64,000 bases of DNA from the IMG/VR virus record IMGVR_UViG_3300025867_000005; one strand, 5' to 3'. Within the stretch, counting starts at the first letter, position 1. Every line of letters starts with the position of its first letter. Source of the stretch: a virus (lineage: Duplodnaviria; Caudoviricetes). Positions 1 to 64,000 of this stretch are shown here, in pieces. Below the pieces are notes generated by a model, which saw nothing but the letters and a program-made list of their open reading frames with translations, was not told the origin of the DNA and searched no databases. Position numbers and translations under genes: made by a program.

Positions 1-3000
1 TTCAAACGGCACGGCGACAAATCTTACGGTTGTCAAGCCGCTTATCGTCAAAGGGACAGACCATTCGAATCAAGACGTGTTCTTCCCTCAGTCAAACGGC
101 GTACAGGTTGTAGGCGACCCGGATCAGGATTTATTCTACGGACTAGGCGGAACAATAGGAAAGCCCGCTTGGTGGATGCAGACCTACAGGAACGAAAACA
201 GTTCTGGAACCAACAGCCCGGAATTCATGTATTTCAGCAATGCCAGAATCGCCAAAGACATCATGATTCTTTCCGAAGGCGGTAGAATGTCAGTCAACAA
301 GACATCGAATATCCTTGACTATCACAGCGATTACCAAGGATATCAAATGGGAGCGCTCAATGACTTGAAGTTTAGCGGAGTATATTCATATTCCAAACAG
401 AGGAAATATGATGTCTATATTTCAAGTCTCGGGAATCCAGACAGATGGAGCTGGAAAAAGAGTTATGACAATGGGTTGACATGGGTAGAGTCTGGTGTCA
501 CAAATGAATGCTCAACAACAAATATGGTTGTTGAAAACGGTGTCCGTGTAAGTTTTGATTATGTCACTGGACACAATCTTCATGATGCGTGGATAAGAAC
601 CGGATATGCCCAGCTTCCACCAGCTACCGTTCATATGGCACCACAGGCATATGAAGAAATAGGGTTCACGACCAACTACAACAATGAAAGCGGATGGGAA
701 GACCTTACCTATACAATGGCGTCTACAGTGCATTCCAGTGACAGGTACGCATTGACAAATACATCTTCTGCCATTTATCTCGGAAGGGGAATAAAAATGA
801 ATTCCACCTTCTACAATCTTGCGGAATACGGTGTCGGCCTTGCGCTTGTTTTCGAATATTGGAACGGAAGCACATGGATGCCGATTACCGTAGGCAGTCA
901 TCATCTTAGTGACGGAACCGCCAATTTCACCCAGTCAGGACAGGTGTCTTGGGACAAATTCCTTATTTCCGATTGGAAGACAGGGGGTGTGACAAAATAC
1001 AGCGGAGAAGATTTGTTCTGGCTTAGAGTCCGCACTTCCGTAACTCCTTCCATCCCGGCGAAAATCAAGAACATTACCCCTCAGGGAAAAGTGAGATTCG
1101 GAATAATGGGAAGACAGTACGATGACGATTACAGCTTTTATGTTGACGGTTTCGGAAGCAGCTATCAGATCAAGGGTTATCAGTCTGATACCGGTTCTAC
1201 TTTTGAAGCCAACCAGCTTATTACCGCCGGGGCCGTCAATAAGCTTCTTGATGCCTTCAGAACCTTCAATTTGTATTTTTCTACGAATTTCAATCCTGTT
1301 TCAGCCCCCAACAGATTGCTGACTTCAATGGCAGTGCCGGTTTGGAAAACCACAACGGCATTAAGCCCAGGCACAAACCTTGTCGCCTGTTTTGTTTCTA
1401 CGAACACCATAGGGAGCACCTTGATTCCGGCAGGAACCAAGTATTCAACAACTTATTACGCTTCTAAAACAACGTCTCAGGGAGCAAACGCCTATTGGGA
1501 ACTTATCGAAGTAGGCGACGGAATCACAAACGTTATTGCAAGTTCAGCGGAAACTCCACTTGTTCAGACGACTCCTACCATCATTTCCACATCCGTATAT
1601 CCGGCAACGAACTTCAACGTACAGTCATCCCATTATCTCGGCGTAAGAGTTTACGGAATTCGTCCGGGAAATGCCGTAAGCATGGTGCTTTACGGTGGCG
1701 GCAATTACGGGTCTTCTCTTTCAAGTCCAAGCGTCGGAACTACAGGCGGCGGGGCGGGAATTATAGACGCACCCTTAGACGGAATAGCTTACGGAAGGAA
1801 GAATCAGACTTGGGTCCAGGTCTTGGAACCCAACGGAAGCGGAGCTTCACTTAGCGGTGTCGTAAAGGAAACAGATCCTAAATATGTCAACGCCCTTACC
1901 AACGAAACAGATTCAAAGGCTCTTTCTTCTCTTGCGGATTTCGCCGCAACAAATCAGGCCAAAGCCGTTTATTCCCAAGACGGGGGACAATGGATAGACG
2001 CTACTGGTGGCGTTTGGAGAATCTATACTAATGTCTGGAAACTTACGCTTTCAGATATGGGAATTTCTATGGTTATCCCGAACCTTGGAAACCCTCTTCC
2101 TTCTTCTCGGTTTGAGATTTCAAATGTCAGTGGGGTCACCGGATTGACGTTTGTTGTAGCTCCTAGAGACGTAGGAATTGATGTCGTCGGGTTTGCTTAT
2201 CTACACAATAATGAAATGAGTTATTGGGAAGATGATTCTGTTCCTCTTGCCGAAACAAATATCATATTGGACACTTTTATCGGAAGTTTCCCTCAGAATC
2301 CAGGATATTTGAGATACGAAGCGATTGCGACCCAACTTGTAGACGGAGTTGTTTTCAAAAGTGATACCACAAACTTTGCGACAGCCGCACAGGGATTGAA
2401 GGCAGATACAGCTATTCAATCGGCTTACGGCATCACTGTTTCTTCAAACAATTTTGTTGTCGGTGTCGGCACTAGAAACACAACGATATGGCCTAACCAA
2501 ATTACTGTTTCTCAGGCGGCTGGTGTCAGCGGAGGTATAGATTCGGACGGGTTGTTTGAAAACTTTAATACCCCTCCTTATACCAGACATTTTGATTTCC
2601 CTTTAACAGCAGGTATCCTCGCCAGCCTCGCGGATGTCACGAACAGGACTGTCAACCAGATCATAATGACGACAAACGCTATGGGAATGGCCACGAATAT
2701 GAGATGGAGGGAATCCTCTGTATGGAAGTCCTATCCTTTAGGCGGCGCTTCAGAACTTCCTACCGGAGTAATTACCAACGGCTATCTTGGTGACATAGGA
2801 TTCACCAACAATCTTACGGTAGCAGGAACTAATTTCGCATCTGTATTTAATTCGGCTTCAGGAGACTTCTATCTACAGGGAACGAATTTCGGACCAAGGA
2901 TTGCAAACAGTATTACAAACGGGATGAACGAAATAACTTTAGGAGGTATTGTCCTGAGCAATGATACCGTTAATGGAGATTACGGTAATTTTACATATTC

Positions 3001-5065
3001 TGTTCAGTTAGGGAATCTTTCAAGCATTCAGCATCGGTCGGCTGACGGGAATGACATGATTTTCTCAGGATGGTCAAGTGATTTTAGTCACGCCTTCGAC
3101 CGTTTCAGATTATTTGCAGACGGAGGGGCTATCTTCCCTACTGGAAACGTTTATACCGTAAATTCCGGAACCATCACCAATCAGGTCGTTGTTTCCCCTG
3201 TCGGAAGCAACCAGGTTTCCCAACTTTGGAAAGGCAGCAATACGGAATTTCAGGCTCTAGTCGTTACAGATCCGAATAGCCTCTATGTTGTCTCTGATGA
3301 CAACAGCGTATACAGTGACAATGGAATCTATCATCCGGTAGAAACCTACAATGTATTCCTTGCTCCTGTGACGACCATTGTCTCGCTCGCACAGGATAAG
3401 ACGGTTTACAGAATCAACGTCGATACGAATGCCATTCTTGCAGTAGATTCTTCAGCCATGAATCTAACAGATAGGGAAGCAAAATTTGACCTCGAATTGA
3501 ATGTTTCGGAACCCAACCTTCCTATCAGTTTCGTCGGGTTTGAATTCAGTCAGACTCCTGACCTTTCGGCAACGGGGATATACAGATACGTATGTAATGT
3601 TATTGACAACCAGAAAGTCATTGTAACCATCCCTACTATTACCGGTCTAGCCTATGTTCCTTATACCGGAGCCACAGGCACCGTTGATATCGGAACCAAT
3701 TCAATCAAGATCGGAGGCAACGCCCTTGTCGACAAAGTTCTGACGGTAAACGGATATGCAGAGGTTTCAAACAGGATAGAACTTCTTGGACCAGGAAGTT
3801 ATATCGGAGGTTTGGATGTTCTTTCAGGAGATTATTCTGGAAGCACGAAAGCTGTGTCTGGAACCTTCCTTTATCAAGAGCTGTACACTTCTTTCACGAA
3901 TTCCGTTACGAATTCAATGCAGATTTCAGATCAGCATCTTTCCCAGATGTTGCAAACGAATATCAATCCTAGAATTCTGTCTGTTGAGTCAAATTCCTTG
4001 GAATTTTCAGAATGGCTGCCTACAAACACATATGTAAAAGTGGAAGAAGATCCGATTGCCGGACCCAGAATCACAGAACTCGAAAACCATACGAATAACT
4101 GGAACCAAGCTTATTCATGGGGAAACCATGCGGTTGCCGGATATCTTCTGATTTCTGACTTCACGGAATGGAAATCCACAAATACCTATGTGAAGACGGA
4201 AGTAGATCCACATTTCTTCGAATGGCTGGGAACAAATACTTATCCGAAGACAGACAGCGGGGCTTCAGCCTTCCGCTATTACAACTACGGAAATCCGGAA
4301 ACGGAAGAAAGTCCGGAAGCGTGGTTTACATTCGATGCCGGAACCATCACAGCATTCGATTATGTCGCGGGAAGAGAAAAGGTTGTCATACCTTGGGAAA
4401 TCGGAGGTGTGCCTGTTGTGAAAATCGGGAATTCAGCGTTTTCAGGAGATTCGATTACCAACGTCTATGTTCCTAGAAGCGTGACGAATATCGGAAATTC
4501 GGCTTTCATGAACTGCGCCAGTCTTGCGGCTGTCTATTATTCCTGTGACGTTCCCGTTGAAGGAGTCGGAATATTTCTGTCTGCCCCCGGCGTTACAAAC
4601 TATATCGTCAATCTGTTTGCCAAGAACTGGGGAACGGAATACGGAAGCCGTCCTGTCGTAAGGGCATCTGTCTATTCCGACAGCTTCTATCAAGGTGGCC
4701 AGCTTGTAGCGACGACGCAATACGTCAATCAGGTTATTTCTTCAACGATATCTCCTGAAACCGACCCCTATATGGAATGGACGGGGCAGGTCGTTCCAAG
4801 CGGAAGCAGCGCAACAATTACGGCGGCACACGGAAGTCTTCCTTATCTTATCCTTACGAGGACGACTACCTTGTCTATAGATTCAACTGGCTTCGGCACA
4901 TCTGGCGTCAGTAGGATTTCTTTAAGCGTTCAGGCTGGAAGTTATACCTTGAATATGGACGAAAATATCACGCTATCGACAGAAATAAGTCTCCCTACTA
5001 CAGGGTGGGGAACTATTTTGTTGCGTAGAGTATCAAACGATGCATGGAAGGCGGCACAACTTTGA
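1..5065 (+). CDS. Large mosaic tail-fibre/adhesin-like protein, 5'-truncated (frame is open from the window edge)
   Basis: Frame 2 is open from base 2. Fibritin-foldon-like motif GIIDAPLDGIAYGRKNQTWVQV, ETDP-type repeats, fibre motif NWNQAYSWGNHAVAGYL, BspA-type LRR near the C-terminus (VVIPWEIGGVPVVKIGNSAF...VTNIGNSAFMNCASL). Confidence 0.7.
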   Translation, partial: SNGTATNLTVVKPLIVKGTDHSNQDVFFPQSNGVQVVGDPDQDLFYGLGGTIGKPAWWMQTYRNENSSGTNSPEFMYFSNARIAKDIMILSEGGRMSVNKTSNILDYHSDYQGYQMGALNDLKFSGVYSYSKQRKYDVYISSLGNPDRWSWKKSYDNGLTWVESGVTNECSTTNMVVENGVRVSFDYVTGHNLHDAWIRTGYAQLPPATVHMAPQAYEEIGFTTNYNNESGWEDLTYTMASTVHSSDRYALTNTSSAIYLGRGIKMNSTFYNLAEYGVGLALVFEYWNGSTWMPITVGSHHLSDGTANFTQSGQVSWDKFLISDWKTGGVTKYSGEDLFWLRVRTSVTPSIPAKIKNITPQGKVRFGIMGRQYDDDYSFYVDGFGSSYQIKGYQSDTGSTFEANQLITAGAVNKLLDAFRTFNLYFSTNFNPVSAPNRLLTSMAVPVWKTTTALSPGTNLVACFVSTNTIGSTLIPAGTKYSTTYYASKTTSQGANAYWELIEVGDGITNVIASSAETPLVQTTPTIISTSVYPATNFNVQSSHYLGVRVYGIRPGNAVSMVLYGGGNYGSSLSSPSVGTTGGGAGIIDAPLDGIAYGRKNQTWVQVLEPNGSGASLSGVVKETDPKYVNALTNETDSKALSSLADFAATNQAKAVYSQDGGQWIDATGGVWRIYTNVWKLTLSDMGISMVIPNLGNPLPSSRFEISNVSGVTGLTFVVAPRDVGIDVVGFAYLHNNEMSYWEDDSVPLAETNIILDTFIGSFPQNPGYLRYEAIATQLVDGVVFKSDTTNFATAAQGLKADTAIQSAYGITVSSNNFVVGVGTRNTTIWPNQITVSQAAGVSGGIDSDGLFENFNTPPYTRHFDFPLTAGILASLADVTNRTVNQIIMTTNAMGMATNMRWRESSVWKSYPLGGASELPTGVITNGYLGDIGFTNNLTVAGTNFASVFNSASGDFYLQGTNFGPRIANSITNGMNEITLGGIVLSNDTVNGDYGNFTYSVQLGNLSSIQHRSADGNDMIFSGWSSDFSHAFDRFRLFADGGAIFPTGNVYTVNSGTITNQVVVSPVGSNQVSQLWKGSNTEFQALVVTDPNSLYVVSDDNSVYSDNGIYHPVETYNVFLAPVTTIVSLAQDKTVYRINVDTNAILAVDSSAMNLTDREAKFDLELNVSEPNLPISFVGFEFSQTPDLSATGIYRYVCNVIDNQKVIVTIPTITGLAYVPYTGATGTVDIGTNSIKIGGNALVDKVLTVNGYAEVSNRIELLGPGSYIGGLDVLSGDYSGSTKAVSGTFLYQELYTSFTNSVTNSMQISDQHLSQMLQTNINPRILSVESNSLEFSEWLPTNTYVKVEEDPIAGPRITELENHTNNWNQAYSWGNHAVAGYLLISDFTEWKSTNTYVKTEVDPHFFEWLGTNTYPKTDSGASAFRYYNYGNPETEESPEAWFTFDAGTITAFDYVAGREKVVIPWEIGGVPVVKIGNSAFSGDSITNVYVPRSVTNIGNSAFMNCASLAAVYYSCDVPVEGVGIFLSAPGVTNYIVNLFAKNWGTEYGSRPVVRASVYSDSFYQGGQLVATTQYVNQVISSTISPETDPYMEWTGQVVPSGSSATITAAHGSLPYLILTRTTTLSIDSTGFGTSGVSRISLSVQAGSYTLNMDENITLSTEISLPTTGWGTILLRRVSNDAWKAAQL

Positions 5066-6201
5066 AAACATTAATTTTAACCCTATTACTCCCTCTTTAC
5101 TGTTTCGGGTCTTTCAACCAAGACTTTGATGAAAATTTTCTTTCGGCTCTCTCGACACAGCCGACAGGAACGGTTTTGACTTTCACATATGAAACCACAT
5201 ATCCGTCTGCAATCGTATTAGGGTCAACTTACTCTGGGCCAGCAGATGCGTCAAAAGCATTATATAATGCTGGAAACGGATGGAAACAGTACTCTTCAAA
5301 AACGATAAACGTGTCATCGAAGAAAATCTTTTTCAAGGGAGACTGGAGGACAGGTGCCGGAACTATTGCACAACTTTTCAACCAAACGTTTACAAACAAT
5401 CATTATGTCTCGATGTCCGGAGGATTTGATATCAACGGAAGCTATAAACCAAATATGTTTCAATCTGTTTTCTACGGATGTAACGGAATACGAAGCATAC
5501 CTTCTGGACTTTTCGGAAGCGTAACCGGGATGCCGCAAATAGGAATGTGTCAGTCGACGTTTAGTAGCTGTAATGCCATTACGGGCGCTATCCCAAGCAA
5601 TTTGTTTGGAAACATTGAAGGACCGTATGCTAATAATATGTTCGCATATACTTTTTATAACTGTTCGAAACTGACAAACGACATTCCTGCCAATCTTTTC
5701 GGATCGGTAACAGGGGCTCCTGCATATGCGATGTTCCAATCAACATTCAGCGGGTGTACCTCTTTACGGACGATACCTGATTATCTGTTCGGAGACCTCA
5801 AAGGAGCTCCATCCGGATACATGTTTGATAAAACGTTTTACAATTGTAGAGGGATTACAAATCTGCCATATGGAATCTTTGGAAGTTTTGGAAACGGGTT
5901 GATCGGACCTCCTGCTCCTGATATGTTTAGTCAAACATTCCGAGACTGTATAGGTCTTACAACTCTGCCTTATGCATTATTCCAAGGTCTTACCACTGGC
6001 ACAGCTCAAAACAACATGTTTCTGTATACCTTTTACGGCTGTAAAAATATCACATCGAGTTCTGCGACTTTAAACAGCGGCGTAAAACTCTATACCAAAT
6101 TCCCTGCTCCAGACTTTACGTTCGTTCATATCGGCGGATGTTTCAAAGATTGTACAAGCATGTCAGACTATGCCACGATGCCAGATGTCTGGAAACAATA
6201 A
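5062..6201 (+). CDS. Secreted LRR protein (31-aa MFxxTFxxCxxLTxxIPxxLFG repeats), paralog 1
   Basis: TTG start overlaps the upstream TGA, with GGAAGG upstream. Signal-peptide-like MKTLILTLLLPLYCFG, repeats, C-cap CFKDCTSMSDYATMPDVWK. Confidence 0.75.
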   Translation: MKTLILTLLLPLYCFGSFNQDFDENFLSALSTQPTGTVLTFTYETTYPSAIVLGSTYSGPADASKALYNAGNGWKQYSSKTINVSSKKIFFKGDWRTGAGTIAQLFNQTFTNNHYVSMSGGFDINGSYKPNMFQSVFYGCNGIRSIPSGLFGSVTGMPQIGMCQSTFSSCNAITGAIPSNLFGNIEGPYANNMFAYTFYNCSKLTNDIPANLFGSVTGAPAYAMFQSTFSGCTSLRTIPDYLFGDLKGAPSGYMFDKTFYNCRGITNLPYGIFGSFGNGLIGPPAPDMFSQTFRDCIGLTTLPYALFQGLTTGTAQNNMFLYTFYGCKNITSSSATLNSGVKLYTKFPAPDFTFVHIGGCFKDCTSMSDYATMPDVWKQ

Positions 6202-6235
6202 AGAAAATCTGTTTTTCAATGGGGGACCAATCAAA

Positions 6236-7372
6236 ATGTCTAAAACTTTTACACTCACCATATTGTCTGTCCTATCGGCTTTCATTTGTACGGCGGAGCT
6301 TTATGTCAAGGATTCAGGTCATACAAACAAAGCTTTCGTTTATGTCAAGCAAAGAGAAGGGTCTATTACCAACGGTTCTAATATCTGTGCCGTCTACAGC
6401 GGAGACAAGCTTGTAAGCAATCCGAGAAGGAAAAGTTTTCCAACCAGTCTTGAACCTATTCTTACATTTACGTATTTAAGTGGACATCCGTCTTCAATAA
6501 ATCTTTTTTCCTCCTATCCCGGCCCCGCCAATCCAGATAAGGCTTTTTATGATTCCGGACAGGGTTGGACGACCTATACGGGTCGTACGATTCCTGTCTA
6601 CGGGAACCGTGTCAGATTCAAAGGAGATTGGAGAGACAGCGAAGGAAGATTTTATCGGATGTTCGATTCTACTTTCGGAAGAGACAATCCTGTAAAACTT
6701 ACAGGAAAATTCGACACAAGAGGTTTGCAGTTTGTCCCTGAAATGTTCTATTCTACCTTTCAGACTTGTTCCGGCCTTACCGGACCTATTCCAAAAGACC
6801 TTTTCGGAGACGTATCCGGGACGCCACAAGCATATGTGTTTTATTCCACATTTTACTTTGACGGAAATCTTTCTGAAATTCCACCTGGTCTTTTCAGCAG
6901 GCTTTCAGGAAATTATGCGGATTCCATGTTCCGATACACATTCTACGGCTGTATAGGGATTACAAATTCAATCTCAGACAATTTCTTCGGAAATCTTTCA
7001 GGGAATCCTTCACAGTACATGTTTACCGCGACATTCGGAGGTTGTCAAAAACTTACGGGAGATATTCCGAACAAGCTTTTCGGAAACATTTCGGGAACTC
7101 CTGCGACCGGCATGTTCAGAGAAACATTTATGAACTGCACAAAGCTTTCAGGGAACATCCCTGTCGGCTTGTTCGGAGATATATCAGGCACGCTTCCTAC
7201 CTATGCTTTTTTATCGACATTCATCAATTGCTACGATCTTACAGGGCCTTCGGCGTTAATGCCGGACGGCACAACCTATCTTTATCAACAGTTTTCTGGA
7301 TATACCACCACCTGTTACCAGAATTGCACCAACCTTTCGGATTATGCTTCGATTCCGACTGGATGGAAGTAG
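6236..7372 (+). CDS. Secreted LRR protein, paralog 2
   Basis: ATG at 6236 after GGGGGA. Signal-peptide-like MSKTFTLTILSVLSAFICTA, shared FKGDWR domain, LRR repeats, C-cap CYQNCTNLSDYASIPTGWK. Confidence 0.75.
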   Translation: MSKTFTLTILSVLSAFICTAELYVKDSGHTNKAFVYVKQREGSITNGSNICAVYSGDKLVSNPRRKSFPTSLEPILTFTYLSGHPSSINLFSSYPGPANPDKAFYDSGQGWTTYTGRTIPVYGNRVRFKGDWRDSEGRFYRMFDSTFGRDNPVKLTGKFDTRGLQFVPEMFYSTFQTCSGLTGPIPKDLFGDVSGTPQAYVFYSTFYFDGNLSEIPPGLFSRLSGNYADSMFRYTFYGCIGITNSISDNFFGNLSGNPSQYMFTATFGGCQKLTGDIPNKLFGNISGTPATGMFRETFMNCTKLSGNIPVGLFGDISGTLPTYAFLSTFINCYDLTGPSALMPDGTTYLYQQFSGYTTTCYQNCTNLSDYASIPTGWK

Positions 7373-7400
7373 GAATTGCTTATGTCTGTTTTGAAAACTC

Positions 7401-7408
7401 TTTTGATA
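7401..7408 (+). promoter_or_regulatory. TTTTGATA motif, candidate late-promoter element
   Basis: The same motif is intergenic and just upstream of + strand genes at 7401, 15156, 31204, 44042, 50595 and 56691. Confidence 0.5.
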
Positions 7409-7433
7409 AAAGTAACAACTTAGAGGTGAAGAC

Positions 7434-7892
7434 ATGATCATTTATACAGCGATTAAAGAGTTTGTCATCAAACCGGAAAACATCTTGGTTTCGATAGGCG
7501 ACACTCTCAATAAGTTTGAAAACGCCGTTATGGTTTCAGTAGGTGGACAAAACCTTACTGAGCGTACGTTTTATATGTGGGTAGGAATGCCTGAAAGTTT
7601 GGACTATCTATCAGAATCTTCCATCCTTCCTGATCCGCCTGTTCCAGGCGACGGCAATACGGCAGGAGGCACAGAAACATTAGCAGCGGGATTGGAAAGC
7701 CTTACTGTTACAGGAAAAGGCTGGTCATTTACCCCTTCTTCCGTTGTAGCGATTGTATGCAAACCGGCCAATGGGTCCAACATTATAGCTTCAATCATCA
7801 GCGGGTCGATTTCTTCCAACGGATTCACGGCGGAATTTTCCGCTCCTATTCCTGATTCAAGTTATACTTTATTGTATATCGCTTCTGCTTAA
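7434..7892 (+). CDS. Hypothetical virion-associated protein with beta-rich C-terminal domain
   Basis: GAGGTG RBS. C-terminus (SISSNGFTAEFSAPIPDSSYTLLY) resembles small fibre-tip beta domains. Confidence 0.5.
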   Translation: MIIYTAIKEFVIKPENILVSIGDTLNKFENAVMVSVGGQNLTERTFYMWVGMPESLDYLSESSILPDPPVPGDGNTAGGTETLAAGLESLTVTGKGWSFTPSSVVAIVCKPANGSNIIASIISGSISSNGFTAEFSAPIPDSSYTLLYIASA

Positions 7893-7907
7893 TATATGGA
7901 GGTAGAG

Positions 7908-9524
7908 ATGAGAAAGATTTTGTTTTCATGTGTCGCTTTTTTGCTTTTCGGACTTTCCTGCTTTGCGGCTGGAGAAACCCCGATATCCAATCTGAAACTG
8001 ATGACAACTGCCAACGGAAACCTTAATTCCTTTACGAATTTGGGAACCCTTCAATCATCTACTGGCGCTTTTTCTGTTGTTAATGTCGGAGGCGTTACTC
8101 ATAACAGTATGGGAGAAACGACAATCCTTGAAACTTGGACAAACGAAGTCGGGAACGTCACGTCCCAAAAGGTCGTTACGGCAGGAACAACCAACCTGTC
8201 TTATTACGGAGCCGGAACTGGTTCTGGAGGTATTACAAACGGACAGACTGGGGATATCGTTCTAGGAGACGTTAAGATATCCGGTTCGTCAATTTCATCT
8301 GCTCTTGATCCTAGTACGGGAGTTATAAATTTGTTTGAAGGATCGTACTTGATAGATTCTAAGCTTGGATCGGCTTTTGGCGGACGTTATAATACTCCAT
8401 CGATTATTTCATATGGACAGAATGGTGGTGTCGGAGACGCTGACCTATATCGTGGATTTAGTTATAAATACGGACCTCTGGTTTATCAAGTTATGCATGA
8501 CGGTAGCATTATGACTTCCAATAGCATCACGGCTTATGGAACCAATACGGCTTTACGTTTTCAAACAGTAAAAAATGGCGTTACTTCTGTTGTGGTAACA
8601 TCTGATTCCTCTGTTTCGAATACCGTGGAGAAACTTTGGAAGGGTAATGCTGCTGAAGTCACAGCTATTACGAATGTAGAACCCGACACGATATATTTCG
8701 CAGCAAGTGATTCTACAGTTTTTTCAGATACTGGAATTTATCATCCGACTGAGATTTACAATGTTTATACCGATCCTCAGACGACTGTCGTGTTAGTTGT
8801 AGAATCTAAGAACGTATATAAGATCAATGTCAACACCAATTCAATTATTGTTATGGATGCTTCAACTCTTAATTTCACAAACAGAGAAGCAAAATTTGAA
8901 CTAGACCTGAATATAACCGTTACGAATATCCCATCGATTACGTTTGTCGGGTTTGAATTCCAACAGGAACCTGATTTTACCGTAACGGGTTGTTATAAAT
9001 TTGCATGTAGCATGATAGACACTACCACTGTACAGGCTAGGCAGACTTATCCGACAGTGTATGAATGGAAAAAACTTATAGGAGTTTCAGATACTGGACA
9101 GAATGAACCACGTAATGGGGTAATAATTAAAGTCATTGTTGCATCAGAAATAACTAATTTCTTTCAGTTTTATGTCCCAGATCGTGAAGCATTAATTTTA
9201 GACATGAGAGCGTTTATTTATTATCTTGACAGAGACACACCATTTCATATTTCCTATGCAAGATCTGAGCTATCTGATTACTCTACTTTTCAAGATCCAA
9301 TAACTAATTATGTTCCAAGTGCAAATCAGAGTGGAATAAGTTCTGGATATACTGGTACAAAAATGTTCGTTCCTCATGTTGATCAGGACTTCACTGAATT
9401 GGGATTGAAAATAGTTATCATGAAACCTGCAATATCCAATGGTGACTGGATGTTATATACACCATTTTCTCGTAGAGCTAACGAACTAGAAATCAAGGCT
9501 TACAATGCTGGCTGGAGACCTTAA
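7908..9524 (+). CDS. Secreted fibre-like protein sharing a ~140-aa module with the 1-5065 protein
   Basis: GGAGG RBS. Signal-peptide-like MRKILFSCVAFLLFGLSCFAA. Module LWKG...GIYHPxExYNV...REAKFxLxLNx...FVGFEFxQxPD occurs in both proteins. Confidence 0.7.
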   Translation: MRKILFSCVAFLLFGLSCFAAGETPISNLKLMTTANGNLNSFTNLGTLQSSTGAFSVVNVGGVTHNSMGETTILETWTNEVGNVTSQKVVTAGTTNLSYYGAGTGSGGITNGQTGDIVLGDVKISGSSISSALDPSTGVINLFEGSYLIDSKLGSAFGGRYNTPSIISYGQNGGVGDADLYRGFSYKYGPLVYQVMHDGSIMTSNSITAYGTNTALRFQTVKNGVTSVVVTSDSSVSNTVEKLWKGNAAEVTAITNVEPDTIYFAASDSTVFSDTGIYHPTEIYNVYTDPQTTVVLVVESKNVYKINVNTNSIIVMDASTLNFTNREAKFELDLNITVTNIPSITFVGFEFQQEPDFTVTGCYKFACSMIDTTTVQARQTYPTVYEWKKLIGVSDTGQNEPRNGVIIKVIVASEITNFFQFYVPDREALILDMRAFIYYLDRDTPFHISYARSELSDYSTFQDPITNYVPSANQSGISSGYTGTKMFVPHVDQDFTELGLKIVIMKPAISNGDWMLYTPFSRRANELEIKAYNAGWRP

Positions 9525-9526
9525 TC

Positions 9527-11962
9527 ATGATTATTAAAAATATATTCTTTATAGTATTATTATCATGTATTTCTGTCTTCGGACAAATCTATCAGATGCC
9601 TAATACTGATGTTACTAATGGATTAATTGCTCATTATAAATTAGACGAAATGTCATATGATGGGACCGCTGGTGAAGTTAAAGACAGTAGTGGTAATGGG
9701 AATAATGGGACTAGTTATGGAGGCGTTCTTACCAACCCTGGGAAAATAGGCAGAGCGGGATATTTTGATAGTGTAAGTCATATTAATGCCATGTTACCTT
9801 CCGTATTGGAAATGCCAGTATCCTTATCATTATGGGTTAATTTTGAAGAAAATAAATTAATCACATCAGTTTCAACCGTTATTTCTTTTGAATCGTATAG
9901 GCCAAGAATCAGTTTTACGACATATAGAGGATATCTTTCGTATGAAATATATCATTCAAGTCTAGGCGGAGATATTATATTTAAAGTAGGTAGCATAGGG
10001 GATAATAAATGGCATCTAATGACACTAGTACTATCATCAACAAACTCTATATGCTATGTAGACGGGACTAAGAATATGCCATTGATTGATGCTGTTTGTC
10101 CTTCGTTTTTAAACGGTTGGATTCGTCTAAGTTCAGTGACTGATGATAATTCCCAAAAATTCAATGGTCTTATTGATGATGTCCGTATTTACGACCGAGC
10201 ACTGTCTCCTGAAGAAGTCATTAAACTTTACAATCTAGGATTTCCTAAGAAACAGATAGTGGTATATAGTCCTAAAACTATTCCCTATGAATGTCTTCCC
10301 ACAAATGGACTGATTGCCCATTGGAAGCTTGATGAAACGAGTTATAATGGAACTCAGGGAGAAGTTAAGGATAGTTCTGGAAACGGAAATAATGGGACAA
10401 GTCTTGGACATGTAATTACCAATCCAGGAAAGATTGAACGCTGCGGGATATTCGATGGCCTAGATACGGGAGTGTATGTGCCCGCCCTTGACAACTATTT
10501 AGACACAAAATCCGCCGCTACATTTTCTTGTTGGATTAAAACATCTAAAGTCCAGCATCGTAAACTGATCTTGGGATGGTGGTGTTCTTATGATAATTGC
10601 ATAAGGCTTGAAAGCGGATATTTACGTTTTTTTTTGAAAACAGACACAACACCATATTCAACAATACAGATTGAAGAATCCCAAATAAATGATGGAAAAT
10701 GGCATTTCTTATGTGGAACATATGACGGCGCGAAGCAAGTGCTTTTCGTAGATGATGATTTTCAATCGGTTGATCTGACGGGTATCATAGTGTCTCCCGA
10801 CATATTTGGGTTTGGCACTATCGGGACTCTTTCTGAGTATAGCTTTGACGGTTCTATAGATGATGTCCGCGTCTATAACCGTGCTTTGTCTCATAAAGAA
10901 GTTCAAGAACTTTATAACGCTAGACCGATTAAGGATTCAGCAGTAGCAGTGTATAGTGGAAATACATTGGTCAGTAATCCGTTGAAGAAGGATTACCCGA
11001 ATACTGTTTCGGAGAATATCGAGCCGGTCACGCTGACATTTAAGTATGTCAGCACATATCCAGCGGCCATAACGATTGGTAGAGGTTCGTATGGACAGCC
11101 TGCCGATCCGTCCAAAGCTCTGGTAGACGCCGGTGACGGCGTGTTTGTACCGTGGACAAGCAACACGATAACGCTCAAAGGTAAGCAGATCAGATTTAGG
11201 GGTGACTGGCGCAATACAGCAGGAAACTTCATGGAATTGTTCAGTAGCACTTTCATTGGCGGACATTATGTCACAATGTCAGGTGGGTTTGATTTTGAGG
11301 GTGCGCCAGCGGCCTACATGTTCCAATCCACTTTCTATGGCTGCTCAAATCTGACAGGTCCGATTCCATCTGGTTTGTTCGGCGCGATTTCTGGCACGCC
11401 AGCGGCCAACATGTTCAATAGCACTTTCACTGGCTGCTCAAGGCTGACAGGTCCGATTCCATCTGGTTTGTTCGGTAATATCTCCGGTGCGCCAGCGGCC
11501 AACATGTTCTATGTCACTTTCTATGAGTGCTCAAATCTGACAGGTCCGATTCCATCTGGTTTGTTCGGTAATATCTCCGGTGCGCCAGCGGCCAACATGT
11601 TCAATAGCACTTTCACTGGCTGCTCAAGGCTGACAGGTCCGATTCCATCTGGTTTGTTCGGCAATATGTCTGGCACGCCAGCGGCCGACATGTTCAATAG
11701 CACTTTCACTGACTGCTCAAGGCTGACAGGTCCGATTCCATCTGGTTTGTTCGGTAATATCTCCGGTGCGCCAGCGGCCAACATGTTCAATAGCACTTTC
11801 TATAGGTGCCCAAATCTGACAGGTGAATCCGCCTTGATGCCAGACGGCACAACACACTTATATGAGCAGTTTCCGACTGCCAGCGGAACTGACTGTCAGC
11901 GATGCTATTACAACGCGACCGGGCTGAACGATTACGCGACAATGCCAAGCGCGTGGAAGTAA
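9527..11962 (+). CDS. Secreted protein with two LamG/concanavalin A-like domains plus an LRR array, paralog 3
   Basis: Signal-peptide-like N-terminus. Two copies of NGLIAHxKLDE...KDSSGNGNNGT...WH...IDDVRxYxRALS, then an FRGDWR domain and 31-aa repeats. Confidence 0.85.
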   Translation: MIIKNIFFIVLLSCISVFGQIYQMPNTDVTNGLIAHYKLDEMSYDGTAGEVKDSSGNGNNGTSYGGVLTNPGKIGRAGYFDSVSHINAMLPSVLEMPVSLSLWVNFEENKLITSVSTVISFESYRPRISFTTYRGYLSYEIYHSSLGGDIIFKVGSIGDNKWHLMTLVLSSTNSICYVDGTKNMPLIDAVCPSFLNGWIRLSSVTDDNSQKFNGLIDDVRIYDRALSPEEVIKLYNLGFPKKQIVVYSPKTIPYECLPTNGLIAHWKLDETSYNGTQGEVKDSSGNGNNGTSLGHVITNPGKIERCGIFDGLDTGVYVPALDNYLDTKSAATFSCWIKTSKVQHRKLILGWWCSYDNCIRLESGYLRFFLKTDTTPYSTIQIEESQINDGKWHFLCGTYDGAKQVLFVDDDFQSVDLTGIIVSPDIFGFGTIGTLSEYSFDGSIDDVRVYNRALSHKEVQELYNARPIKDSAVAVYSGNTLVSNPLKKDYPNTVSENIEPVTLTFKYVSTYPAAITIGRGSYGQPADPSKALVDAGDGVFVPWTSNTITLKGKQIRFRGDWRNTAGNFMELFSSTFIGGHYVTMSGGFDFEGAPAAYMFQSTFYGCSNLTGPIPSGLFGAISGTPAANMFNSTFTGCSRLTGPIPSGLFGNISGAPAANMFYVTFYECSNLTGPIPSGLFGNISGAPAANMFNSTFTGCSRLTGPIPSGLFGNMSGTPAADMFNSTFTDCSRLTGPIPSGLFGNISGAPAANMFNSTFYRCPNLTGESALMPDGTTHLYEQFPTASGTDCQRCYYNATGLNDYATMPSAWK
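11305..11824 (+). repeat. Coding tandem repeat, 93-bp unit, about 5.6 copies
   Basis: Units begin GCCAGCGGCC at 11305, 11398, 11491, 11584, 11677 and 11770; consensus PAANMFNSTFTGCSRLTGPIPSGLFGNISGA. Confidence 0.97.
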
Positions 11963-12001
11963 TGCGGCGGTGAGGACTGTTTAAACAGGAGAATTTTGAA
12001 A

Positions 12002-12295
12002 ATGAGCGAGGCATCATCTACCAAACAGAAACTAGACGAATTCCGGGCGTCGTTGCCGCCTGGCGACGAGCACACCGAGCCGACGCGGGAAATGCTCAGG
12101 GTTACGTCGTACGCCTGTAATGGTGCGCCTGACAAGCAGCAGGCCCTTGCTAACGCGGTTGTCGCATTTCAGTCATTCGGAGGACAATTAACTGGATTCG
12201 TTTATGAACAAATAATCTACACCAGAGACATAAGTGATGAAGAACTTCAACAGGTAAATAACTATTTGATTAAGAAGTGGAAAATAAAATTCTAA
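12002..12295 (+). CDS. Short chimeric ORF whose C-terminal part is an orphan LamG-like domain end
   Basis: AGGAG upstream. GC-rich first half, then AT-rich GFVYEQIIYTRDISDEELQQVNNYLIKKW, typical of a LamG-like C-terminus. Confidence 0.5.
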   Translation: MSEASSTKQKLDEFRASLPPGDEHTEPTREMLRVTSYACNGAPDKQQALANAVVAFQSFGGQLTGFVYEQIIYTRDISDEELQQVNNYLIKKWKIKF

Positions 12296-12307
12296 GGAGA
12301 GTAACAG

Positions 12308-13036
12308 ATGCAATACGCTAAATTCGTTTCAGGCACAGAAATAAAATTACCGATAGAAGAAGATTATCTTGAAGATGGCATTACGTTTAAAGACCCAAGC
12401 CTATGGTATGAAGTCATTGAATCTTCTAAACCTACAGATGTCAGTGTCTTCAAAGATTACGTCTGTCATTATTCCCTAGTTTCTTGGAATTTCGGAGAAC
12501 CTAAACAAATAGTCCAGTCTTGGAAAACTGTCATAACGGAACCGGTTGGAAGAGTCGGGAAGCTTGTTGACGGCAACATTATAATGCCATCAAAAAATGA
12601 AAAGATCAATGGTTCTATCATCTGCAATTATGATAGGCTTCCCAACAGTAGAAAAATGGAAGACGGATGGATTCTTATTGAAGAAACGGAATCCCCTACC
12701 GATGGAAAGTCATATGTGCAAAAGGGTGAAATAATCCCAGATGCCGTCTATGGAAGCCGGATTAAAATCGTTTGGGAAGAACAGCCGGAAGTCGTCCCTG
12801 TAACCAGACAGAGAGTTCTGGATTTACGTGCAAAGTATGTTTCTACAACCCACAGTCTTTGTCAATTGGCAGGAGTTGAAGTCAAAGACAAGCTTGAAGA
12901 CACTGAATATGAAACCACGGTTATCAAGGCGATGTCAACAGATGCAGGTACCGCGATGATGCTTACTCAGACCATTATGTATTGTTTCTTCCAGCTCAAA
13001 ATGGAAGACGGAGGTGATGCATGGGACAGGATATAA
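12308..13036 (+). CDS. Hypothetical protein, possibly a fibre-assembly chaperone
   Basis: AAGGAG RBS, 242 aa, lies after the fibre genes. Function inferred from position only. Confidence 0.45.
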   Translation: MQYAKFVSGTEIKLPIEEDYLEDGITFKDPSLWYEVIESSKPTDVSVFKDYVCHYSLVSWNFGEPKQIVQSWKTVITEPVGRVGKLVDGNIIMPSKNEKINGSIICNYDRLPNSRKMEDGWILIEETESPTDGKSYVQKGEIIPDAVYGSRIKIVWEEQPEVVPVTRQRVLDLRAKYVSTTHSLCQLAGVEVKDKLEDTEYETTVIKAMSTDAGTAMMLTQTIMYCFFQLKMEDGGDAWDRI

Positions 13037-13269
13037 AACAGTATTTTTATCTTGAATCACCGACGAGAGGATATGTCGGGATTACCAACCTTTTCAAGTT
13101 GAATATGCAGATTATCTTCAATGCTACAGACCCGACGTTTTTCAAATCCAAACAGAAATGTGAAGATTTCGCGAAGATGCTTTGTTATCAAGTCGCCGAT
13201 ATCGAAGTACGGAGCACCGATGGTCTTGAAAATTGGTATGTCAAATTGCTAGAACTTTACGCGATTTAA
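13021..13269 (+). CDS. Hypothetical protein
   Basis: GGAGGTG RBS, overlaps the upstream stop. Confidence 0.55.
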   Translation: MGQDIKQYFYLESPTRGYVGITNLFKLNMQIIFNATDPTFFKSKQKCEDFAKMLCYQVADIEVRSTDGLENWYVKLLELYAI

Positions 13270-13272
13270 TCA

Positions 13273-13638
13273 CTATTCATTTAAAAACCGACCGGAAAAC
13301 GAAATGAACTTTTCGTACACTCGGTAGGATTTTTCACCTAGCACATCAAACAGTTCTGACAGTAGATTCAAAACCCGCTGTAAGCTATAAAGGGAAAGGA
13401 AGATTGTCAAACTTACGGGATAAAAAATGGACATCTTCACGCCTCTTTTTGAAATCCTTATCTTCTTCTTTGAAACGCTAGAAATGATTACTATCGGACA
13501 AAAGAAAAATGAAAAAAGGGAAGCTTTCATCGTTTTACCAAAGCCGGTAAATTCATATGCATAGGAGTTTACTGCAAAACAGAAACAGTCTGCGACATAC
13601 CAATATACCAAGATTCCGATTAGCCAATAATTAGACAT
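13273..13638 (-). CDS. Hypothetical membrane protein
   Basis: Several hydrophobic segments; overlaps the end of thyX. Confidence 0.55.
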   Translation of the reverse strand: MSNYWLIGILVYWYVADCFCFAVNSYAYEFTGFGKTMKASLFSFFFCPIVIISSVSKKKIRISKRGVKMSIFYPVSLTIFLSLYSLQRVLNLLSELFDVLGEKSYRVYEKFISFSGRFLNE

Positions 13639-14182
13639 TACGATATTCCTTTAATTTCTTCTGTGCTTCATCTGTATTGATCCATCCGCAAGGCTTCAAT
13701 TCAGGGCAGAAACCCCTATAGATACATTCTGGTACACAACAGCTTGCAAGTGCCGGGTCTGCCGTCTTAAGAGAATCCACAACGGCTTGCCATGCCTGTC
13801 TGGTTTCCGGACTAGCTTGGTTACAAAGCCTGCGGCGGCTGATGAACATAATTGCTTGTGCATTGGCTTCGCATTCATGCTCTACCAAAGCGCCTTGCGG
13901 CAATTCGTCTCTATTCACTCCTGTCCTATCACTTCTCTGTGTTCTTACCCAGTGTTCAATACCGAATTTATGCCTGACAATGTGCGTCGAACACCAATAC
14001 TTCAAGTCCTTCCACTTCCAATTAAAAACAAGCTTACGGATAGGAGAATGTTCAGCTAGCAACATTTTCCTTTTCCAAGTGTCGCTCGGTTCATTTGTTC
14101 CTGGTTCCATATGAATAGTCGTTCTTGCTGCATCTGCCACTTCCCGCCATGTTCCCTTAGATTTCATATTTTCAACTTGCAT
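13631..14182 (-). CDS. thyX: FAD-dependent thymidylate synthase (ThyX-like)
   Basis: AEHSPIR, THIVRH, RTQRSDR and RRRLCNQASPETR motifs; ends in PECIYRGFCPE. Confidence 0.8.
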   Translation of the reverse strand: MQVENMKSKGTWREVADAARTTIHMEPGTNEPSDTWKRKMLLAEHSPIRKLVFNWKWKDLKYWCSTHIVRHKFGIEHWVRTQRSDRTGVNRDELPQGALVEHECEANAQAIMFISRRRLCNQASPETRQAWQAVVDSLKTADPALASCCVPECIYRGFCPELKPCGWINTDEAQKKLKEYRNV

Positions 14183-14183
14183 A

Positions 14184-14651
14184 TCATTCTCCTATCACAA
14201 AGCCATTCTCTTCAAAAATAGGCCTTAGTTTGTTTTCGAACAACTCTTTAGAAACAATTCCGTCTTTAAGAAATTCGGACTTGCTTATCATTGACGGACA
14301 GTAGGTTTTCTTTATTCCGGCAAGAAGTTCGTACCAGCTAGGCAGACCACCGAAATTCCTGTCATCGATATAGATATCCGCGACTATTTTCCTCGGATCA
14401 TAACCTTCAGAAATCTGTTCAGAATTGGTGTTAACTCCTTTGAAGCAATACAAAATCCCGTTTTCTTTAAGAAAGTCCATTGCTTCTTCCAACGACTTTC
14501 CATACCTACAGGTCCAAAGCCTGAGTTCGAAACCCAGCCTGTGAAGTTCAGAAACAACTTCTTTACAACCGGGTCTGAAAACGAAAAGGTTTCCACATCC
14601 TGGTTTTGTAATTGTGCCGTCAAAGTCTATCGCGATTACGGGAATCTGCAT
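14184..14651 (-). CDS. HAD-superfamily phosphatase (phage type)
   Basis: IAIDFDGTI, LWTCR and KIVADIYIDDRN motifs. Confidence 0.85.
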   Translation of the reverse strand: MQIPVIAIDFDGTITKPGCGNLFVFRPGCKEVVSELHRLGFELRLWTCRYGKSLEEAMDFLKENGILYCFKGVNTNSEQISEGYDPRKIVADIYIDDRNFGGLPSWYELLAGIKKTYCPSMISKSEFLKDGIVSKELFENKLRPIFEENGFVIGE

Positions 14652-15139
14652 TAGTTACCCGTACTTCCGAATCCGTTGCCGCTTCTGATGGTGTTCAAGG
14701 CATCCATATCTTCCCCGCTTATTTCAATAGTCAAAGGAGATTCAAACCTGACGACGACCAATTGCGCGACTTTATCTCCTTTATTGACGGTATAAACACT
14801 GGTTCCGTGATTGATAAGGATTACCTTCAATTCGCCAGTATATCCGCTATCCAAAATTCCCGGTGCGTTTCCTACCGTCAAGGAATATTTGCTGGCCAAT
14901 CCCGATCTCGGGCAAACCAAGCCGACACATCCGGAAGGGATTTTCACACGGCATCCAGATCCGATTGTTACAGATGTTCCAGGTATGATGACGGAATCCT
15001 CATTGCTGAAGATGTCAAATCCTGCATCCCCCGGAAGCGCCTGAAGAGGGATTTTGGCACCTTCTCCTATTTTAGCTACTTTTATTTCCGTTATTCCGTT
15101 CCTCTTGCAGGCACAATCTTCAATTTGTTCTCTCGGCAT
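14651..15139 (-). CDS. dut: Trimeric dUTPase
   Basis: All five motifs present: DAGFDI, PRSGLA, GILDSGYTGE, AQLV, RSGNGFGSTG. Start placed after AAAGG. Confidence 0.95.
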   Translation of the reverse strand: MPREQIEDCACKRNGITEIKVAKIGEGAKIPLQALPGDAGFDIFSNEDSVIIPGTSVTIGSGCRVKIPSGCVGLVCPRSGLASKYSLTVGNAPGILDSGYTGELKVILINHGTSVYTVNKGDKVAQLVVVRFESPLTIEISGEDMDALNTIRSGNGFGSTGN

Positions 15140-15155
15140 TTTAGACCTTTCCTTT

Positions 15156-15180
15156 TTTTGATAGTTCATACCCATTATAG
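15156..15180 (+). promoter_or_regulatory. TTTTGATA-N12-TATAG candidate late promoter
   Basis: Identical spacing and downstream box at 56691-56715. Confidence 0.5.
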
Positions 15181-15230
15181 ACGGCAAACCTTAAGTTTTC
15201 AGATCAGCCGTCAGCAAAGCGGAGAAAAGG

Positions 15231-17132
15231 ATGTCATTACAAATAACAGAAAAGGATTTCAGATTTTACTTGTTTATGTTAAAACAAGTTTCTTCTGCCT
15301 ATGCCACCGCTCCCGATCTTGATTTCAGCGGGATGACAACCAAAAAATTCTATGACAGTATTTATGAAAACGGAGTGGCATCTGTTTGTGTTCCTCTTGT
15401 AAATTCAACAAATGCCTGTGACAATATTAACTATGTCTACGATCTTACTTCTTTTTCCCTATATCTTACAGCGATTGATAATGCCTTCGAGACATATTTT
15501 TCTGATTTTGGAAACGGAATCACATCCATAGGAACATTTATGTTGGCGAATGACCTTTCTGTCAACCAAGTAACTGACAGTTTCTATTACGACATAGTAG
15601 GTACGCATTTCTATTCCGGAACAGTTTTCAAACCAGAAGGAACGGTGCATTATACCTACACATATGATACAGAAACAGATTCTTGGACTGGTGCGTATAC
15701 AAACAGAACCTATACGGGAACCGTTTATTCTCATTCCTCAACTTCCGGTCTGATGACTAAGCCTCAGAAAATGAAACTTTCAGCAAGTCTTTCAGACCTT
15801 CTGGTCCTTGCTACTTTTGAAACAGAAGGTGAAGATTACAAGATGATTGCTTTCCTGGACAGTGACGGAACCGCCGTAACTACTGAAACAGAAGTTATTG
15901 GACTTTCTTCCATTGAAATCTTGAATCAACAGACAAACGATTTAAAAGATATCGCGCTTCTTGACGGTTGCAACATTCAAGTCAAATATACAACCGATTA
16001 CGAACTATCCGACAGTTTTACAACGGTTGCAAGTTCTTCCACAACGCTTACCCACGGAACACGGATAAAGGGGAGCACAGGATCTTACATCATTCAGAAC
16101 CAGGATTTTAAATACCTTCTGTTTGCAGAACCTGCTGAAGGATATTATTTTACTGGCTGGACAAACGGCGGAGCCAATCCCAAATATCAGTCTTATCCTG
16201 ATGCTGAGGACGTACCTTTGTTTTCTGCATATGTCAATGTCTCATCCAGCACCGTTTTAGACGGGACAACGGGAACGGTTTCAGATATCTCTATTGATTA
16301 TATCGGCAAACAACCAAAGACAAGTGGAACCCAGCAATTCATCCCTTGTACCTTCTATCCTACGGCGATATACGATGATACCAAATACATCGTTGTATCT
16401 ATCGGATGGGCTGACAATCTCGGTGCAAGCGGAACCCTGACCAACGGACAATCTTTTGAAATTACAGAAGGACAGACCCAGATTGATTTCACCTTTACCT
16501 TCAAAACAGCGGCGATTGTTTCCATTACGTCTTCCCCTGCTTTAATCCCTGACGGCTACAACCTTCACACGTTGCCAGCGGCATACGTCCTTAATGGTGG
16601 TGGCTATAAGCCTTCGAATGCCGTAGGCGACGTTGTAGACATCAAAGCGTGGCTTGCAGAAAACCTTCCTTCTTCTATCTATGTTTTCAACAGATGGTCA
16701 GATGCAGAAGCCGGCAATTATTCGGCGATCAAAGCTTCCCAAACCCTGACGGCTGAAAACAGTTTTCAAGTCGAATTGGTCAATCTCGGGGCAAGTCCTG
16801 TGGAACATACGATTGTTCTGACGGCCGGTAACACATATCCGAATTTCAAGGTCTATGACTATACCAACTTGAATAGTAGCGGTTCTCCGACAGAACTCCA
16901 AAAAACGATAGGTGGTAATCCGGAAATTCCTTATGCCGTTTATCACGGTGCCAATATCCTGTTCCGTGTGTCACAAGGCGGTTCTGGGTTGGAAATGTTC
17001 AAGTTCACAATCAGTCTTGACGGTAATGTCATCCATACAGAATCCGGCAATCCGAACACCTGGACATATGACATTGTTATGACTGCTATTTCCGCAAATC
17101 ATACAATCGGATTATTGATTGAAAACATTTAA
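15231..17132 (+). CDS. Putative virion structural protein, 633 aa, with B-repeat-like beta domains
   Basis: AEPAEGYYFTGWT and YVFNRWSD motifs; N-terminal domain paralogous to the next gene (AFxTYF...FMxxNDLxV...PE). Confidence 0.6.
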   Translation: MSLQITEKDFRFYLFMLKQVSSAYATAPDLDFSGMTTKKFYDSIYENGVASVCVPLVNSTNACDNINYVYDLTSFSLYLTAIDNAFETYFSDFGNGITSIGTFMLANDLSVNQVTDSFYYDIVGTHFYSGTVFKPEGTVHYTYTYDTETDSWTGAYTNRTYTGTVYSHSSTSGLMTKPQKMKLSASLSDLLVLATFETEGEDYKMIAFLDSDGTAVTTETEVIGLSSIEILNQQTNDLKDIALLDGCNIQVKYTTDYELSDSFTTVASSSTTLTHGTRIKGSTGSYIIQNQDFKYLLFAEPAEGYYFTGWTNGGANPKYQSYPDAEDVPLFSAYVNVSSSTVLDGTTGTVSDISIDYIGKQPKTSGTQQFIPCTFYPTAIYDDTKYIVVSIGWADNLGASGTLTNGQSFEITEGQTQIDFTFTFKTAAIVSITSSPALIPDGYNLHTLPAAYVLNGGGYKPSNAVGDVVDIKAWLAENLPSSIYVFNRWSDAEAGNYSAIKASQTLTAENSFQVELVNLGASPVEHTIVLTAGNTYPNFKVYDYTNLNSSGSPTELQKTIGGNPEIPYAVYHGANILFRVSQGGSGLEMFKFTISLDGNVIHTESGNPNTWTYDIVMTAISANHTIGLLIENI

Positions 17133-17145
17133 TTAGAGAGAAAAT

Positions 17146-19047
17146 ATGGCAACAACACTTACAAAACAGAATCTAGCGAATATCTTTGACAGGGTTCTCG
17201 ACATCTTCGACACTTTGAAATCTGAACAAGATTCTCTGTTCACGGCAATACAGACTTGCAATATTGACTTGGCAAGTCATTTTTCTTATCGTGGAGAGGC
17301 GGACATAGAAGCACCGTTGATGCTAGCGCTTCAAAATTACAGGGATTATGTCAAGACCTGCACGACAGGATATACAAGCCTTTCAAGGTATGCTCAATTC
17401 CGCACCATGTTCACAGCATTCAGTACGTATTTCAGAACAGAGACCGTGCTTACCGACAAAACAATTAACGGGTTCATGGCTTACAACGATCTTAAGGTTT
17501 CAGACAAAGTAAATAGGATCTACCAAGGGATAACGGGCAATTACCTTCAGGCGAGAAACGTATTGCCTCCTGAAGACATGGCTTTCGCTTCGGCGGTTTC
17601 CGTTATCCCTTCCATTGGCGCAGATCCGATATGGCAGATTTCATTACCTGAAACTTCAGTTTTCAACAACACAAGTTATGTCGCTACTTCTGTAACGGGT
17701 AATACCTATAGTCCTTTCCCGATAAAAATAGTTCCGTCTGCTGAACTTACAGGGGTTGTTTTTACTTTGACATGGAGTGACGATACAACCACGACTTTTG
17801 ATTTCTCCTCAACGACACTCCCGGTATCCGGCTATTATGTAGAGACTTATCATTCCGGAATAAAGTCAATCGCTTTGGTTTCGGGAGTTATAGGAAACAT
17901 AGGCTTGACCTTCTATACGAATTTCACATACGTAAAATTCTTGTCACCTTTGGGATGGTGCAATCCTGGTGAAGAAATGATTCAAGCATATTTAACGGAT
18001 GTCAACGGTATCCGTTTGTTTTTCGGCAATACCCAATTCGTTCCGAAGAACGTTTTGGCACAACTGTATCTAAGGATAAAGCCGTCTCTTTTGGGAGACC
18101 TTAACGGTACATTCTTTATAGGAAACACACAGCTTAATTTAGGAACGGATGATGGAACCGGTTGGTATGTTTCCACGACAGAAATAACACCGACAGCGGT
18201 TGTCAATGTTCAGGCAAAGTCATTAGAAATAGCGCCTCTTCCTGGTGGACCTGTAGCGTAGTCTTTCACCGGGACCGTAGACGGAAGTTTTGAAAACCAA
18301 AACAATTACACTCCTGTTGGAACACCGACATCTATAGACACTGTAGAAGTAACAGTCGGACAGCCGTCTGGACTTTCGGGAACTCTTGCTTGTTCTTCTT
18401 TGAACCAATCAGGAAATTTTTCTTCAGCGATATTTAGAGAATCTGCAACAAACAATGGCAACATAACAGGACTGGCATCCTTCTATCCTGGAGGTAGTTT
18501 GGGTTCTTGAAGTTATCCTTCAAATAGTGGTGGAACTTGTGCTGCCGCTCAGTGTTTTTGGCTTCAAGCGGATAATGACTTAGGTGGAACCGTTACCAAT
18601 GAATATTATTGGGGATATCTTGACAATCCAAATCCTTCAACAGACTTTACTTACGTAGATGTCGGTGATTATATTGAAATAACGGATTCTTTTGCAATGA
18701 ATGAAAATGTTATTGTCCCATCTACAATTGACGGGAAATCTGTAACAACTATTACTATTAACCCTCAATCATATATGAAGACTCTGTATTTGAATGAGGG
18801 AATAACATTGTTTAAACCCTGGTTTTCAGACACTCTGATAAAAAACATAAGTGTTCCGGCAAGTATAGAAACAATTGAACCTGGTATATGGAATGCGCCT
18901 GTTTCAGTTGCCATGTTTTTTGAAGGTAACGCTCCTTCTTGTTTAGGGACTCCCGGTGGCGACAATGGTATTGTTATCTACCGACACACTGGTTCTACCG
19001 GGTTTGATGTAGCCCCTTGGAATGCTTATCCACAAATTGTCTACTAA
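17146..19047 (+). pseudogene. Paralogous structural gene with two in-frame stops (TAG 18259-18261, TGA 18508-18510); either pseudogene or readthrough product
   Basis: ORFs 17146-18261 and 18697-19047 share a frame. The intervening frame reads as protein and contains the start of the BspA-type domain. Confidence 0.7.
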
Positions 19048-19062
19048 GGCAACTGAATATGC

Positions 19063-19254
19063 TTACCAGCCGTTTGCTTTTGCAATGAAGTAAAACACAA
19101 CGGCGATCAAAACTGACAGTGGAAGGAATGTCGTTGACAGGACTTCCGCCTGTCTAGAATACTTTTCAAATCCTTCTTTTTCCGACAGGATTGACAGAAT
19201 AAGGACGATGGCAGAAACAACAAAAAACGGGATACAGACGACAAGCTTAATCAT
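19063..19254 (-). CDS. Small two-helix membrane protein
   Basis: MIKLVVCIPFFVVSAIVLILSIL...LPLSVLIAVVFYFIA; GAAGGA RBS. Confidence 0.55.
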   Translation of the reverse strand: MIKLVVCIPFFVVSAIVLILSILSEKEGFEKYSRQAEVLSTTFLPLSVLIAVVFYFIAKANGW

Positions 19255-19438
19255 TTTTTCCTTCTTTCCTGTTAAAACGTAGATATGATGCCGCAGTTGT
19301 TTCTCCGAAATCAAAAGCCCTGCCGCAATATTTCTTCGCGATTTTCCTTTTGACATCCGCTTCATCTACGGCTTCCCAAAAATCAAACATTCCGGTTTCG
19401 AAAACCGTACTCCAAAAATATCTCATTTCTTTATGCAT
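19247..19438 (-). CDS. Hypothetical protein
   Basis: 63-aa ORF tiled within the operon. Confidence 0.45.
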   Translation of the reverse strand: MHKEMRYFWSTVFETGMFDFWEAVDEADVKRKIAKKYCGRAFDFGETTAASYLRFNRKEGKND

Positions 19439-19492
19439 GTTTTACTTCCCGAGGATATCTGACAGGGTATCGCTGTCAAGCATTGGATCAGC

Positions 19493-19861
19493 CTACCGGT
19501 TTTGCCCCTGACAGGCATAGACATCTTTTTCACCATCGCTATGCCGGTATAGGATATATACGTTATTCGGATGCCGTTTACCAGAAACCTGTCCGATACA
19601 AGAACTCCCGATTTGAACATAAAGGAAGCGTCCGTCTTTCTTCATTGTCAGAGTCACTTCTCCACTGACTGCAACGCCGCCGCGATTCACGGATACGAAA
19701 TCCCCACGATCACGGGAGTTAGTCCAACCCCAAACCGCGAGATTGATACCTACGGCCTTAAGAAAGGCTTTGGTTTCACGCAAGAACTTATCCTTGGTGA
19801 AGTCATCATAGGAAACACAAGGGCCACATCCCCAATCTTTTGTCAAAGTCTTTGCATTCAT
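19493..19861 (-). CDS. Hypothetical protein (NRGGVAVSGEVTL motif)
   Basis: AGGAG RBS, own sigma70-type promoter. Confidence 0.6.
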   Translation of the reverse strand: MNAKTLTKDWGCGPCVSYDDFTKDKFLRETKAFLKAVGINLAVWGWTNSRDRGDFVSVNRGGVAVSGEVTLTMKKDGRFLYVQIGSSCIGQVSGKRHPNNVYILYRHSDGEKDVYACQGQNR

Positions 19862-19887
19862 TCTTTTCTCCTTGTTTGAATAAACAC

Positions 19888-19916
19888 AAGGTATCACAAA
19901 GAGATGGATTTGTCAA
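19888..19916 (-). promoter_or_regulatory. Sigma70-type promoter TTGACA-N17-TACCTT
   Basis: Perfect -35, 17-bp spacer, intergenic. Confidence 0.75.
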
Positions 19917-19922
19917 TAGGGA

Positions 19923-20177
19923 TTAAGAATCCTGTCCTAAGATTTCAAGAGTATAGATGCTTCCTTCTTCTGTACAGAAGGTAAGGATGTCATCTAAAAC
20001 ATCTGTTTCTGTCACCTTGGAAGTAGTTACGTACCTCGTAATCTCCAAACCCAAGACATTGCTTTTCATCGAAAAGCGTTTTCCGACAGACGGAAGGACT
20101 TCCGTTTCTCCTTCTACGGAAATAACAGGAAGATTTCCGTTCGTCTTTCCGTCAACAACCGTCAACTTAACTTTCAA
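19923..20177 (-). CDS. Hypothetical protein
   Basis: 84-aa ORF overlapping the upstream stop, AAGGA RBS. Confidence 0.55.
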   Translation of the reverse strand: MKVKLTVVDGKTNGNLPVISVEGETEVLPSVGKRFSMKSNVLGLEITRYVTTSKVTETDVLDDILTFCTEEGSIYTLEILGQDS

Positions 20178-20901
20178 TCAATTTGTCCTTTCTAAAACTG
20201 TACTTGTTAAACCCATGTGTCTCTGCTTTTAGGACATCGCTAATCTTTACGTCCTTCATGTCGGTAACAACCATGTCATTGCAGATGAAACGTTCAAGCA
20301 TCTGGAATGCAGTGAAGGCATCCATATACTTCGTGAAAAATTCAAAATCTTTCAGACACGGATTGAGATAAGCAACGTGGCAAAAGGTTCCATTTTCCAC
20401 AACCCGTTCAAATTCTTCCTTCTTACAATATGGAAGACAGCCAAAAATGACAATCGGGGTTCTGAAAAACAAACAAATATCTTTCGGAGGCAACCGCGTA
20501 AGAATTTTCCCGTTTAGATCAACCCTTTCCCAAATACGGTTTTGTGTGTCGAAATACGACTTCGGGAAACCATCTTGATAAAATTCACTCTTTGAAAAGT
20601 CTGCGAAATTGTAGAAACAGTGAGTCTCATACTGTCCAACGACATCGGAATTCGAATAGACATAACGACGAACCATGATCACTGGTATCTCAATACCACA
20701 GAAGAAAATCGTGAACATCGAAACTTCTTGCTCTGGAATTTTGATTTTCCAAAACCATGAATTTATCTGTTGCGGGTATGCCAAAGGATTCTTAACCGCT
20801 TGTTTATCACGCTGCCATGCCCTATTCCAGCTTTGATCGCTGAGATATGGATTCCTTGCATAGATGTCGTATCCGTCTTTGAATTTTGAAATGAGTTTCA
20901 T
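20167..20901 (-). CDS. Hypothetical phage protein (MKLISKFKDGYD...KAETHGFNKYSFR)
   Basis: Long ORF with its own promoter. Confidence 0.65.
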   Translation of the reverse strand: MKLISKFKDGYDIYARNPYLSDQSWNRAWQRDKQAVKNPLAYPQQINSWFWKIKIPEQEVSMFTIFFCGIEIPVIMVRRYVYSNSDVVGQYETHCFYNFADFSKSEFYQDGFPKSYFDTQNRIWERVDLNGKILTRLPPKDICLFFRTPIVIFGCLPYCKKEEFERVVENGTFCHVAYLNPCLKDFEFFTKYMDAFTAFQMLERFICNDMVVTDMKDVKISDVLKAETHGFNKYSFRKDKLIES

Positions 20902-20920
20902 TTTTTCTGCCTTTTTCTTT

Positions 20921-20949
20921 ACCATAATTTGTTATGGTAAAGATGTCAA
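20921..20949 (-). promoter_or_regulatory. Sigma70-type promoter TTGACA-N17-TATGGT
   Basis: Perfect -35, 17-bp spacer. Confidence 0.65.
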
Positions 20950-20959
20950 TTGGCATTCA

Positions 20960-21673
20960 TCAGATTTTCGCTTTTTGAAGGAAGTCTTCCCATTCCTTGA
21001 AATAAAAACCCCAATTCTTTTTAGCATATTCCGTTGTCATAAACCATTTCAACCAACGCAGATTCAAGACATCATTATTGACTTCAATGTATTTGGGATT
21101 GTGTTTAATATACGGCGCTCCTATGAGAAAGGCGTTTTCCGTTTCATGATTAAATTTTTCTTCAGGCGTAAGGAAATCTTCACAGCAGAAATTACCGTAA
21201 ATCTTCTTGACCTTTTCTGCGGCCTTTATAATGGATTTTTCAAAACTGCGGTTCCCGCCTTCCGGACCACTGAACATCCGCCAGTTTCTCCTGTCATAAA
21301 TTTCGAGGTAGTTGTCTTCAGATATGTGTGGGCCTTTCCAGATGAAGAAAGAAATTTCCCACCAGTATTCGACATGGTGGCTTTCCCACGGTTCGCCGAA
21401 AAGATCCGAATACTTGACATCTACGCTTGGACAAGCATCATCCTTTTCATATTCAGGAAGAAGGTGTTTAAACCGCTCCCAGTTCTTCTTTTGTCTAGGG
21501 TAAACGCTAATCCCGTCTTTAGCGGATTCAGTATATCCGTGTTTGCAGACATCATTCATTCCGAACCAGAAACCGGAACATATCGGATTGTCTGTTTCAC
21601 AAGCGAAAGCCGGATGGTTTTTCAAAAAATCAATGGCTTCTATCGCTTTCAATTTATCGGTTTTGTTGCTCAT
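20960..21673 (-). CDS. Hypothetical protein, Trp-rich
   Basis: GAGGG RBS before MSNKTDK. Confidence 0.65.
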   Translation of the reverse strand: MSNKTDKLKAIEAIDFLKNHPAFACETDNPICSGFWFGMNDVCKHGYTESAKDGISVYPRQKKNWERFKHLLPEYEKDDACPSVDVKYSDLFGEPWESHHVEYWWEISFFIWKGPHISEDNYLEIYDRRNWRMFSGPEGGNRSFEKSIIKAAEKVKKIYGNFCCEDFLTPEEKFNHETENAFLIGAPYIKHNPKYIEVNNDVLNLRWLKWFMTTEYAKKNWGFYFKEWEDFLQKAKI

Positions 21674-21686
21674 ATCATTCCCTCGT

Positions 21687-22574
21687 TTAAAAAATAAGGC
21701 TCGATTTTTCATCCCATTGTGAATAGAGTTTCATGTTAGGACGCAATACCAAATACTTATAGACACCCGACTTTTGATCTTTCGCCATGCAATCATTATC
21801 CACAACATAGCTGATTCCATCCAGACTATATTGAAGTTGTCCGTATTCCAAAACATTCAGAAGCTTTCCGTTTGCCTTGATATGGTCTTCAATCTTCTTC
21901 AGTTCAGATTCTATAGTCGCTTCTTTTTCTACCCATTTGGCTTGAGGAGTTCCTGGACATACGTAAAGTTTCCTGAAAGTGACCTGATCCGGTTGGAAAG
22001 TCTTAAGCTGCTGAAACATTGAATCACCGTCTTTATCGAAGTCGGAAAGAATTGACTTATTCATGTTTAGACTAAGCCGGAGATTAAAGCCGATGTCCTT
22101 TATTTGAGAAACCAAATCAGGAAGATTTACTTTAAGGTAATCCGGGCTGCAATTAATCTCGGCATTCCTGCCTGAATCTAAACTGGAAACTGAAAGAGAA
22201 ATCGTCGTAATTCCGTAGTCCTGTAAATACAGCAATCTGTCCCTATCTAAGCCGACCCCAGTCGTCTGAATTTCAATCCATTTAAAACTAGAAGGCAAAG
22301 CTTGGTTAATAATCGAGAACTTACGCAGGAACGGCATGTTCTGCTGAGGTTCGTTTTGACCGGTAAGCATAACGGTATTGCATCCGTTATCCCTTGCGAA
22401 TTCCATACGCTTTCTGAATTCACTTTCATACCGCTCCTGTTGAAATGGAGTCCCTGTCGGTGGGCACGGATAGTCTTCATGATGCATCTTGGAAACACAG
22501 AATCGACAAGCGTTTACACAACGCCGTTCACCTTCTGGAAGAGGTACACAAATACTAAGGCTTTGAATTTTCAT
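21687..22574 (-). CDS. Radical SAM protein of unknown substrate
   Basis: CVNACRFC (CxxxCxxC), MLTGQNEP, IEIQTTG and ISLSVSS motifs. Confidence 0.88.
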   Translation of the reverse strand: MKIQSLSICVPLPEGERRCVNACRFCVSKMHHEDYPCPPTGTPFQQERYESEFRKRMEFARDNGCNTVMLTGQNEPQQNMPFLRKFSIINQALPSSFKWIEIQTTGVGLDRDRLLYLQDYGITTISLSVSSLDSGRNAEINCSPDYLKVNLPDLVSQIKDIGFNLRLSLNMNKSILSDFDKDGDSMFQQLKTFQPDQVTFRKLYVCPGTPQAKWVEKEATIESELKKIEDHIKANGKLLNVLEYGQLQYSLDGISYVVDNDCMAKDQKSGVYKYLVLRPNMKLYSQWDEKSSLIF

Positions 22575-22780
22575 TATTTACCTGCTTTCACTGTATAAAA
22601 CGGAAACCAATCTATGTTACCGATCTTATCTGCTTGTTTTAGGAAGCCATCAACATCACAGGAATAGCATTCAAGAATCGCAACCAGCATCTCTGTGTAT
22701 TTTTCATAAATCGGATAACAACCATAGGAACCGAGTTCTCTGGTGTTAAAACGTTCATTCTTTTTTGTGTAATATTTCAT
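22574..22780 (-). CDS. Hypothetical protein
   Basis: 68-aa ORF between a promoter and the radical SAM gene. Confidence 0.5.
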   Translation of the reverse strand: MKYYTKKNERFNTRELGSYGCYPIYEKYTEMLVAILECYSCDVDGFLKQADKIGNIDWFPFYTVKAGK

Positions 22781-22813
22781 AACAAAAAACCCTCTTTGCG
22801 ATTAGATGTCAAT

Positions 22814-22842
22814 ACATTATCACAAAAGAGGGTTGTTGTCAA
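22814..22842 (-). promoter_or_regulatory. Sigma70-type promoter TTGACA-N17-TAATGT, overlapped by an inverted repeat
   Basis: Perfect -35. AACCCTCTTTGCGAT / ATCACAAAAGAGGGTT inverted repeat spans 22788-22834. Confidence 0.7.
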
Positions 22843-22852
22843 CTGTCTTGGT

Positions 22853-23077
22853 TCAAACTTTTGTTACGACAACGACAAAACTTGACTTCCCTTGAAAATC
22901 CATAACTTTGGAATCCCCAAAACAAGCGTAATCCGTCATACAGACATCCACGGTTTCACATAACCGATTCATTCTGTCTTCTGTAATTCCGTTATATCCT
23001 GAATTTGCTACTGTCATACAATACGTCCCGCGATACTCTGTATCCGACAGGGACTTTAGAAGGTTACTGAATTTCAT
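22853..23077 (-). CDS. Hypothetical protein
   Basis: AGGAG RBS upstream, 74 aa. Confidence 0.5.
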   Translation of the reverse strand: MKFSNLLKSLSDTEYRGTYCMTVANSGYNGITEDRMNRLCETVDVCMTDYACFGDSKVMDFQGKSSFVVVVTKV

Positions 23078-23103
23078 TGAATTTTAACTCCTTTTGGCTT
23101 AAA

Positions 23104-25494
23104 TCAATCGTTGTCGGGATCATCTGACATCATCACGATTTTCGGTTGAAAAATTCCACAAATCCCAACCAAATCCTTTTGCGCATCCATCACACCGGCA
23201 ACATCTTTATAGGCCATCGGGCATTCATCTAACCCACCATCAAGGAGTTCTACGCCTTTGGCATTAAGGAATTCCTGCATCTCCTTCTTCGAGAAAGTTT
23301 CCTTTGCCTGTTTTCTCGACATCGTGCGTCCGCTTCCGTGACTACAACTGCAAAGGCTGGCTTCATTTCCATTTCCTTTGACGTAGTATGAAGGCGTTCC
23401 CATACTTCCGCCGATTAAGGCTTCTTGGTTCAATTGGGCCTGAACCGCACCTTTTCGATGGACAATCACATCCATTTCCTTGCCATTGATAATGTGTTTT
23501 TCTTTCCAAGCGAAATTGTGATTCGTAAAAACGGTATAAGACGGACTCAATCCCAAGAATTTACTGATACGGTAATGAATCATTTCATGGCTCACTCTTG
23601 CGAAAGCCGCACACAATTCCATCGCCGCCCAATATTCTTTACCGCTATCGGTGTCCAAATCAAGCCACGCCCAACCATGAAAATCCTTGTTGTCAAAATT
23701 TTCGCAAGCGAGTTCATGGTAAAGTTTGGCGATCTTATATCCGACACCACGGCTACCGCTATGGCTAAGCAATGCAAGGTTAGGGATATCTCCGTCAATC
23801 ATTTCTGTAAGTGTTCCGAAGTCTACGAAGTGATTCCCGCTTCCCGAAGTACCGATCTGGTTTTCGGCGAGCTTTTTGATGTTGTATTTCTTCAACATCG
23901 GGATATCAGTCCACAGACTGCTTTCAAGAACTGTGGTTTCAAATCCACTGGGAATGAGGCCCTTCTTCTCATTCAATCCCACACCGAAGCAGGTCTGTTT
24001 CTGCAAAGCGTCCTTCATCTTCATTCTGAAAGCGTTATTCCTTTCAGGGAAACTTACTCCTTCGAACACTGACATTTTCATGCTACAATTATGCACAAAA
24101 ACGCCGCTCGCAAGCGCAAAATTATGGAAATCTTCAACTTCCAAACAGAATACATCTGATTTTCTGTCGATTTTATTTACAGAAATAACTTTGTGGTTGT
24201 TATGTTTATGCTTCTTGTGATTATATAAGCCGATATTGCTTTTAACAAGTTCTCCGCAAATATCACAAGCACGTAGTTTATTCGCAATTTCTTTCCGGAT
24301 AACTGACGCTCTTTCTGTTTGCAGGAATTCTTTTAAATACTTTTTTCCCCTTTGTCCGTTCCCACTGACAATTTCTTTGAATTCTACTGGGTGTTCTTTT
24401 TGGAACTTTAATGAATTTTCCCTCGCAATAGACTGTTTTTTAGCCTTAAATCTTTGATCATAAAACCCATCTTTTTTAAGCTTTTTTATTCTATTGTTTT
24501 TAAATTCTTTACTCCTAAGAAAATCGATTCTTTCTTTCGCATGTAAAGAAGAATGATCTTTAGTGGACATTATGCGTAAATTTTCTGGACGGTTATCATA
24601 TTGATTTCCATTTGCATGATGGATAACAAATCCTTTTTCAAGTTTTCCGTTATAAATTTCAGAAACAAAAGAATGTGTTCTTTGCGTTTTCTTTACATTA
24701 GGCTGATAGATGTATTCATATCCATCTCTATCTGAGTATGAACGATAAAATGGCATAAGGCTATCTTTATATACTAAGTTCTGCGCTTCTTTATACCTAC
24801 CGTCTCTTAGCATAAATAAGTGATCTGGCGTACAAACAATTTCTTCCCCTCCAGAAATTCTTACAGAAACTAGACTTGCATTCTCTTTCACCTTAAACGC
24901 TTTCGCCTTCGCCGGAACAATCATCCCGCTATTATTAATAGAATATACCCAAAAACTTTCAATTTCATTGGTCAATTCTTTAAAACTTTTCTGAGTCCCG
25001 TCTAGCATCGCGACTCTTGTTTCAGGAGGAAAACAGGAAATATCCACTCCTACGGCATTAGGAATAACTTGGTTTGCAGTAGCAAGGATTCCCCCAATCG
25101 GCAAAGAATAACCCTGATGCGCGTCACTAGAAAGGGCACCAGCAACGGCGACAGGTAGCCGCATAGCGGTAATCATCTGATCAATCGCACCCTGTTCAAT
25201 ATGTTCCTTGCCGAAGATATTGAAGGGGAGATTTTCATTCCTGAGTTGAATGTTCTTCTTCTCTTTTTCTTCTTTGTAATCGAAGAACACTTTCATCAAA
25301 TCCAAACTTGCCGGGCAATCTCCGTGACAAGTGTTGATTTTCTTAGGAAGTTTACCGCTAAGGAAGCCTTCACAGATTTGACGGATTCCTTGCTCTGTAA
25401 AATCTCCGTTTGTGTTGATAATCTTTAGAAGCCGTCCAAAATAAGAATCAGGAAGCATTCCCAACGTGATTAAAAAGTCGCCTTTGATCTTCAT
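23104..25494 (-). CDS. rtcB: RtcB RNA ligase interrupted by an intein
   Basis: DAHQGYSLPIGG, VGVDIS|C, GTSGSGNHF, HSGSRG, NHNFAW, HRKGA, GSMG, SHGSGR and DECPMAYK motifs. Confidence 0.95.
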   Translation of the reverse strand: MKIKGDFLITLGMLPDSYFGRLLKIINTNGDFTEQGIRQICEGFLSGKLPKKINTCHGDCPASLDLMKVFFDYKEEKEKKNIQLRNENLPFNIFGKEHIEQGAIDQMITAMRLPVAVAGALSSDAHQGYSLPIGGILATANQVIPNAVGVDISCFPPETRVAMLDGTQKSFKELTNEIESFWVYSINNSGMIVPAKAKAFKVKENASLVSVRISGGEEIVCTPDHLFMLRDGRYKEAQNLVYKDSLMPFYRSYSDRDGYEYIYQPNVKKTQRTHSFVSEIYNGKLEKGFVIHHANGNQYDNRPENLRIMSTKDHSSLHAKERIDFLRSKEFKNNRIKKLKKDGFYDQRFKAKKQSIARENSLKFQKEHPVEFKEIVSGNGQRGKKYLKEFLQTERASVIRKEIANKLRACDICGELVKSNIGLYNHKKHKHNNHKVISVNKIDRKSDVFCLEVEDFHNFALASGVFVHNCSMKMSVFEGVSFPERNNAFRMKMKDALQKQTCFGVGLNEKKGLIPSGFETTVLESSLWTDIPMLKKYNIKKLAENQIGTSGSGNHFVDFGTLTEMIDGDIPNLALLSHSGSRGVGYKIAKLYHELACENFDNKDFHGWAWLDLDTDSGKEYWAAMELCAAFARVSHEMIHYRISKFLGLSPSYTVFTNHNFAWKEKHIINGKEMDVIVHRKGAVQAQLNQEALIGGSMGTPSYYVKGNGNEASLCSCSHGSGRTMSRKQAKETFSKKEMQEFLNAKGVELLDGGLDECPMAYKDVAGVMDAQKDLVGICGIFQPKIVMMSDDPDND
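24088..25035 (-). mobile_element. Intein, 316 aa, with HNH homing endonuclease, inserted before the RtcB active-site Cys
   Basis: N-terminal CFPPETRV, block B CTPDHLF, C-terminal VFCLEVEDFHNFALASGVFVHN|C, internal HHANGNQYDNRPENL (HNH). Confidence 0.95.
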
Positions 25495-25522
25495 GTCTTT
25501 TATCTCCTTTGTTATGCCGTAT

Positions 25523-25551
25523 ACTATATAGAATTTTATCCTACTTGTCAA
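25523..25551 (-). promoter_or_regulatory. Sigma70-type promoter TTGACA-N17-TATAGT for rtcB
   Basis: Near-consensus boxes upstream of a GGAG RBS. Confidence 0.8.
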
Positions 25552-25738
25552 TACCGTCAAGACACAAATCAAGACTATCTCCCATTTTATAGAAAGATCG
25601 TCCGTTTTTATCCCACATCAGGTTCTTGATTCTGATTTTAGGGACTTCCTTGATAACAACCTGACCACGATAGGGATATTCTGTTTCTCCTTCTACCGTC
25701 CTGAAATTGATGACCCTTTTCCCTGATTTAGTTTGCAT
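25541..25738 (-). CDS. Hypothetical protein
   Basis: 65-aa ORF with GGGG RBS. Confidence 0.5.
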   Translation of the reverse strand: MQTKSGKRVINFRTVEGETEYPYRGQVVIKEVPKIRIKNLMWDKNGRSFYKMGDSLDLCLDGIDK

Positions 25739-25758
25739 CTTTTCCCCTAATAGGACAA

Positions 25759-25783
25759 GAAAACGGACATTGTGTCCGTTTTC
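25759..25783 (-). terminator. Probable intrinsic terminator
   Basis: GAAAACGGACA-ttg-TGTCCGTTTTC, an 11-bp stem downstream of the 174-aa gene. Confidence 0.55.
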
Positions 25784-25819
25784 CCGTTCCTTCTTTAATG
25801 TTTTCCGTCTATATGGACA

Positions 25820-26344
25820 TTATGCCTTGACACCGGCTTCCGCCTCAAACTTGACAACTTCTTCCTCTTCGAGATGAATCGCGGCGTCAAGCACGGCATC
25901 AGCGCCGTTGGCATCGCGGAACTTCTCTAGCTTGTCTGCGGTAGTCTTGACTTCCCAATTCTCCTTGCAGAGAATGCCAGCCGCCGTAAGAACAGCAATA
26001 GCCTTGGCAATGTCATTGGGGTTCTCGATTCCGATATTCCGCTTGACATCCAAGAGGCCGATGTAGTTGCCTCCAAGTACGCGGGCCTTCAGGTCCTCCG
26101 TTGCTTCAACCGTCACCTTACGGCGAAGGCTGAGAAGAACACTATCTTCTGTTCCCTTGACGGTAAGACGGGCGCTCTGGGCGGTTTCGGGGATCTTGAC
26201 GGTCTTATCAAGGATAGTCTCACGGAACTCCTTCTGTTCCTCCGACAGTTTGACAAGCTTACGCCCGATTTCACAACCCTTAACAACGGCATCCGCATAC
26301 TTGCCACTGACTGCGACTTCAACGACTTTCGCTTTCTTAGCCAT
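25820..26344 (-). CDS. Hypothetical Lys/Ala/Glu-rich early protein
   Basis: Monocistronic unit with its own promoter and terminator; GC-richer codons than its neighbours. Confidence 0.7.
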   Translation of the reverse strand: MAKKAKVVEVAVSGKYADAVVKGCEIGRKLVKLSEEQKEFRETILDKTVKIPETAQSARLTVKGTEDSVLLSLRRKVTVEATEDLKARVLGGNYIGLLDVKRNIGIENPNDIAKAIAVLTAAGILCKENWEVKTTADKLEKFRDANGADAVLDAAIHLEEEEVVKFEAEAGVKA

Positions 26345-26415
26345 ATTCTCACCAGACCTTTCTTAGGAACCATTTGGGGTTTATAAGAAACCCCTTTGGT
26401 TCTTTTGATACCGGT

Positions 26416-26444
26416 ACTTTAGCAAAGTTCGTTCACTTTGTCAA
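26416..26444 (-). promoter_or_regulatory. Sigma70-type promoter TTGACA-N17-TAAAGT
   Basis: Perfect -35, 17-bp spacer. Confidence 0.75.
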
Positions 26445-26495
26445 GTGGCAGAATCTTTTTTTCTCTAAAAAAGTGTTCGTCTATTCCTACTTGAA

Positions 26496-26633
26496 TTACG
26501 CACCACGTTCGTCTGCACGTTCATTGATAATGGCAAGCTGGCCGCAGGCCGCACCGGCCTCAACCTCGGCCTTCGTGGCAATCGCAACCGCATTGTCATA
26601 ACCAGCGTCTTCCAACTGTTTCTGAATCTTTTT
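26496..26633 (-). pseudogene. Orphan C-terminal fragment of an RlmN/Cfr-like radical SAM protein
   Basis: KIQKQLEDAGYDNAVAIATKAEVEAGAACGQLA contains the AACGQL signature; no CxxxCxxC upstream in frame. Confidence 0.55.
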
Positions 26634-26883
26634 CAATTTCTTTTTTCCATTTTGGGGCTTCTGTGACTGATGTGACGGCGAAAATAACCTCTCCTCCGGG
26701 GTTGTCATAGACGTTGTAATGATGCACGATACCGGCCTCAATTACAGAATCTTTAGGGAACATCGGAAGACATTCCTGAAGAGCATTTAAAGGAATTCCA
26801 GACTGTCCCGGAGTCGCACAAAGTAGCCATCCGTATTCGTATCTGACAATCTTATACAGTTCTTTCACTATTCTTTCCATTTC
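26596..26883 (-). CDS. Hypothetical protein
   Basis: ORF overlapping the end of coaC-M23; start uncertain. Confidence 0.5.
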   Translation of the reverse strand, partial: EMERIVKELYKIVRYEYGWLLCATPGQSGIPLNALQECLPMFPKDSVIEAGIVHHYNVYDNPGGEVIFAVTSVTEAPKWKKEIEKDSETVGRRWL

Positions 26884-27953
26884 TTTAAAATAAAGGGATT
26901 GATTCCCCATGATTTTATGAGCAACTGCGTAGGGTCAAGTAAAATATCCTTGTCTTGTTCGTAACTCTTACTTGCCGTCTTCTGCCCACATGGATACAGT
27001 TCGATATGAAGCATTGAAGTATTGTGGCCAGGAATATCAGGGCGTTCTTTTCCGGGTTTCAACACCCGCTTGACAGTGCCGATCAAAGCTCCGCAAGAGA
27101 CTTCCATTCCTACCTTAATCCCAAATGACGGTTCAATCTCACCATAGCATACGGTTCCGAATCTGTGTTGAATCAAAACGCATTTCGTGTCTTCCCACCA
27201 AGGGGAATCATCTCCTTTGCCCGTAAAATCTTCAATGCTTACCACGATTCCGGGTGCCATGCTATAAACAGGGGTATCGTTTTCGCAATACAAATCGACA
27301 CCGGTATGGGGTGAAAACTTGCGTTCCCCGAGGAAAGATCCGGGATGATTTTCCCCAATAGGGATACCCGCACAATCTTCAACGTCCATTGGGAAAGAAG
27401 GGGCAGTCCATTCGTCCACGATTTCTTTAATTGTGTCGATTTCCGCCAAGGCACCCATTCCCTTATCCCCACATGCCAAAACCTTTTCTTGTGGCGGAAC
27501 AAGTTTTACATTCCAGTTTTCAAGCTTTTTCAGGTGTTCATCCGTCTCGGGATGATCCCACATATAGGAATTCATTGCAGGTGCGACGATGACTGGCTTA
27601 TTCCTATGCCAAGCCCGATAGACACTAGAGGCCAGATCATCGCAAATTCCATTTGCCATTTTAGAAAGGAAGTCTGCACTTGCGATAACAAGCAAGACAT
27701 CATTGTTCTTAGCGATTTGAATATGCGGAATTTCATCTTCCTTGTTATAGCCGCCAATCGGAGGTCTCGGCCATTCGGAGTCATCGTCCAAGAAAGATTC
27801 AGCGAAAGGAGAACCGATCCCCTGTGGAGCGTAAAAATACTTTGCCTTCTTCGTAAAGACGGGGGTAACATTATAGTCACCACAAAAGGCTTTGTAGATT
27901 TTAGGAGCTAGTTTAGAAGCGACAGTTCCGGTAAAAACAATACAGATATTCAT
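26868..27953 (-). CDS. coaC: Phosphopantothenoylcysteine decarboxylase (CoaC, HFCD flavoprotein) fused to an M23-peptidase-like domain
   Basis: TGTVAS, IPHIQI, PAMNSYMW and LACGDKGMGAL, then HTGVDLY, PVYSMAPGIVV and MLHIELY. Confidence 0.85.
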   Translation of the reverse strand: MNICIVFTGTVASKLAPKIYKAFCGDYNVTPVFTKKAKYFYAPQGIGSPFAESFLDDDSEWPRPPIGGYNKEDEIPHIQIAKNNDVLLVIASADFLSKMANGICDDLASSVYRAWHRNKPVIVAPAMNSYMWDHPETDEHLKKLENWNVKLVPPQEKVLACGDKGMGALAEIDTIKEIVDEWTAPSFPMDVEDCAGIPIGENHPGSFLGERKFSPHTGVDLYCENDTPVYSMAPGIVVSIEDFTGKGDDSPWWEDTKCVLIQHRFGTVCYGEIEPSFGIKVGMEVSCGALIGTVKRVLKPGKERPDIPGHNTSMLHIELYPCGQKTASKSYEQDKDILLDPTQLLIKSWGINPFILKKWKE

Positions 27954-28675
27954 TGATCCATTCCTTTCTTGAACACAAACTCTTTCATTATTTCATCTTT
28001 CAGCGTTTTGTGGGAAATTATCAATGGACTTGTACGTCCATTGATAATTGCGATTTCATGATTGCCGTTCAAAATACTCCTGAGATCATTCGCGCATACC
28101 AAATCAAGACTGTTATCTACAAAACTCTTTTCTGCGGCTTCCAAAAGTTCAGATTCTTTAACGTCTACAAGCAGTTTGAAACCGATGATAAAAGCCTTTT
28201 CTCCTGCCCACTTACGGACACTGGAAATGACTTTGGGTAAAGGCTTAAGAACAATATTCAGATTTTCCTTTGTTCTGATTTTACCCTTAACAACTGTTTC
28301 CGGTGCATAGTCACTCACGGCGGCGGCAAGAATAATAAGATCGGGCTTGTAAATCGCAATCAAGTGTTCAAGCCCACTCTGATAGTCTTCGAAAGACTTA
28401 TAGGTATGTTCCTTATAGTGGTGGGAAAAAGCTTCCCATCGGCCTTTTGCGTTTTCAAAACACTTAAGGTTTTCATCGATTGACTCGGAAGCAAAGTCAA
28501 TTTCTGCTTTCATCGGGGATTTCGATTTCTCCGCACGGAAGAAAATGACTTCATCTCCAGACAACAGGAAATCTTTGGCAAGACGGGTTCCGAGAGTCCC
28601 GTTGCTCATGTTTCCGATATGCCTGACGCTATCAATCGCTATTCTTGTTCCACCACTTGTAATCAATACTTTCAT
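27950..28675 (-). CDS. coaB: Phosphopantothenate-cysteine ligase (CoaB)
   Basis: VLITSGGTRIAIDSVRHIGNMSNGTLG, LAAAVSDY, IIGFKLL and VCANDL motifs. Confidence 0.92.
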   Translation of the reverse strand: MKVLITSGGTRIAIDSVRHIGNMSNGTLGTRLAKDFLLSGDEVIFFRAEKSKSPMKAEIDFASESIDENLKCFENAKGRWEAFSHHYKEHTYKSFEDYQSGLEHLIAIYKPDLIILAAAVSDYAPETVVKGKIRTKENLNIVLKPLPKVISSVRKWAGEKAFIIGFKLLVDVKESELLEAAEKSFVDNSLDLVCANDLRSILNGNHEIAIINGRTSPLIISHKTLKDEIMKEFVFKKGMDQ

Positions 28676-28678
28676 TCT

Positions 28679-29110
28679 TTATTTCACTTCCGCTTCTACA
28701 CAAATATCACTTAATGTCTGGGTCTCGATTTCAACATCCATATCTGGGAATTCTTTTCCTAGAATGCTGAGTCTATTAATCTGGTTTTCCCAACCGGAAC
28801 GTTCTCCATAAAAACTTTTCCTGAGATAAGTTGTCCTTACTTCACCCCATTCATCATATTTCTCTTTTGAAAAACGCAAATCCATTTCTTTGCAAACTGA
28901 ATCTGTACTTAGGAACATTTCCTTCGGCTTCATTCCGAAAAAACGAACAAAGATACTTTGGTTCCACTTTCTTACTTCTTCATTAAATCGTTTGTGACAA
29001 TCAAGAATCTTTTCTTGAACTTCTTTTTCCCTCTTGGCATAAATGCCCTTCTTCGCTCTTTCACAAAGTTCAAAGAGGACACTTCCTTTAATCTTTACAC
29101 AAGCATTCAT
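28679..29110 (-). CDS. Hypothetical protein
   Basis: 143-aa ORF in an operon. Confidence 0.6.
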   Translation of the reverse strand: MNACVKIKGSVLFELCERAKKGIYAKREKEVQEKILDCHKRFNEEVRKWNQSIFVRFFGMKPKEMFLSTDSVCKEMDLRFSKEKYDEWGEVRTTYLRKSFYGERSGWENQINRLSILGKEFPDMDVEIETQTLSDICVEAEVK

Positions 29111-29112
29111 TT

Positions 29113-29394
29113 TTAAACACTTCCTTCTTTTGATAAGTTATTCCACCAATCAACTCCGTCTTGCGGGACACTTGTATATCCCCAATACGTTTCCCCGTCT
29201 TCTGTCGGGACAGCAGCGACCAACCACCCTATAGAATGTTCAAATTCAGAATCAGGCACTTTCTGTTTTTGATCTTCAAGGGCGCAGGACCTGCATAAAA
29301 GTTCTACGGCTACGGCACAAGTTTGATATTGCCGATAGAGCCTTACATGATGTTTTCCGCATTTTGAACAAACGTATTCTTCGGGAATTTCCAA
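29113..29394 (-). CDS. Small putative zinc-binding protein
   Basis: CSKC and CRSC pairs; GWLVAAVP...YWGYTSVP motif. Confidence 0.6.
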   Translation of the reverse strand: MEIPEEYVCSKCGKHHVRLYRQYQTCAVAVELLCRSCALEDQKQKVPDSEFEHSIGWLVAAVPTEDGETYWGYTSVPQDGVDWWNNLSKEGSV

Positions 29395-29404
29395 TTTCTT
29401 ATAG

Positions 29405-29824
29405 TTAAATGACTTCGTTTCTCACCTCTTCTATAATTGAGCTTCTATTGTTTACTGACACCGTATAGTTCCCGCGTTTCAGCCTTTTAAAGAATTCCCC
29501 CACGAAATTTTCAACAGTCTTGTTGCTGTGCCTGTCTACGTTTTCCTTAAGCTTGCTTTGATCCATATTCTTGAAAGTTTTATATCTCTGGATCTGCCCT
29601 TCACGATTCCAACATACAAATCGGAATTGTATAAGTAGTTCTCCTACTTTCTTTTTGAATCCTACGATTTCATAACTAAAACAAATCTGCTTGCTGAAAA
29701 TCCGTTTTAGGATTCCCTCACACAACACATTATCGCAATTTCCAAGCTTACCTGGAAATTTAACAATGACGGCGAAAATCTTTTCTGTTTTTACACAAAG
29801 AACCTCTTTTAACACCCTAAGCAT
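29405..29824 (-). CDS. Hypothetical protein
   Basis: GGAG RBS, overlaps the upstream stop. Confidence 0.55.
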   Translation of the reverse strand: MLRVLKEVLCVKTEKIFAVIVKFPGKLGNCDNVLCEGILKRIFSKQICFSYEIVGFKKKVGELLIQFRFVCWNREGQIQRYKTFKNMDQSKLKENVDRHSNKTVENFVGEFFKRLKRGNYTVSVNNRSSIIEEVRNEVI

Positions 29825-30381
29825 TTTTCTCCATTCTTAAAGCGTTCAACTGCTTCCCAAGCTTCTTTTTCCGTATTCCATTTTTCCCTGCCTTCGAGAA
29901 CAAGTGTTCCATAGCCTTTAACAATATAGAAGTGTTTACAGTCCGGCCAACGGGAAACTTTAATATCATTGATTTCTTGTGGGAAATAATTCGCTTCTTT
30001 TTCTTCTATCGTTTCAAGATCATTTGTCCACTGAAAATAACCGCCGTTTTCATTTATCAGGATTCTTCCATATTTGATTAAAAAAGTTTCTCTTATCCCG
30101 GCTATCCTATCCATTGTTTGGGCGAAGACTATTGCAGGGATATCGCCCTTTTTAAGATTCATTGCCAGTGCTTTCAACAAAGGCACGATGTTATTTCCCG
30201 GCTTACAATGATATTCCCCTTTGCAAGAAAAGTCCTTGGACGATACAAATTCCATAATCATTCTTGCATTGCGAGACGAAAACCATTTTTCAAGAACAAG
30301 AAGTATTTCTGTGTTCGTGACATCTGCCATCCAAGGATAAGATATCCCCGTCTTATTATTCTTAACTTTGATGAATTTCAT
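29809..30381 (-). CDS. Hypothetical protein
   Basis: Long ORF; start chosen at MKFIKVK. Confidence 0.55.
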   Translation of the reverse strand: MKFIKVKNNKTGISYPWMADVTNTEILLVLEKWFSSRNARMIMEFVSSKDFSCKGEYHCKPGNNIVPLLKALAMNLKKGDIPAIVFAQTMDRIAGIRETFLIKYGRILINENGGYFQWTNDLETIEEKEANYFPQEINDIKVSRWPDCKHFYIVKGYGTLVLEGREKWNTEKEAWEAVERFKNGEKCLGC

Positions 30382-30581
30382 ATGATCGGATGCTTTAGGG
30401 GAGAAGGGATGCTGAAACAACGCTTCGCCCATATCTGCTTTCTCTTCATCGTTTTAAGCATTGCATTCGCTTTTCTAACTTCAGTGAAGAAACCGATCAC
30501 AGTGTTGCTAAACTCTTTCATTTCTGTTTTCTCCTGGTTAATGCGTTTCAAGATTTGAATAATTTGAATAATGTCTTCCAC
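30378..30581 (-). CDS. Hypothetical protein
   Basis: 67-aa ORF filling an operon gap. Confidence 0.4.
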   Translation of the reverse strand: MEDIIQIIQILKRINQEKTEMKEFSNTVIGFFTEVRKANAMLKTMKRKQIWAKRCFSIPSPLKHPII

Positions 30582-31026
30582 AAGCCTTCAACAGTTCCGT
30601 GTAGACCCTACGGTTATGATTCACTCTCATATTAATAGCTTTGAAGTCTTCATACTTTATTCCAAACAGTTCAGAAGCGAAAAGACCGACAGCTCCACTT
30701 CTGCTGATACCGGCACCACAATGCACGATTAGATCCAGGTCTTCCCCAGTGGTTTCTACATTCTGATTTAACCCGTCAAGGAAATTGAAAATCTTCACAG
30801 CGGTTTCAGGAGAAATGACTTTTTCCCCGTCTTTATCTTTGTCTACGTCATCAAATTCAACATTCAAGACTCTCTTGCCGTCTTTAAGAAAATGATTCCA
30901 ACCCATCCCGCTGTTTTCAATGCTGATAACAGCAAAGTTGCTGGAATCGACATATTCCTGTGTTAAGGAAAGTCTTAAGCAGTTTTCAACGAATTCTTTG
31001 CGAGAAAGGACGTAAATCGTTTTCAT
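30538..31026 (-). CDS. Cys-dependent (PTP/dual-specificity) phosphatase
   Basis: VHCGAGISRS (CX5R) and FDDVD acid loop. Confidence 0.9.
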   Translation of the reverse strand: MKTIYVLSRKEFVENCLRLSLTQEYVDSSNFAVISIENSGMGWNHFLKDGKRVLNVEFDDVDKDKDGEKVISPETAVKIFNFLDGLNQNVETTGEDLDLIVHCGAGISRSGAVGLFASELFGIKYEDFKAINMRVNHNRRVYTELLKACGRHYSNYSNLETH

Positions 31027-31154
31027 TCTTCAATCTCCACTTTCTTATCCCGTTTGTACTTCTTCTCCGATTCCTTAACCCGTGTACGAGGATTCACCAC
31101 CCATGTCTTTCGGATGTGTTTTACGGGAGAATCCTTTTGTGTCTTTGTTTTCAT
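31023..31154 (-). CDS. 43-aa basic peptide absent from the ORF track (MKTKTQKDSPVKHIRKTWVVNPRTRVKESEKKYKRDKKVEIEE)
   Basis: ATG lies 7 nt after a -10 box; its TGA overlaps the phosphatase ATG. Confidence 0.65.
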   Translation of the reverse strand: MKTKTQKDSPVKHIRKTWVVNPRTRVKESEKKYKRDKKVEIEE

Positions 31155-31161
31155 ACCATAT

Positions 31162-31190
31162 ACTTTATCACATCTTAATTAGATTGTCAA
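31162..31190 (-). promoter_or_regulatory. Sigma70-type promoter TTGACA-N17-TAAAGT
   Basis: Perfect -35, 17-bp spacer. Confidence 0.75.
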
Positions 31191-31238
31191 TGGGTTGAAT
31201 GTATTTTGATAAAGGAAGAAAGTAAAGGAGACCACTTT

Positions 31239-31829
31239 ATGAACTTTTACAACTTGAAATCCAAATTCCTTACTATTTTCGGGGACATCAAAATCTACAA
31301 ATACCCGATGTTCTTCATCTATTGCCCGACATCATTCCAAGCGAAGGGTAAACAGACGAGGGATGCTATTTCCGTTCTTCAGCCAGGGGACTTGATTCTC
31401 AGAGGATATACCGATTATCTTGACGGCAGGTTCCAGCCAGGGAAATACAGTCATACCGGGATTTATGTCGGGGATGGCAAGATGATACACGCCGTCGCGG
31501 AAGGCGTATCAGAAATCGATGTGATAGACTTCCTTCGTTGTGACTGCTTCTGTATCCTTCGGCCTTCCGGAGGGCAGGAACAGGCAATAGAACGCGCCCA
31601 CAAGTACTTAGGCACACCGTATGACTTCAACTTTGAAACATGGAACAATAAAATGTATTGCCATGAACTTGCCGCAAGGTGTTACAATGAACTGAAAATC
31701 GCCAAGACGATACCGGTAGTCTGTAAAGTCATTAAGGGGAAACCGGCGTATCTCGCAGATTCTTTCTTGGAAAGCCCTGACTTCAAGGTTGTTTATCAAT
31801 TTCCGGAAGAAACATCTCAGAAAAGTTAA
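31239..31829 (+). CDS. Permuted papain-like NlpC/P60 enzyme (YiiX/YebB-like)
   Basis: QPGDLIL, YSHTGIYVG, GTPYDF and YCHELA motifs (His before Cys); AAGGAG RBS; TTTTGATA at 31204. Confidence 0.88.
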   Translation: MNFYNLKSKFLTIFGDIKIYKYPMFFIYCPTSFQAKGKQTRDAISVLQPGDLILRGYTDYLDGRFQPGKYSHTGIYVGDGKMIHAVAEGVSEIDVIDFLRCDCFCILRPSGGQEQAIERAHKYLGTPYDFNFETWNNKMYCHELAARCYNELKIAKTIPVVCKVIKGKPAYLADSFLESPDFKVVYQFPEETSQKS

Positions 31830-32689
31830 ATGCTAACTTCATAGCAGTCATTATGTGAGGTGTTCAAATCGAAAGGGAGGCTGTCTTTAATCATTCCTTC
31901 TTCTTTCACGATTGTCTTCAGGGATTCTACGTCAAATGCGTTTTTTAGGATGAAGGCTTTCCTTTGTTCCGATGTCATTTTGATGATATCTATCCCGTTG
32001 GGATGCCTGTGATAGCCATAGAATCCCGCATGGAAGCAGCGTGGAACATGTGAGAAGGCGACTTTAAGTTTGTTGGCTTCGATGATCCTGCGAATCAGGC
32101 CGTCTTGTTCACAAAAACTAGCGTTCAATTTGCTTTCCGGGAAATGTCTTTTGACATACAAAAGAGGGTTGAAAAAATAATGTGCGTTGTTGTGCGGCCC
32201 CAAATGGGTTTTCAACTGTTCGTTGTCAAAACAAACTCCGATACCTTGATACTGATTATTGTCTGGTTTGGAATAGAAGGAATTAAGGTCTTCACAGGTA
32301 GAATCAGCATCATTCACGTTCCGGGATAAAATGACAGCAAAGGCTTTTGAAGTCCTGCTAACTTTTTCCCCGAACGTAAAGAAATCTTTTCCTATGAATA
32401 CATCATCTTCTATATAAAACACCTTTTCTGATTCCCGGCTATTTTCAGAAAGCAAGCCGTTTATGACGTTCTTAGATTGTTTGCCGATTTTGAAATTATG
32501 TAAATCGGGAGTAACTATTACCCTATTCGCCTTGAACCGGCTTATTACACCGAACACTTGCTTCGTCACTCCGATGTCGGCAGCGAAAACATATTTTAAG
32601 TCATGCCAACCGTCAGCTTCCATTATAAAGTTTAGACAGAGTTCAAGATATTCCGCACGATTGAAACAAGGTATCACGACAGTATTCAT
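31826..32689 (-). CDS. GT-A fold glycosyltransferase
   Basis: VVIPCFNRAEYL, YIEDDV (DxD-like), EQDGLI and PRCFHAG motifs. Confidence 0.8.
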   Translation of the reverse strand: MNTVVIPCFNRAEYLELCLNFIMEADGWHDLKYVFAADIGVTKQVFGVISRFKANRVIVTPDLHNFKIGKQSKNVINGLLSENSRESEKVFYIEDDVFIGKDFFTFGEKVSRTSKAFAVILSRNVNDADSTCEDLNSFYSKPDNNQYQGIGVCFDNEQLKTHLGPHNNAHYFFNPLLYVKRHFPESKLNASFCEQDGLIRRIIEANKLKVAFSHVPRCFHAGFYGYHRHPNGIDIIKMTSEQRKAFILKNAFDVESLKTIVKEEGMIKDSLPFDLNTSHNDCYEVSI

Positions 32690-33567
32690 AGATTCAAATA
32701 CTTTCTAATGAATTGGAACATTGTTCCGTCTGCAATTTCCTTTTGATTCCATTGCGAATAAGAAATTTTAGAAAGCCATTCTAATCTTTTAGACGCAGAA
32801 GGTAAATAATCGACATCCCATTTTTCATCTTCCAAGTGACTAGTAAGTTCAGAATATAAAGCGTTTTTTGACGATAAAACTGGTATACCGTTTATTATGA
32901 AATGAAGTGCCGATGTCGAGCAATAAGTGATTACACAACGGAATTCTTCAATTGGAAGATTTTCTATCCTTTCATCTCTTAGATCAATACTGAGCCCTTC
33001 TCTCGCCAATAGATTACAGAAACCCTTTTGTTTTTCTCGAAAAGTAGTTAATGGATGCGGTCTATATGTAATATCGCATGGAAAATCTTTCTTGCATTTT
33101 TGAATGACATCATATGTCCATTTCAAAAGTTCGTCTTCTCCCATTCCGTGGGAAACATCATTCGGGACCTGTCCCATAAATGCAATTGTGGAATTTGGAT
33201 TACTTCTTTTTTCAGAAATAGGAATATTAAGATATTGCCATCTTATGGAATCACAAAGTTCTGGACAAACCCATTTTTCATCATAGATTCCACATCTGAA
33301 ATATCCTAGGCGTGTGGCGATTTCAGTTCTCCTTATCATTCCCAAATCGAAAACAATAGCTTTTGTATTTAATTCATCCCGTACATATTTAAGGGTATCG
33401 CTTAGTCCCCATCCGAAACAAAGATCATACTTAAGCTTTGGGACGTTGTTTGGATCATCTTCTTTAAGTTCTATGACTTCCCATCCGTTATTTCTTAGAT
33501 AAGACTTGAACAGGTCTATGATTATCAAGCCCTGATCCCAGTGTCTTGAATGTGTAAAAGCAACCAA
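32686..33567 (-). CDS. Capsule-biosynthesis (KpsC/KpsS-like) GT-B protein
   Basis: GQVPNDVS, YRPHP, VITYCSTSALHFIINGIPV and YSQWNQKEI motifs. Confidence 0.7.
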   Translation of the reverse strand: MVAFTHSRHWDQGLIIIDLFKSYLRNNGWEVIELKEDDPNNVPKLKYDLCFGWGLSDTLKYVRDELNTKAIVFDLGMIRRTEIATRLGYFRCGIYDEKWVCPELCDSIRWQYLNIPISEKRSNPNSTIAFMGQVPNDVSHGMGEDELLKWTYDVIQKCKKDFPCDITYRPHPLTTFREKQKGFCNLLAREGLSIDLRDERIENLPIEEFRCVITYCSTSALHFIINGIPVLSSKNALYSELTSHLEDEKWDVDYLPSASKRLEWLSKISYSQWNQKEIADGTMFQFIRKYLNL

Positions 33568-33568
33568 T

Positions 33569-34162
33569 TTAGACCCTGCCTAATATTATATTTTCGGGGT
33601 TTGTCAGAAGAACTGTCCAACCTTTTCCGAAATATGAAACAATTTCATTTATTTTTCCATCGTGTTCCACACAAACCAAATTAAGGTTTGGTAGCCTATT
33701 AAGAGGCAATTGCGTGACGAGTTCTAAATTTAATGCTTCTACATCTAGATTCAAAAAAGAAAAATCATATCCAGAAACAGAAAACAATTCTTCCATCGTT
33801 ATCGTTTTTATAAAGACTTCTCGGAATCTAATACTTGATCCAGCCTCCCATTTTTCTTTATGTTTTTCATCAAAAGATCCGACAGCATCTCCGTTTGATT
33901 CATAGAACTTCAGGAGTTCTGATTTTGAAGTTATCGCGGCATTAACGAGCTTCACTCTGGGATTATCTTTGTGAGTTTCTAAAAGAGAAGAAAAAACGAC
34001 GCTAGACGGTTCCACACACGTCCCTTCCCATCCAAGTTCTACTAATCGATAAGTATTGCTTAAATTTATTCCATCAAACGCACCTATGTCTAAAAATTTA
34101 CCAATCGCCCTATTTTGGTAAAACTCTGTGATGATCTGTTCTTCGTTGTTTTGTGAATACAT
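33569..34162 (-). CDS. FkbM-family methyltransferase
   Basis: YSQNNEE, FLDIGAFDGINLSNT, GWEGTCVEP and FLNLDVE motifs. Confidence 0.9.
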   Translation of the reverse strand: MYSQNNEEQIITEFYQNRAIGKFLDIGAFDGINLSNTYRLVELGWEGTCVEPSSVVFSSLLETHKDNPRVKLVNAAITSKSELLKFYESNGDAVGSFDEKHKEKWEAGSSIRFREVFIKTITMEELFSVSGYDFSFLNLDVEALNLELVTQLPLNRLPNLNLVCVEHDGKINEIVSYFGKGWTVLLTNPENIILGRV

Positions 34163-34163
34163 C

Positions 34164-35474
34164 TTATTTTCCCCTTTGTGATAAGAATAGATATCGATAA
34201 ATATTCCCTTCGATCTTTGATTCCTTTTTCAGTAAAGGAAGCAGCCTGTCTGAAAAATCCCTATCTTCTCCTTGGCTAAGAGCGTCATTAAATCTTGTCT
34301 TAAGAACCAATTCCCTTTTGATTGCGTTTAGATGGTTTGGACACCTAATATAAATCGTCTTACCGTTTTCAGCGATAGTTTCCCATTTTTTATATTCTAC
34401 GGAATGGATAAACTTGGCGGGGTTCTTTCCATCAACGGTATAAATTCCTTCCAGACTGCAACAATCAGGATCGTTTTGAATCGCCGCTAATATTTTAGAA
34501 ACGTAGTCATCACTAACCAAATCATCATCATCATCTATGAAACAAACGTAATCCCCTTTGGCCCTGTCTAATAGTTTATTTCTCTTCCTTCCTATTTTCA
34601 TCTTTCCATCATCGACTTCCGTCAGAATTTCGACTTCTTCTGTCTTTTGTTTTTGTATAACGGACAATAGTCTTTGAAGCAATGCCTGTCTTTGTTTAAT
34701 TGAACAAACTAGGATAGATAGTCTTGTTTGTGACTGTTTTACATTTCCTGTTAATACTTCTGCTTTTTTGTAAGTCAAGGAAAAGCGAACCGCCTTTTCT
34801 TCTATGGAAGGATCTACCTGAATAAGTTGACAAACATTCTTCCTCATTCTTGAACGAAACAATTCCGTACCAGACGCATAGGAATAATCAAGAGCCTTGT
34901 CCACTTCGTCTCTTTCCCTCTTCCCGTTGCAATAATGCCGATGTTCAAATATCGTTTTACAGGTCTTCCTTACGTCTTTCAATATGCACATTCTTTCAGC
35001 GATTATATAGAGCTCGCAATCACTTGACATATGACTGTAAACAGGATGGTAAATTATCTTCTTCATCTTCTTCAAAGCGGAAAATGTCATTATCGGAAAG
35101 GTAATGACCCTCGCCGGATATTTCTGTATCCCGTCATTTACCAACAAAACACAATTTTTATCTTTCCCAACAAGGCCAACAATTGTTTTATCCCAATTCT
35201 TCGGAGGAAAGAAATCATCACTAGCGAGAATTACAATATCTGAATCTTCTGCTTCGAGATTTCTGGAGAGACAATAGGCGGGGAAACAAACACCTTTGGG
35301 TCCACCTTCTGTTACAATGACATCAAATCCGTCAAGTTCTTCTTTTTGTTCTTTTGTATCGACGGCCACATGAGTATCAATTTCATAGAGACCAGAAGAA
35401 TTATCCATCCAATGGTGATGTGTAGATTTTAAAACATTTGGTCTGCATGTCGCCCATAGAATGATAATTTTCAT
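34164..35474 (-). CDS. Two-domain GT2-like glycosyltransferase
   Basis: N-domain ILASDDFFP; C-domain LSILVCS, IGRKRNKLL, GDYVCFIDDDD, GEDRDF. Confidence 0.85.
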   Translation of the reverse strand: MKIIILWATCRPNVLKSTHHHWMDNSSGLYEIDTHVAVDTKEQKEELDGFDVIVTEGGPKGVCFPAYCLSRNLEAEDSDIVILASDDFFPPKNWDKTIVGLVGKDKNCVLLVNDGIQKYPARVITFPIMTFSALKKMKKIIYHPVYSHMSSDCELYIIAERMCILKDVRKTCKTIFEHRHYCNGKRERDEVDKALDYSYASGTELFRSRMRKNVCQLIQVDPSIEEKAVRFSLTYKKAEVLTGNVKQSQTRLSILVCSIKQRQALLQRLLSVIQKQKTEEVEILTEVDDGKMKIGRKRNKLLDRAKGDYVCFIDDDDDLVSDDYVSKILAAIQNDPDCCSLEGIYTVDGKNPAKFIHSVEYKKWETIAENGKTIYIRCPNHLNAIKRELVLKTRFNDALSQGEDRDFSDRLLPLLKKESKIEGNIYRYLFLSQRGK

Positions 35475-35477
35475 ACA

Positions 35478-36356
35478 TTAAATTCCTGTTAATATCGCCA
35501 TTGAACACGCCTTGTTTCTTTGAAGGAAAGATTCTCTGTTTTTGTTCCCTTCTAAAATCAGTTGTTCTAAAGGAACTGAATAAACCTTTTTTATTTCTTG
35601 CACAAGTGATTCGACATCCACTTTATAAAGAGTTCCTTTGTTCATTCGTTCTTCCGTTTCTGTCAAAACCAAGCGAGATGAGAAAAACTCTGACATCGGC
35701 GGGGCATCTGTTGTAATGACGACAGCACCCGTGCTTGCGGCTTCGTGTAAATAATGCCCCCAGCCCTCATAATAACTTGGGCATAGGTGTATCAGGCTTT
35801 CATTCATCAAACGCTTTAGATCAGGTTCTGATAGCCTTCCCAACTGTTTGATATTACACCCCGAAACATCCCATTTGTTTGCCCCGACAAAAAAACATTT
35901 TGGAAGGTCTTTGTTCTTCTTATATGCTTCAATAATTTCCAAAGTCCCTTTTGTTCTAGAAGATCCACATACATGCAATATCTTCTTTTCTTTCTTAACT
36001 TCAGGTGAGTAAAAATCTTGGCTGATGAAGCCTGTAAAAACACAAGACGGATGGAGTCTCCCAAAGATGCTGAAACAATCTCTTGTCTTACACCAGATTT
36101 CTTTAAATCTAGGCAAGCCTTCTGTCCAATTTGGATAAAACCATTCCGGATTAGGAACAAAGATATTTCGGTTTGACAACTGAATACAGTCATACCTTGG
36201 GATTTGGAGATGTATTTGGATATCAGCCCGTCCTCCGCGTTGATGCTTCTGCCAATCCAGAATGAAAATTTCATGTTCAGACAACATATTCTTCAGAAGA
36301 TTGGCATCCTTTTCAAGGCCAACTCCATTCAAAGAGGTATATACGTTTATCTTCAT
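35478..36356 (-). CDS. GT-B (GT4-like) glycosyltransferase
   Basis: KGT and HLCPSYYEGWGHYLHEAASTGAVVITTDAPPMSE (EX7E) motifs. Confidence 0.88.
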   Translation of the reverse strand: MKINVYTSLNGVGLEKDANLLKNMLSEHEIFILDWQKHQRGGRADIQIHLQIPRYDCIQLSNRNIFVPNPEWFYPNWTEGLPRFKEIWCKTRDCFSIFGRLHPSCVFTGFISQDFYSPEVKKEKKILHVCGSSRTKGTLEIIEAYKKNKDLPKCFFVGANKWDVSGCNIKQLGRLSEPDLKRLMNESLIHLCPSYYEGWGHYLHEAASTGAVVITTDAPPMSEFFSSRLVLTETEERMNKGTLYKVDVESLVQEIKKVYSVPLEQLILEGNKNRESFLQRNKACSMAILTGI

Positions 36357-36377
36357 GCCTTATGTCTTGAATTCGAA

Positions 36378-36686
36378 TTAAATACATTTAAAGTCAATGC
36401 CGTATCCAAAAATACTTCTCGTCTTGTTTGAAAAACAATGGTTAATTGCGCTGATTAACAAACCTTCGAATGCTGTCAGGAAATACCATCCACGCCCTTT
36501 TAACGGATGTGAAAGAACGTATATCCTTTCGCCGTCCCTACAAAATGCAAATTGACTTCCATTGCCTGAAGTATTGACTTCGAAGTATTTGTCTTTCAGC
36601 GGGACTTCACGGAGAATCGCGTTGGAATGAATGACATCGCTGTATTCCTTAATGATTTCGTCTATGCTTTTGTTTTCAGTCGGCAT
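36378..36686 (-). CDS. Hypothetical protein
   Basis: GAGG RBS, overlaps the ligase stop. Confidence 0.55.
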   Translation of the reverse strand: MPTENKSIDEIIKEYSDVIHSNAILREVPLKDKYFEVNTSGNGSQFAFCRDGERIYVLSHPLKGRGWYFLTAFEGLLISAINHCFSNKTRSIFGYGIDFKCI

Positions 36687-37833
36687 CCTCTTTCTTGCCT
36701 TTTTGGAGTAAATACTTTCGACTTACAGTCTTGAAACTGACATTCGGGTCATTGATTTTTGAGAAGACCAATCCTTCACGCAACTGATCTGGTTTGAGTT
36801 TGGAAAATCCGTCTGCGAATTCCAAAATAGAATTGACATCCGGGAACTGAGTAAGCCATCCGTCCCAAATGACAGGAACGACTTTTAGTTCTACTTTGAT
36901 TCCAAATTTCGCCTGAACACCATCAAACAGTTCTCTCATTTTGTAAGGATTGAAAAAGCTAACGCTTCCGTCCCTGTAATTTATCTTCACTCTGTAGACA
37001 TACAAATCTGGTTCCTTTAGACAATAGATATTGTTGCAAATCTTTGGTCCGATGATTTCTCCCTGAATCGCTACTGATTTAACACTTTTTCCAAGAAGGG
37101 ACAGGATTCCTTTTAAGTATGCTCTGATTTGATAAGCGTCATACATCTGCCACCAAACATTTTGACTTCTCGAAAGTTTCATATTCCTGCTACAGACTTT
37201 GAAAGAAGTCCCGAACAATCCGATTCTGCTGATAGAAAAAGTTGCGCTAGAACCTTCAATTTTCTCACTGGCAATGAACTTAGAATCGGCTTCTGTCTGA
37301 AGAATTCCTGGCATACACTGAATCCGGGTTTCGTCAGATTTAGAAATGATATCCGAAGGGAATCCTCCTTTTTCTTTGGACAGGAATGGAAGAATAAGCG
37401 TCCGCATGATCTTGTATTTCAAAAGGAACTTCAGAATCTTGGAATCCTTTTTATTACTGATAACGGTTTCAGGATCAGTTTCTTCTTTTTCATACTTGAC
37501 GATACCAAGCCTATCTGTCAAATCCGCTCCTTCCGTCAATCCGAGAGATTCTACATCAGGGAACAAAGACAAAGGCAAAGCAAGACCTTGGCTTACTTGA
37601 CCAGCCATCTTTACCGTCTTAACACGGTATTTCCGATTAGCCATGAAGGCAAAAACAGGATTTTCTTTCGGAAGCAAAGAATCGGTTTCAAAGAAAACGC
37701 AAAGATCACCGGTTTTGAAATCACTGCGTTTTGCGACAAGTTCCCATCCCAATACCTTCACCTTAACGACGGTATTGGCTCCTGGAATTTCTTCAACTGA
37801 AACAATTTTCTGAATACTGGCAAGTTTTCTCAT
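36676..37833 (-). CDS. ATP-dependent RNA ligase, DRB0094/Rnl2-like, with N-terminal OB-type domain
   Basis: MRKLASIQKI...GDLCVFFETDSLLP, KSDETRIQ, motif I SEKIEGSS, VCSRN, IQGEIIG, REGLVF, SFK. Confidence 0.9.
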   Translation of the reverse strand: MRKLASIQKIVSVEEIPGANTVVKVKVLGWELVAKRSDFKTGDLCVFFETDSLLPKENPVFAFMANRKYRVKTVKMAGQVSQGLALPLSLFPDVESLGLTEGADLTDRLGIVKYEKEETDPETVISNKKDSKILKFLLKYKIMRTLILPFLSKEKGGFPSDIISKSDETRIQCMPGILQTEADSKFIASEKIEGSSATFSISRIGLFGTSFKVCSRNMKLSRSQNVWWQMYDAYQIRAYLKGILSLLGKSVKSVAIQGEIIGPKICNNIYCLKEPDLYVYRVKINYRDGSVSFFNPYKMRELFDGVQAKFGIKVELKVVPVIWDGWLTQFPDVNSILEFADGFSKLKPDQLREGLVFSKINDPNVSFKTVSRKYLLQKGKKEDAD

Positions 37834-38165
37834 TTATTTTCCTTGTTAAAAACAGGTTCGACTTTTGCATACCACCGGAGGATGTTTTCCGCATCCAAAT
37901 CCGTTTCTTCTCGTTTGTCTATGATTTGGGAATACCATCTCAGTGTTTCCCGAGAAAGACAGTAAAAACACAACTTTTCTTCATACTTCTCAGCAAGTTC
38001 CAACAGATTTTCTTTGTCTTTGTCTTCTGAGATTTTAATCGTTTCCCTTATCTCTTGAAGAATTTCAAACATTTCTTTGCCCATTTTCAATATCGACAAT
38101 GTGTTCTTAAACAACATGTCAAGAAGATTCTTGCGCATTTCGTCTGTAATTTTAACGCTTGCCAT
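37830..38165 (-). CDS. Hypothetical protein
   Basis: 111 aa, ATGA overlap with the ligase. Confidence 0.55.
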   Translation of the reverse strand: MASVKITDEMRKNLLDMLFKNTLSILKMGKEMFEILQEIRETIKISEDKDKENLLELAEKYEEKLCFYCLSRETLRWYSQIIDKREETDLDAENILRWYAKVEPVFNKENK

Positions 38166-38188
38166 TTTTTAGCCTTCTTTCTGTAAAA

Positions 38189-38542
38189 TTAGGTTACATT
38201 GAATTCGATTATGAAACAGGCCTTCTCTCTTCCGATTGATTTCCTGATATCTTCACCCCATTCGATATTCAGCTCTTCTCCGCAGAATTCGAACATGTCT
38301 GCACCTTCCTGTATGTCTGTCGATTTCGTCCCGTACAGGAAAGAAAGCTTTCCGTCCACAGAATCAATCTTTGTCGGTTCAGGGAATTGATATTCAATAC
38401 CGTCAATGACGATAAGGATAATATTGTTCAAAGGTCTGCGGATAACGTGCTGACAAACACCAGAAACCGTTATCCCGTGCCTTGTAAACCCGACATTCTT
38501 GCCGATCATGCTATAAATTGAGAATCGATTGTTGTCTTCCAT
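38189..38542 (-). CDS. Hypothetical protein
   Basis: GGGG RBS, about 117 aa. Confidence 0.55.
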   Translation of the reverse strand: MEDNNRFSIYSMIGKNVGFTRHGITVSGVCQHVIRRPLNNIILIVIDGIEYQFPEPTKIDSVDGKLSFLYGTKSTDIQEGADMFEFCGEELNIEWGEDIRKSIGREKACFIIEFNVT

Positions 38543-38557
38543 CAAGAAAATTCCCCT

Positions 38558-39766
38558 TTAAATATAATCATAGTTTTCATCATCTGATTTTGTGAATTCT
38601 GTTGCTTTTTTCCCGAAACAGACGCGGAAGAGTTCGTCAGCCGCCGCCATCTCGTCTTGCAACACGGATTCGAAATAACAGAATTTGACGGCATTCGCCA
38701 ATGCCTGAACATTATTTTCCTGTTCGGCTTTGAACATATGAAAGGCATCACAGATGTCAATTACCTTTGTTGTGGAAAACGGAGTAAGGATTTCTCCGTC
38801 TTTCATCGCTTTGCGTAGACAATCTTTGAAATTCATAAATTTCACTGCGGTTTCGCAATCAAAGATGTTCCTGCTGATAATTTCACGTTCTGCCAGCTTG
38901 TCATACCCGAACCGAAAGGTTGCGGTAATACGCTGAATCATGGATGCGTCCAAAGCCCGACGTTGTGCCGAATATTGTTGCTGATTCGAAGACGCTCCAA
39001 GGCCATTGGTATTTCCAGCCAAGACGATGACAAAACCGGGATGACTTTTAACGACCCTTCCGCCATCTTCTGACAGGGAAATTTCACGAATCTTGTTCCT
39101 TGTCTCTAAGAGCGCGTTAAGACTGATTCCCACGCTCGGAGGAAGGCTTGCCGCTTCATCGATAAACAGAATGCCAGGTTCTCCACAGATGTTTCCCTGT
39201 TCGTCTAGCCCTTCCTGCATAGCCCTGACGGCGATACCGTCAGAAAAGACAATTTTATTTTTTCCTGTTTCTTTGTCGATCACAACGGTATTCGCACCGA
39301 AAAAGTTACTTGGTGTGGTTCCACCGTCACCGTTTAACTTGTAAAGCTTACGGTTAAGGGCAGTCGCCAGATACCTTGCGGCGGTAGTTTTACCGCAACC
39401 ACTGGGTCCGCTAAACCAAAAATTCATTGCACGATCAGCTTTCATCATCGTGATAACCTGTTTGAGGAAAGCCGGCACATGATAATTCTCAAACCCCGGA
39501 ATCTTCTCAAAGACATCTTCTGGGGCCTCTTCTTTTTCCTGTTTGATAGCAACAGCTTCAGGTTTGGGGGCATGAAAAGCCCCAGCAATAGGCTTTAAGG
39601 AAACCGTATTATCCTTGTAATACAGGAGATATCCGCTCTTAAATGCCCTGATCTTAATTGCCTTGAGATCTTTACTGGAAATCCCGTTTTCAAAAACAAG
39701 AGATCCTTCTGTTCCCGTTTTCCACAACGTTTCAAGCTTAGAATAATCTTTGTTCGTGATTGTCAT
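38558..39766 (-). CDS. MoxR/CobS/CbbQ-like AAA+ ATPase
   Basis: Walker A GPSGCGKT, Walker B LFIDEA, LNALLE, HPGFVIVLAGNT, LDASMIQR. Confidence 0.9.
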   Translation of the reverse strand: MTITNKDYSKLETLWKTGTEGSLVFENGISSKDLKAIKIRAFKSGYLLYYKDNTVSLKPIAGAFHAPKPEAVAIKQEKEEAPEDVFEKIPGFENYHVPAFLKQVITMMKADRAMNFWFSGPSGCGKTTAARYLATALNRKLYKLNGDGGTTPSNFFGANTVVIDKETGKNKIVFSDGIAVRAMQEGLDEQGNICGEPGILFIDEAASLPPSVGISLNALLETRNKIREISLSEDGGRVVKSHPGFVIVLAGNTNGLGASSNQQQYSAQRRALDASMIQRITATFRFGYDKLAEREIISRNIFDCETAVKFMNFKDCLRKAMKDGEILTPFSTTKVIDICDAFHMFKAEQENNVQALANAVKFCYFESVLQDEMAAADELFRVCFGKKATEFTKSDDENYDYI

Positions 39767-39796
39767 AAATAGCCTTTCTCGTTTGTCTTTAATCAA

Positions 39797-39825
39797 ACTG
39801 TATCATTACTTCTCGCTGTTGTCAA
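39797..39825 (-). promoter_or_regulatory. Sigma70-type promoter TTGACA-N17-TACAGT
   Basis: Perfect -35, 17-bp spacer. Confidence 0.75.
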
Positions 39826-39830
39826 TAGGT

Positions 39831-41462
39831 CTAGGCTTTTCCCCTGTTCCGAGTAACGATATCGGCGATTTTCGTCAAAACCGTCTTTGAAAATGCGTTG
39901 CCTTCAGAGGAATTGATTTCTGAAACATATTCTTTTCCGTAATGGACGGCAACAGCGTTTCCACAGTCGATAGATAAGGCGTAAACTTCTATCCCGTTCT
40001 TCCTTGCATCGGAAAGAACACGAGAGAGGTTGTTGGAAACTTTTTCATCTGACTTTTCATCTTGACCGCTAAAAGTTTCCCCATCAGTAATGACGAAGAT
40101 AATCTTCCTCTTTTCCTTACGTAGGCTTAGATTTGAAACTGCATAAGAAATGGCTTCACCGTCGATATGATTCTCTATCCCGTGATAATTCATCACGGTA
40201 GAACCAACACTGTTCCAGTTGTCTTCAAACTTCTTGTAGATTGAAAACACCATGCTTCTCCATCTTGTAAAACAAAAGTTCTTGTTTCGTGGGGTTTTTG
40301 TAGAAGAACCGAAAATTTCAAAAGGAACTTCAATCCTGTGAAGCGTTTCTCCCAAAACGATCATCGTGTCTATTACGTATTTGGAAACATTGCACATAGA
40401 ATAGCTTTGATCAACACAGATGGAAACCGCCGTATTCAAATCCAAACCTTCATGGATATCAGTAAATACGTCTTTCCTCAAGGAAAAAGCGATTTCAGGA
40501 AGCATCTTTGTGTTGATATTCCCGGATTCCAACCCCGAAATGACGGAATTGTTGACAACCGCTTCCATCTTTTCCTGAATAGAAGAAACCAAAGAGAGAA
40601 GCGGTTTGCCGAGTTTGGCTTTCCGTTCGCGGTATTTCTCTTTCAGAAAGGCAAAAGGATTAACGACTTCAAAGACATCTTCGTCTCGATACGCGGTATA
40701 TACTTCACCTGATAACTTTAATGCCGAAACCTTTGAAGAGATATTATTGTTCCGTTCTTCTTTGATTTCAGAACCACTGATATTGTCTGTTTTTTCAGCA
40801 TCCCCTTCTTCGCAATCGGGTTTTGTTCCTTCTTTTGAAGTTTTCCCATTATCATTGCTTTCTAGATCTTTAATCTCATCTTTCCAGAGTTCAAAAATCT
40901 GTTTGGCAAGAGCTAAGTTGTCTTCAGAAGACAGAGACTCTTTCCATTTTGAGAAAATCGGATAGGCGGATTCAATCATGTTGATCGTCTTTTCATCAAT
41001 GTCCCATTTGGGAACGAGATTGATTTCAGAAAACATCAGGTACAAAATAGCATCGCTAAATCCGCTGTTTATCTTCCCGTCTTTCTTTTCTGAAATTTTA
41101 ACGAAGATGTTTCGGTTTGAATTATTGATGCTGATTCCGATTCCGACATATTCTTTACTGATTTTGTCTTCAATCCACAGATCTTCAATCGCATTCCAAA
41201 TCTTGAAAATGCAACTTTGTTCCTTTATGTCAGAACTGTAAAGGATGTGCCCTAGTTCATGAAAGCAATCGGCTCTAAGGTTTTCTTTGCTTTCTTCATC
41301 CAAGGTCTGAGAACAACAGATTACAGGAATGTGGATTTCCCGTTCTTTGATCCGTGCGAAAGGAGTTGCCCCTTCTTTTTCCCAAATGACGCGGATAGAA
41401 TTGTCCTTGCATATCGCATTGACAACCGTTTCCATTGTTTGAGTAAAGTATCTGTATCCCAT
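39831..41462 (-). CDS. CobT-like protein with HExxH N-domain and vWA (MIDAS) domain
   Basis: HELGH, WNAIEDLWIE, VDQSYSM, DGEAI and VITDG motifs; adjacent to the MoxR ATPase. Confidence 0.85.
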   Translation of the reverse strand: MGYRYFTQTMETVVNAICKDNSIRVIWEKEGATPFARIKEREIHIPVICCSQTLDEESKENLRADCFHELGHILYSSDIKEQSCIFKIWNAIEDLWIEDKISKEYVGIGISINNSNRNIFVKISEKKDGKINSGFSDAILYLMFSEINLVPKWDIDEKTINMIESAYPIFSKWKESLSSEDNLALAKQIFELWKDEIKDLESNDNGKTSKEGTKPDCEEGDAEKTDNISGSEIKEERNNNISSKVSALKLSGEVYTAYRDEDVFEVVNPFAFLKEKYRERKAKLGKPLLSLVSSIQEKMEAVVNNSVISGLESGNINTKMLPEIAFSLRKDVFTDIHEGLDLNTAVSICVDQSYSMCNVSKYVIDTMIVLGETLHRIEVPFEIFGSSTKTPRNKNFCFTRWRSMVFSIYKKFEDNWNSVGSTVMNYHGIENHIDGEAISYAVSNLSLRKEKRKIIFVITDGETFSGQDEKSDEKVSNNLSRVLSDARKNGIEVYALSIDCGNAVAVHYGKEYVSEINSSEGNAFSKTVLTKIADIVTRNRGKA

Positions 41463-41493
41463 TTTTGTTCCCTTTCATTTCAGAAACAGAAAT

Positions 41494-41522
41494 AAGATAC
41501 CACATTCAGACCCTGTTGTCAA
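41494..41522 (-). promoter_or_regulatory. Sigma70-type promoter TTGACA-N17-TATCTT
   Basis: Perfect -35, TG upstream of -10. Confidence 0.75.
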
Positions 41523-41528
41523 ATCCGT

Positions 41529-42908
41529 CTATGCTTTCGGATTCAACAACCTCTGACTTTCAGTTTCCCACTTTTTCATCAGGGCGATTTTCAAACACTT
41601 GTCTTTAAATTCAGCCCCGGTTACAAGGGAATCCGTAACGACATTCTGAATTTCTTCCGGCCATTCGGAAAGGATTTTTTCAGCGAGAGCTGTCTGTCCT
41701 TCACGGCCAAAAGGCTTCACTTCATGACATTCATCTATCCTCCCCGGCCTTAAAAGAGCAGGATCTATTTTGGAAATGTTGTTAGTCGTTACGGCAAAGT
41801 AGACCCCGTTTATTTCATTGATACCGTCAATCGCATTGATGAAAGTAGAGAAAGTCAAAGGGTTCTGCATCGTGTTTTTGCTTGTTGTTTCCCGTCCGTT
41901 AAAAACGACATCAATATCTTCAAACAGGAAAAAGGAAGGATTATAGTCAGACACTCCTCCGCTTTTCCCATAGCGCAAAACGGAATCCAAAAATTCAGAA
42001 TCCCTAAAAGAAGCAAGGTTGAAGACATAAATGTCCATTCCGAGCATCTTCGCTATATTACGGATAAGACTTGTTTTCCCCGTGCCTGGGAGTCCATAAA
42101 GGCACATTCCCCTTTTCCAAGGAATATCCATGCCCTTATACCAACTCCGCATATTCATCCAAGTTTCCACTTCTTTAATAACGGGAAGCAAGTCTTCACC
42201 ATAATAGAACATGTCAAAAGGAGTCTTCTGCTTCAATTGGTATTCAAAACCCTTGAGCGTTTCTGAATACTGACGGTCTATATACTTAGTTAGGTTTACG
42301 CCGCCACCAATTCCTCCACCGCTTGCACTCTTTGCTTCACTGGAAGGAGAATCTGAAGATGATGTTACCATCTTCAGATCGGCATTTCCTTCGTTTTTAG
42401 ATGAAGAATTTCCAAGTGAACCGTTGACGAAAACGATGTTAGAATATTCTTTCCTATATATGTTTTCTTCTTTTAGATCTTCTTCTCTTCGTCCCAAACT
42501 GCATTTTATGTTTATGTCAAAAAGTTCTTTTCCTATTTTTATGGCATTTAGGGTGAACCTGACATAAATTATCTGTGCTTTTCCTAACATATTATCATAC
42601 TTTATGATAACCGGAAACGGGAGAAACCCGATACAGATTTTGTTCCGAAACCTTGATTTTAGTAAGCTGAATCTGATTTTGGATGTTTCATGCATTTCTT
42701 CTAAGAAATATGTACTGTCTCCGAAACAGTAAATCCGTTTGCTTTTGATCCATTCAAAAAACGCCATAGCGCTTAAGTCTTCATATGAAGTCACACAGAT
42801 GAAAACAGACCGAAAGGAGTTAATGATATTCCTTACTTGGGAAAAAGCAGTAGCTAAAACGGCACCGATACCGCCCGTAGCCATCGCCGTTGTTAAACCA
42901 ATGCTCAT
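41529..42908 (-). CDS. Membrane-anchored BCS1-like AAA ATPase
   Basis: Hydrophobic N-terminus; PWKRGMCLYGLPGTGKTS, FEDID, FINAIDG and IDPALLRPGRID motifs. Confidence 0.88.
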   Translation of the reverse strand: MSIGLTTAMATGGIGAVLATAFSQVRNIINSFRSVFICVTSYEDLSAMAFFEWIKSKRIYCFGDSTYFLEEMHETSKIRFSLLKSRFRNKICIGFLPFPVIIKYDNMLGKAQIIYVRFTLNAIKIGKELFDINIKCSLGRREEDLKEENIYRKEYSNIVFVNGSLGNSSSKNEGNADLKMVTSSSDSPSSEAKSASGGGIGGGVNLTKYIDRQYSETLKGFEYQLKQKTPFDMFYYGEDLLPVIKEVETWMNMRSWYKGMDIPWKRGMCLYGLPGTGKTSLIRNIAKMLGMDIYVFNLASFRDSEFLDSVLRYGKSGGVSDYNPSFFLFEDIDVVFNGRETTSKNTMQNPLTFSTFINAIDGINEINGVYFAVTTNNISKIDPALLRPGRIDECHEVKPFGREGQTALAEKILSEWPEEIQNVVTDSLVTGAEFKDKCLKIALMKKWETESQRLLNPKA

Positions 42909-42909
42909 T

Positions 42910-43965
42910 TTACTTGTTCCTTTCCCACGAAGTGATTGTATCCATGAAAAGACGGTTTACTGCCTTCATATTGCAGGAATCCGGAAGTCCGATCGCACCA
43001 TTCATCTTTCCTTCGACATAATCAGAAATTGGATTTGCGACATCCATTAATTCTTCATATGTGAAGGCTCCTTCACGAATTTTGCGAAGGAATTCCAAAT
43101 CCTTACCTTGGAATCTGACAATCGGTTCCCCGTTATCTACGATGTTTTTGGCAGACATCAGGATTCTGATCAAATGTAAAATATTCTTTTCATCAAAATC
43201 TAGACCTTTTTCTTGATTTTTCCATCTATCAGGATTCCTGTTCTTCATCCAATCCCAATATTCCTTCCACTTGGTCAAAGCTGTCTTAAACCCGTCTTCC
43301 TGATAGGTAAGCATTCCGATACAGGTGTCAGAATCTTGTTTCGGAACGCTTTCAAAGACAAGCATATCCCCTTTGAAGACACCGCTTCCATTCGGATAAA
43401 GGTTGTAACAATTGGTTAGGTGTGGAACGGCAGTCGCACGGCAAGTCGTAAGATCAATTCCGGTTTCAGAAATCGGGATTGTAACTGTCTTGCTGCCTTC
43501 TTTGACGGCAACCCAGCAGAAATCCAAACGGGACGGCCGATCTACAGACATCGGGTTGTTGATAAGTTTGTTCTGGCCTCTTGCTTTTTTCAATTGGGAA
43601 ATGGCATAACAGCTATGGGTGAACACCGCCTTCTTTGTAATAAACATGTTGCGGTTGGTTAGGATGTTCTCCCACTCAGTAGAGGTCTTGACAATACAAT
43701 CAGGAGGCAACCACAGAAGTTCGATGATATTCGGAGTTGCTTTAATCGCAAGATCGAAAAACTTCTTCAACTCATACAGCTTGTCATCTTCCTCTTCCGG
43801 ATTTACGGTTTCATGCGGGAGATCAAACAATCCGATCCTTTCAGATGTAGGAAGGATAAACACTCCACGGTAATCCGTATCACTGGTCGGTAAATTCGTG
43901 CCGTAAGCCCGGCTTCCGGTAATTCCCTTGAAAAAACAGTTTCGTAGAGCATCATAATAATTCAT
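42910..43965 (-). CDS. Pol-beta-family nucleotidyltransferase (RlaP/YcgL-like)
   Basis: GSRAYGTNLPTSDTDYRGVF, YELKKF, PNIIELLW and HLIRIL motifs. Confidence 0.88.
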   Translation of the reverse strand: MNYYDALRNCFFKGITGSRAYGTNLPTSDTDYRGVFILPTSERIGLFDLPHETVNPEEEDDKLYELKKFFDLAIKATPNIIELLWLPPDCIVKTSTEWENILTNRNMFITKKAVFTHSCYAISQLKKARGQNKLINNPMSVDRPSRLDFCWVAVKEGSKTVTIPISETGIDLTTCRATAVPHLTNCYNLYPNGSGVFKGDMLVFESVPKQDSDTCIGMLTYQEDGFKTALTKWKEYWDWMKNRNPDRWKNQEKGLDFDEKNILHLIRILMSAKNIVDNGEPIVRFQGKDLEFLRKIREGAFTYEELMDVANPISDYVEGKMNGAIGLPDSCNMKAVNRLFMDTITSWERNK

Positions 43966-43994
43966 TTTTTCTCCTTTTGAAATAATCAACAAAC

Positions 43995-44023
43995 AATATA
44001 CCTTTTCTTGACGCATTTGTCAA
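43995..44023 (-). promoter_or_regulatory. Sigma70-type promoter TTGACA-N17-TATATT
   Basis: Near-consensus; divergent from TTTTGATA at 44042. Confidence 0.8.
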
Positions 44024-44072
44024 TATAGTAAAGTTGTCTTTTTTTGATAGAATCCACATAGCTGAGGTAAAA

Positions 44073-44840
44073 ATGAACCACTTCTTCCTAAAATCGATGC
44101 TTCTTGTTTCTCTTTCACTTTTTTCTTTCAGAAGTGAAGCAGTAGAAATTGATGTCGGACTGGCATTGAATAGCTTTAACTCCAGAATCCTTAGTCTGGA
44201 AAGCAAATCCGGCGCTCAGGAAATGCTCAACAATGGATTTGTTTCTTATATGGACAGAGGTTATTCTCAAGCCCTGACGGATAATCTAACGAATCTTCTT
44301 CTGAAAGTAGACACAAGATTCGGGATGACAAACCTTACACTTTTCGGGGTTGAAACCGTGCTTATAGAAGGTGTCCCTATCGTACAGACGAATGTCGTCT
44401 GTAAATTTATAGACAATCACACTTTTGAACAAATTATTTCCGGCATCAATTCAAATTTCAACAGCCATATTTCAGAAACCAACGCCCATTACGTAACCAC
44501 GGAATTGATAGGTGCCGTTTCTGTAACCAACAGTTATCAATATGTTTTGCCTTCCGTTTCAGAAACAAACAAATTCGTTCTGTCTTCAAATGCAGTATAC
44601 CGCATTTCAAATCTGACCCAGGATATCATCTTTGACACTCCTGAAACAGTATCAGGTAAGTATTCAAGTTTCCACATACACCTTACAAAAGGAAGCGGGA
44701 CTGTTACTTTCTTCCCGAATATAACCTGGATCTACGGAGAACCACCGGAATTGGACATTGAAGGGACAACATATGTGTTCGGGTTCGAATCTTTAGACGG
44801 CGGGCAAACCTGGAGAGGGTGGATTGAATATACTTACTAG
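44073..44840 (+). CDS. Secreted fibre-like protein
   Basis: GAGG RBS; signal-peptide-like MNHFFLKSMLLVSLSLFSFRSEA; fibre motif HISETNAHYVT; C-terminal TVTFFPNITWIYGEPP...DGGQTWRG module. Confidence 0.65.
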   Translation: MNHFFLKSMLLVSLSLFSFRSEAVEIDVGLALNSFNSRILSLESKSGAQEMLNNGFVSYMDRGYSQALTDNLTNLLLKVDTRFGMTNLTLFGVETVLIEGVPIVQTNVVCKFIDNHTFEQIISGINSNFNSHISETNAHYVTTELIGAVSVTNSYQYVLPSVSETNKFVLSSNAVYRISNLTQDIIFDTPETVSGKYSSFHIHLTKGSGTVTFFPNITWIYGEPPELDIEGTTYVFGFESLDGGQTWRGWIEYTY

Positions 44841-45561
44841 ACTTCTTTTTCTGTTTCCTTTATTTCTGTTCGGTGGAGAAATCCGTTTCCGAGAGGACTT
44901 CAGCAATCCCGATTTCAAGGTTTCCGGAGAAACTGTTTCTGTCGATGTAAAAGACGGGATTAATGTTCAGGAACCTGGTTCACCGGTTTTGCCTTGTTTC
45001 GTTTTCAGCAAGCCGATAAGCAGAAATGAAAAGGTAGAAAACATTTCTTTTACGGTTTTCTCTTCACAAAAGTATGTACTAGAGAAACGGGTTAAAACAG
45101 CAGAAACACCTTTTAATGAAAACGGTATCGGGAAGGTTCAGGATTCACTTTTTACCGCCGTTACAGGAACCAATGTTTTCAGTTTCCACAGCTTTACAAA
45201 TGTCACAGATTTAAAATTCAACACCTTTATCTCTACAAGGATGCTACGGCCTTTTGATTTCAGCATCGTTTCAGATTCAAACCCGCTTACTCTTTAGGCT
45301 TTGACGATAAAAGATATCCGTCTTCCCAAAGGCATGCTTTTGGACATAGATAAAACCGTGATTGAAGAAAATGATATTTCTAATATCCTTCTGGCATATT
45401 TCCCTTCCCTTTCGGACTGGAATACTTCTAAAATAAGAATCAATTTCTTTATCGATGATTACAAAAAACAGAAACCAATTTCTATTGGAAAGCAATCAAG
45501 TGAAATTCTAGCATTTGAATCAAATCTTGTAAGGCTATTTCTTAAACCAAAACGAACTTAA
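44824..45561 (+). CDS. Secreted protein with a gingipain (C25) propeptide-like N-domain; one in-frame TAG at 45295-45297
   Basis: Signal-peptide-like start, EPGSPVLP motif; ORFs 44824-45297 and 45301-45561 share a frame and are separated only by TAG-GCT. Confidence 0.5.
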
Positions 45562-45594
45562 ACCCAAAGTGATTTTAAAACTAAGTGACTAAAG

Positions 45595-46425
45595 GAATCC
45601 CGGACGGCCTTGATAACAAGTTCCGGGGGCGTAACGTCAAGGAAGCATTTATGGATTTCCGTATCGCAATTCTTGTCTGTAATCGACACTGTTAAAAACA
45701 GAAACATGTCGGATTCAAACAAGACCCTGTAATAAGGTGAAGATAGCAGGAACACGGCCTTCGCGTGAAGGAGCGGAGCCAAAAGGGATAACCCGGTTGG
45801 CTTAATGAACTCTATAGCCTATGGATATATGGTGGAACACCAACCCGTTAATCTATGGGACGTTGACCAGCGACAGGGAATAACAACACCTGTGGGGATA
45901 TAGAGAAGGTATGCCTAGTCTGCCTAATAGACTAGTGTAGGTTTGTGGGGGACACCCGCTGCACGAGGGGCATACAGAGATATGGCGTAATTCCATTCTC
46001 AGTCTGCGATAGCGTATACCGATTCTCAACCTATACGATTAGCACATCAGGATTTCCTTAACAGAATCCTGTAAAAAGAATGAATGGAACAGATATGATA
46101 AGACTTTGTTCTTATACCTCTTCCTTGTAGAAGGGGGAAAATCTGTTCCTTCATTCCCTCAAACTCACCGACCGATATCACACATACGGGGATTTCCCCA
46201 AATGTTCTTCGAACAATTTGTTGGTCCCTGATCCCCTGTGTGATTCCAATGAAAAGACATTGTTTTCAAAAATTACTAAAATTAAATCCTGATTCATGTA
46301 CTGAAAGGGAATGATCAGGATCAGAACACCGGGTATTCACGGTTTCTGAAATATTCAAGATGCCAATGATTTAAGGTATTTTTAGGTATTGGTTTTTAAA
46401 GCCTTTTCGTTAGAAAAGCTGAAAT
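45595..46425 (+). ncRNA. Candidate large structured non-coding RNA, family not recognised
   Basis: About 900 bp without a credible ORF in a gene-dense genome; more than 15 stems including nested multibranch junctions; mismatches resolve as G-U on the + strand. Confidence 0.65.
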
Positions 46426-46461
46426 TGTTTTTCTATATGTCGGATAGAGGAAAGAACACTT

Positions 46462-47070
46462 ATGACAAAAGAAGAATTGAAAGAAAGTATAGAAACGAGA
46501 ATAAGGTCAAATCAAGTTTACAAGAAAGAGATCAAAGAGAAAGAGGATTTGATTGTCGGTAATACAGAAAGATTGAATGTTGTCAGAACGCTTTTCAACA
46601 CGATTGAAGATTTGAGTCTTAATAAACGGAATCTGTACAAAAACAGGATAGAGACAGTCGTTACAGAAGTTTTGAAAACGTTATACGGAGAAGAATACAG
46701 TTTTGAAATGTCTTACGGAGACAAGAACAACAGATCGTTTCTGGATATCGAAGTCAAGAAGCAATACGGAGACTATGCCGTTAAAAGGGATATGTCGGGA
46801 CACGGTGGCGGGATTTCAGACAGTATCAGCATCCCTTTACGTGTGCTTATTCTTAAAGGAAGTCAGGATGTCGGGGATATCTTGTTTCTAGACGAAGCCT
46901 ACAAACATGTCGATACCAGCATTTCAGAGAATGTCGGTCTGTTTTTGCGTCAGCTTTGCGAGAAGATGCAGATGCAGATTATCATGCTGAGCCACAACGA
47001 AGATATTCTTCAACAAGCGGAACGGGGATTCTATTTGGAAAACAGAAACGGGAAAGTCTATATCCGTTAA
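46462..47070 (+). CDS. SbcC/Rad50-like ABC ATPase, C-terminal half
   Basis: Coiled coil, signature-like HGGG, Walker B LFLDEAYKHVD, H-loop QIIMLSH; no Walker A. Confidence 0.8.
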   Translation: MTKEELKESIETRIRSNQVYKKEIKEKEDLIVGNTERLNVVRTLFNTIEDLSLNKRNLYKNRIETVVTEVLKTLYGEEYSFEMSYGDKNNRSFLDIEVKKQYGDYAVKRDMSGHGGGISDSISIPLRVLILKGSQDVGDILFLDEAYKHVDTSISENVGLFLRQLCEKMQMQIIMLSHNEDILQQAERGFYLENRNGKVYIR

Positions 47071-47102
47071 ACACATGCTTTGTTCTGTTGAAAGGGAAAA
47101 AT

Positions 47103-48377
47103 ATGTCAGAAGAAAATTACGAAGGTTGTTACGGACCGAAATTGACTGTTTCAGGAATCATCGAAAAACTCATACAGGCATTCGCTTCAGATACCGAAGC
47201 CGAAGAAAAGAGATCAGGAGAACGGTTTTCTACAGTTATCTGGGGTCGAGCGGGAATAGGGAAAACAAGTCTTGTCAGAAGTCTTCAAAACCGAGAAGTT
47301 TCTTACAGGGGCAATACCTATCAGGGTTACAAAATAGTTTTTGTTCCTCTTGCCGATATCGAGGAAGTCGGGGATATCATCGGCATGCCGGAAAGACATG
47401 TCTGTGTTTCAAACGGACAGAAAGAAAAATGGGTACCGGAATCCTGTATCGGGATTTATACGGAAAAATTCGGATATTCGCTTTTGCCGGACAAGGGTGT
47501 CAAACAATTCGTTGCCCCTCCTGAATGGGTGCCGGTTCCGGATTCCGAAGGTTATGCCGAACCGACTGTTATTCTCGTAGATGATTTCAACCGTGCGAAT
47601 TTACGGGTATTGAAAGCCTGTATGCCTTTATTCCAGACATATGCAACAATCGGATGGAAACTTCCAAAAGGATGCCATATCGTACTTACAGGGAATCCCA
47701 GCCAGCAGGATTATCAAGTTACGGATATCGATCCCGCGATATTGACAAGAATGAGGCACATCACTTCCGTTTTTGATATCAAGGAATGGATCAATTGGGC
47801 AGATACGGCAGGTCTTGACAAGAATCTTTTGGGGTTCTGCGCCTATTATCCTGAAATGATGTTCGGTAAGCTTCTTACCAACCCGAGGACGATTTCAGAA
47901 GCCTTCCGTTTGCTTAAAACCAACGGATTGTCTACGGAATGTGTGGATGAAAGAAAATTGAAGAACCTGAAAGATTCACTCCTTATGCTTGTCGATGAAG
48001 ATTTTGTGAATGCTTTTGTTTCTTATGTGGTTTCAGGAGATAATATTTTCTTGAGTCCTGAAGACATTCTTTCTGATTCTGTATCAACAAAGAAGAAGAT
48101 CAGCAAGTTGTTGACAGGAAGCGTCAAGAGGTTGGATATCATCAGCATCTTTTCTAGCCGTCTTGTCAGAAATATTTGTTCTGAAACCATCGAGTTTACA
48201 GAAGAAAAGGCAGTAAACTTCCATTCTTTCCTGTTTGAATCTGGATTGCCGCAGGATATCGTCATGTCGGCGCTACTTGAAATGAATAGTCCACAAAACC
48301 TTCTGCCTTGTTTACCTTGGATGAATAACCCTTCTTTCTCTTTTCTCATGTCTGAATATTATTCATCAAAGGCATAG
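47103..48377 (+). CDS. MoxR-like AAA+ ATPase
   Basis: WGRAGIGKT, GDIIGMP, ILVDDFNRA, TGNP, DPAILTR and NPRT motifs. Confidence 0.88.
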   Translation: MSEENYEGCYGPKLTVSGIIEKLIQAFASDTEAEEKRSGERFSTVIWGRAGIGKTSLVRSLQNREVSYRGNTYQGYKIVFVPLADIEEVGDIIGMPERHVCVSNGQKEKWVPESCIGIYTEKFGYSLLPDKGVKQFVAPPEWVPVPDSEGYAEPTVILVDDFNRANLRVLKACMPLFQTYATIGWKLPKGCHIVLTGNPSQQDYQVTDIDPAILTRMRHITSVFDIKEWINWADTAGLDKNLLGFCAYYPEMMFGKLLTNPRTISEAFRLLKTNGLSTECVDERKLKNLKDSLLMLVDEDFVNAFVSYVVSGDNIFLSPEDILSDSVSTKKKISKLLTGSVKRLDIISIFSSRLVRNICSETIEFTEEKAVNFHSFLFESGLPQDIVMSALLEMNSPQNLLPCLPWMNNPSFSFLMSEYYSSKA

Positions 48378-48395
48378 ATCTTTCATTTTACCCTA

Positions 48396-48424
48396 TTGAC
48401 AGGAAGCCGGCGGTATGATAAAGT
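48396..48424 (+). promoter_or_regulatory. Sigma70-type promoter TTGACA-N17-TAAAGT
   Basis: Perfect -35, upstream of the cell-wall hydrolase. Confidence 0.75.
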
Positions 48425-48457
48425 ATTCACATAACTTAAACACAAAAGGAATCTGTT

Positions 48458-48880
48458 ATGTTGAAGAAAATCATGTTCGTTGTTATTATGTCAGTAGTTT
48501 CCGCATATGCAGCTCCGATTGATGATTTAGCCAAAACCTTGTATCATGAAGCCCGTGGAGAAGGGGAAACGGGAATCCGTGCCGTTGCCAGCATCATCGT
48601 CAACCGCGCAAAGAAAGACGGAGCCGTTACCCCTGTTGCATTGTCGAAAGTTGTCCGTCAGAAGTATCAATTCAGTTGTTGGAACGGACAAACCAATTTG
48701 AAAACAGGAAAAGGCCAGTCTTGGTTGGTTTGCCGGATGGTTGCAGGAGAAATGGTAAACGGGCAATTCAAATCCGTTCACAATTACACGCATTACTACG
48801 CCTTTCGGAACTGCAATCCTAAATGGGCAAAAGGCAAGAGTAAAATGGTTATCGGTAATCATGCTTTCCTGAATCCTTAA
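48458..48880 (+). CDS. SleB/Hydrolase_2-family cell-wall hydrolase with signal peptide
   Basis: LYHEARGE, AVASIIVNR, YQFSCWN, THYY and IGNHAF motifs. Confidence 0.92.
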   Translation: MLKKIMFVVIMSVVSAYAAPIDDLAKTLYHEARGEGETGIRAVASIIVNRAKKDGAVTPVALSKVVRQKYQFSCWNGQTNLKTGKGQSWLVCRMVAGEMVNGQFKSVHNYTHYYAFRNCNPKWAKGKSKMVIGNHAFLNP

Positions 48881-48928
48881 GAAGAAAACAATGAAAATCT
48901 ATGATTTTCATTATAAAAAGGGGTAAAT

Positions 48929-49747
48929 GTGCAAAAAATTTTGGCGATGTCAGACCTGCACCTTAATTTCGGTATAAATCCAGGTGTCAGGCGTAAATTT
49001 TTTAATCAGATCAAGGGATCAAATTCCCCGATTATCATTGCAGGGGATATCGGCGACGGTCATTCTCTTCGTAATAATCTAGAAGAATTGGCATCAGCTT
49101 GTCAATCTTCTGTCTATTTCATAACAGGCAATCATGATTATTACCATTCTGGTTTTGAAGAAATAACGAATATTATCAGAAAAACCGTAAGCGAAAATCC
49201 AAATCTTGTCTATTTGACAGATTCAGGCATCATCAGCCTAGACACGGATACCTGTGTTGTCGGGGTTGATTCTTGGTATGATGCCAAAATTGTTCCAGAA
49301 GGGGCATATCTACCAATGATTATGAATGATTTCCGTTATATCAAAGAACTATGCCTGTTCTACAAAAGTGAATCAGAAGTCGTTAAGACTTTTCAAGACA
49401 GGGCTGAAACGGCATTGGAAGATTTGAAGACAAGGCTTTCTAAAGCTGTAAAGAGATACAAAAACGTTATCGTCGTCAGTCATCCAGTGCCTTTCGGTTG
49501 CATGGATACTAAAAAGAGTAGTGACGCCGCTCCGTTTTATGTATGGTATAAGGCGGGTATGTTCATTGCTGATTTCGCAAAAGACCATCAGGAAACAAAA
49601 TTTTTATGGATTTGCGGTCATACTCACGAAAGATCAGAATGGCATAACGAGAATCTGGATGCCTATTGCCTTGGGTCAGAATACTTTTCCCCGCGTGTAG
49701 ATGCCGTGATTACAGACTTGAAACTAGAATATCTACCGATTAAGTAG
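48929..49747 (+). CDS. Calcineurin-like metallophosphoesterase
   Basis: SDLH, AGDI, GNHDYY, VSHPVP and CGHTH motifs. Confidence 0.92.
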   Translation: MQKILAMSDLHLNFGINPGVRRKFFNQIKGSNSPIIIAGDIGDGHSLRNNLEELASACQSSVYFITGNHDYYHSGFEEITNIIRKTVSENPNLVYLTDSGIISLDTDTCVVGVDSWYDAKIVPEGAYLPMIMNDFRYIKELCLFYKSESEVVKTFQDRAETALEDLKTRLSKAVKRYKNVIVVSHPVPFGCMDTKKSSDAAPFYVWYKAGMFIADFAKDHQETKFLWICGHTHERSEWHNENLDAYCLGSEYFSPRVDAVITDLKLEYLPIK

Positions 49748-49774
49748 GGTTTAAATGAAAAGGAAGGTGAAACT

Positions 49775-50575
49775 GTGTCTATAAAAAACATTACAGTCGT
49801 TATGACTGAACTCGAAAAGCATATCATCAGGGAAATTCTTATTCCGAGGATCAAGGCTTTGCCAGAAACTGAAAGTTACAAGGGAAACGCTTATGACTAT
49901 TATCTGAATCTGCTTAAAGATGAAAGCACTTTGGAAGTCATTTCGATGAAAACTTGTGGTTTCATTTACAAGACATTCTGTGGCTATCCGCAGGATATTT
50001 TGGATGATATGATGTCAGATATCGTTTCTGCCACAATTCAGGACAAAACCAACGGATACCGTAAACTCAAAAAGTCAACACACGGATTTTGGAAAGACAG
50101 ATTCGGCTTGAATCCGGAGAATTCTTCTTTCTCAACTTCATTTTCAAACGTATGCTTTCGGGCGGTTCAGACAGCGGCCAAAACACTGGAAACCAGAAAA
50201 AGACACGAAACCAATGATTTTATGATGAAAACTGAAAGAGGTGATGACCTTTCGTATATTGAAACCGTTAAGGATGACAGGAACACAGATGAAAAGACTG
50301 GGATAATGGCAGGATATGATAAGATCATCTATGAGATGTACGATTATGTTCTGAATCAGACAGACCTTGATGAAGTCTCAAAAATGATTTTCAAGGTTTG
50401 GTTTTCAAAGAAAGAAGAACGGATGGATTTTTCTGTTCCTGTACGAATGTCTTCAGAAGTATATCCTGTTGTCCGAGCTATGCTGATAGAAAAAGGGGAA
50501 AAGACATTAAGTTCTGGTTCTCTACACATCAGATGGAAACGCGCTTTCCAGAGAATCAGGGAATTCCTTGATTAA
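49775..50575 (+). CDS. Possible divergent sigma-factor-like regulator
   Basis: FSTSFSNVCFRAV resembles region 2; C-terminal ...WKRAFQRIREFL resembles the end of region 4. Weak similarity. Confidence 0.35.
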   Translation: MSIKNITVVMTELEKHIIREILIPRIKALPETESYKGNAYDYYLNLLKDESTLEVISMKTCGFIYKTFCGYPQDILDDMMSDIVSATIQDKTNGYRKLKKSTHGFWKDRFGLNPENSSFSTSFSNVCFRAVQTAAKTLETRKRHETNDFMMKTERGDDLSYIETVKDDRNTDEKTGIMAGYDKIIYEMYDYVLNQTDLDEVSKMIFKVWFSKKEERMDFSVPVRMSSEVYPVVRAMLIEKGEKTLSSGSLHIRWKRAFQRIREFLD

Positions 50576-50601
50576 AAAACCAAAGATAACGTTTTTTTGA
50601 T

Positions 50602-50637
50602 AAATCCATCCCAAATAAGGGATGGATTTCTCTTTTT
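50602..50637 (+). terminator. Intrinsic terminator overlapping a TTTTGATA motif
   Basis: AAATCCATCCC-aaataa-GGGATGGATTT followed by CTCTTTTT. Confidence 0.65.
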
Positions 50638-50651
50638 AAGAGAGGTGCGGT

Positions 50652-50906
50652 ATGGATGAAGAAGAATACAGTGATAAAAGTCTTGCAGTTATGGAATCCA
50701 TAAACCGTCAGCTTGAACAGAATTCTTTACAGGAAGGCCGACTGAATAATTTTGAAAAGATGGTTGAGGGACGGCTTCTTGAAATTGAAACTTCAATCAA
50801 GAAATACGAAAGGTTCATTTCTGAAACTTCAGGGTTCTTCACAAGGATCGGTTTTTATCTTGACGGTATTGTGATTTACTTTAAAGTAAAATTCGGCAAA
50901 AAGTGA
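50652..50906 (+). CDS. Small coiled-coil protein with hydrophobic C-terminus (lysis cassette)
   Basis: GAGGTG RBS, 84 aa. Confidence 0.55.
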   Translation: MDEEEYSDKSLAVMESINRQLEQNSLQEGRLNNFEKMVEGRLLEIETSIKKYERFISETSGFFTRIGFYLDGIVIYFKVKFGKK

Positions 50907-50915
50907 GGGCATAAA

Positions 50916-51338
50916 ATGAAAAAGATGATTACTGCGATATTGGCGATATCCGTTCCTGTACTCCTTATGGCGGCAGAAACAGAAATTGAAGTCCCTGGAG
51001 CTGTTACTGAATTGATCGGCGGGACTGTAGATAAGTTTGTGACAGGGACTTTTGTAATGTCTACCGGGTTTGTCGCAGCGGTACAGATTATTAAAAAGAT
51101 CATGGAAAAATTCAGGGTTGAAATAGGTGGCGTAAAGTCTCAGTTGCTTACTGTCGCTATCGGTATCACTTATGCCGTTATTGATACGGGAGTCTGGCAA
51201 GACGGCAATATTTCAAGCGCAGACATCGTTTCTATGACGCAGGCTGCAATCGCGGTTGTCTCAGGTGTATTCGGATACAAACTTCTTTGGAAGCAGCCTA
51301 GCGCATGTGTAAAGCCTTTAGAAAAACAGGAGAAATAA
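50916..51338 (+). CDS. Holin-like multi-pass membrane protein
   Basis: Signal-like N-terminus plus three hydrophobic segments and a basic tail. Confidence 0.55.
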   Translation: MKKMITAILAISVPVLLMAAETEIEVPGAVTELIGGTVDKFVTGTFVMSTGFVAAVQIIKKIMEKFRVEIGGVKSQLLTVAIGITYAVIDTGVWQDGNISSADIVSMTQAAIAVVSGVFGYKLLWKQPSACVKPLEKQEK

Positions 51339-51342
51339 GAAA

Positions 51343-51843
51343 ATGGAATGGATTGCGGCAATAATAGGATCTCTGGCAACGATTCTGGTTGCCGTCTTCA
51401 AATATAAGTCTGACAAGAATTCAGATGTCAAGAAACAGTTGCTTGTACAGACAGTCAAAGATTTTGAAAAGAAAATAGCAGACACGGAAACACAACTGAT
51501 ACAAGCGATGGAAAACAGTATCACCGATGTTCCGAATATCCGTATCCGTCTTATGGTTCTAAGGAAACAGCTTGTCAAAGCCAAAAAGGCGGCAGGACTT
51601 ATGTCAATCATCATTCTGTTAATGTTTTCAGGATGTAAGACACAGAACACGGTTATCATAGGAGAAAGGGTTTATATGCCGAAACCTGGGGATGTCTTGA
51701 CAGTTCCGGCGCTGAAGACTCCTGCTAAACAATGGTATCTGATAGATGATGTCGCGATGTTGAATGTATTGGGAGTCAATAAGCCGGTCATAGATAAGGA
51801 TTCTGTTACCGGAAGTGACTTTGATGCAGATCTATCTAAATAA
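51343..51843 (+). CDS. Spanin-like protein: N-terminal TM, coiled coil, internal lipobox
   Basis: MEWIAAIIGSLATILVAVF; later KKAAGLMSIIILLMFSG|C followed by a Pro-rich tail. Confidence 0.5.
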   Translation: MEWIAAIIGSLATILVAVFKYKSDKNSDVKKQLLVQTVKDFEKKIADTETQLIQAMENSITDVPNIRIRLMVLRKQLVKAKKAAGLMSIIILLMFSGCKTQNTVIIGERVYMPKPGDVLTVPALKTPAKQWYLIDDVAMLNVLGVNKPVIDKDSVTGSDFDADLSK

Positions 51844-51857
51844 GGAGTGAATCTAAA

Positions 51858-52526
51858 ATGGAACGTGAGACGCTTTACCTTTTGTTGGTGTTAATTTTAC
51901 TGTGTATTTCCTTCGTAAGTCCGTATGTTCTTTATCGTAGGATGGTAAGAATAGTAAACAAAAAACATGACTTTAATTTACCGAAACAAATGGTAGCGAA
52001 CAAACGTTCAGATGTTATCGCAAGTGAAACAAGGGTCTTAACAGGAGCTGACCGGGTGACGGTTATTCGGTTTCATAACGGCAGTGAATTCCTTCCGAAC
52101 AATCCGATATGGAAGATAACATCAGGAAGTCAGATGAAAGCTGACGGCGTTAGCTATGAAGACATTCAGGATGTCTTGGTTTCAAGAATCCCGGCGATTA
52201 TCGATCCCGTTATCACAGGAGAAACAGATTATGACGGTGTTTCAATTCCTGAATCCTGTAAGAGGTGCATAAGAAAGCTGTGTCAGGAAAGAAGTGCAAG
52301 AACCGTAAAATTCCAAGTTTCAGAAATGACAGGCTACTCAAAAATGTTTCTCCAAAAGAGAGGAACGGAAACCGCATACATCGCGACACTAAATAGTACA
52401 CAAGGTAAAATTTTCGGATTGCTGCTGGTTGAATTTTCAGATAAGAAAGAAGGAACAAAGGAAGAAGAAAAGACGGTAAAAATCATATGTGAAAGCACAG
52501 AAAAGCTTGCTTTTATCTTTGACTGA
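51858..52526 (+). CDS. Single-TM protein with GAF-like domain (T4 T-holin-like architecture)
   Basis: N-terminal TM; GADRVTVIRFHNG and IFGLLLVEF motifs. Confidence 0.55.
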   Translation: MERETLYLLLVLILLCISFVSPYVLYRRMVRIVNKKHDFNLPKQMVANKRSDVIASETRVLTGADRVTVIRFHNGSEFLPNNPIWKITSGSQMKADGVSYEDIQDVLVSRIPAIIDPVITGETDYDGVSIPESCKRCIRKLCQERSARTVKFQVSEMTGYSKMFLQKRGTETAYIATLNSTQGKIFGLLLVEFSDKKEGTKEEEKTVKIICESTEKLAFIFD

Positions 52527-52557
52527 AAATCGGATTCCAAAACCCTATTCATCAGAG

Positions 52558-53724
52558 ATGAATACGGTAGAAAAAGAAATAATCAAGGCAACGGTATCGC
52601 TTCTCAAAGAAAAGCCGCTTTACGCCCACATCTTTCAACAGCTTGAAAAAGTTTATGTTGGAAATGACCACCCGATAAAGACGATGGCTGTAGGTCTGAA
52701 TGCAGACAAGAAAAGAATCGTCTTTTATGTCAATGAAAGATATGTAGAGACAATAATGGACGATGTCGACTATCAGGAAATTGTTTGTAAGTCCATAGAG
52801 CATGAAATCATTCACCTTATCTTTAAACACATTTTTGATGATGTCAGAAACCTGAACTTAGAAAAAGTGAATATCGCAATGGATATCTCCTGTAACCAAT
52901 TCATTCCTAACCATCCAAATACCTGGTACAGTTATCATGATTTCGATTTCCCTTCAAACCGTACATGGAAATGGTATTATAACCACCTTCCAGGAGGAAA
53001 GAACGGGAAGAACGGAAAGAAAGAAAAGACAGAACATTCCCTGTGGGCGGGTTCAGAAGAAAAGACAGATGCTTCCAGTTCATCCATTACGAAAGAAATT
53101 GTAGATGCTATTATCAGACGTTCCGTAGAAGATGCCAAACAAACAGGGTACGGAAATATGAATTTCAACATTGTCCAAGAACTTGAGAAATTCATGATCC
53201 GTCCTAACAACACCCAGAATTGGAAAGCGCTCCTGCGTTCTTTCGTTGCAAACAGCACCGAAACATATTTGGAAACCACCAAGATGCGGATTTCTAAAAG
53301 ATACGGAACCCGTCCTGGTTTGATAAACAGAAGTCGGCTTAATCTAGCCTGTACAATAGACACTTCAATAAGCATATCAGACCGTCAAATTGAAAAATTT
53401 ATCAATGAAATAAACTGCATATGTAAGAATGATGTTGATGTGACGATAATCGAAGCTGACATTGACGTCCAAAACCACTATCGATATTCCGGTAAGTTTT
53501 CAACGAAAATACACGGCAGAGGTGGAACAGACTTTAACCCGGCGATCAAGTTCGTTGAAGAAAACGGATTTGACGCACATGTCTATTTTACGGATTTCAT
53601 TGCTGGTAAGGTAACAGAAAAATTCAAGACTCCGATTCTGTGGATGCTTACTGGCAAAATAGACAAAGCTTCTTATCCTTGTAAAAAGGGAAGGGTAGTC
53701 GTTATGGAGGAAAAAGATGTTTAG
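52558..53724 (+). CDS. DUF2201-like protein with HExxH metallopeptidase-like and vWA domains
   Basis: HEIIH, NIAMDISCNQ, NWKALLR, IDTSISIS, GRGGTDF and YFTD motifs. Confidence 0.88.
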   Translation: MNTVEKEIIKATVSLLKEKPLYAHIFQQLEKVYVGNDHPIKTMAVGLNADKKRIVFYVNERYVETIMDDVDYQEIVCKSIEHEIIHLIFKHIFDDVRNLNLEKVNIAMDISCNQFIPNHPNTWYSYHDFDFPSNRTWKWYYNHLPGGKNGKNGKKEKTEHSLWAGSEEKTDASSSSITKEIVDAIIRRSVEDAKQTGYGNMNFNIVQELEKFMIRPNNTQNWKALLRSFVANSTETYLETTKMRISKRYGTRPGLINRSRLNLACTIDTSISISDRQIEKFINEINCICKNDVDVTIIEADIDVQNHYRYSGKFSTKIHGRGGTDFNPAIKFVEENGFDAHVYFTDFIAGKVTEKFKTPILWMLTGKIDKASYPCKKGRVVVMEEKDV

Positions 53725-53992
53725 AATTCTCGTAACAGATGACAATCATTTCGATAGCCATGCTGGAGAAGAATGGGATGATGTAAAAGAAGTCTTAGTG
53801 AACACAAATTCCAAATTGCTTCAGGAATACGAATATCTTTTCACCGGCATGTTTCGTAGTTTGTGGAAAGAAGTGGACAAGGAAATCTATATCTTTCTTG
53901 ACGTTGGCAATCCTGTATATCTTAGCTTTTTCAATGATCTTACTGTAAAGCTTCAAGAAGAACAGATTGTGTTGACTTTGGAATTTTCATAA
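53717..53992 (+). CDS. Hypothetical protein
   Basis: GGAGG RBS, overlaps the upstream stop. Confidence 0.6.
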   Translation: MFRILVTDDNHFDSHAGEEWDDVKEVLVNTNSKLLQEYEYLFTGMFRSLWKEVDKEIYIFLDVGNPVYLSFFNDLTVKLQEEQIVLTLEFS

Positions 53993-54006
53993 AGCAAGGA
54001 GAAAAG

Positions 54007-54450
54007 ATGGCAAAAGTTAATTGGGAAGTTGAAATCGAAGCGAAAGAATTGGCGAACAAACTCATTGAAAAATATCCTGACAAGTTCGGTCATATCAACA
54101 TCGACAAAATCGGGTTCTTGAGGCATCTCAGGAAGCAAGCAGATTTACCGATCAAAATCTCTGCTGTGAAATTTCCCCATTCCGTTTGGAATGACAATAT
54201 TTACATTTTCGTGGTGATGGAGGATTGCTGGAACACTTTGGAACCAAAGCAGAAAAACATCGCGGTAGCACAGGCATTGTGTTCCTTGCATAAGGATGGT
54301 TTCGTTGAAAACAGCAAGTCCTTCGGCAAGATCGTTAAGCCGGACATTATTTCCTACATGGAACTTCTCGACATCTCAGGTAATGTTCCGAATTGGCTAC
54401 ACGACACAAGTTTTGCTGATCCTCTGAGAGGAGAAGAGAAAGAAGACTAA
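54007..54450 (+). CDS. Phage metallopeptidase-like protein lacking HExxH
   Basis: ELANKLIEKY...HI...I.FL...WNTLEPKQKNIAVAQALCSL...KPD pattern. Confidence 0.5.
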   Translation: MAKVNWEVEIEAKELANKLIEKYPDKFGHINIDKIGFLRHLRKQADLPIKISAVKFPHSVWNDNIYIFVVMEDCWNTLEPKQKNIAVAQALCSLHKDGFVENSKSFGKIVKPDIISYMELLDISGNVPNWLHDTSFADPLRGEEKED

Positions 54451-54471
54451 AGCTTACAAATAGATTTTTAT

Positions 54472-54498
54472 AGGGAGTGGAAATTTCCACTCCCTTTA
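54472..54498 (+). terminator. Palindromic hairpin, probable terminator
   Basis: AGGGAGTGGAAA-TTTCCACTCCCT, a perfect 24-bp palindrome followed by TTAA. Confidence 0.6.
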
Positions 54499-54529
54499 AT
54501 CTATATAGGAATAAAGCTTAGAGGGGAAT

Positions 54530-55261
54530 ATGACAGAACTTAAAGATGTCAAGAAATTTGTTAAAAAGAATATCGACAAAAACAAACAGAAACGTGTTAT
54601 GAAGATCAATCGGCCATTTTCAGATTCTGAACTATTGGACGTTATCAGAAGAGTAGGGAAAGGTCAGCCGATAACAGAATCTAAATACAAGAAAGATAAA
54701 GAAGAAGGAGACCCTTCTACTACTTTGTTCTGGAAACGTTTCGGAAGCTTTAACAATGCAGTCGAAATGATATACGGCAGACAGATGAAAGATATGGATT
54801 ATGATGAAGTCTACTTCGTTAATCTGATCATTGAAAGCAAGGTTAGGAATCAGAAGGAATATCTTGAAAAGAGGGAAAAGCTACCAGAACTATTCCCATC
54901 TGTAAATGTCGTAGAAAAACTGTTTAAGAATTTCACCAATCTTTTCAAGGCTGCTGAACACTTTGACATCAAGAATCAATTGATGAAATGTCTTGAAGTT
55001 AAACTTGCGATAAAGAAGGCTCCTAAAATCGAAGACTATCGGGCGGCAGGTGTAAACGTTAATATTCTTTTGCGCAAGTTTGTCTTGCTAAGCGAAATAA
55101 ACAAGCGGGTTAAATTACTGGAGGAAGGTTATGAAGTCAAGAGAGGAAATCAATTACAGACTTTTGAAGATGATGGAAAAAGCATTGAAAGAGAGACGAA
55201 AAGAGTTTTTACGCCGTTCTCCGATGAATTGCGTATTCAACGTCAAGAAAAGGATTCATGA
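54530..55261 (+). CDS. Protein with homing-endonuclease-associated helical repeats
   Basis: PSTTLFWKRFGSFNNAVE and PSVNVVEKLFKNFTNLFKAA repeats; no nuclease motif seen. Confidence 0.55.
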   Translation: MTELKDVKKFVKKNIDKNKQKRVMKINRPFSDSELLDVIRRVGKGQPITESKYKKDKEEGDPSTTLFWKRFGSFNNAVEMIYGRQMKDMDYDEVYFVNLIIESKVRNQKEYLEKREKLPELFPSVNVVEKLFKNFTNLFKAAEHFDIKNQLMKCLEVKLAIKKAPKIEDYRAAGVNVNILLRKFVLLSEINKRVKLLEEGYEVKRGNQLQTFEDDGKSIERETKRVFTPFSDELRIQRQEKDS

Positions 55262-55538
55262 TAACGGACAGATAAGCATTTGTGAAAACCAAGTGATGAC
55301 ATCTGTTTTTGATCACATCTTTATTTGTGATAATGAAGAATTCTGTAAGCAGTGTCAGCATTACAAGTGCAAGAACACAAAAGAATCGATAGAAGCCGAT
55401 TTTGAGAACATACTTAAAGATCCAAGTCTTTGTGGCAAAGCTTATCCGAAAATAGCTATGCTTAAATGGGTCATAGACGGAGAAAACGTTAAAAAGCCTA
55501 CACTCCTTAAGAGGATCGCAAATATTGTCAGGGGATAA
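55131..55538 (+). CDS. Cys-rich hypothetical protein
   Basis: GGAGGAAGG RBS; seven Cys. Confidence 0.6.
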   Translation: MKSREEINYRLLKMMEKALKERRKEFLRRSPMNCVFNVKKRIHDNGQISICENQVMTSVFDHIFICDNEEFCKQCQHYKCKNTKESIEADFENILKDPSLCGKAYPKIAMLKWVIDGENVKKPTLLKRIANIVRG

Positions 55539-55539
55539 C

Positions 55540-56085
55540 ATGGAATGGTACTGTTTGATCATAAATTCGACTAGCCATTACGGCAAATCGAATATCGTTG
55601 TAGAAGAAATTGAAGGAATATTTTCGAAGTCAAAAGAAAAGCCGCAGTTTATTGTCATAGAAGATAAAGAAATAAAGAAGACCGGAGAATATATGATTTT
55701 CGTCTGTTCTCCTGATTTTCAAAGCAAGAAGGAACAGATTGTCAGACTTTCTTCTGTCGTTCGAATAATTGAGAATGACGGTATAAGTTACCGCTTTTCG
55801 GATTCCGAAGTTAAGAAATTCACCAAGTCTATAGAAAAGAACGGTGCGGATATGCGTTTCAAGAAAGGAGATGTCGTCTTTGTTAGAGACGGGTATCTGA
55901 AAAACCTTTACGGGCTTGTAACTGGGAAAAACAGGGACGGGTCAAAAATAAAAGTTCTGTTTAAGTTCCATGTGCGTTCTTTTATCAGAGAATTGAATCC
56001 GAAAGACCTTAGACTAGAAAAGAATATCTTTAAGGATATGCCTTGTAACATCAGCAACCAGGACTGGTTCAAGCGCTTTGTTTGA
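55540..56085 (+). CDS. NusG/RfaH-like transcription elongation factor
   Basis: NGN-like start WYCLII...GEYMIFV; KOW motif FKKGDVVFVRDGYLKNLYGLVTG. Confidence 0.75.
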   Translation: MEWYCLIINSTSHYGKSNIVVEEIEGIFSKSKEKPQFIVIEDKEIKKTGEYMIFVCSPDFQSKKEQIVRLSSVVRIIENDGISYRFSDSEVKKFTKSIEKNGADMRFKKGDVVFVRDGYLKNLYGLVTGKNRDGSKIKVLFKFHVRSFIRELNPKDLRLEKNIFKDMPCNISNQDWFKRFV

Positions 56086-56678
56086 TTAAGGAGGCTTTAA
56101 AAGTGGCAATTCAAGTGAGTTATGTCGGCGGCGATGTCGAAAATTTTAAGGATATTTCTGTAGAAGGAGAATCAGAACAGTTCCTTACAGTTGAAAACGT
56201 CAAATATTTCCGGTCCCTGTTTTCGTTTTTAAATCCGAAAGACCGTGATATCCTTTACCTTATTTTCCTTTCCAGAAAGAAACAAACGGAAGTCCAGGAA
56301 ATTCTGGAACGTGGACAGTCAAGTCTTTGTTATGACATCAAGCAAATACGTAAACGTTTGAAATGTATTTCATATCTTAAATCTGTTTCGGACATCTTCG
56401 TCGAATTCATAGAAAAAGAAGCTTCACAGTATTTCAACGAACAGGAGAAGGCGATCCTTACGATGCTGTTTTTCTCAACATCCTATATCTGTACGGCAGA
56501 AACATTGAAGATGTCTCAGGTCAAAGTATCTTCAACCTTCGAAAAATGTCTAGAACGGCTTCTGTCTCAAAAGATATGGCCTATGTATGAAATCTTCTAC
56601 ACGATAAAGGAAAATCTGAATATCGTCAAAAGAACATATAGACGGAACGGGAAAATACTAGATGAAGTCATGGATTGA
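56082..56678 (+). CDS. Protein with tandem sigma70 region-4-like HTH domains
   Basis: LNPKDRDILYLIFLSRKKQTEVQEILERGQSSL...IRKRL and FNEQEKAILTMLF...AETLKMSQVKV...CLERL. Confidence 0.65.
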   Translation: MIKEALKVAIQVSYVGGDVENFKDISVEGESEQFLTVENVKYFRSLFSFLNPKDRDILYLIFLSRKKQTEVQEILERGQSSLCYDIKQIRKRLKCISYLKSVSDIFVEFIEKEASQYFNEQEKAILTMLFFSTSYICTAETLKMSQVKVSSTFEKCLERLLSQKIWPMYEIFYTIKENLNIVKRTYRRNGKILDEVMD

Positions 56679-56690
56679 TACCGACAGTTT

Positions 56691-56715
56691 TTTTGATATT
56701 AAAACAAGGATATAG
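56691..56715 (+). promoter_or_regulatory. TTTTGATA-N12-TATAG candidate late promoter heading the packaging/head operon
   Basis: Intergenic, upstream of a GAGG RBS; same spacing as at 15156. Confidence 0.55.
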
Positions 56716-56733
56716 GTAAAGAAGAGGTCAAAT

Positions 56734-57105
56734 ATGTCTAAACTTTCTAAAGAATTGGCAGAAATCAAGAAGCGCATAGCTAGCGTCAGCGTCAGTAATT
56801 CCGTTTCGGAAGACGATTCATGGTCAGAAAACTTCCGTTGGCATGCGAGTCTCGGAATTGATAGTGTTCTCGGCAACAACAAGAGACTTGTCAAGGAACT
56901 TCCGAGAGAATCAGAATACGTGAAAAGGATGTTCGTGGCGGCCGGGTGTAGAAGTGACGGCGGCAATGTCTTGGTTCACAAACTCCGTCATTGTCTTTGG
57001 GAAATGAGTGATGACAATACCTTTATAAAGCCAGTACATGCATCAGACATTTTGACACTTCAAGACCTTGAAGACGATATCACAACCATTGAAAACGAGG
57101 CATAA
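56734..57105 (+). CDS. Hypothetical protein
   Basis: GAGG RBS, 123 aa. Confidence 0.6.
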   Translation: MSKLSKELAEIKKRIASVSVSNSVSEDDSWSENFRWHASLGIDSVLGNNKRLVKELPRESEYVKRMFVAAGCRSDGGNVLVHKLRHCLWEMSDDNTFIKPVHASDILTLQDLEDDITTIENEA

Positions 57106-57108
57106 ACA

Positions 57109-58323
57109 ATGAATTTCATACAAAAAATCAACGAATTGAAGCCGGACTTTTCATGGACGGAAGATAATGAAAATTATGACGTAGAGAAGAATGAACGTAA
57201 TCCGTATGACTGCAAAGACGAACTTGAAAAACAGTGGAACGGTAAATTAGTTCCTTCTACACCTGAAGAAGGTTCTACAAAGAGAATGAGAGAAGCTAAA
57301 CAGAAAATGGTTCAGTCTGTCAGAAACATGATGAACGCAGGTTGCCGGATTGATGTCATCAAAGCCAGAATCGCGAAGAACAACAAGAAAGAAATCGTTG
57401 CGTTGTTTCAGCCGGACATCGACAAGCAGTTGAAATTGTACGGGTCTGTCGGCAGATTCATTTTGGATGCCAGAGGTTATGGTTCCTGTAAAGAAGCGTG
57501 GGCTTCTACAGTCAAGAACCCATATCGCAAGTATTTCGGATATGTTTTGGGATGCGGATGCCATGAACATGCGGAACTCAATCAGATGCCAGGACATAAA
57601 AATCAGGATTTCAAGCTTTCAGAAAGCCGTGATATGGTGGCTTCATGCTTGGAGTCAGATACGGAACATAAGTCCTATAAGGCTTGCATTCCAACTTCCC
57701 TAGTCGTGATAGCCGGTGCCGGTGACATAGACGAGAAGTGGGCCGGAAATACGATGATCGATATTATGAATGCCTGTTCTGGTGATAATGAAGGCAATGA
57801 AGAATCCGTAAAGAAGATAACGGCAAGTTGTGACAAGCCGTATGACAAGCTGAAAAAGTTTTTCATCGCATTTGAACAGGGGGAATTCCAGACGGAAGAA
57901 AGATTCATCATCAATCCAGAAGATGTCTTCACAACCACACCGCAAGAAATTGAAATTCCTGAATCAGAAGTACAGATTCCAGACATTGAAATCCCTGTAA
58001 GGAATGACAAAATCAACCTTTACGATGATCTAGAAAGGGTTGAAGTCGGAGATATGGACGGCAACAGCATGGACATAGATTTGGCGGGAGAAGCAGAACC
58101 AGTCGTTCTTTCAGGTGGTGATATTCCTTCAATAGAAATTGACATTTCTGAAAATGAATCTGGTCTTGAAGGAATCGGTAATGAAGATGTGGATATGGGA
58201 TTTTCAAGCCCGAAGGAAATAAATATTCCAGAACAAGAAGGGAATATCCAGGTAGGCTTTTCTGAAGGGCTTTCAGAAGACATTCAGGTGTCAGAAGAAG
58301 AACCTTTGGAAATACAGTTTTAA
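57109..58323 (+). CDS. Hypothetical protein with a long acidic low-complexity C-terminus
   Basis: 404 aa; repeated (I/M)(E/D)I(D/P) acidic motifs. Confidence 0.65.
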   Translation: MNFIQKINELKPDFSWTEDNENYDVEKNERNPYDCKDELEKQWNGKLVPSTPEEGSTKRMREAKQKMVQSVRNMMNAGCRIDVIKARIAKNNKKEIVALFQPDIDKQLKLYGSVGRFILDARGYGSCKEAWASTVKNPYRKYFGYVLGCGCHEHAELNQMPGHKNQDFKLSESRDMVASCLESDTEHKSYKACIPTSLVVIAGAGDIDEKWAGNTMIDIMNACSGDNEGNEESVKKITASCDKPYDKLKKFFIAFEQGEFQTEERFIINPEDVFTTTPQEIEIPESEVQIPDIEIPVRNDKINLYDDLERVEVGDMDGNSMDIDLAGEAEPVVLSGGDIPSIEIDISENESGLEGIGNEDVDMGFSSPKEINIPEQEGNIQVGFSEGLSEDIQVSEEEPLEIQF

Positions 58324-58334
58324 GGATAATCAAT

Positions 58335-58871
58335 ATGGATGAGAACAAAGACCGTCAAGAAATCACGGTCTTAAATTCAGAGTTGCCTGTAGCGACAGAA
58401 GAGAGTGCATCAAAACTCTCCTATAAGAAACAGAAGATACGAGAGTTTTATAACGGGCAGACCCTTACAGAAAAACTTGCGTCTAAGGACATGTCTCTGG
58501 AAGACATTCTTGATTCCCTGGTTTCTGAATATGTAAGGGAAATCGACAATCTAGCCGGTAACATTGTGATGGCCGATGAAGTCGGGAATATAGAAAGTTC
58601 TTCTGTCATTTCCACCAAAAGAGCTGAAATAGTAGACAAGATGTTGAAAGCCTTTATGTCCAGAAAAGAATTTGACGCAAGTTCAAGCATCGACGTGAAC
58701 TCTCCTTCAATGAAAATAATTTGGAGATTCTTCATGACGAAGTGCCAGGAAAGCTTTGCGAAATCCGGTTTCAGCATAGAAATTTCGAACATTTTCTTCC
58801 AAAATCTAACCGAAGTTATGGGGGATTGGCGGAAGGAACTAAAACGGCAGATAGCCGAAATAAAAACATGA
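58335..58871 (+). CDS. Helical protein, possible terminase small subunit
   Basis: Size and position just before the terminase genes; no diagnostic motif. Confidence 0.35.
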   Translation: MDENKDRQEITVLNSELPVATEESASKLSYKKQKIREFYNGQTLTEKLASKDMSLEDILDSLVSEYVREIDNLAGNIVMADEVGNIESSSVISTKRAEIVDKMLKAFMSRKEFDASSSIDVNSPSMKIIWRFFMTKCQESFAKSGFSIEISNIFFQNLTEVMGDWRKELKRQIAEIKT

Positions 58872-58878
58872 GGTACAC

Positions 58879-59727
58879 ATGCAGGACATTATTGAGTTTA
58901 CAGAATCTCTTGGGATAAACTTGGAGATCGGACAGCGCATCTTTCTCAAACTGGCTTACGGATTGGAATTTGATGATAGTGATATTTATCCGGTGGAAGA
59001 TCCATTTAAATTCTATGAACCCCGTCAGATGACAGAAAAACAACTGTTTAAACATTTATCTGAAGACAATATCAAATTCGGAGAAAAAGACAGAAGGTTT
59101 GTTTCAGCGGTTTGTGGAAGACGGTCTGGAAAGACGCTGTTAGGCGCTCTTGCTATGGGATATGAATTGAAGAAATTCTTGAAGAATCCAAATCCTTGTG
59201 AATCAAATAAAATGGTAAATGGAACGAAATTTTATTTTTTGTTTTTGGCTCCCACACAAGATAGCGCGGCACATGGGCTAGATATATTCAATACTTTAAT
59301 CGCAAGAGATTCGTTCTTAAATTCAAGAATATGCTTTAAAACGATATATGAAATTTCATTTAAGACGGATGAAGATATAGAAAAAGGAAGGGATGGAACT
59401 GTTATTGTCATGTCTGGCTCTTTTGGCTCTTCATCAACAAGAGGAAAGAATGTTTATATGGCCATAGCGGAAGAAATTGAATTTGGTTTTGATTTTAAGA
59501 AGACTTTTCAGTCAGTTTCCCCATCTTTGTTCGGATTTAAAGAGAATCTTAGTTTTACCTTTTCGTCCAAGGCAAATTATTCAAATCCGATGACAAGTTA
59601 TTGCAAACCAAGATTTATTTTTAACGGTTATACCACGTTGATGAACCCAAGATGCCTTCAAAAATCAGACATTAAACATATGATTCAGAATGATTGTTGT
59701 AACTTTATCCGTGAGTTTTGTGTGTAA
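58879..59727 (+). CDS. Terminase-like ATPase domain only, paralog of the downstream TerL
   Basis: CGRRSGKT, LAPTQD, TDEDI and RGKNVYMAIAEE motifs; collinear with the TerL N-half; no nuclease domain. Confidence 0.8.
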   Translation: MQDIIEFTESLGINLEIGQRIFLKLAYGLEFDDSDIYPVEDPFKFYEPRQMTEKQLFKHLSEDNIKFGEKDRRFVSAVCGRRSGKTLLGALAMGYELKKFLKNPNPCESNKMVNGTKFYFLFLAPTQDSAAHGLDIFNTLIARDSFLNSRICFKTIYEISFKTDEDIEKGRDGTVIVMSGSFGSSSTRGKNVYMAIAEEIEFGFDFKKTFQSVSPSLFGFKENLSFTFSSKANYSNPMTSYCKPRFIFNGYTTLMNPRCLQKSDIKHMIQNDCCNFIREFCV

Positions 59728-59729
59728 CA

Positions 59730-61514
59730 ATGGCAAAAGACAACCTCATAAATGAAATCGCAAATGAATTTATAGTCGGTGGAGATCCGAATAGCAGGTG
59801 CGCCGACATTATTACATTTGTTGAAGCGAATTGGGGATTCGGAATCAAACTCAGACCGGCACAAAGGGTAATCCTGAAGATGCTCTACGGGCTTCCTCTG
59901 GATGAAAATGAAGAATTCCCCATTTATGATGTTGTCAAAGAAAAGGTCATCGGGAAATTTACTGAAAAGACATTCGTAAAATGGCTTCATCTAAATAAAA
60001 GGTGTAACTACGAAGACACCCCAGGTAAGCAGATTAAAGAACTTGTGCTTGTTGCCGGAAGGCGTAGCGGCAAGTCCATGATTTCAGCCTGTATCATCGG
60101 CTACGAGCTCTATAAGCTTGTCCTTCTGGGGGACCCAGCCAAACACTACGGCAAACCTTCCCAAGCGTCTATCAAGGTTTTGAACGTGGCACCGACAGAT
60201 GAACAGGCGGGAGTTGTGTTCGATGTCGCAAGTACGGCGATTGACCATTGCCCGATTCTTAAGAACAGGGTTTGCAACAGGACCCAGACGTACTTCAGTC
60301 TTTTTACAGATGAAGATATTGCCAACGGTAAAAACAAAGCCAGCCTTTCCTTTATTACTGGCGGTTGCAGTTCCAATGGTTTGCGTGGACACGATGCCAT
60401 TGTCGTTTGTATGGACGAAATGGCTTTCTTTATCAGTAATGAAGCGTCTAAATTCAGTGGAGAAGAAGTCTACAAGGGACTTACGCCTAGCGTAAAAGGG
60501 TTTAAAGGCGACGGCAAAGTCATTTGCATAAGTTCTCCAAAAGCGAAATACGGCAAATTCTACAGGCAGTTTCTTGCTGGTATGGAAGAAAAGGAATCCA
60601 GTAGCCTTTGTATTCAGATGTATACGGCGATGATGAATCCAGACCTTATCACAAGTGAAGACTTGAAGATAGAACGCAGAAGAAACAGAAATGGATTTAT
60701 GGCGGAATTCGGAGCTGAATTCAGTGATAGTATTTCTGCTTGGGTGGACGATCCTGATGAATTCCGTTCTTGTGTCGACCCTTTCTATATCAAACCGACC
60801 AGAGGGAAGGGAGAAGTAAGGTATTATGCTGGTCTTGACCTCGGATTCAAGAATGACGGGGCGGCATTAGCCATAAGCCATGATGAAGAAGGGATAATAA
60901 CGCTTGACTATGCTTCTGTTTGGTTTAGTGCTAGTTCAGACATATGGCAAGCCGAACAGTCGATCTATTCCAAATGTGACAAGTACAAGCATTTGAACAG
61001 GCTTCTGATGGAAGATATCGCGAAAGAGATTGAAGATGCCAATAAACGGTTTCCTATAACTTCAGGGATAATGGATAGCAAAGAAGCTTACGGAATGTCT
61101 GAAATAATGAAGAAGAACGGAATTGATTATTTCGAAGCCGTTTCGACAAGTCTTTCTTTCAACTCTGAGGTTTATGAAGTAGTCAAAAGTCTTTACACGG
61201 AAAAACTATTAAGACTTTATGAAGACCCTGTTTTGATCCCTGAAGTTCTGATGTTGGAAGCGACACTCGTAGACGGAGGCAAGACGAGATATGATGTCTG
61301 TGCACCGGCACGTCCGGGATGCCATGATGATATCAGTGAAGCATGGGCGCGAAGTGTATATTGCTGCTACAATGATGTGAAAAGGACTATCCATAAACCG
61401 ACAGTCAAAAGTCCGTTTGTTAATAGCAGGTTGGCGACAGTCGTACGGTACAATATGTTGAGAGAAGGAAACGGTAGAACAGTAAGAACAGGAAACGTAA
61501 GGAGATTTTACTAA
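59730..61514 (+). CDS. terL: Terminase large subunit
   Basis: Walker A AGRRSGKS, Walker B VVCMDE, coupling motif ISSP, nuclease AGLDLG...ND and HDD. Confidence 0.93.
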   Translation: MAKDNLINEIANEFIVGGDPNSRCADIITFVEANWGFGIKLRPAQRVILKMLYGLPLDENEEFPIYDVVKEKVIGKFTEKTFVKWLHLNKRCNYEDTPGKQIKELVLVAGRRSGKSMISACIIGYELYKLVLLGDPAKHYGKPSQASIKVLNVAPTDEQAGVVFDVASTAIDHCPILKNRVCNRTQTYFSLFTDEDIANGKNKASLSFITGGCSSNGLRGHDAIVVCMDEMAFFISNEASKFSGEEVYKGLTPSVKGFKGDGKVICISSPKAKYGKFYRQFLAGMEEKESSSLCIQMYTAMMNPDLITSEDLKIERRRNRNGFMAEFGAEFSDSISAWVDDPDEFRSCVDPFYIKPTRGKGEVRYYAGLDLGFKNDGAALAISHDEEGIITLDYASVWFSASSDIWQAEQSIYSKCDKYKHLNRLLMEDIAKEIEDANKRFPITSGIMDSKEAYGMSEIMKKNGIDYFEAVSTSLSFNSEVYEVVKSLYTEKLLRLYEDPVLIPEVLMLEATLVDGGKTRYDVCAPARPGCHDDISEAWARSVYCCYNDVKRTIHKPTVKSPFVNSRLATVVRYNMLREGNGRTVRTGNVRRFY

Positions 61515-62002
61515 TGGATATTAAAGCTTTACAGGCGGTCGCTTCTGTAGAAAGAAAGCTGGAAGAAAAAAGCGCTTTAGAACAACTGAAAAGAATCGAG
61601 CCATATATCAAAGATGTTCCTATGGCGGCACAGGTGGCTTCATATATAAAAACCTATCACCAGCCGATACCAGAAAACCATCAAGTCTTTTCATATATTT
61701 CTGATTTTGAAAAGAGAAAGAACCAAAAACAGACTTTTTCGAAAGAAAATGGGAAAGATCCAGAAAAAGAAGAATCGGCTTACGGAGAAGAGGAAAAGAA
61801 AGATGACAACAAGAATACCGATCTTTTTGATATTATTGATAAATCTCTTAAAGAAATGGAAGAAGAAAATGACAAGCTTTGGTACTTCCTTGAACAGCAC
61901 CGCATGGAATTGCAATCAGATTATGAATTCAGAAGCAAATTCATGCAAATCCGATCATATTTGAAAAACAACAAATCCATTTTGAAAAGATTCGGGAGAT
62001 AA
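61514..62002 (+). CDS. Hypothetical charged protein
   Basis: TAATG overlaps at both ends. Confidence 0.65.
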   Translation: MDIKALQAVASVERKLEEKSALEQLKRIEPYIKDVPMAAQVASYIKTYHQPIPENHQVFSYISDFEKRKNQKQTFSKENGKDPEKEESAYGEEEKKDDNKNTDLFDIIDKSLKEMEEENDKLWYFLEQHRMELQSDYEFRSKFMQIRSYLKNNKSILKRFGR

Positions 62003-64000
62003 TGACAATGAGCAAAAAGAATAGATTGCGTAAAAAGATGCGAGAGATGAATTTTGCCAGTATCCCGCAGATGCCAGCAGTTACTTCTCCTATGAGAAAT
62101 CCAGAAGATGAAATGCTAAGCAAAGCTAAACGCAATGTTTCAGAGATCGAAGGTCGTTTGGCAAAAAAGACGATGATCGCCGGGATGTCAAGAACGGCAG
62201 GAATGATGATCGACGGATATTCTTCAACAATCAGTAATTACACGCCTGGATTCGTTCTTGAAAGCTATAGGAACAGTTATGCCAGCGGTTTGGGTATCAA
62301 GTCCGGCGTCTACGATATCCCTTCTTTCATCACATTGATGAACTCTAAAAACGGAGGAATCATTCAATGGCCGTCTTGCCTTCAAGAGAAGTTCTCATGG
62401 TTTCGCTGGTACGCGAGAAGTGATTCCCTTGTCGGCAGGGCTTTGGATCTTCTTACCGACCTTCCTAGAACCAAAATAACCTTGACGATTCCGAAATTTG
62501 TTCCTGAAGAGAGAAGAGACGAAGTTAAGGAATTATTTGAAGACCAAGTAAGAACACTTGAACTTTTCAAGAAAAGCGGGGATATCCTGTATGAACGTAA
62601 TTGCATAGGAATGGTGTATCTGTTTTGTGAATGGGATAAAGAAAACAGACTTTGGAAACGTATACAAATGCTTCCTCCTGAAGAAGTCTTTGTTTTCGAA
62701 ATCGGTTTCAGCGAAGAGAAAAGGATTGAATACCGTCCGAGACGTTATATTCAAATGCTTCAGGGCAGCGTAAGCAACCACAACAACAATCTTGAAGAAG
62801 AAATAATCGACAACGTTCCTAAAGAAATTGTAGATGCCATTACTCAAGACGGGTATATCGCTTTGGATTGGAACCATATGAACGGAAGTTTTTGCGAATG
62901 CATCGCAAGAAGGAAAAGCCCGTATATGGATGTCAGCCCTTCTATCCTTGACAGAATCCTGACGCCTCTACAACTTAAGGACTTCTACAAGTTTACCCAG
63001 TTGGCACTTGCAAGCCGCAATATGTCTCCGAAATATCTTCTCAAGGCTCCGAATGCCACAATAGAAGAACTTGAAGATTTGCGTATGCAGTGGGATATCA
63101 GCTATAATGAACCAGACTATTCAATCGCTGGAAACTACGAATACAGCATCGACAAACTTGACAGCAGGGACAGGCTTCTGGATATCGGTTCAGAAATTGA
63201 ACGTCTGGATAATGAAATTTATGTCGGCTTGGGAATTACGAAGGAAATGTTGACTGGAGAAGGAAGTTATTCCGGAAGCAAGACAACGACTGACATTCTG
63301 AATACGATGTTTATGCAGGAACGTGAAACGCTTGTCGACTTCTTTGAAAACAAACTGTTTATCCCTATTTGTGAAGCCAGAGGATGGTATACAATCGGAA
63401 AGAACAACATCAAGAAATACTGGTGTCCTAAAGTCGGTTTCAACAGGCTTACGATTCGTGATAACGATGAAGTCTTTCAGAACCTATTCCAACTCTATCA
63501 GAAGGGAAGTCTTCCGATCGAAATCATCTATGAGCTGTTCAATCTTGATGCTTCTGAAGTCAGTGAAAAGCTTTACCAAGATTTGTTCACTGTCAGAGAC
63601 AGCAGTTTTAATGAACTTATCCGTAGCCTTCTAAGTGAAGCCGCAAGTAATCTCGGAGAGAAATCAAACTTCTCAGAAATCATTGCAAAGTATCTTAACC
63701 TTAAGGTACAAGAACAACCACAAGCAGGTGGGCAAGAAGGCGGTGGAGAAGGTGGAATGCCAGACTTGCCTTCTCTATTGGGTGGACAAGCAGGTGGGCA
63801 GGAAGGCGATCAAGAAACCGGTGGACAGGAAGCACAACAAACAAGTGATGAATCTCAGAAATTCCTCGAACAGGCTTTGGCTCCGGGACTAGGTGAAACC
63901 GTCCCGGAACCTGGTCAGCAGGAACCCGCAAAAGAAGAACCAGAAGAAGGAAAATTAGATATTGATTCCATATCTGATGCCGTTGCGGAGGAATTGCCTT
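62002..64000 (+). CDS. Portal protein, 3'-truncated, more than 660 aa, absent from the ORF track
   Basis: Frame open from ATG 62002 to the window end; WFRWYARSDSLVGRALDLLTDLP, ARRKSPY, GLGITKEMLTGEGSYSG, FENKLFIPICEARG; follows terL. Confidence 0.82.
   Translation, partial: MTMSKKNRLRKKMREMNFASIPQMPAVTSPMRNPEDEMLSKAKRNVSEIEGRLAKKTMIAGMSRTAGMMIDGYSSTISNYTPGFVLESYRNSYASGLGIKSGVYDIPSFITLMNSKNGGIIQWPSCLQEKFSWFRWYARSDSLVGRALDLLTDLPRTKITLTIPKFVPEERRDEVKELFEDQVRTLELFKKSGDILYERNCIGMVYLFCEWDKENRLWKRIQMLPPEEVFVFEIGFSEEKRIEYRPRRYIQMLQGSVSNHNNNLEEEIIDNVPKEIVDAITQDGYIALDWNHMNGSFCECIARRKSPYMDVSPSILDRILTPLQLKDFYKFTQLALASRNMSPKYLLKAPNATIEELEDLRMQWDISYNEPDYSIAGNYEYSIDKLDSRDRLLDIGSEIERLDNEIYVGLGITKEMLTGEGSYSGSKTTTDILNTMFMQERETLVDFFENKLFIPICEARGWYTIGKNNIKKYWCPKVGFNRLTIRDNDEVFQNLFQLYQKGSLPIEIIYELFNLDASEVSEKLYQDLFTVRDSSFNELIRSLLSEAASNLGEKSNFSEIIAKYLNLKVQEQPQAGGQEGGGEGGMPDLPSLLGGQAGGQEGDQETGGQEAQQTSDESQKFLEQALAPGLGETVPEPGQQEPAKEEPEEGKLDIDSISDAVAEELP

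What the first reader, a model, noticed from the sequence alone, without database searches (positions are those of the whole stretch)
5062..11962. Fibre and adhesin-like phage proteins carry cleavable signal peptides
Seen: genes at 5062, 6236, 7908 and 9527 (also 44073 and 44824) begin with a basic-hydrophobic-small-residue signal pattern. They are built from virion-type modules: the 7908 protein shares ~140 aa with the foldon-bearing fibre, and 44073 has fibre motifs. Known: tailed-phage virions assemble in the cytoplasm and fibres normally lack Sec signals. Inference: either receptor-binding parts are exported, matured in the periplasm and joined to virions at lysis, or the phage displays adhesins or exclusion proteins on the host surface. 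Either would be an unusual system.
Basis: partly seen in the sequence, partly recalled or inferred. Interest (0 to 1): 0.75.

Follow-up and report, generated by a model that had tools for sequence, protein, structure and literature searches.

The report
Phage fibre proteins carrying export signals
An uncultured 304-kb phage puts ordinary bacterial secretion signals on all six large fibre- and adhesin-like proteins of one operon, so this host-recognition gear probably folds outside the cytoplasm where phage particles are built; the scan has met the same oddity in many other phages, and I found no paper that explains it.

Summary
Genes at 5062, 6236, 7908 and 9527 start at ribosome-binding-site-supported codons with a basic, hydrophobic, small-residue leader, and their relatives keep such leaders. 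The same contig from a public metagenome shows that the "foldon-bearing fibre" (2226 aa; its start lies 1616 bases upstream of the window) and a 1199-aa gene before it also have leaders. So all six large proteins of the operon carry one, and the three small ones do not.

Corrections: 44824 is a decayed remnant of a secreted C25-type peptidase, not a fibre. The leader-like start at 50916 is the first membrane helix of a holin-like protein.

The proteins are built from virion-type parts: a sugar-binding-like end module also found on leaderless fibres, and a BspA/PARCEL-type leucine-rich repeat also fused to a P2-like baseplate protein. The phage also exports its endolysin by a signal peptide.

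Export is likely (about 0.8) but untested. What happens next is open: fibres joining particles at lysis (0.4) or non-virion binding proteins (0.33). Cultured Cellulophaga phages have leader-bearing tail-end proteins that their records say were found in virions by MS/MS, which favours the first.

The scan has found this pattern before on other DNA, in notes from over 200 genomes. I found no paper describing it.

The parts
1..5065 (+). Last 1687 codons of a 2226-aa fibre (foldon-like motif, BspA-type LRR_5 near the end). The gene starts 1616 nt upstream of the window with a signal-peptide-like leader.
   Evidence: Frame open from base 2. Full gene at L012 13641-20321, leader preceded by a Shine-Dalgarno site. 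LRR_5 hit.
5062..6201 (+). 379-aa exported-type protein: leader (about 5062-5109), then a domain of 31-residue leucine-rich (BspA/PARCEL-like) repeats.
   Evidence: AF2 pLDDT 85, solenoid. Weak LRR fold hits. TIGR02167 PARCEL repeat 40.2 bits against a cut-off of 30.
6236..7372 (+). 378-aa paralogue of the 5062 protein, with its own leader (about 6236-6295).
7434..7892 (+). 152-aa protein without a leader, conserved at the same place in a related phage contig (L005). Role unknown.
   Evidence: 41% identity; gene order.
7908..9524 (+). 538-aa fibre-like protein: leader (about 7908-7967), a poorly modelled fibrous half, a beta-sandwich shared with the big fibre, and a C-terminal sugar-binding-like module.
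9527..11962 (+). 811-aa protein: leader (about 9527-9583, Gln after the predicted cut), two LamG/ConA-like domains, then the 31-residue repeat domain.
11996..12295 (+). 99-aa ORF without a leader. Not studied.
   Evidence: no family hits.
12308..13036 (+). 242-aa protein without a leader, conserved after the LRR gene in L005. Role unknown.
   Evidence: 50% identity over 167 aa.
44073..44840 (+). 255-aa protein with a leader and a C-terminal part like tail-fibre C-termini.
   Evidence: phrog_7760 at 2.9e-7. Leader kept in P0218 and in L010 9806-10615.
44824..45561 (+). Remnant of a secreted C25-type peptidase gene. The leader and N-terminal ~105 aa are joined to the C-terminal ~65 aa, followed by an in-frame TAG and the last ~60 codons. 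About 700 codons, including the peptidase domain, are missing.
48458..48880 (+). 140-aa endolysin candidate (SleB/Hydrolase_2-like) with a textbook signal peptide. Shows that the phage relies on host Sec for a late protein.
   Evidence: Hydrolase_2 is on record for the matching gene of L010.
50916..51843 (+). Lysis genes: a holin-like multi-helix protein (50916-51338) and a spanin-like gene (51343-51843) with an internal in-frame start at 51553 that gives a lipobox (FSGC) lipoprotein. Argues for a two-membrane host.

Best explanation
The six large proteins of this operon (1199 aa, 2226 aa, 379 aa, 378 aa, 538 aa, 811 aa) are genuine Sec / signal peptidase I substrates and make up the phage's outer host-recognition gear.

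Proposed route: late in infection they are threaded unfolded across the inner membrane of a two-membrane host. The leader is cut off, and they fold (the fibrous ones as trimers) in the periplasm. No outer-membrane route is encoded in them, so they stay there. They meet the cytoplasm-built particles only when holin, exported endolysin and spanin merge the compartments. They would then dock through their conserved mature N-terminal segments.

Shown here:
- the leaders and the start codons that support them;
- conservation of the leaders in relatives;
- the fibre-type, LRR-type and lectin-type modules;
- the phage's own use of Sec for lysis proteins.

Inferred: export, cleavage, periplasmic folding and docking at lysis.

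My odds: export is real, about 0.8; this whole route, 0.4.
For: Leaders and starts.

Conservation of leaders:
- 20 of 20 in the LRR family;
- 37 of 55 or more in the 7908 family;
- the same run of leader-bearing genes in a related phage contig, L005, and in a short-tailed phage, L001.

Virion-type parts:
- the 7908 end module also sits on leaderless fibre-like proteins of up to 1375 aa;
- 257 BFVD fold matches at E <= 1e-3, of which the named ones near the top are mostly phage tail-fibre-type proteins, among them Cellulophaga phage fibres;
- the repeat domain is fused to baseplate protein I of a P2-like Klebsiella prophage;
- a LamG match to an S-PM2 virion structural protein.

No outer-membrane route: no lipobox on the six, and no T9SS or other export-domain hits.

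Sec is used by this phage: a signal-peptide endolysin and a lipobox spanin-like gene.

Precedent: in cultured Cellulophaga phages phi10:1 (gp091-gp094) and phi18:3 (gp085-gp087), the tail-end proteins begin with leaders followed by Gln. Their records call them structural 'based on experimental MS/MS proteomics'.
Against: - No trained signal-peptide predictor and no experiment; export and cleavage are inferred.
- The operon lies far from the tail-tube genes. Earlier notes place those about 33 kb beyond the window's end, and a roughly 30-kb minus-strand block separates the operon from the head genes.
- The operon abuts metabolic genes.
- No docking partner was identified.
- The closest cellular relatives of the repeat domain are secreted bacterial surface proteins, one of them in a plain chromosomal setting.
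- The phage lineage also encodes secreted proteins that are surely not virion parts, such as the C25 peptidase.
- Leaderless fibre-like candidates exist elsewhere in the window (15231, 17146).
- The cultured jumbo phage PTm1 and the myovirus phi4:1 of Bacteroidota hosts have leaderless fibres.
- The Cellulophaga proteins share no detectable sequence homology with these, so that precedent is an analogy.
- Later checks of sister findings in this scan priced this reading near 10 in 100.
Confidence: 0.4

Rival explanations
1. The proteins are exported but are not parts of the particle. They form a phage-encoded set of periplasmic or released binding proteins (fibre-like lectins, LRR adhesins). They would act on the host envelope or on neighbouring cells: masking or clearing receptors, excluding other phages, keeping progeny from sticking to debris, or making infected cells sticky. 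In this view they are copies of receptor-binding modules put to a non-virion use.
For: - The repeat family's cellular relatives are secreted surface proteins (BspA/PARCEL type), one in an ordinary chromosomal neighbourhood.
- Bdellovibrio makes signal-bearing, phage-like trimeric fibres for its own surface (PMC10769870).
- Porphyromonas phages encode signal-bearing proteins that the authors suggest have the potential to modify the host outer membrane (PMC10367356).
- The operon sits apart from the head and tail genes.
- The lineage encodes other secreted non-virion proteins.
- Leaderless fibre-like candidates exist elsewhere in the window.
Against: - There is no route across the outer membrane for surface display.
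- 16.6 kb of coding DNA in six large, fibre-shaped paralogues is a heavy outlay for exclusion, and the known exclusion proteins (Llp, Cor) are small lipoproteins.
- In L001, on the parts of the 35.7-kb contig that I read, the two leader-bearing proteins were the only fibre-like genes.
- The Cellulophaga records place such proteins in virions.
Confidence: 0.33
2. The hydrophobic N-termini do not drive export during infection. The fibres assemble in the cytoplasm as usual, and the leader either stays on (perhaps buried in the particle or used as a transient membrane tether) or is removed by a phage protease.
For: This is the textbook route. For Porphyromonas phage capsid proteins with predicted signal peptides, the authors proposed cleavage by the prohead protease (PMC10367356). 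Nothing here measures export.
Against: - The segments have the full three-part signal-peptide layout and are mostly too short (10-15 residues) for a stable membrane span.
- One relative carries a canonical lipobox instead (P0022).
- About 30% of relatives, and all the Cellulophaga examples, place Gln right after the predicted cut. That matters only if signal peptidase I cuts in the periplasm (Q-rule, PMC5837995).
- Leaders sit only on the outer, fibre-type proteins, not on terminase, portal or other window genes.
Confidence: 0.15
3. Artefact: wrong start codons or chance hydrophobic N-termini.
For: Some database gene calls of relatives start upstream or downstream of the leader.
Against: - Shine-Dalgarno sites sit before each leader-bearing start.
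- Alignments of relatives begin at the same Met.
- All six large operon proteins carry a leader (four by the rule; the two upstream ones by reading), against four further passes among the other window genes.
Confidence: 0.03

Closest known systems
Tail-end 'structural proteins' of cultured Cellulophaga phages: phi10:1 gp091-gp095 (NC_021802) and phi18:3 gp085-gp087 (NC_021794)
   Same: A run of consecutive fibre-, spike- and lyase-type proteins at the end of the tail module, just before the lysis genes, each starting with a signal-peptide-like leader. The 7908 model matches phi10:1 gp094 and a phi12:1 tail fibre by fold. The records say the proteins were found in virions by MS/MS.
   Different: No detectable sequence homology. 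Those phages are 54-71 kb, and their leaders all obey the Bacteroidota Gln rule, against 2 of 8 here. I found no paper that discusses their leaders, and I could not read the original proteomics paper.
Bdellovibrio bacteriovorus MAT (mosaic adhesive trimer) fibres (Caulton et al. 2024, PMC10769870)
   Same: A signal peptide, then a conserved N-terminal part, then a long phage-like trimeric fibre with swappable binding tips. Many paralogues in one genome.
   Different: MAT fibres are cellular proteins shown on the predator's surface. They share a ~130-aa N-domain and often an S74 chaperone-protease, neither of which I found here. These genes are in a phage.
BspA-type LRR / PARCEL (TIGR02167, DUF285) bacterial surface proteins
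   Same: The 31-residue repeat domain of the 5062, 6236 and 9527 proteins passes the PARCEL repeat cut-off. Distant relatives carry DUF285 or LRR_5. The model is an LRR-like solenoid. A signal peptide is the rule in the cellular members.
   Different: Pfam LRR_5 and DUF285 do not hit the window proteins directly. The repeat unit is longer (31 residues). The genes are phage-borne and sit next to fibres.
Baseplate protein I of P2-like Klebsiella prophage ST16-OXA48phi5.4 (gp35, 1008 aa)
   Same: Carries the same repeat domain (34% identity over about 190 aa). This shows the domain serves as a virion part.
   Different: It is fused behind a cytoplasmic baseplate domain, with no leader.
Sec-dependent phage lysis proteins (signal-peptide and SAR endolysins, spanin lipoproteins)
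   Same: Late phage proteins that use host Sec. This phage has both (48458, 51553).
   Different: Those are lysis proteins, not fibre-like binding proteins.
Signal-bearing genes beside phage fibre genes: T5 Llp, phi80/N15 Cor, lambda Lom (own knowledge)
   Same: Exported proteins encoded next to receptor-binding genes. Llp and Cor block the receptor.
   Different: They are small proteins unrelated to fibres and are not virion-like. Here the fibre-like proteins themselves carry the leaders.
Signal-peptide genes of Porphyromonas gingivalis phages (Matrishin et al. 2023, PMC10367356)
   Same: Phage genes with Sec signals, some obeying the Q-rule, read as adaptation to host secretion.
   Different: Those are genes of unknown function, capsid proteins and spanins. 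Tail fibres are not mentioned.

Membership tests
Sec / signal peptidase I signal peptide | Positively charged n-region, hydrophobic h-region of about 7-15 residues, small residues at -3 and -1 | tested here: met
   Own rule. Met by 5062, 6236, 7908, 9527, 44073 and 48458, and by the 2226-aa protein. The 1199-aa leader has the hydrophobic and cleavage-type parts, but its n-region has no net positive charge, so it fails the charge test of the rule.
Sec / signal peptidase I signal peptide | The leader is at the true translation start | tested here: met
   Shine-Dalgarno sites 5-10 nt upstream. Relatives align from the same Met.
Sec / signal peptidase I signal peptide | Call by a trained predictor (SignalP 6, DeepSig) | not testable with these tools
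   No such tool was on hand.
Sec / signal peptidase I signal peptide | Export and cleavage observed | not testable with these tools
   Needs fusions or N-terminal proteomics.
Lipoprotein (signal peptidase II) signal | Lipobox with Cys at +1 | tested here: not met
   No canonical lipobox on the six proteins. One relative (P0022) and the spanin-like 51553 start have one.
BspA-type LRR / PARCEL surface-protein repeats | Match to a curated repeat model above its cut-off | tested here: met
   TIGR02167, 40.2 bits against a cut-off of 30, for the 5062 protein. Pfam LRR_5 and DUF285 hit only distant relatives.
BspA-type LRR / PARCEL surface-protein repeats | Solenoid fold of stacked repeats | tested here: inconclusive
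   AF2 pLDDT 85. All PDB matches are LRR proteins, but at E 2e-3 or weaker and with low TM-scores.
Phage tail fibre / receptor-binding protein | Fibre-type modules shared with known phage fibres | tested here: met
   39% identity module shared with the 2226-aa fibre. BFVD fold matches to phage tail fibres. phrog tail-fibre hits for 44073.
Phage tail fibre / receptor-binding protein | N-terminal domain that attaches to baseplate, tail or another fibre | tested here: inconclusive
   No Pfam or PHROG hit on the N-terminal parts. Conserved short segments follow the leaders, but no partner is known.
Phage tail fibre / receptor-binding protein | Presence in the virion | not testable with these tools
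   The phage is uncultured. There is only the analogy to the Cellulophaga phage records.
Bacteroidota type IX secretion substrate | Conserved C-terminal sorting domain | tested here: not met
   No Pfam or NCBIfam hit to any T9SS C-terminal domain.
Bacteroidota Q-rule substrates | Gln right after the cut in most signal peptidase I substrates | tested here: not met
   2 of 8 leaders in this phage (9527 and the 1199-aa gene). About 30% in the homologue sets. So the host phylum remains open.
Bacteroidota general O-glycosylation targets | Excess of the D-(S/T)-(A/I/L/M/T/V) sequon in exported proteins | tested here: not met
   9 observed against 8.9 expected from shuffles in the leader-bearing proteins.
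Bdellovibrio MAT fibres | Shared ~130-aa beta-rich N-domain after the signal peptide; S74 chaperone-protease in many members | tested here: inconclusive
   No Peptidase_S74 hit in Pfam. The MAT N-domain itself was not compared, because no MAT sequence was fetched.

The most novel reading that the evidence does not exclude
The outer fibres of this jumbo phage, and of the many uncultured and some cultured phages with the same pattern, are not assembled in the cytoplasm. They are exported by Sec, trimmed and folded in the periplasm, and snap onto finished particles only at lysis. That would be a two-compartment assembly route for tailed phages.
Probability: 0.35. Interest if true: 0.85.

Novelty: new variant of a known kind. 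Interest (0 to 1): 0.6.

Why it matters
Textbook tailed-phage assembly happens wholly in the cytoplasm. If receptor-binding fibres routinely mature in the periplasm, several things follow:
- assembly has a late extracytoplasmic step;
- fibres can use periplasmic folding chemistry;
- they are kept away from cytoplasmic receptor precursors;
- recombinant fibres for host-range work should be made with export signals.

If instead these proteins are non-virion products, phages carry large arsenals of secreted copies of their own receptor-binding modules, which bears on superinfection exclusion and on how infected cells interact with neighbours.

Either way the pattern affects annotation. A signal peptide should not be used to rule a gene out as a tail fibre. 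The question can be tested now in cultured Cellulophaga phages.

Tried and rejected
- Complex prediction of the leaderless 152-aa protein (7434) with the mature N-terminal 119 aa of the 7908 protein gave no verdict. It counts neither way.
- Bacteroidota O-glycosylation sequon: no excess.
- Q-rule as a host marker: only 2 of 8 leaders. The host remains uncertain. One related contig is binned in a Paludibacteraceae MAG, and relatives encode a PorU-like C25 peptidase.
- Searches of cultured phages: no nucleotide match for the window, and no protein match for 7908 or P0154.
- Scan of IMG/VR with 7908: nothing.
- Scan of genome contigs with the LRR alignment: one short MAG contig only. The alignment of the 7908 end module was too diverse to scan with.
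- Whole-genome search was not possible because no genome is held, so I could not list all fibre and baseplate genes of this phage.
- Profile comparison of the 7908 end module with phi10:1 gp092 and gp094: no homology.
- The 15231 protein has no similarity to the big fibre.
- The promoter and terminator scan of the operon did not exceed chance.
- Atlas look-alikes were below useful scores.
- Six literature searches for signal peptides on tail fibres found no description.
- The Holmfeldt 2013 paper behind the MS/MS notes is not in the library.
- Rejected: TAG recoding as the reason for the in-frame amber after 44824. All three stop codons are in normal use, and the gene is a deletion remnant.
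Full report
WHAT THE WINDOW IS. The window is part of an uncultured phage of about 304 kb. It carries a large terminase (59718-61514) and a portal gene (62002 onward). The window's own proteins are on record on contigs of 303,951-304,450 bp from public metagenomes. No whole genome is held for it. All three stop codons are in normal use and Shine-Dalgarno sites are evident.

THE OBSERVATION.
- Starts. The four genes in the stated range start at 5062 (TTG), 6236, 7908 and 9527 (ATG). Each has a purine-rich ribosome-binding site 5-10 nt upstream. The 7908 start has GGAGG at the ideal distance, and the upstream ATG at 7896 lies inside that site.
- Leaders. Each protein opens with one to three basic residues, an uncharged hydrophobic run of 10-16 residues and small residues at -3/-1.
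- Specificity. A simple rule for these features passes 8 of 66 window genes: these four, 44073, 44824, 48458 and 50916.
- Conservation in the repeat family. All 20 aligned members of the 5062/6236 family keep the leader although its sequence drifts (57% pairwise identity against 72% in the mature part). One relative has a canonical lipobox instead (P0022).
- Conservation in the 7908 family. An exhaustive profile-free search found 95 cluster representatives. Of the 55 that are full-length, 37 pass the rule, and several more have a leader behind a mis-called start.
- Conservation for 44073. A 59%-identical relative and the matching ORF of a related contig (L010) both keep a leader.
- Verdict.

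I fetched the same contig through an upstream paralogue (L012). The operon begins at a divergent junction with a 1199-aa gene and then a 2226-aa gene. The window holds only the last 1687 codons of the 2226-aa gene. Both upstream genes start with a leader, and the 2226-aa one follows a strong ribosome-binding site. The 1199-aa leader has no net positive charge in its n-region, so it fails my rule's charge test, although it looks like a signal peptide by eye.

The "foldon-bearing fibre" is therefore not a leaderless virion reference. All six large proteins of the operon carry leaders, while the three small ones (152, 99 and 242 aa) do not.

A related phage-like contig (L005) has the same layout. 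It encodes homologues of the 152-aa and 242-aa proteins without leaders (41% and 50% identity). Between and after them lie four leader-bearing genes, including a 47%-identical N-terminal match to 7908, an LRR_5 protein and a LamG protein.

A short-tailed phage contig from a biogas reactor (L001) has two leader-bearing genes between its head genes and a lysis cassette with a lipoprotein. One combines the 7908 end module with LRR_5, and the other belongs to the 5062 family.

WHAT THE PROTEINS ARE.
- The 5062, 6236 and 9527 proteins share a C-terminal domain of 31-residue repeats (93-nt DNA periodicity; 43% identity). It passes the curated PARCEL surface-repeat model and has distant relatives with DUF285 or BspA-type LRR_5. 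It folds with confidence (pLDDT 85) into a solenoid whose only PDB matches, all weak, are LRR proteins, including BspA-type surface proteins of gut bacteria.
- The same repeat domain occurs in two very different settings. One is secreted proteins in plain bacterial chromosomes. The other is a fusion to baseplate protein I of a P2-like Klebsiella prophage, with no leader.
- The 9527 protein adds two LamG/ConA-like domains.
- The 7908 protein has a long N-terminal half that a monomer model cannot fold, as is usual for trimeric fibres. Next comes a confidently modelled beta-sandwich (residues 285-395, pLDDT above 90), shared at 39% identity with the 2226-aa fibre. It ends in a module resembling carbohydrate-binding modules.
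- Against predicted viral structures, the 7908 model has 257 matches at E <= 1e-3. Most named matches near the top are phage tail-fibre-type proteins.
- The end module also closes leaderless fibre-like proteins of up to 1375 aa in other phages.
- So "built from virion-type modules" is correct.

CORRECTIONS AT THE SECOND SITE. The 44073 protein has a leader and a tail-fibre-like C-terminus. The 44824 ORF is not a fibre. In the related contig L010 the matching gene encodes a 948-aa protein with a leader and a C25 (gingipain/PorU-like) peptidase domain. The window copy joins the first ~105 residues to residues 812-878. It then has an in-frame TAG and the last ~60 codons, so it is a deletion remnant. 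The leader-like start of 50916 is the first helix of a holin-like multi-span protein.

IS EXPORT PLAUSIBLE? The phage uses host Sec for late proteins. The 48458 protein is a SleB/Hydrolase_2-type wall hydrolase behind a textbook signal peptide. The spanin-like gene at 51343 has an internal in-frame start at 51553 that yields a lipobox lipoprotein, which also argues for a host with an outer membrane.

The leaders are mostly too short for stable membrane anchors. About 30% of the leader-bearing relatives place Gln directly after the predicted cut. That habit makes sense only for signal peptidase I substrates of Bacteroidota (PMC5837995).

In this phage only 2 of 8 leaders do so, and the Bacteroidota O-glycosylation sequon is not enriched. 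The host phylum therefore stays open, despite a related contig binned with a Paludibacteraceae MAG.

None of the six proteins has a lipobox, a T9SS C-terminal domain or any other recognisable outer-membrane route. If exported, they should collect in the periplasm until lysis.

WHICH FATE? Three readings remain.

(a) The proteins are the particle's outer fibres and join it at lysis. For this reading:
- their fibre architecture and module sharing;
- the lack of a surface route;
- the large paralogue set, typical of multi-fibre jumbo phages;
- the podovirus L001, where they were the only fibre-like genes on the parts of the contig I read;
- a precedent in cultured phages.

The precedent is as follows. 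In Cellulophaga phage phi10:1, the last five tail-module genes before the holin-like genes (gp091-gp095) all start with leaders followed by Gln. The record annotates gp091-gp094 as structural "based on experimental MS/MS proteomics". The same holds for gp085-gp087 of the podovirus phi18:3. Fold search linked the 7908 model to phi10:1 gp094 and a phi12:1 tail fibre. There is no sequence homology, so this is an analogy, and I could not read the proteomics paper.

(b) The proteins are exported but are not virion parts. For this reading:
- the repeat family's cellular kin are secreted surface proteins;
- Bdellovibrio makes signal-bearing phage-like fibres for its own surface (PMC10769870);
- Porphyromonas phages carry signal-bearing genes that the authors suggest have the potential to modify the host outer membrane (PMC10367356);
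- the operon lies far from the head and tail genes;
- the lineage encodes other secreted non-virion proteins;
- leaderless fibre-like candidates exist in the window;
- cultured Bacteroidota phages PTm1 and phi4:1 have leaderless fibres.

(c) The leaders are not used for export.

I put these at 0.40, 0.33 and 0.15, with 0.03 for artefact and the rest unassigned. Later checks of sister findings in this scan priced reading (a) near 0.1. I rate it higher because of the Cellulophaga records, but it remains unproven.

RELATION TO EARLIER WORK. The scan has flagged the same pattern many times on other DNA: 245 notes in at least 237 genomes. Several follow-ups had already named the Cellulophaga precedent. 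I reached it independently through the fold search and checked the records myself.

New in this case:
- the setting, a 304-kb phage;
- the size of the set: six proteins and 16.6 kb, including a 2226-aa fibre;
- the BspA/PARCEL-type repeat family, which links secreted bacterial proteins, leader-bearing phage proteins and a leaderless baseplate fusion;
- the weak adherence to the Q-rule.

I found no paper that describes signal peptides on tail fibres.

VERDICT. This is a new variant of known kinds (phage fibres; phage-encoded exported proteins). It is of real interest because a cheap re-analysis of existing virion mass spectra could settle it.

Noticed in passing
window 44824-45561; L010 10599-13445: The 157-aa ORF and the 86 codons after its TAG are the two ends of a 948-aa secreted C25 (PorU/gingipain-like) peptidase that is intact in a related contig. 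About 700 codons are deleted here. This explains the 'in-frame amber' without any recoding.
   Followed up: yes
window 48458-48880: The endolysin candidate (SleB/Hydrolase_2-like) carries a textbook signal peptide, so lysis in this phage probably uses a Sec-exported wall hydrolase.
   Followed up: partly
window 51343-51843: Spanin-like gene with an N-terminal membrane helix and, in the same frame, an internal start at 51553 that would give a lipobox (FSGC) lipoprotein. This would be an unusual same-frame nesting of the two spanin parts, or a single two-anchor spanin.
   Followed up: no
homologues P0122-P0199; L012 13641: Two recurring short segments follow the leaders in the 7908-module family. 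One contains hydrophobic-hydrophobic-T-N ('VVTN'). The other is a helix-like 'KDFL.YLK..TDQ' type, also at the start of the mature 2226-aa fibre. One relative (P0172) has the second type with no leader. These are possible docking or trimerisation elements.
   Followed up: partly
L004 (NC_049450) 4666-7692: A P2-like Klebsiella prophage has a 1008-aa 'tail protein I' in which the baseplate protein is extended by the same 31-residue repeat domain.
   Followed up: partly
L001 18431 onward (biogas reactor contig): A short-tailed phage contig encodes a 4089-aa polyvalent protein (ddrB-ParB, RadC, LPD3 domains) right after its tail and internal-protein genes.
   Followed up: no
window 23104-25572 (minus strand): An 822-aa RtcB-type RNA ligase gene has an HNH endonuclease domain in its middle (residues ~278-362). 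It may be an intein or other insertion.
   Followed up: no
window 15231-19047: A plus-strand island inside the minus-strand block encodes leaderless structural-looking proteins. The last ORF (18697-19047) looks by eye like the end of a BspA-type LRR_5 domain, but Pfam and PHROG scans found no family in it. These could be conventional, cytoplasm-made fibre parts.
   Followed up: partly
L014 (NC_021802) 758-1231, 19215-19607, 23531-23845: Besides its five leader-bearing tail-end genes, Cellulophaga phage phi10:1 has two small lipobox genes and one small gene whose signal peptide is followed by Gln, all of unknown role.
   Followed up: no

What the first reader, a model, noticed from the sequence alone, without database searches (positions are those of the whole stretch)
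45562..46461. A ~0.9-kb densely folded non-coding region: candidate new large phage RNA
Seen: this is the only long gap without a credible ORF in the window, and it is tiled with stems. Examples: CCCGGA/TCCGGG; CCTTC/GAAGG; GGTTGG/CCAACC; GTATGCC (45909)/GGCATAC (45969) enclosing CTAGTCT/AGACTAG and GTGTAG/CTGCAC; CGTATA/TATACG; CAGGATT/AATCCTG; GAATGAA-t-GGAACAGAT (46078)/ATCTGTTCC-TTCATTC (46141) enclosing two hairpins (three-way junction); ATCACACA..GGGGAT/ATCCCC-TGTGTGAT; TCCTGAT/ATCAGGA; TCAGAA/TTCTGA; CTTTTC/GAAAAG. Non-Watson-Crick pairs are repeatedly G-U on the + strand (CCTCTTC/GAAGGGG, TTTAAGG/TTTTAGG, GTGTAG/CTGCAC), which favours a + strand RNA over DNA cruciforms. Known: phages carry large structured RNAs such as GOLLD and ROOL. 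Inference: a large ncRNA, which I could not assign to tmRNA, RNase P or an intron. A replication origin is the main alternative.
Basis: partly seen in the sequence, partly recalled or inferred. Interest (0 to 1): 0.85.

Follow-up and report, generated by a model that had tools for sequence, protein, structure and literature searches.

The report
Large folded RNA gene, jumbo phage
The 0.9-kb gene-free gap in this 304-kb phage most likely encodes a large, intricately folded RNA of an uncatalogued family, and it lies where the genome's strand composition flips, so it may sit on or beside the replication origin.

Summary
Window 45562-46461 is the longest ORF-free stretch in the window under the standard code and under TAG, TGA or TAA reassignment, and it is packed with hairpins.

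The strongest evidence is comparative. A related phage, whose flanking ATPase is 77% identical in protein and 72% in DNA, keeps the same gap in the same place.
- The core 45740-46350 is 89.6% identical. That equals second codon positions next door and is far above third positions (50%).
- Indels lengthen, shorten or add whole hairpins. One 8-bp stem becomes 17 bp.
- A third, partial relative keeps a 3' hairpin through two double compensatory changes.

No Rfam family matches, GOLLD and ROOL included. The element is single-copy and was not found in 150 related bacterial genomes.

- Folding excess is modest against coding controls.
- G-U pairs do not settle the strand.
- With only two full sequences, covariation cannot be tested formally, and no RNA data were available.

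New here: in both phages the cumulative G-C minimum falls at the element's 5' edge, and gene-by-gene skew fits a bidirectional origin inside the gap.

Best reading: a new large phage RNA. Main rival: an origin-priming transcript.

This scan had already flagged the sister copy on other DNA (e1-3954592).

The parts
45566..46420 (+). Whole conserved element: candidate gene for a structured RNA of about 0.85 kb. The ends are approximate.
   Evidence: Identity to the relative is 80% at 45561-45760, 88-93% at 45761-46260 and 83% at 46261-46360. It drops to 66% in the last 100 nt before the ATG. The element is single-copy by covariance models R1 and R2.
45498..45588 (+). Three direct AAGTGR words (45498, 45567, 45583) at the 5' edge. 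They could be a promoter or a binding site; the role is unknown.
   Evidence: All three are kept on the same strand in the relative, and the last two are 16 nt apart in both. The background rate is about 1 per kb on both strands.
45585..45667 (+). 5' multi-stem domain (CCCGGA/TCCGGG, CUUG-AUAA-CAAG, GGCG-UAA-CGUC).
   Evidence: The consensus fold shows one double compensatory pair and several G-C/G.U switches.
45678..45717 (+). Hairpin.
   Evidence: Two double compensatory changes against the relative, U-A to C-G and G-C to U-A.
45755..45803 (+). Twin hairpins CGGCCUUC..GAAGGAGCG and GAGCCAA..UUGGCUU.
   Evidence: They lie inside a 68-nt block that is invariant between the two phages.
45810..45905 (+). 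Branched domain closed by CUCUAUA/UAUAGAG.
   Evidence: It folds alike in both phages. The relative carries an extra 18-nt insertion that forms its own small hairpin, and three one-sided transitions keep their pairs.
45909..46044 (+). Most conserved block: GUAUGCC/GGCAUAC domain with two inner hairpins, hairpin 45977-46000, and hairpin 46005-46044 with a 13-nt loop.
   Evidence: It is 98% identical to the relative. The only clustered changes fall in the loop of 45977-46000. Local MFE z is only -0.4, so selection here appears to act on the sequence as well as on the fold.
46048..46071 (+). Hairpin of variable length.
   Evidence: The stem is 8 bp here and 17 bp in the relative. An 18-nt insertion there extends both arms, and the loop keeps CUUAAC.
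46078..46160 (+). Three-way junction.
   Evidence: MFE z is -4.8. In the relative one arm shrinks while the outer helix and the CUUCC/GGGGG arm are kept. Changes from G.U to A-U keep their pairs.
46181..46242 (+). Long irregular hairpin.
   Evidence: Both phages give the same fold. U-A becomes A-U by a compensatory change, and U-A becomes U.G.
46245..46285 (+). A/U-rich, poorly conserved linker.
   Evidence: It is AT-rich in both phages but differs in sequence and length.
46286..46348 (+). Two 3' hairpins.
   Evidence: The second hairpin (46322-46348) is kept in three phage types. ACCG/CGGU here becomes CCCC/GGGG in L009, which is two double compensatory changes.
46400..46420 (+). Hairpin AGCCUUUUC-GUUA-GAAAAGCU, a possible 3' end.
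   Evidence: The sequence is conserved in all three phage types. It is not followed directly by a U run, and the terminator scan found nothing. The same motif occurs in unrelated phage contigs.
45400..45600 (.). Global minimum of cumulative G-C in the window.
   Evidence: Searches place it here. In the relative's 85-kb contig the same feature lies about 100-300 nt before the element.
46462..47070 (+). Downstream neighbour: 202-aa protein resembling the C-terminal half of an SbcC/Rad50-type ATPase.
   Evidence: It matches phrog_15167 and weakly phrog_77, an SbcC-like family. A distant relative has a weak SMC_N hit and lies with AAA_15/AAA_23 and Metallophos genes.

Best explanation
The gap is a single-copy gene for a multi-domain structured RNA of about 0.8 kb on the + strand, roughly 45566-46420. 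It belongs to a family that is not in Rfam.

Proposed mechanism: it is transcribed rightward at the head of the rightward gene block and folds into about 15 helices. These form a 5' domain, a large multi-branched core, an A/U-rich linker and 3' hairpins. It then acts as a free-standing folded RNA during infection, in the manner of the large 'ornate' phage RNAs GOLLD and ROOL, rather than as a message or a DNA site.

Shown:
- There is no coding capacity.
- Selection acts at the nucleotide level.
- Hairpins are preserved across indels and compensatory changes.
- The element is single-copy and confined to a small phage clade.

Inferred:
- that it is transcribed at all;
- the strand and the ends;
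- action in trans;
- any assembly or partner.

My odds that it is an RNA gene of some function are about 0.75. My odds for this particular trans-acting reading are about 0.45.
For: Coding capacity:
- There are no ORFs under four codes.
- Small ORFs shared with the relative differ only by non-synonymous changes, 5 of 5 in each of two frames.

Conservation:
- Core identity is 89.6% over 588 aligned nt. In the adjacent ATPase gene, codon positions 1, 2 and 3 are 77%, 89% and 50% identical.
- Flanking coding sequence averages about 68%.

Structure across relatives:
- Indels lengthen, shorten or add whole hairpins, and sub-domains folded independently give the same shapes in both phages.
- Six pairs carry double compensatory changes and 17 carry pair-keeping one-sided changes.
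- The third phage type keeps a hairpin through two double changes.

Strand and composition:
- The + strand is favoured. Consensus energy is -203 versus -172, one-sided kept changes number 17 versus 7-11, and z is -6.8 versus -3.9.
- GC is 0.48 against 0.31-0.38 in the flanks.

Other:
- There are no iterons.
- The last 100 nt before the ATPase start diverge like neutral DNA, which suggests a unit separate from that gene.
Against: - Only two full sequences and one 157-nt fragment exist, so covariation cannot be tested statistically.
- A permutation test on single-sequence folds gives P of about 0.002 on both strands alike.
- The strand-symmetric G.U versus A.C tests are neutral.
- Folding z in 500-nt pieces is matched by 2 of 20 coding controls.
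- No promoter or intrinsic terminator was found.
- There is no transcript evidence.
- Unlike GOLLD and ROOL, it is not near tRNAs.
- Its position at the skew switch is not explained by this reading.
Confidence: 0.45

Rival explanations
1. Origin-coupled RNA. The gap is the phage's bidirectional replication origin, and the structured transcript is part of it. It would be a pre-primer or R-loop-forming RNA whose fold controls priming, working like ColE1 RNA II or the phage T4 oriF/oriG transcripts. The A/U-rich stretches would serve as unwinding regions.
For: Position of the skew switch:
- The global minimum of cumulative G-C lies at the element's 5' edge in both phages. It is at 45400-45600 in the window, with the element starting near 45566. 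It is at 42000-42200 in the relative, with the element starting at 42290.

Gene-by-gene skew:
- Genes pointing away from the element have coding-strand skew of +0.12 to +0.15 on both sides.
- The + strand genes to its left read -0.007 and -0.048, and -0.165 and -0.19 at third positions. These are 14 genes (19 kb) in the window and 5 genes (8.5 kb) in the relative.
- Third-position skew jumps across the gap, from -0.17 to between +0.20 and +0.31 in the relative.

Other:
- GC skew is an accepted guide to origins in huge phages (PMC7162821).
- Three conserved AAGTGR words sit at the edge.
- AT-rich stretches lie at 46245-46285 and 46350-46460.
- Unchecked notes from this scan place other large huge-phage RNAs beside replication genes.
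Against: - Skew also follows gene orientation, and skew alone cannot place an origin more precisely than about 1 kb.
- The left-side + strand genes are fibre-like or secreted proteins, whose composition could differ for other reasons.
- A lytic phage has no obvious need for an 800-nt fold just to prime.
- No classic iteron array is present.
- The DNA polymerase is reported far away, in an unchecked note.
- Whole-genome skew could not be computed because only 64 kb and 85 kb were available.
Confidence: 0.22
2. DNA-only origin or other DNA site. The hairpins would matter as DNA, for example as extruded or single-stranded structures bound by initiator, primase or the neighbouring SbcCD-like nuclease. 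No functional RNA would be involved.
For: - The skew switch falls at the gap.
- Watson-Crick-only folding is already very stable, at -236 kcal/mol against -155 to -204 for coding controls.
- The strand tests are neutral.
- The element lies next to an SbcC/Mre11-type gene set.
Against: - About 15 different hairpins and branched domains spread over 800 nt, with GC raised above the flanks and 90% identity throughout, is unlike known origins. Those have short repeated boxes and AT-rich spacers.
- No iterons are present.
- Consensus energy and pair-keeping transitions favour one strand.
- G.U pairs sit inside conserved helices.
Confidence: 0.1
3. Long structured 5' leader, or processed operon segment, that controls the downstream ATPase/MoxR/Mre11-like genes in cis.
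For: - The element lies directly upstream of the same ATPase gene in the window and in the L002 type. The P0005-type contig also has a 1117-nt gap there, whose DNA could not be read.
- No terminator was detected between the element and the gene.
- No separate promoter was found for the element.
- A five-pair long-range helix to the region just before the ATG shows two compensatory changes, which could well be chance.
Against: - At 0.8 kb it is far larger than known leaders.
- The 100 nt next to the start codon are the least conserved part.
- ATPase relatives at 43% identity or less have no such gap.
Confidence: 0.1
4. Not a functional element. It could be a recently exchanged mobile segment, a decayed gene, or a chance ORF-free patch.
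For: - Only two haplotypes are known.
- Folding z is not unique in the window.
Against: - 127 substitutions and several indels separate the two copies, so the exchange is not recent.
- Identity grades from the core outward and has no sharp edges.
- Synteny is kept on both sides.
- Indels respect hairpins.
- No frame is conserved.
Confidence: 0.04

Closest known systems
GOLLD RNA (Rfam RF01998)
   Same: Both are large (about 800 nt), multi-domain, phage-borne RNAs with no protein partner identified. Both have conserved structured parts joined by a variable, poorly structured linker. The function of GOLLD is unknown, and it forms an RNA-only 14-mer cage (PMC12286853).
   Different: There is no match to the covariance model even at E up to 10. 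No tRNAs are nearby. The host phage is a 304-kb phage whose relative was binned with a Paludibacteraceae genome. Self-assembly has not been tested.
ROOL RNA (Rfam RF03087)
   Same: Both are large ornate RNAs of phages and prophages with many multi-stem junctions. ROOL averages 581 nt (PMC5737381) and forms an octameric cage (PMC12286853).
   Different: There is no model match. This element is longer and not near tRNAs. Pseudoknots have not been shown. It is known from only two or three phage types.
ColE1 RNA II pre-primer and phage T4 oriF/oriG origin transcripts (from established knowledge)
   Same: In both cases a long transcript would start upstream of and run into a replication origin. In ColE1 the RNA's fold decides whether it primes. 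Here the element sits at the skew switch.
   Different: No sequence or model relation is known. R-loop formation, an RNase H site and an antisense regulator are all untested. The skew here suggests bidirectional replication, whereas ColE1 replicates in one direction.
Sister copy in a related phage (earlier scan finding e1-3954592; contig JALNVE010000002.1 and L001-L006)
   Same: It is the same family in the same position upstream of the same ATPase. Identity is about 90% in the core, and it is also absent from Rfam.
   Different: It is 944 nt against 900 nt. One stem is longer, there is one extra small hairpin, and one arm of the three-way junction is shorter. The body of its upstream gene differs (a Peptidase_C25 protein).

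Membership tests
GOLLD (RF01998) | Match to the Rfam covariance model | tested here: not met
   There was no hit at the gathering score or at E up to 10, in the window or in the relative.
GOLLD (RF01998) | Frequent placement beside tRNA genes in phages and prophages (PMC12286853) | tested here: not met
   No tRNA lies in the 64-kb window. In the relative's 85-kb contig the only tRNA is about 24 kb from the element.
GOLLD / ROOL | RNA-only homo-oligomeric cage | not testable with these tools
   This needs in vitro transcription with mass photometry or cryo-EM.
ROOL (RF03087) | Match to the Rfam covariance model | tested here: not met
   Searches found no match.
Other catalogued large RNAs (OLE, HEARO/omega RNA, raiA, group I and II introns, RNase P, tmRNA, rRNA) | Match to the respective Rfam model | tested here: not met
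   None was listed at E up to 10. ARAGORN found no tmRNA.
Structured non-coding RNA (general) | No conserved reading frame | tested here: met
Structured non-coding RNA (general) | Statistically supported covariation in a deep alignment | tested here: inconclusive
   Only two full sequences and one fragment are available. Six double compensatory pairs, hairpin-preserving indels and two more double changes in L009 are suggestive but cannot be tested formally.
Structured non-coding RNA (general) | A discrete transcript | not testable with these tools
   No RNA sequencing run was listed for this DNA.
Replication origin | Strand-composition switch at the site | tested here: met
   Searches show it in both phages.
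Replication origin | Iterons or initiator boxes and an AT-rich unwinding element | tested here: inconclusive
   There is no repeat family. Three AAGTGR words and two AT-rich stretches are present.
ColE1-type pre-primer RNA | Persistent RNA-DNA hybrid and an RNase H-made primer end at the origin | not testable with these tools
   This needs R-loop and nascent-strand mapping.

The most novel reading that the evidence does not exclude
The element is an origin-coupled RNA. Huge phages would start bidirectional replication at a large, intricately folded transcript whose structure governs priming, as a phage counterpart of ColE1 RNA II. The other uncatalogued large RNAs that this scan keeps finding beside huge-phage replication genes would be the same kind of device.
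Probability: 0.2. Interest if true: 0.85.

Novelty: new variant of a known kind. Interest (0 to 1): 0.6.

Why it matters
Large, elaborately folded bacterial and phage RNAs are rare. The few known ones (GOLLD, ROOL, OLE) turned out to build unprecedented RNA-only assemblies, and their biological roles remain unknown.

A further family carried by 200-300-kb phages of anaerobic digesters adds a new case to study. Its position at the apparent replication origin offers a concrete, testable idea of what such an RNA might do. It would also give a landmark for origins in huge phage genomes, which are otherwise unmapped.

Tried and rejected
Searches for further homologues:
- BLAST of the gap against GenBank phages and plasmids found nothing.
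- A protein-anchored search in IMG/VR with the ATPase alone found nothing. With an alignment it found five distant loci.
- The metagenome scan gave one L002-type locus and 22 loci at 43% identity or less. None has a gap of 350 nt or more beside the gene.
- A 24-mer from the core is absent from IMG/VR.
- The 3' hairpin motif hits eight IMG/VR contigs, none with further similarity.
- A core 18-mer in 185,579 species genomes hit only the L002-type contig truly.
- Models R1 and R2 found nothing in distant loci, in a 182-kb relative's locus, or in 150 genomes of the MAG's family.
- DNA for the P0004, P0005 and P0006 contigs was unavailable. P0009 proved to be a fragment of the L002 type.

Spurious-ORF searches:
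- One translation from the gap found nothing.
- Another matched only plectin-like repeats in giant proteins, at about 25 bits per stretch. I take this as chance.

Other attempts:
- No RNA holder was listed for this DNA.
- Weak Rfam hits (tracrRNA, snoRNAs, symR, AfaR) differ between the two phages and are noise.
- A T-rich TTTGATA motif is enriched upstream of genes (12 of 61 pieces against 1.2 expected). It has no good copy at the gap, and in some cases it may be partly terminator tails.
- The consensus promoter and terminator scan gave nothing useful.
- The G.U versus A.C strand tests were neutral.

Full report
**Setting**

The window is part of an uncultivated phage genome of about 304 kb. 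It has been assembled independently several times at 303.4-304.5 kb from anaerobic-digester-type metagenomes.
- Left of the finding lies a minus-strand block. It holds RtcB with an intein and HNH insert, an RNA ligase, a CobS/CobT-like MoxR and VWA pair, an AAA ATPase and an RlaP nucleotidyltransferase.
- Two or three plus-strand genes follow at 44034-45561. One is fibre-like.
- Then come the 900-nt gap and a plus-strand block. This starts with a 202-aa SbcC/Rad50-like C-terminal ATPase piece, a MoxR-like ATPase, a cell-wall hydrolase and a Metallophos protein. It runs on to the terminase and portal genes.

**The observation**

The sequence is as described.
- The gap is the longest ORF-free stretch in the window.
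- It stays closed when TAG, TGA or TAA is read as sense. This check matters because the clade seems to read TAG through (see the last section).
Two do not hold. GGTTGG/CCAACC is broken in the relative, and TTTAAGG/TTTTAGG is not conserved.
- The whole region folds better than shuffles, with z of -5.5 on + and -3.4 on -, and -6.8 versus -3.9 for 45585-46420.
- In 500-nt pieces the gap scores z of -3.1 and -3.5. Two of twenty coding controls reach -3.6 and -3.8. Another gap in the window, 22599-23103, scores -2.1 and -1.2. Folding energy is supportive but not decisive.

**Relatives**

The downstream ATPase has very few close relatives among 5.8 billion proteins.

The best, at 77% identity, lies on contigs of up to 208 kb (L001-L006, L015). 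One of them is binned in a Paludibacteraceae MAG (L064, G001). It has a 944-nt gap in the same place.
- Synteny holds on both sides, because the last 100 nt or so of the upstream genes also align.
- Identity is 80% in the first 200 nt of the gap, 88-93% over 45761-46260 and 83% over the next 100 nt. It is 66% in the last 100 nt before the start codon and about 68% (range 52-81%) across five downstream genes.
- Over 45740-46350 it is 89.6%. Codon positions 1, 2 and 3 of the adjacent gene are 77%, 89% and 50% identical. Nearly every nucleotide is therefore under selection as strong as at second codon positions.
- The two copies still differ by 127 substitutions and several indels, and identity grades outward. 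A recent transfer is therefore unlikely.

**Not coding**
- The small frames shared by the two phages differ only by amino-acid-changing substitutions, five of five in each of two frames.
- The indel lengths (18, 18, 10, 1, 5, 4, 10 and 13 nt) do not keep a frame.
- The longest frame with TAG read as sense is 106 aa here and 64 aa in the relative.

**Structure across relatives**

Folded independently, the sub-domains take the same shapes in both phages.
- The hairpin at 46048-46071 has 8 pairs here and 17 in the relative, because an 18-nt insertion extends both arms.
- The domain 45810-45905 gains a separate small hairpin.
- One arm of the three-way junction 46078-46160 shrinks while the outer helix is kept.
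- The hairpin 46181-46242 keeps its fold through a U-A to A-U exchange.
- The consensus fold has 228 pairs. Six carry double compensatory changes and 17 carry one-sided changes that keep the pair.
- A third phage type (L009, ATPase 71% identical) supplies only 157 nt upstream of the gene. It keeps the hairpin 46322-46348 through two double changes (ACCG/CGGU to CCCC/GGGG), and it keeps the sequence of the hairpin at 46400-46420.

These are the marks of a structured RNA. With two full sequences, however, no formal covariation test is possible. A permutation test on single-sequence folds gives fewer broken pairs than expected, with P of about 0.002, on both strands alike.

**Strand**

The plus strand is still favoured by consensus energy (-203 versus -172), by more pair-keeping one-sided changes (17 versus 7-11), by z-scores and by the direction of the neighbouring genes.

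**Known families and distribution**
- No Rfam family matches at the gathering scores or at E up to 10, in either phage. GOLLD, ROOL, OLE, introns, RNase P and tmRNA are thereby tested and not met.
- There is no similar DNA in GenBank phages or plasmids.
- Two covariance models of the core hit once per phage. They hit nothing in 150 other genomes of the MAG's family, nor in loci of distant relatives.
- ATPase relatives at 43% identity or less lack the gap. The element looks confined to a small clade.

**The origin question**

There is one, in both phages.
- The global minimum of cumulative G-C is at 45400-45600 in the window, and the element starts near 45566. In the relative's 85-kb contig it is at 42000-42200, and the element starts at 42290.
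- This is not simply the change of gene strand, which lies 1.5 kb further left in the window and 3.7 kb further left in the relative.
- Genes pointing away from the element have coding-strand skew of +0.12 to +0.15 on both sides. The plus-strand genes on its left read -0.007 and -0.048, and -0.165 and -0.19 at third positions. These are 14 genes in the window and 5 in the relative.
- Third-position skew jumps across the gap.
- A coding-strand effect plus a replication effect that changes sign inside the gap fits all of these groups.
- GC skew is used to infer bidirectional replication in huge phages (PMC7162821).

Caveats:
- The resolution is about 1 kb.
- The left-hand plus-strand genes are fibre-like or secreted proteins, whose composition may be unusual.
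- Whole-genome skew could not be computed.
- There is no iteron array. Three conserved AAGTGR words sit at the 5' edge and two AT-rich stretches lie in the 3' part.

**Reading**

An RNA gene of a new family is the best-supported account, at about 0.75 for any RNA function. Within that I favour a free-standing, trans-acting folded RNA of the GOLLD/ROOL kind (0.45). My reasons are its size, its ornate branching, nucleotide-level conservation even where local folding energy is ordinary (45905-46047, z -0.4), its variable A/U-rich linker, and the neutral-looking spacer before the next gene.

The main rival is an origin-coupled transcript that works like ColE1 RNA II or the T4 origin RNAs (0.22). 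It alone explains the position. A DNA-only origin (0.10), a cis leader (0.10) and a non-functional remnant (0.04) are less likely.

No promoter or terminator could be assigned, and no RNA data were available.

**Relation to earlier notes**

The sister copy was flagged and followed up before in this scan (e1-3954592). It was called a new large phage RNA of about 675 nt, with ROOL as the closest known. My independent tests agree on homology and on the absence of an Rfam match.

Other notes describe uncatalogued large RNAs beside replication genes in other huge phages. I did not check them and use them only as a lead for the origin idea.

**Noticed along the way**

The relative carries a tRNA with anticodon CUA. 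In the window, ORF 44824-45297 ends in TAG and its frame runs on to 45561. Together these fit amber read-through in this clade.

Noticed in passing
window 45295-45297; L074:7765-7841: ORF 44824-45297 ends in TAG and the same frame stays open to 45561. The related phage carries a tRNA with anticodon CUA, an amber suppressor type. This fits TAG read-through or reassignment in this phage clade.
   Followed up: partly
window 23104-25572 (-): The RtcB RNA ligase gene is interrupted by an intein with an HNH endonuclease (Pfam RtcB, Intein_splicing, HNH_3).
   Followed up: no
window 36676-44016 (-): A cluster of RNA-repair-type genes lies next to the element: an RNA ligase with a PHA02142 OB domain, a CobS/CobT-like MoxR and VWA pair, an AAA ATPase and an RlaP nucleotidyltransferase. 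Any link to the large RNA is untested.
   Followed up: no
window 46462-50575 (+); contig of P0006: The 202-aa ATPase looks like the C-terminal half of a split SbcC/Rad50-type ATPase. In a distant relative an AAA_15/AAA_23 N-terminal half and a Metallophos gene lie upstream of it. In the window no N-terminal half was identified; a MoxR-like ATPase and a Metallophos gene follow instead.
   Followed up: partly
window 44043, 50596, 56692, 7402, 31205 and others; 85-kb relative contig: A T-run followed by TTTGATA lies about 35-45 nt before many start codons. It occurs in 12 of 61 upstream pieces against 1.2 expected. It may be a phage promoter element, although some copies follow terminator hairpins. 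The TTG start listed at 44034 is probably wrong; an ATG near 44100 follows the motif.
   Followed up: partly
L074:6294-7144 (relative's 85-kb contig): A second stretch of 851 nt without an ORF of 90 aa or more lies about 0.6 kb from the tRNA(CUA). It has no Rfam match at the gathering score and was not examined further.
   Followed up: no
window 22599-23103: This 505-nt gap without an ORF of 90 aa or more lies downstream of RtcB. It contains a strong terminator-like hairpin on the minus strand, and its folding is otherwise unremarkable (z -2.1 and -1.2).
   Followed up: yes
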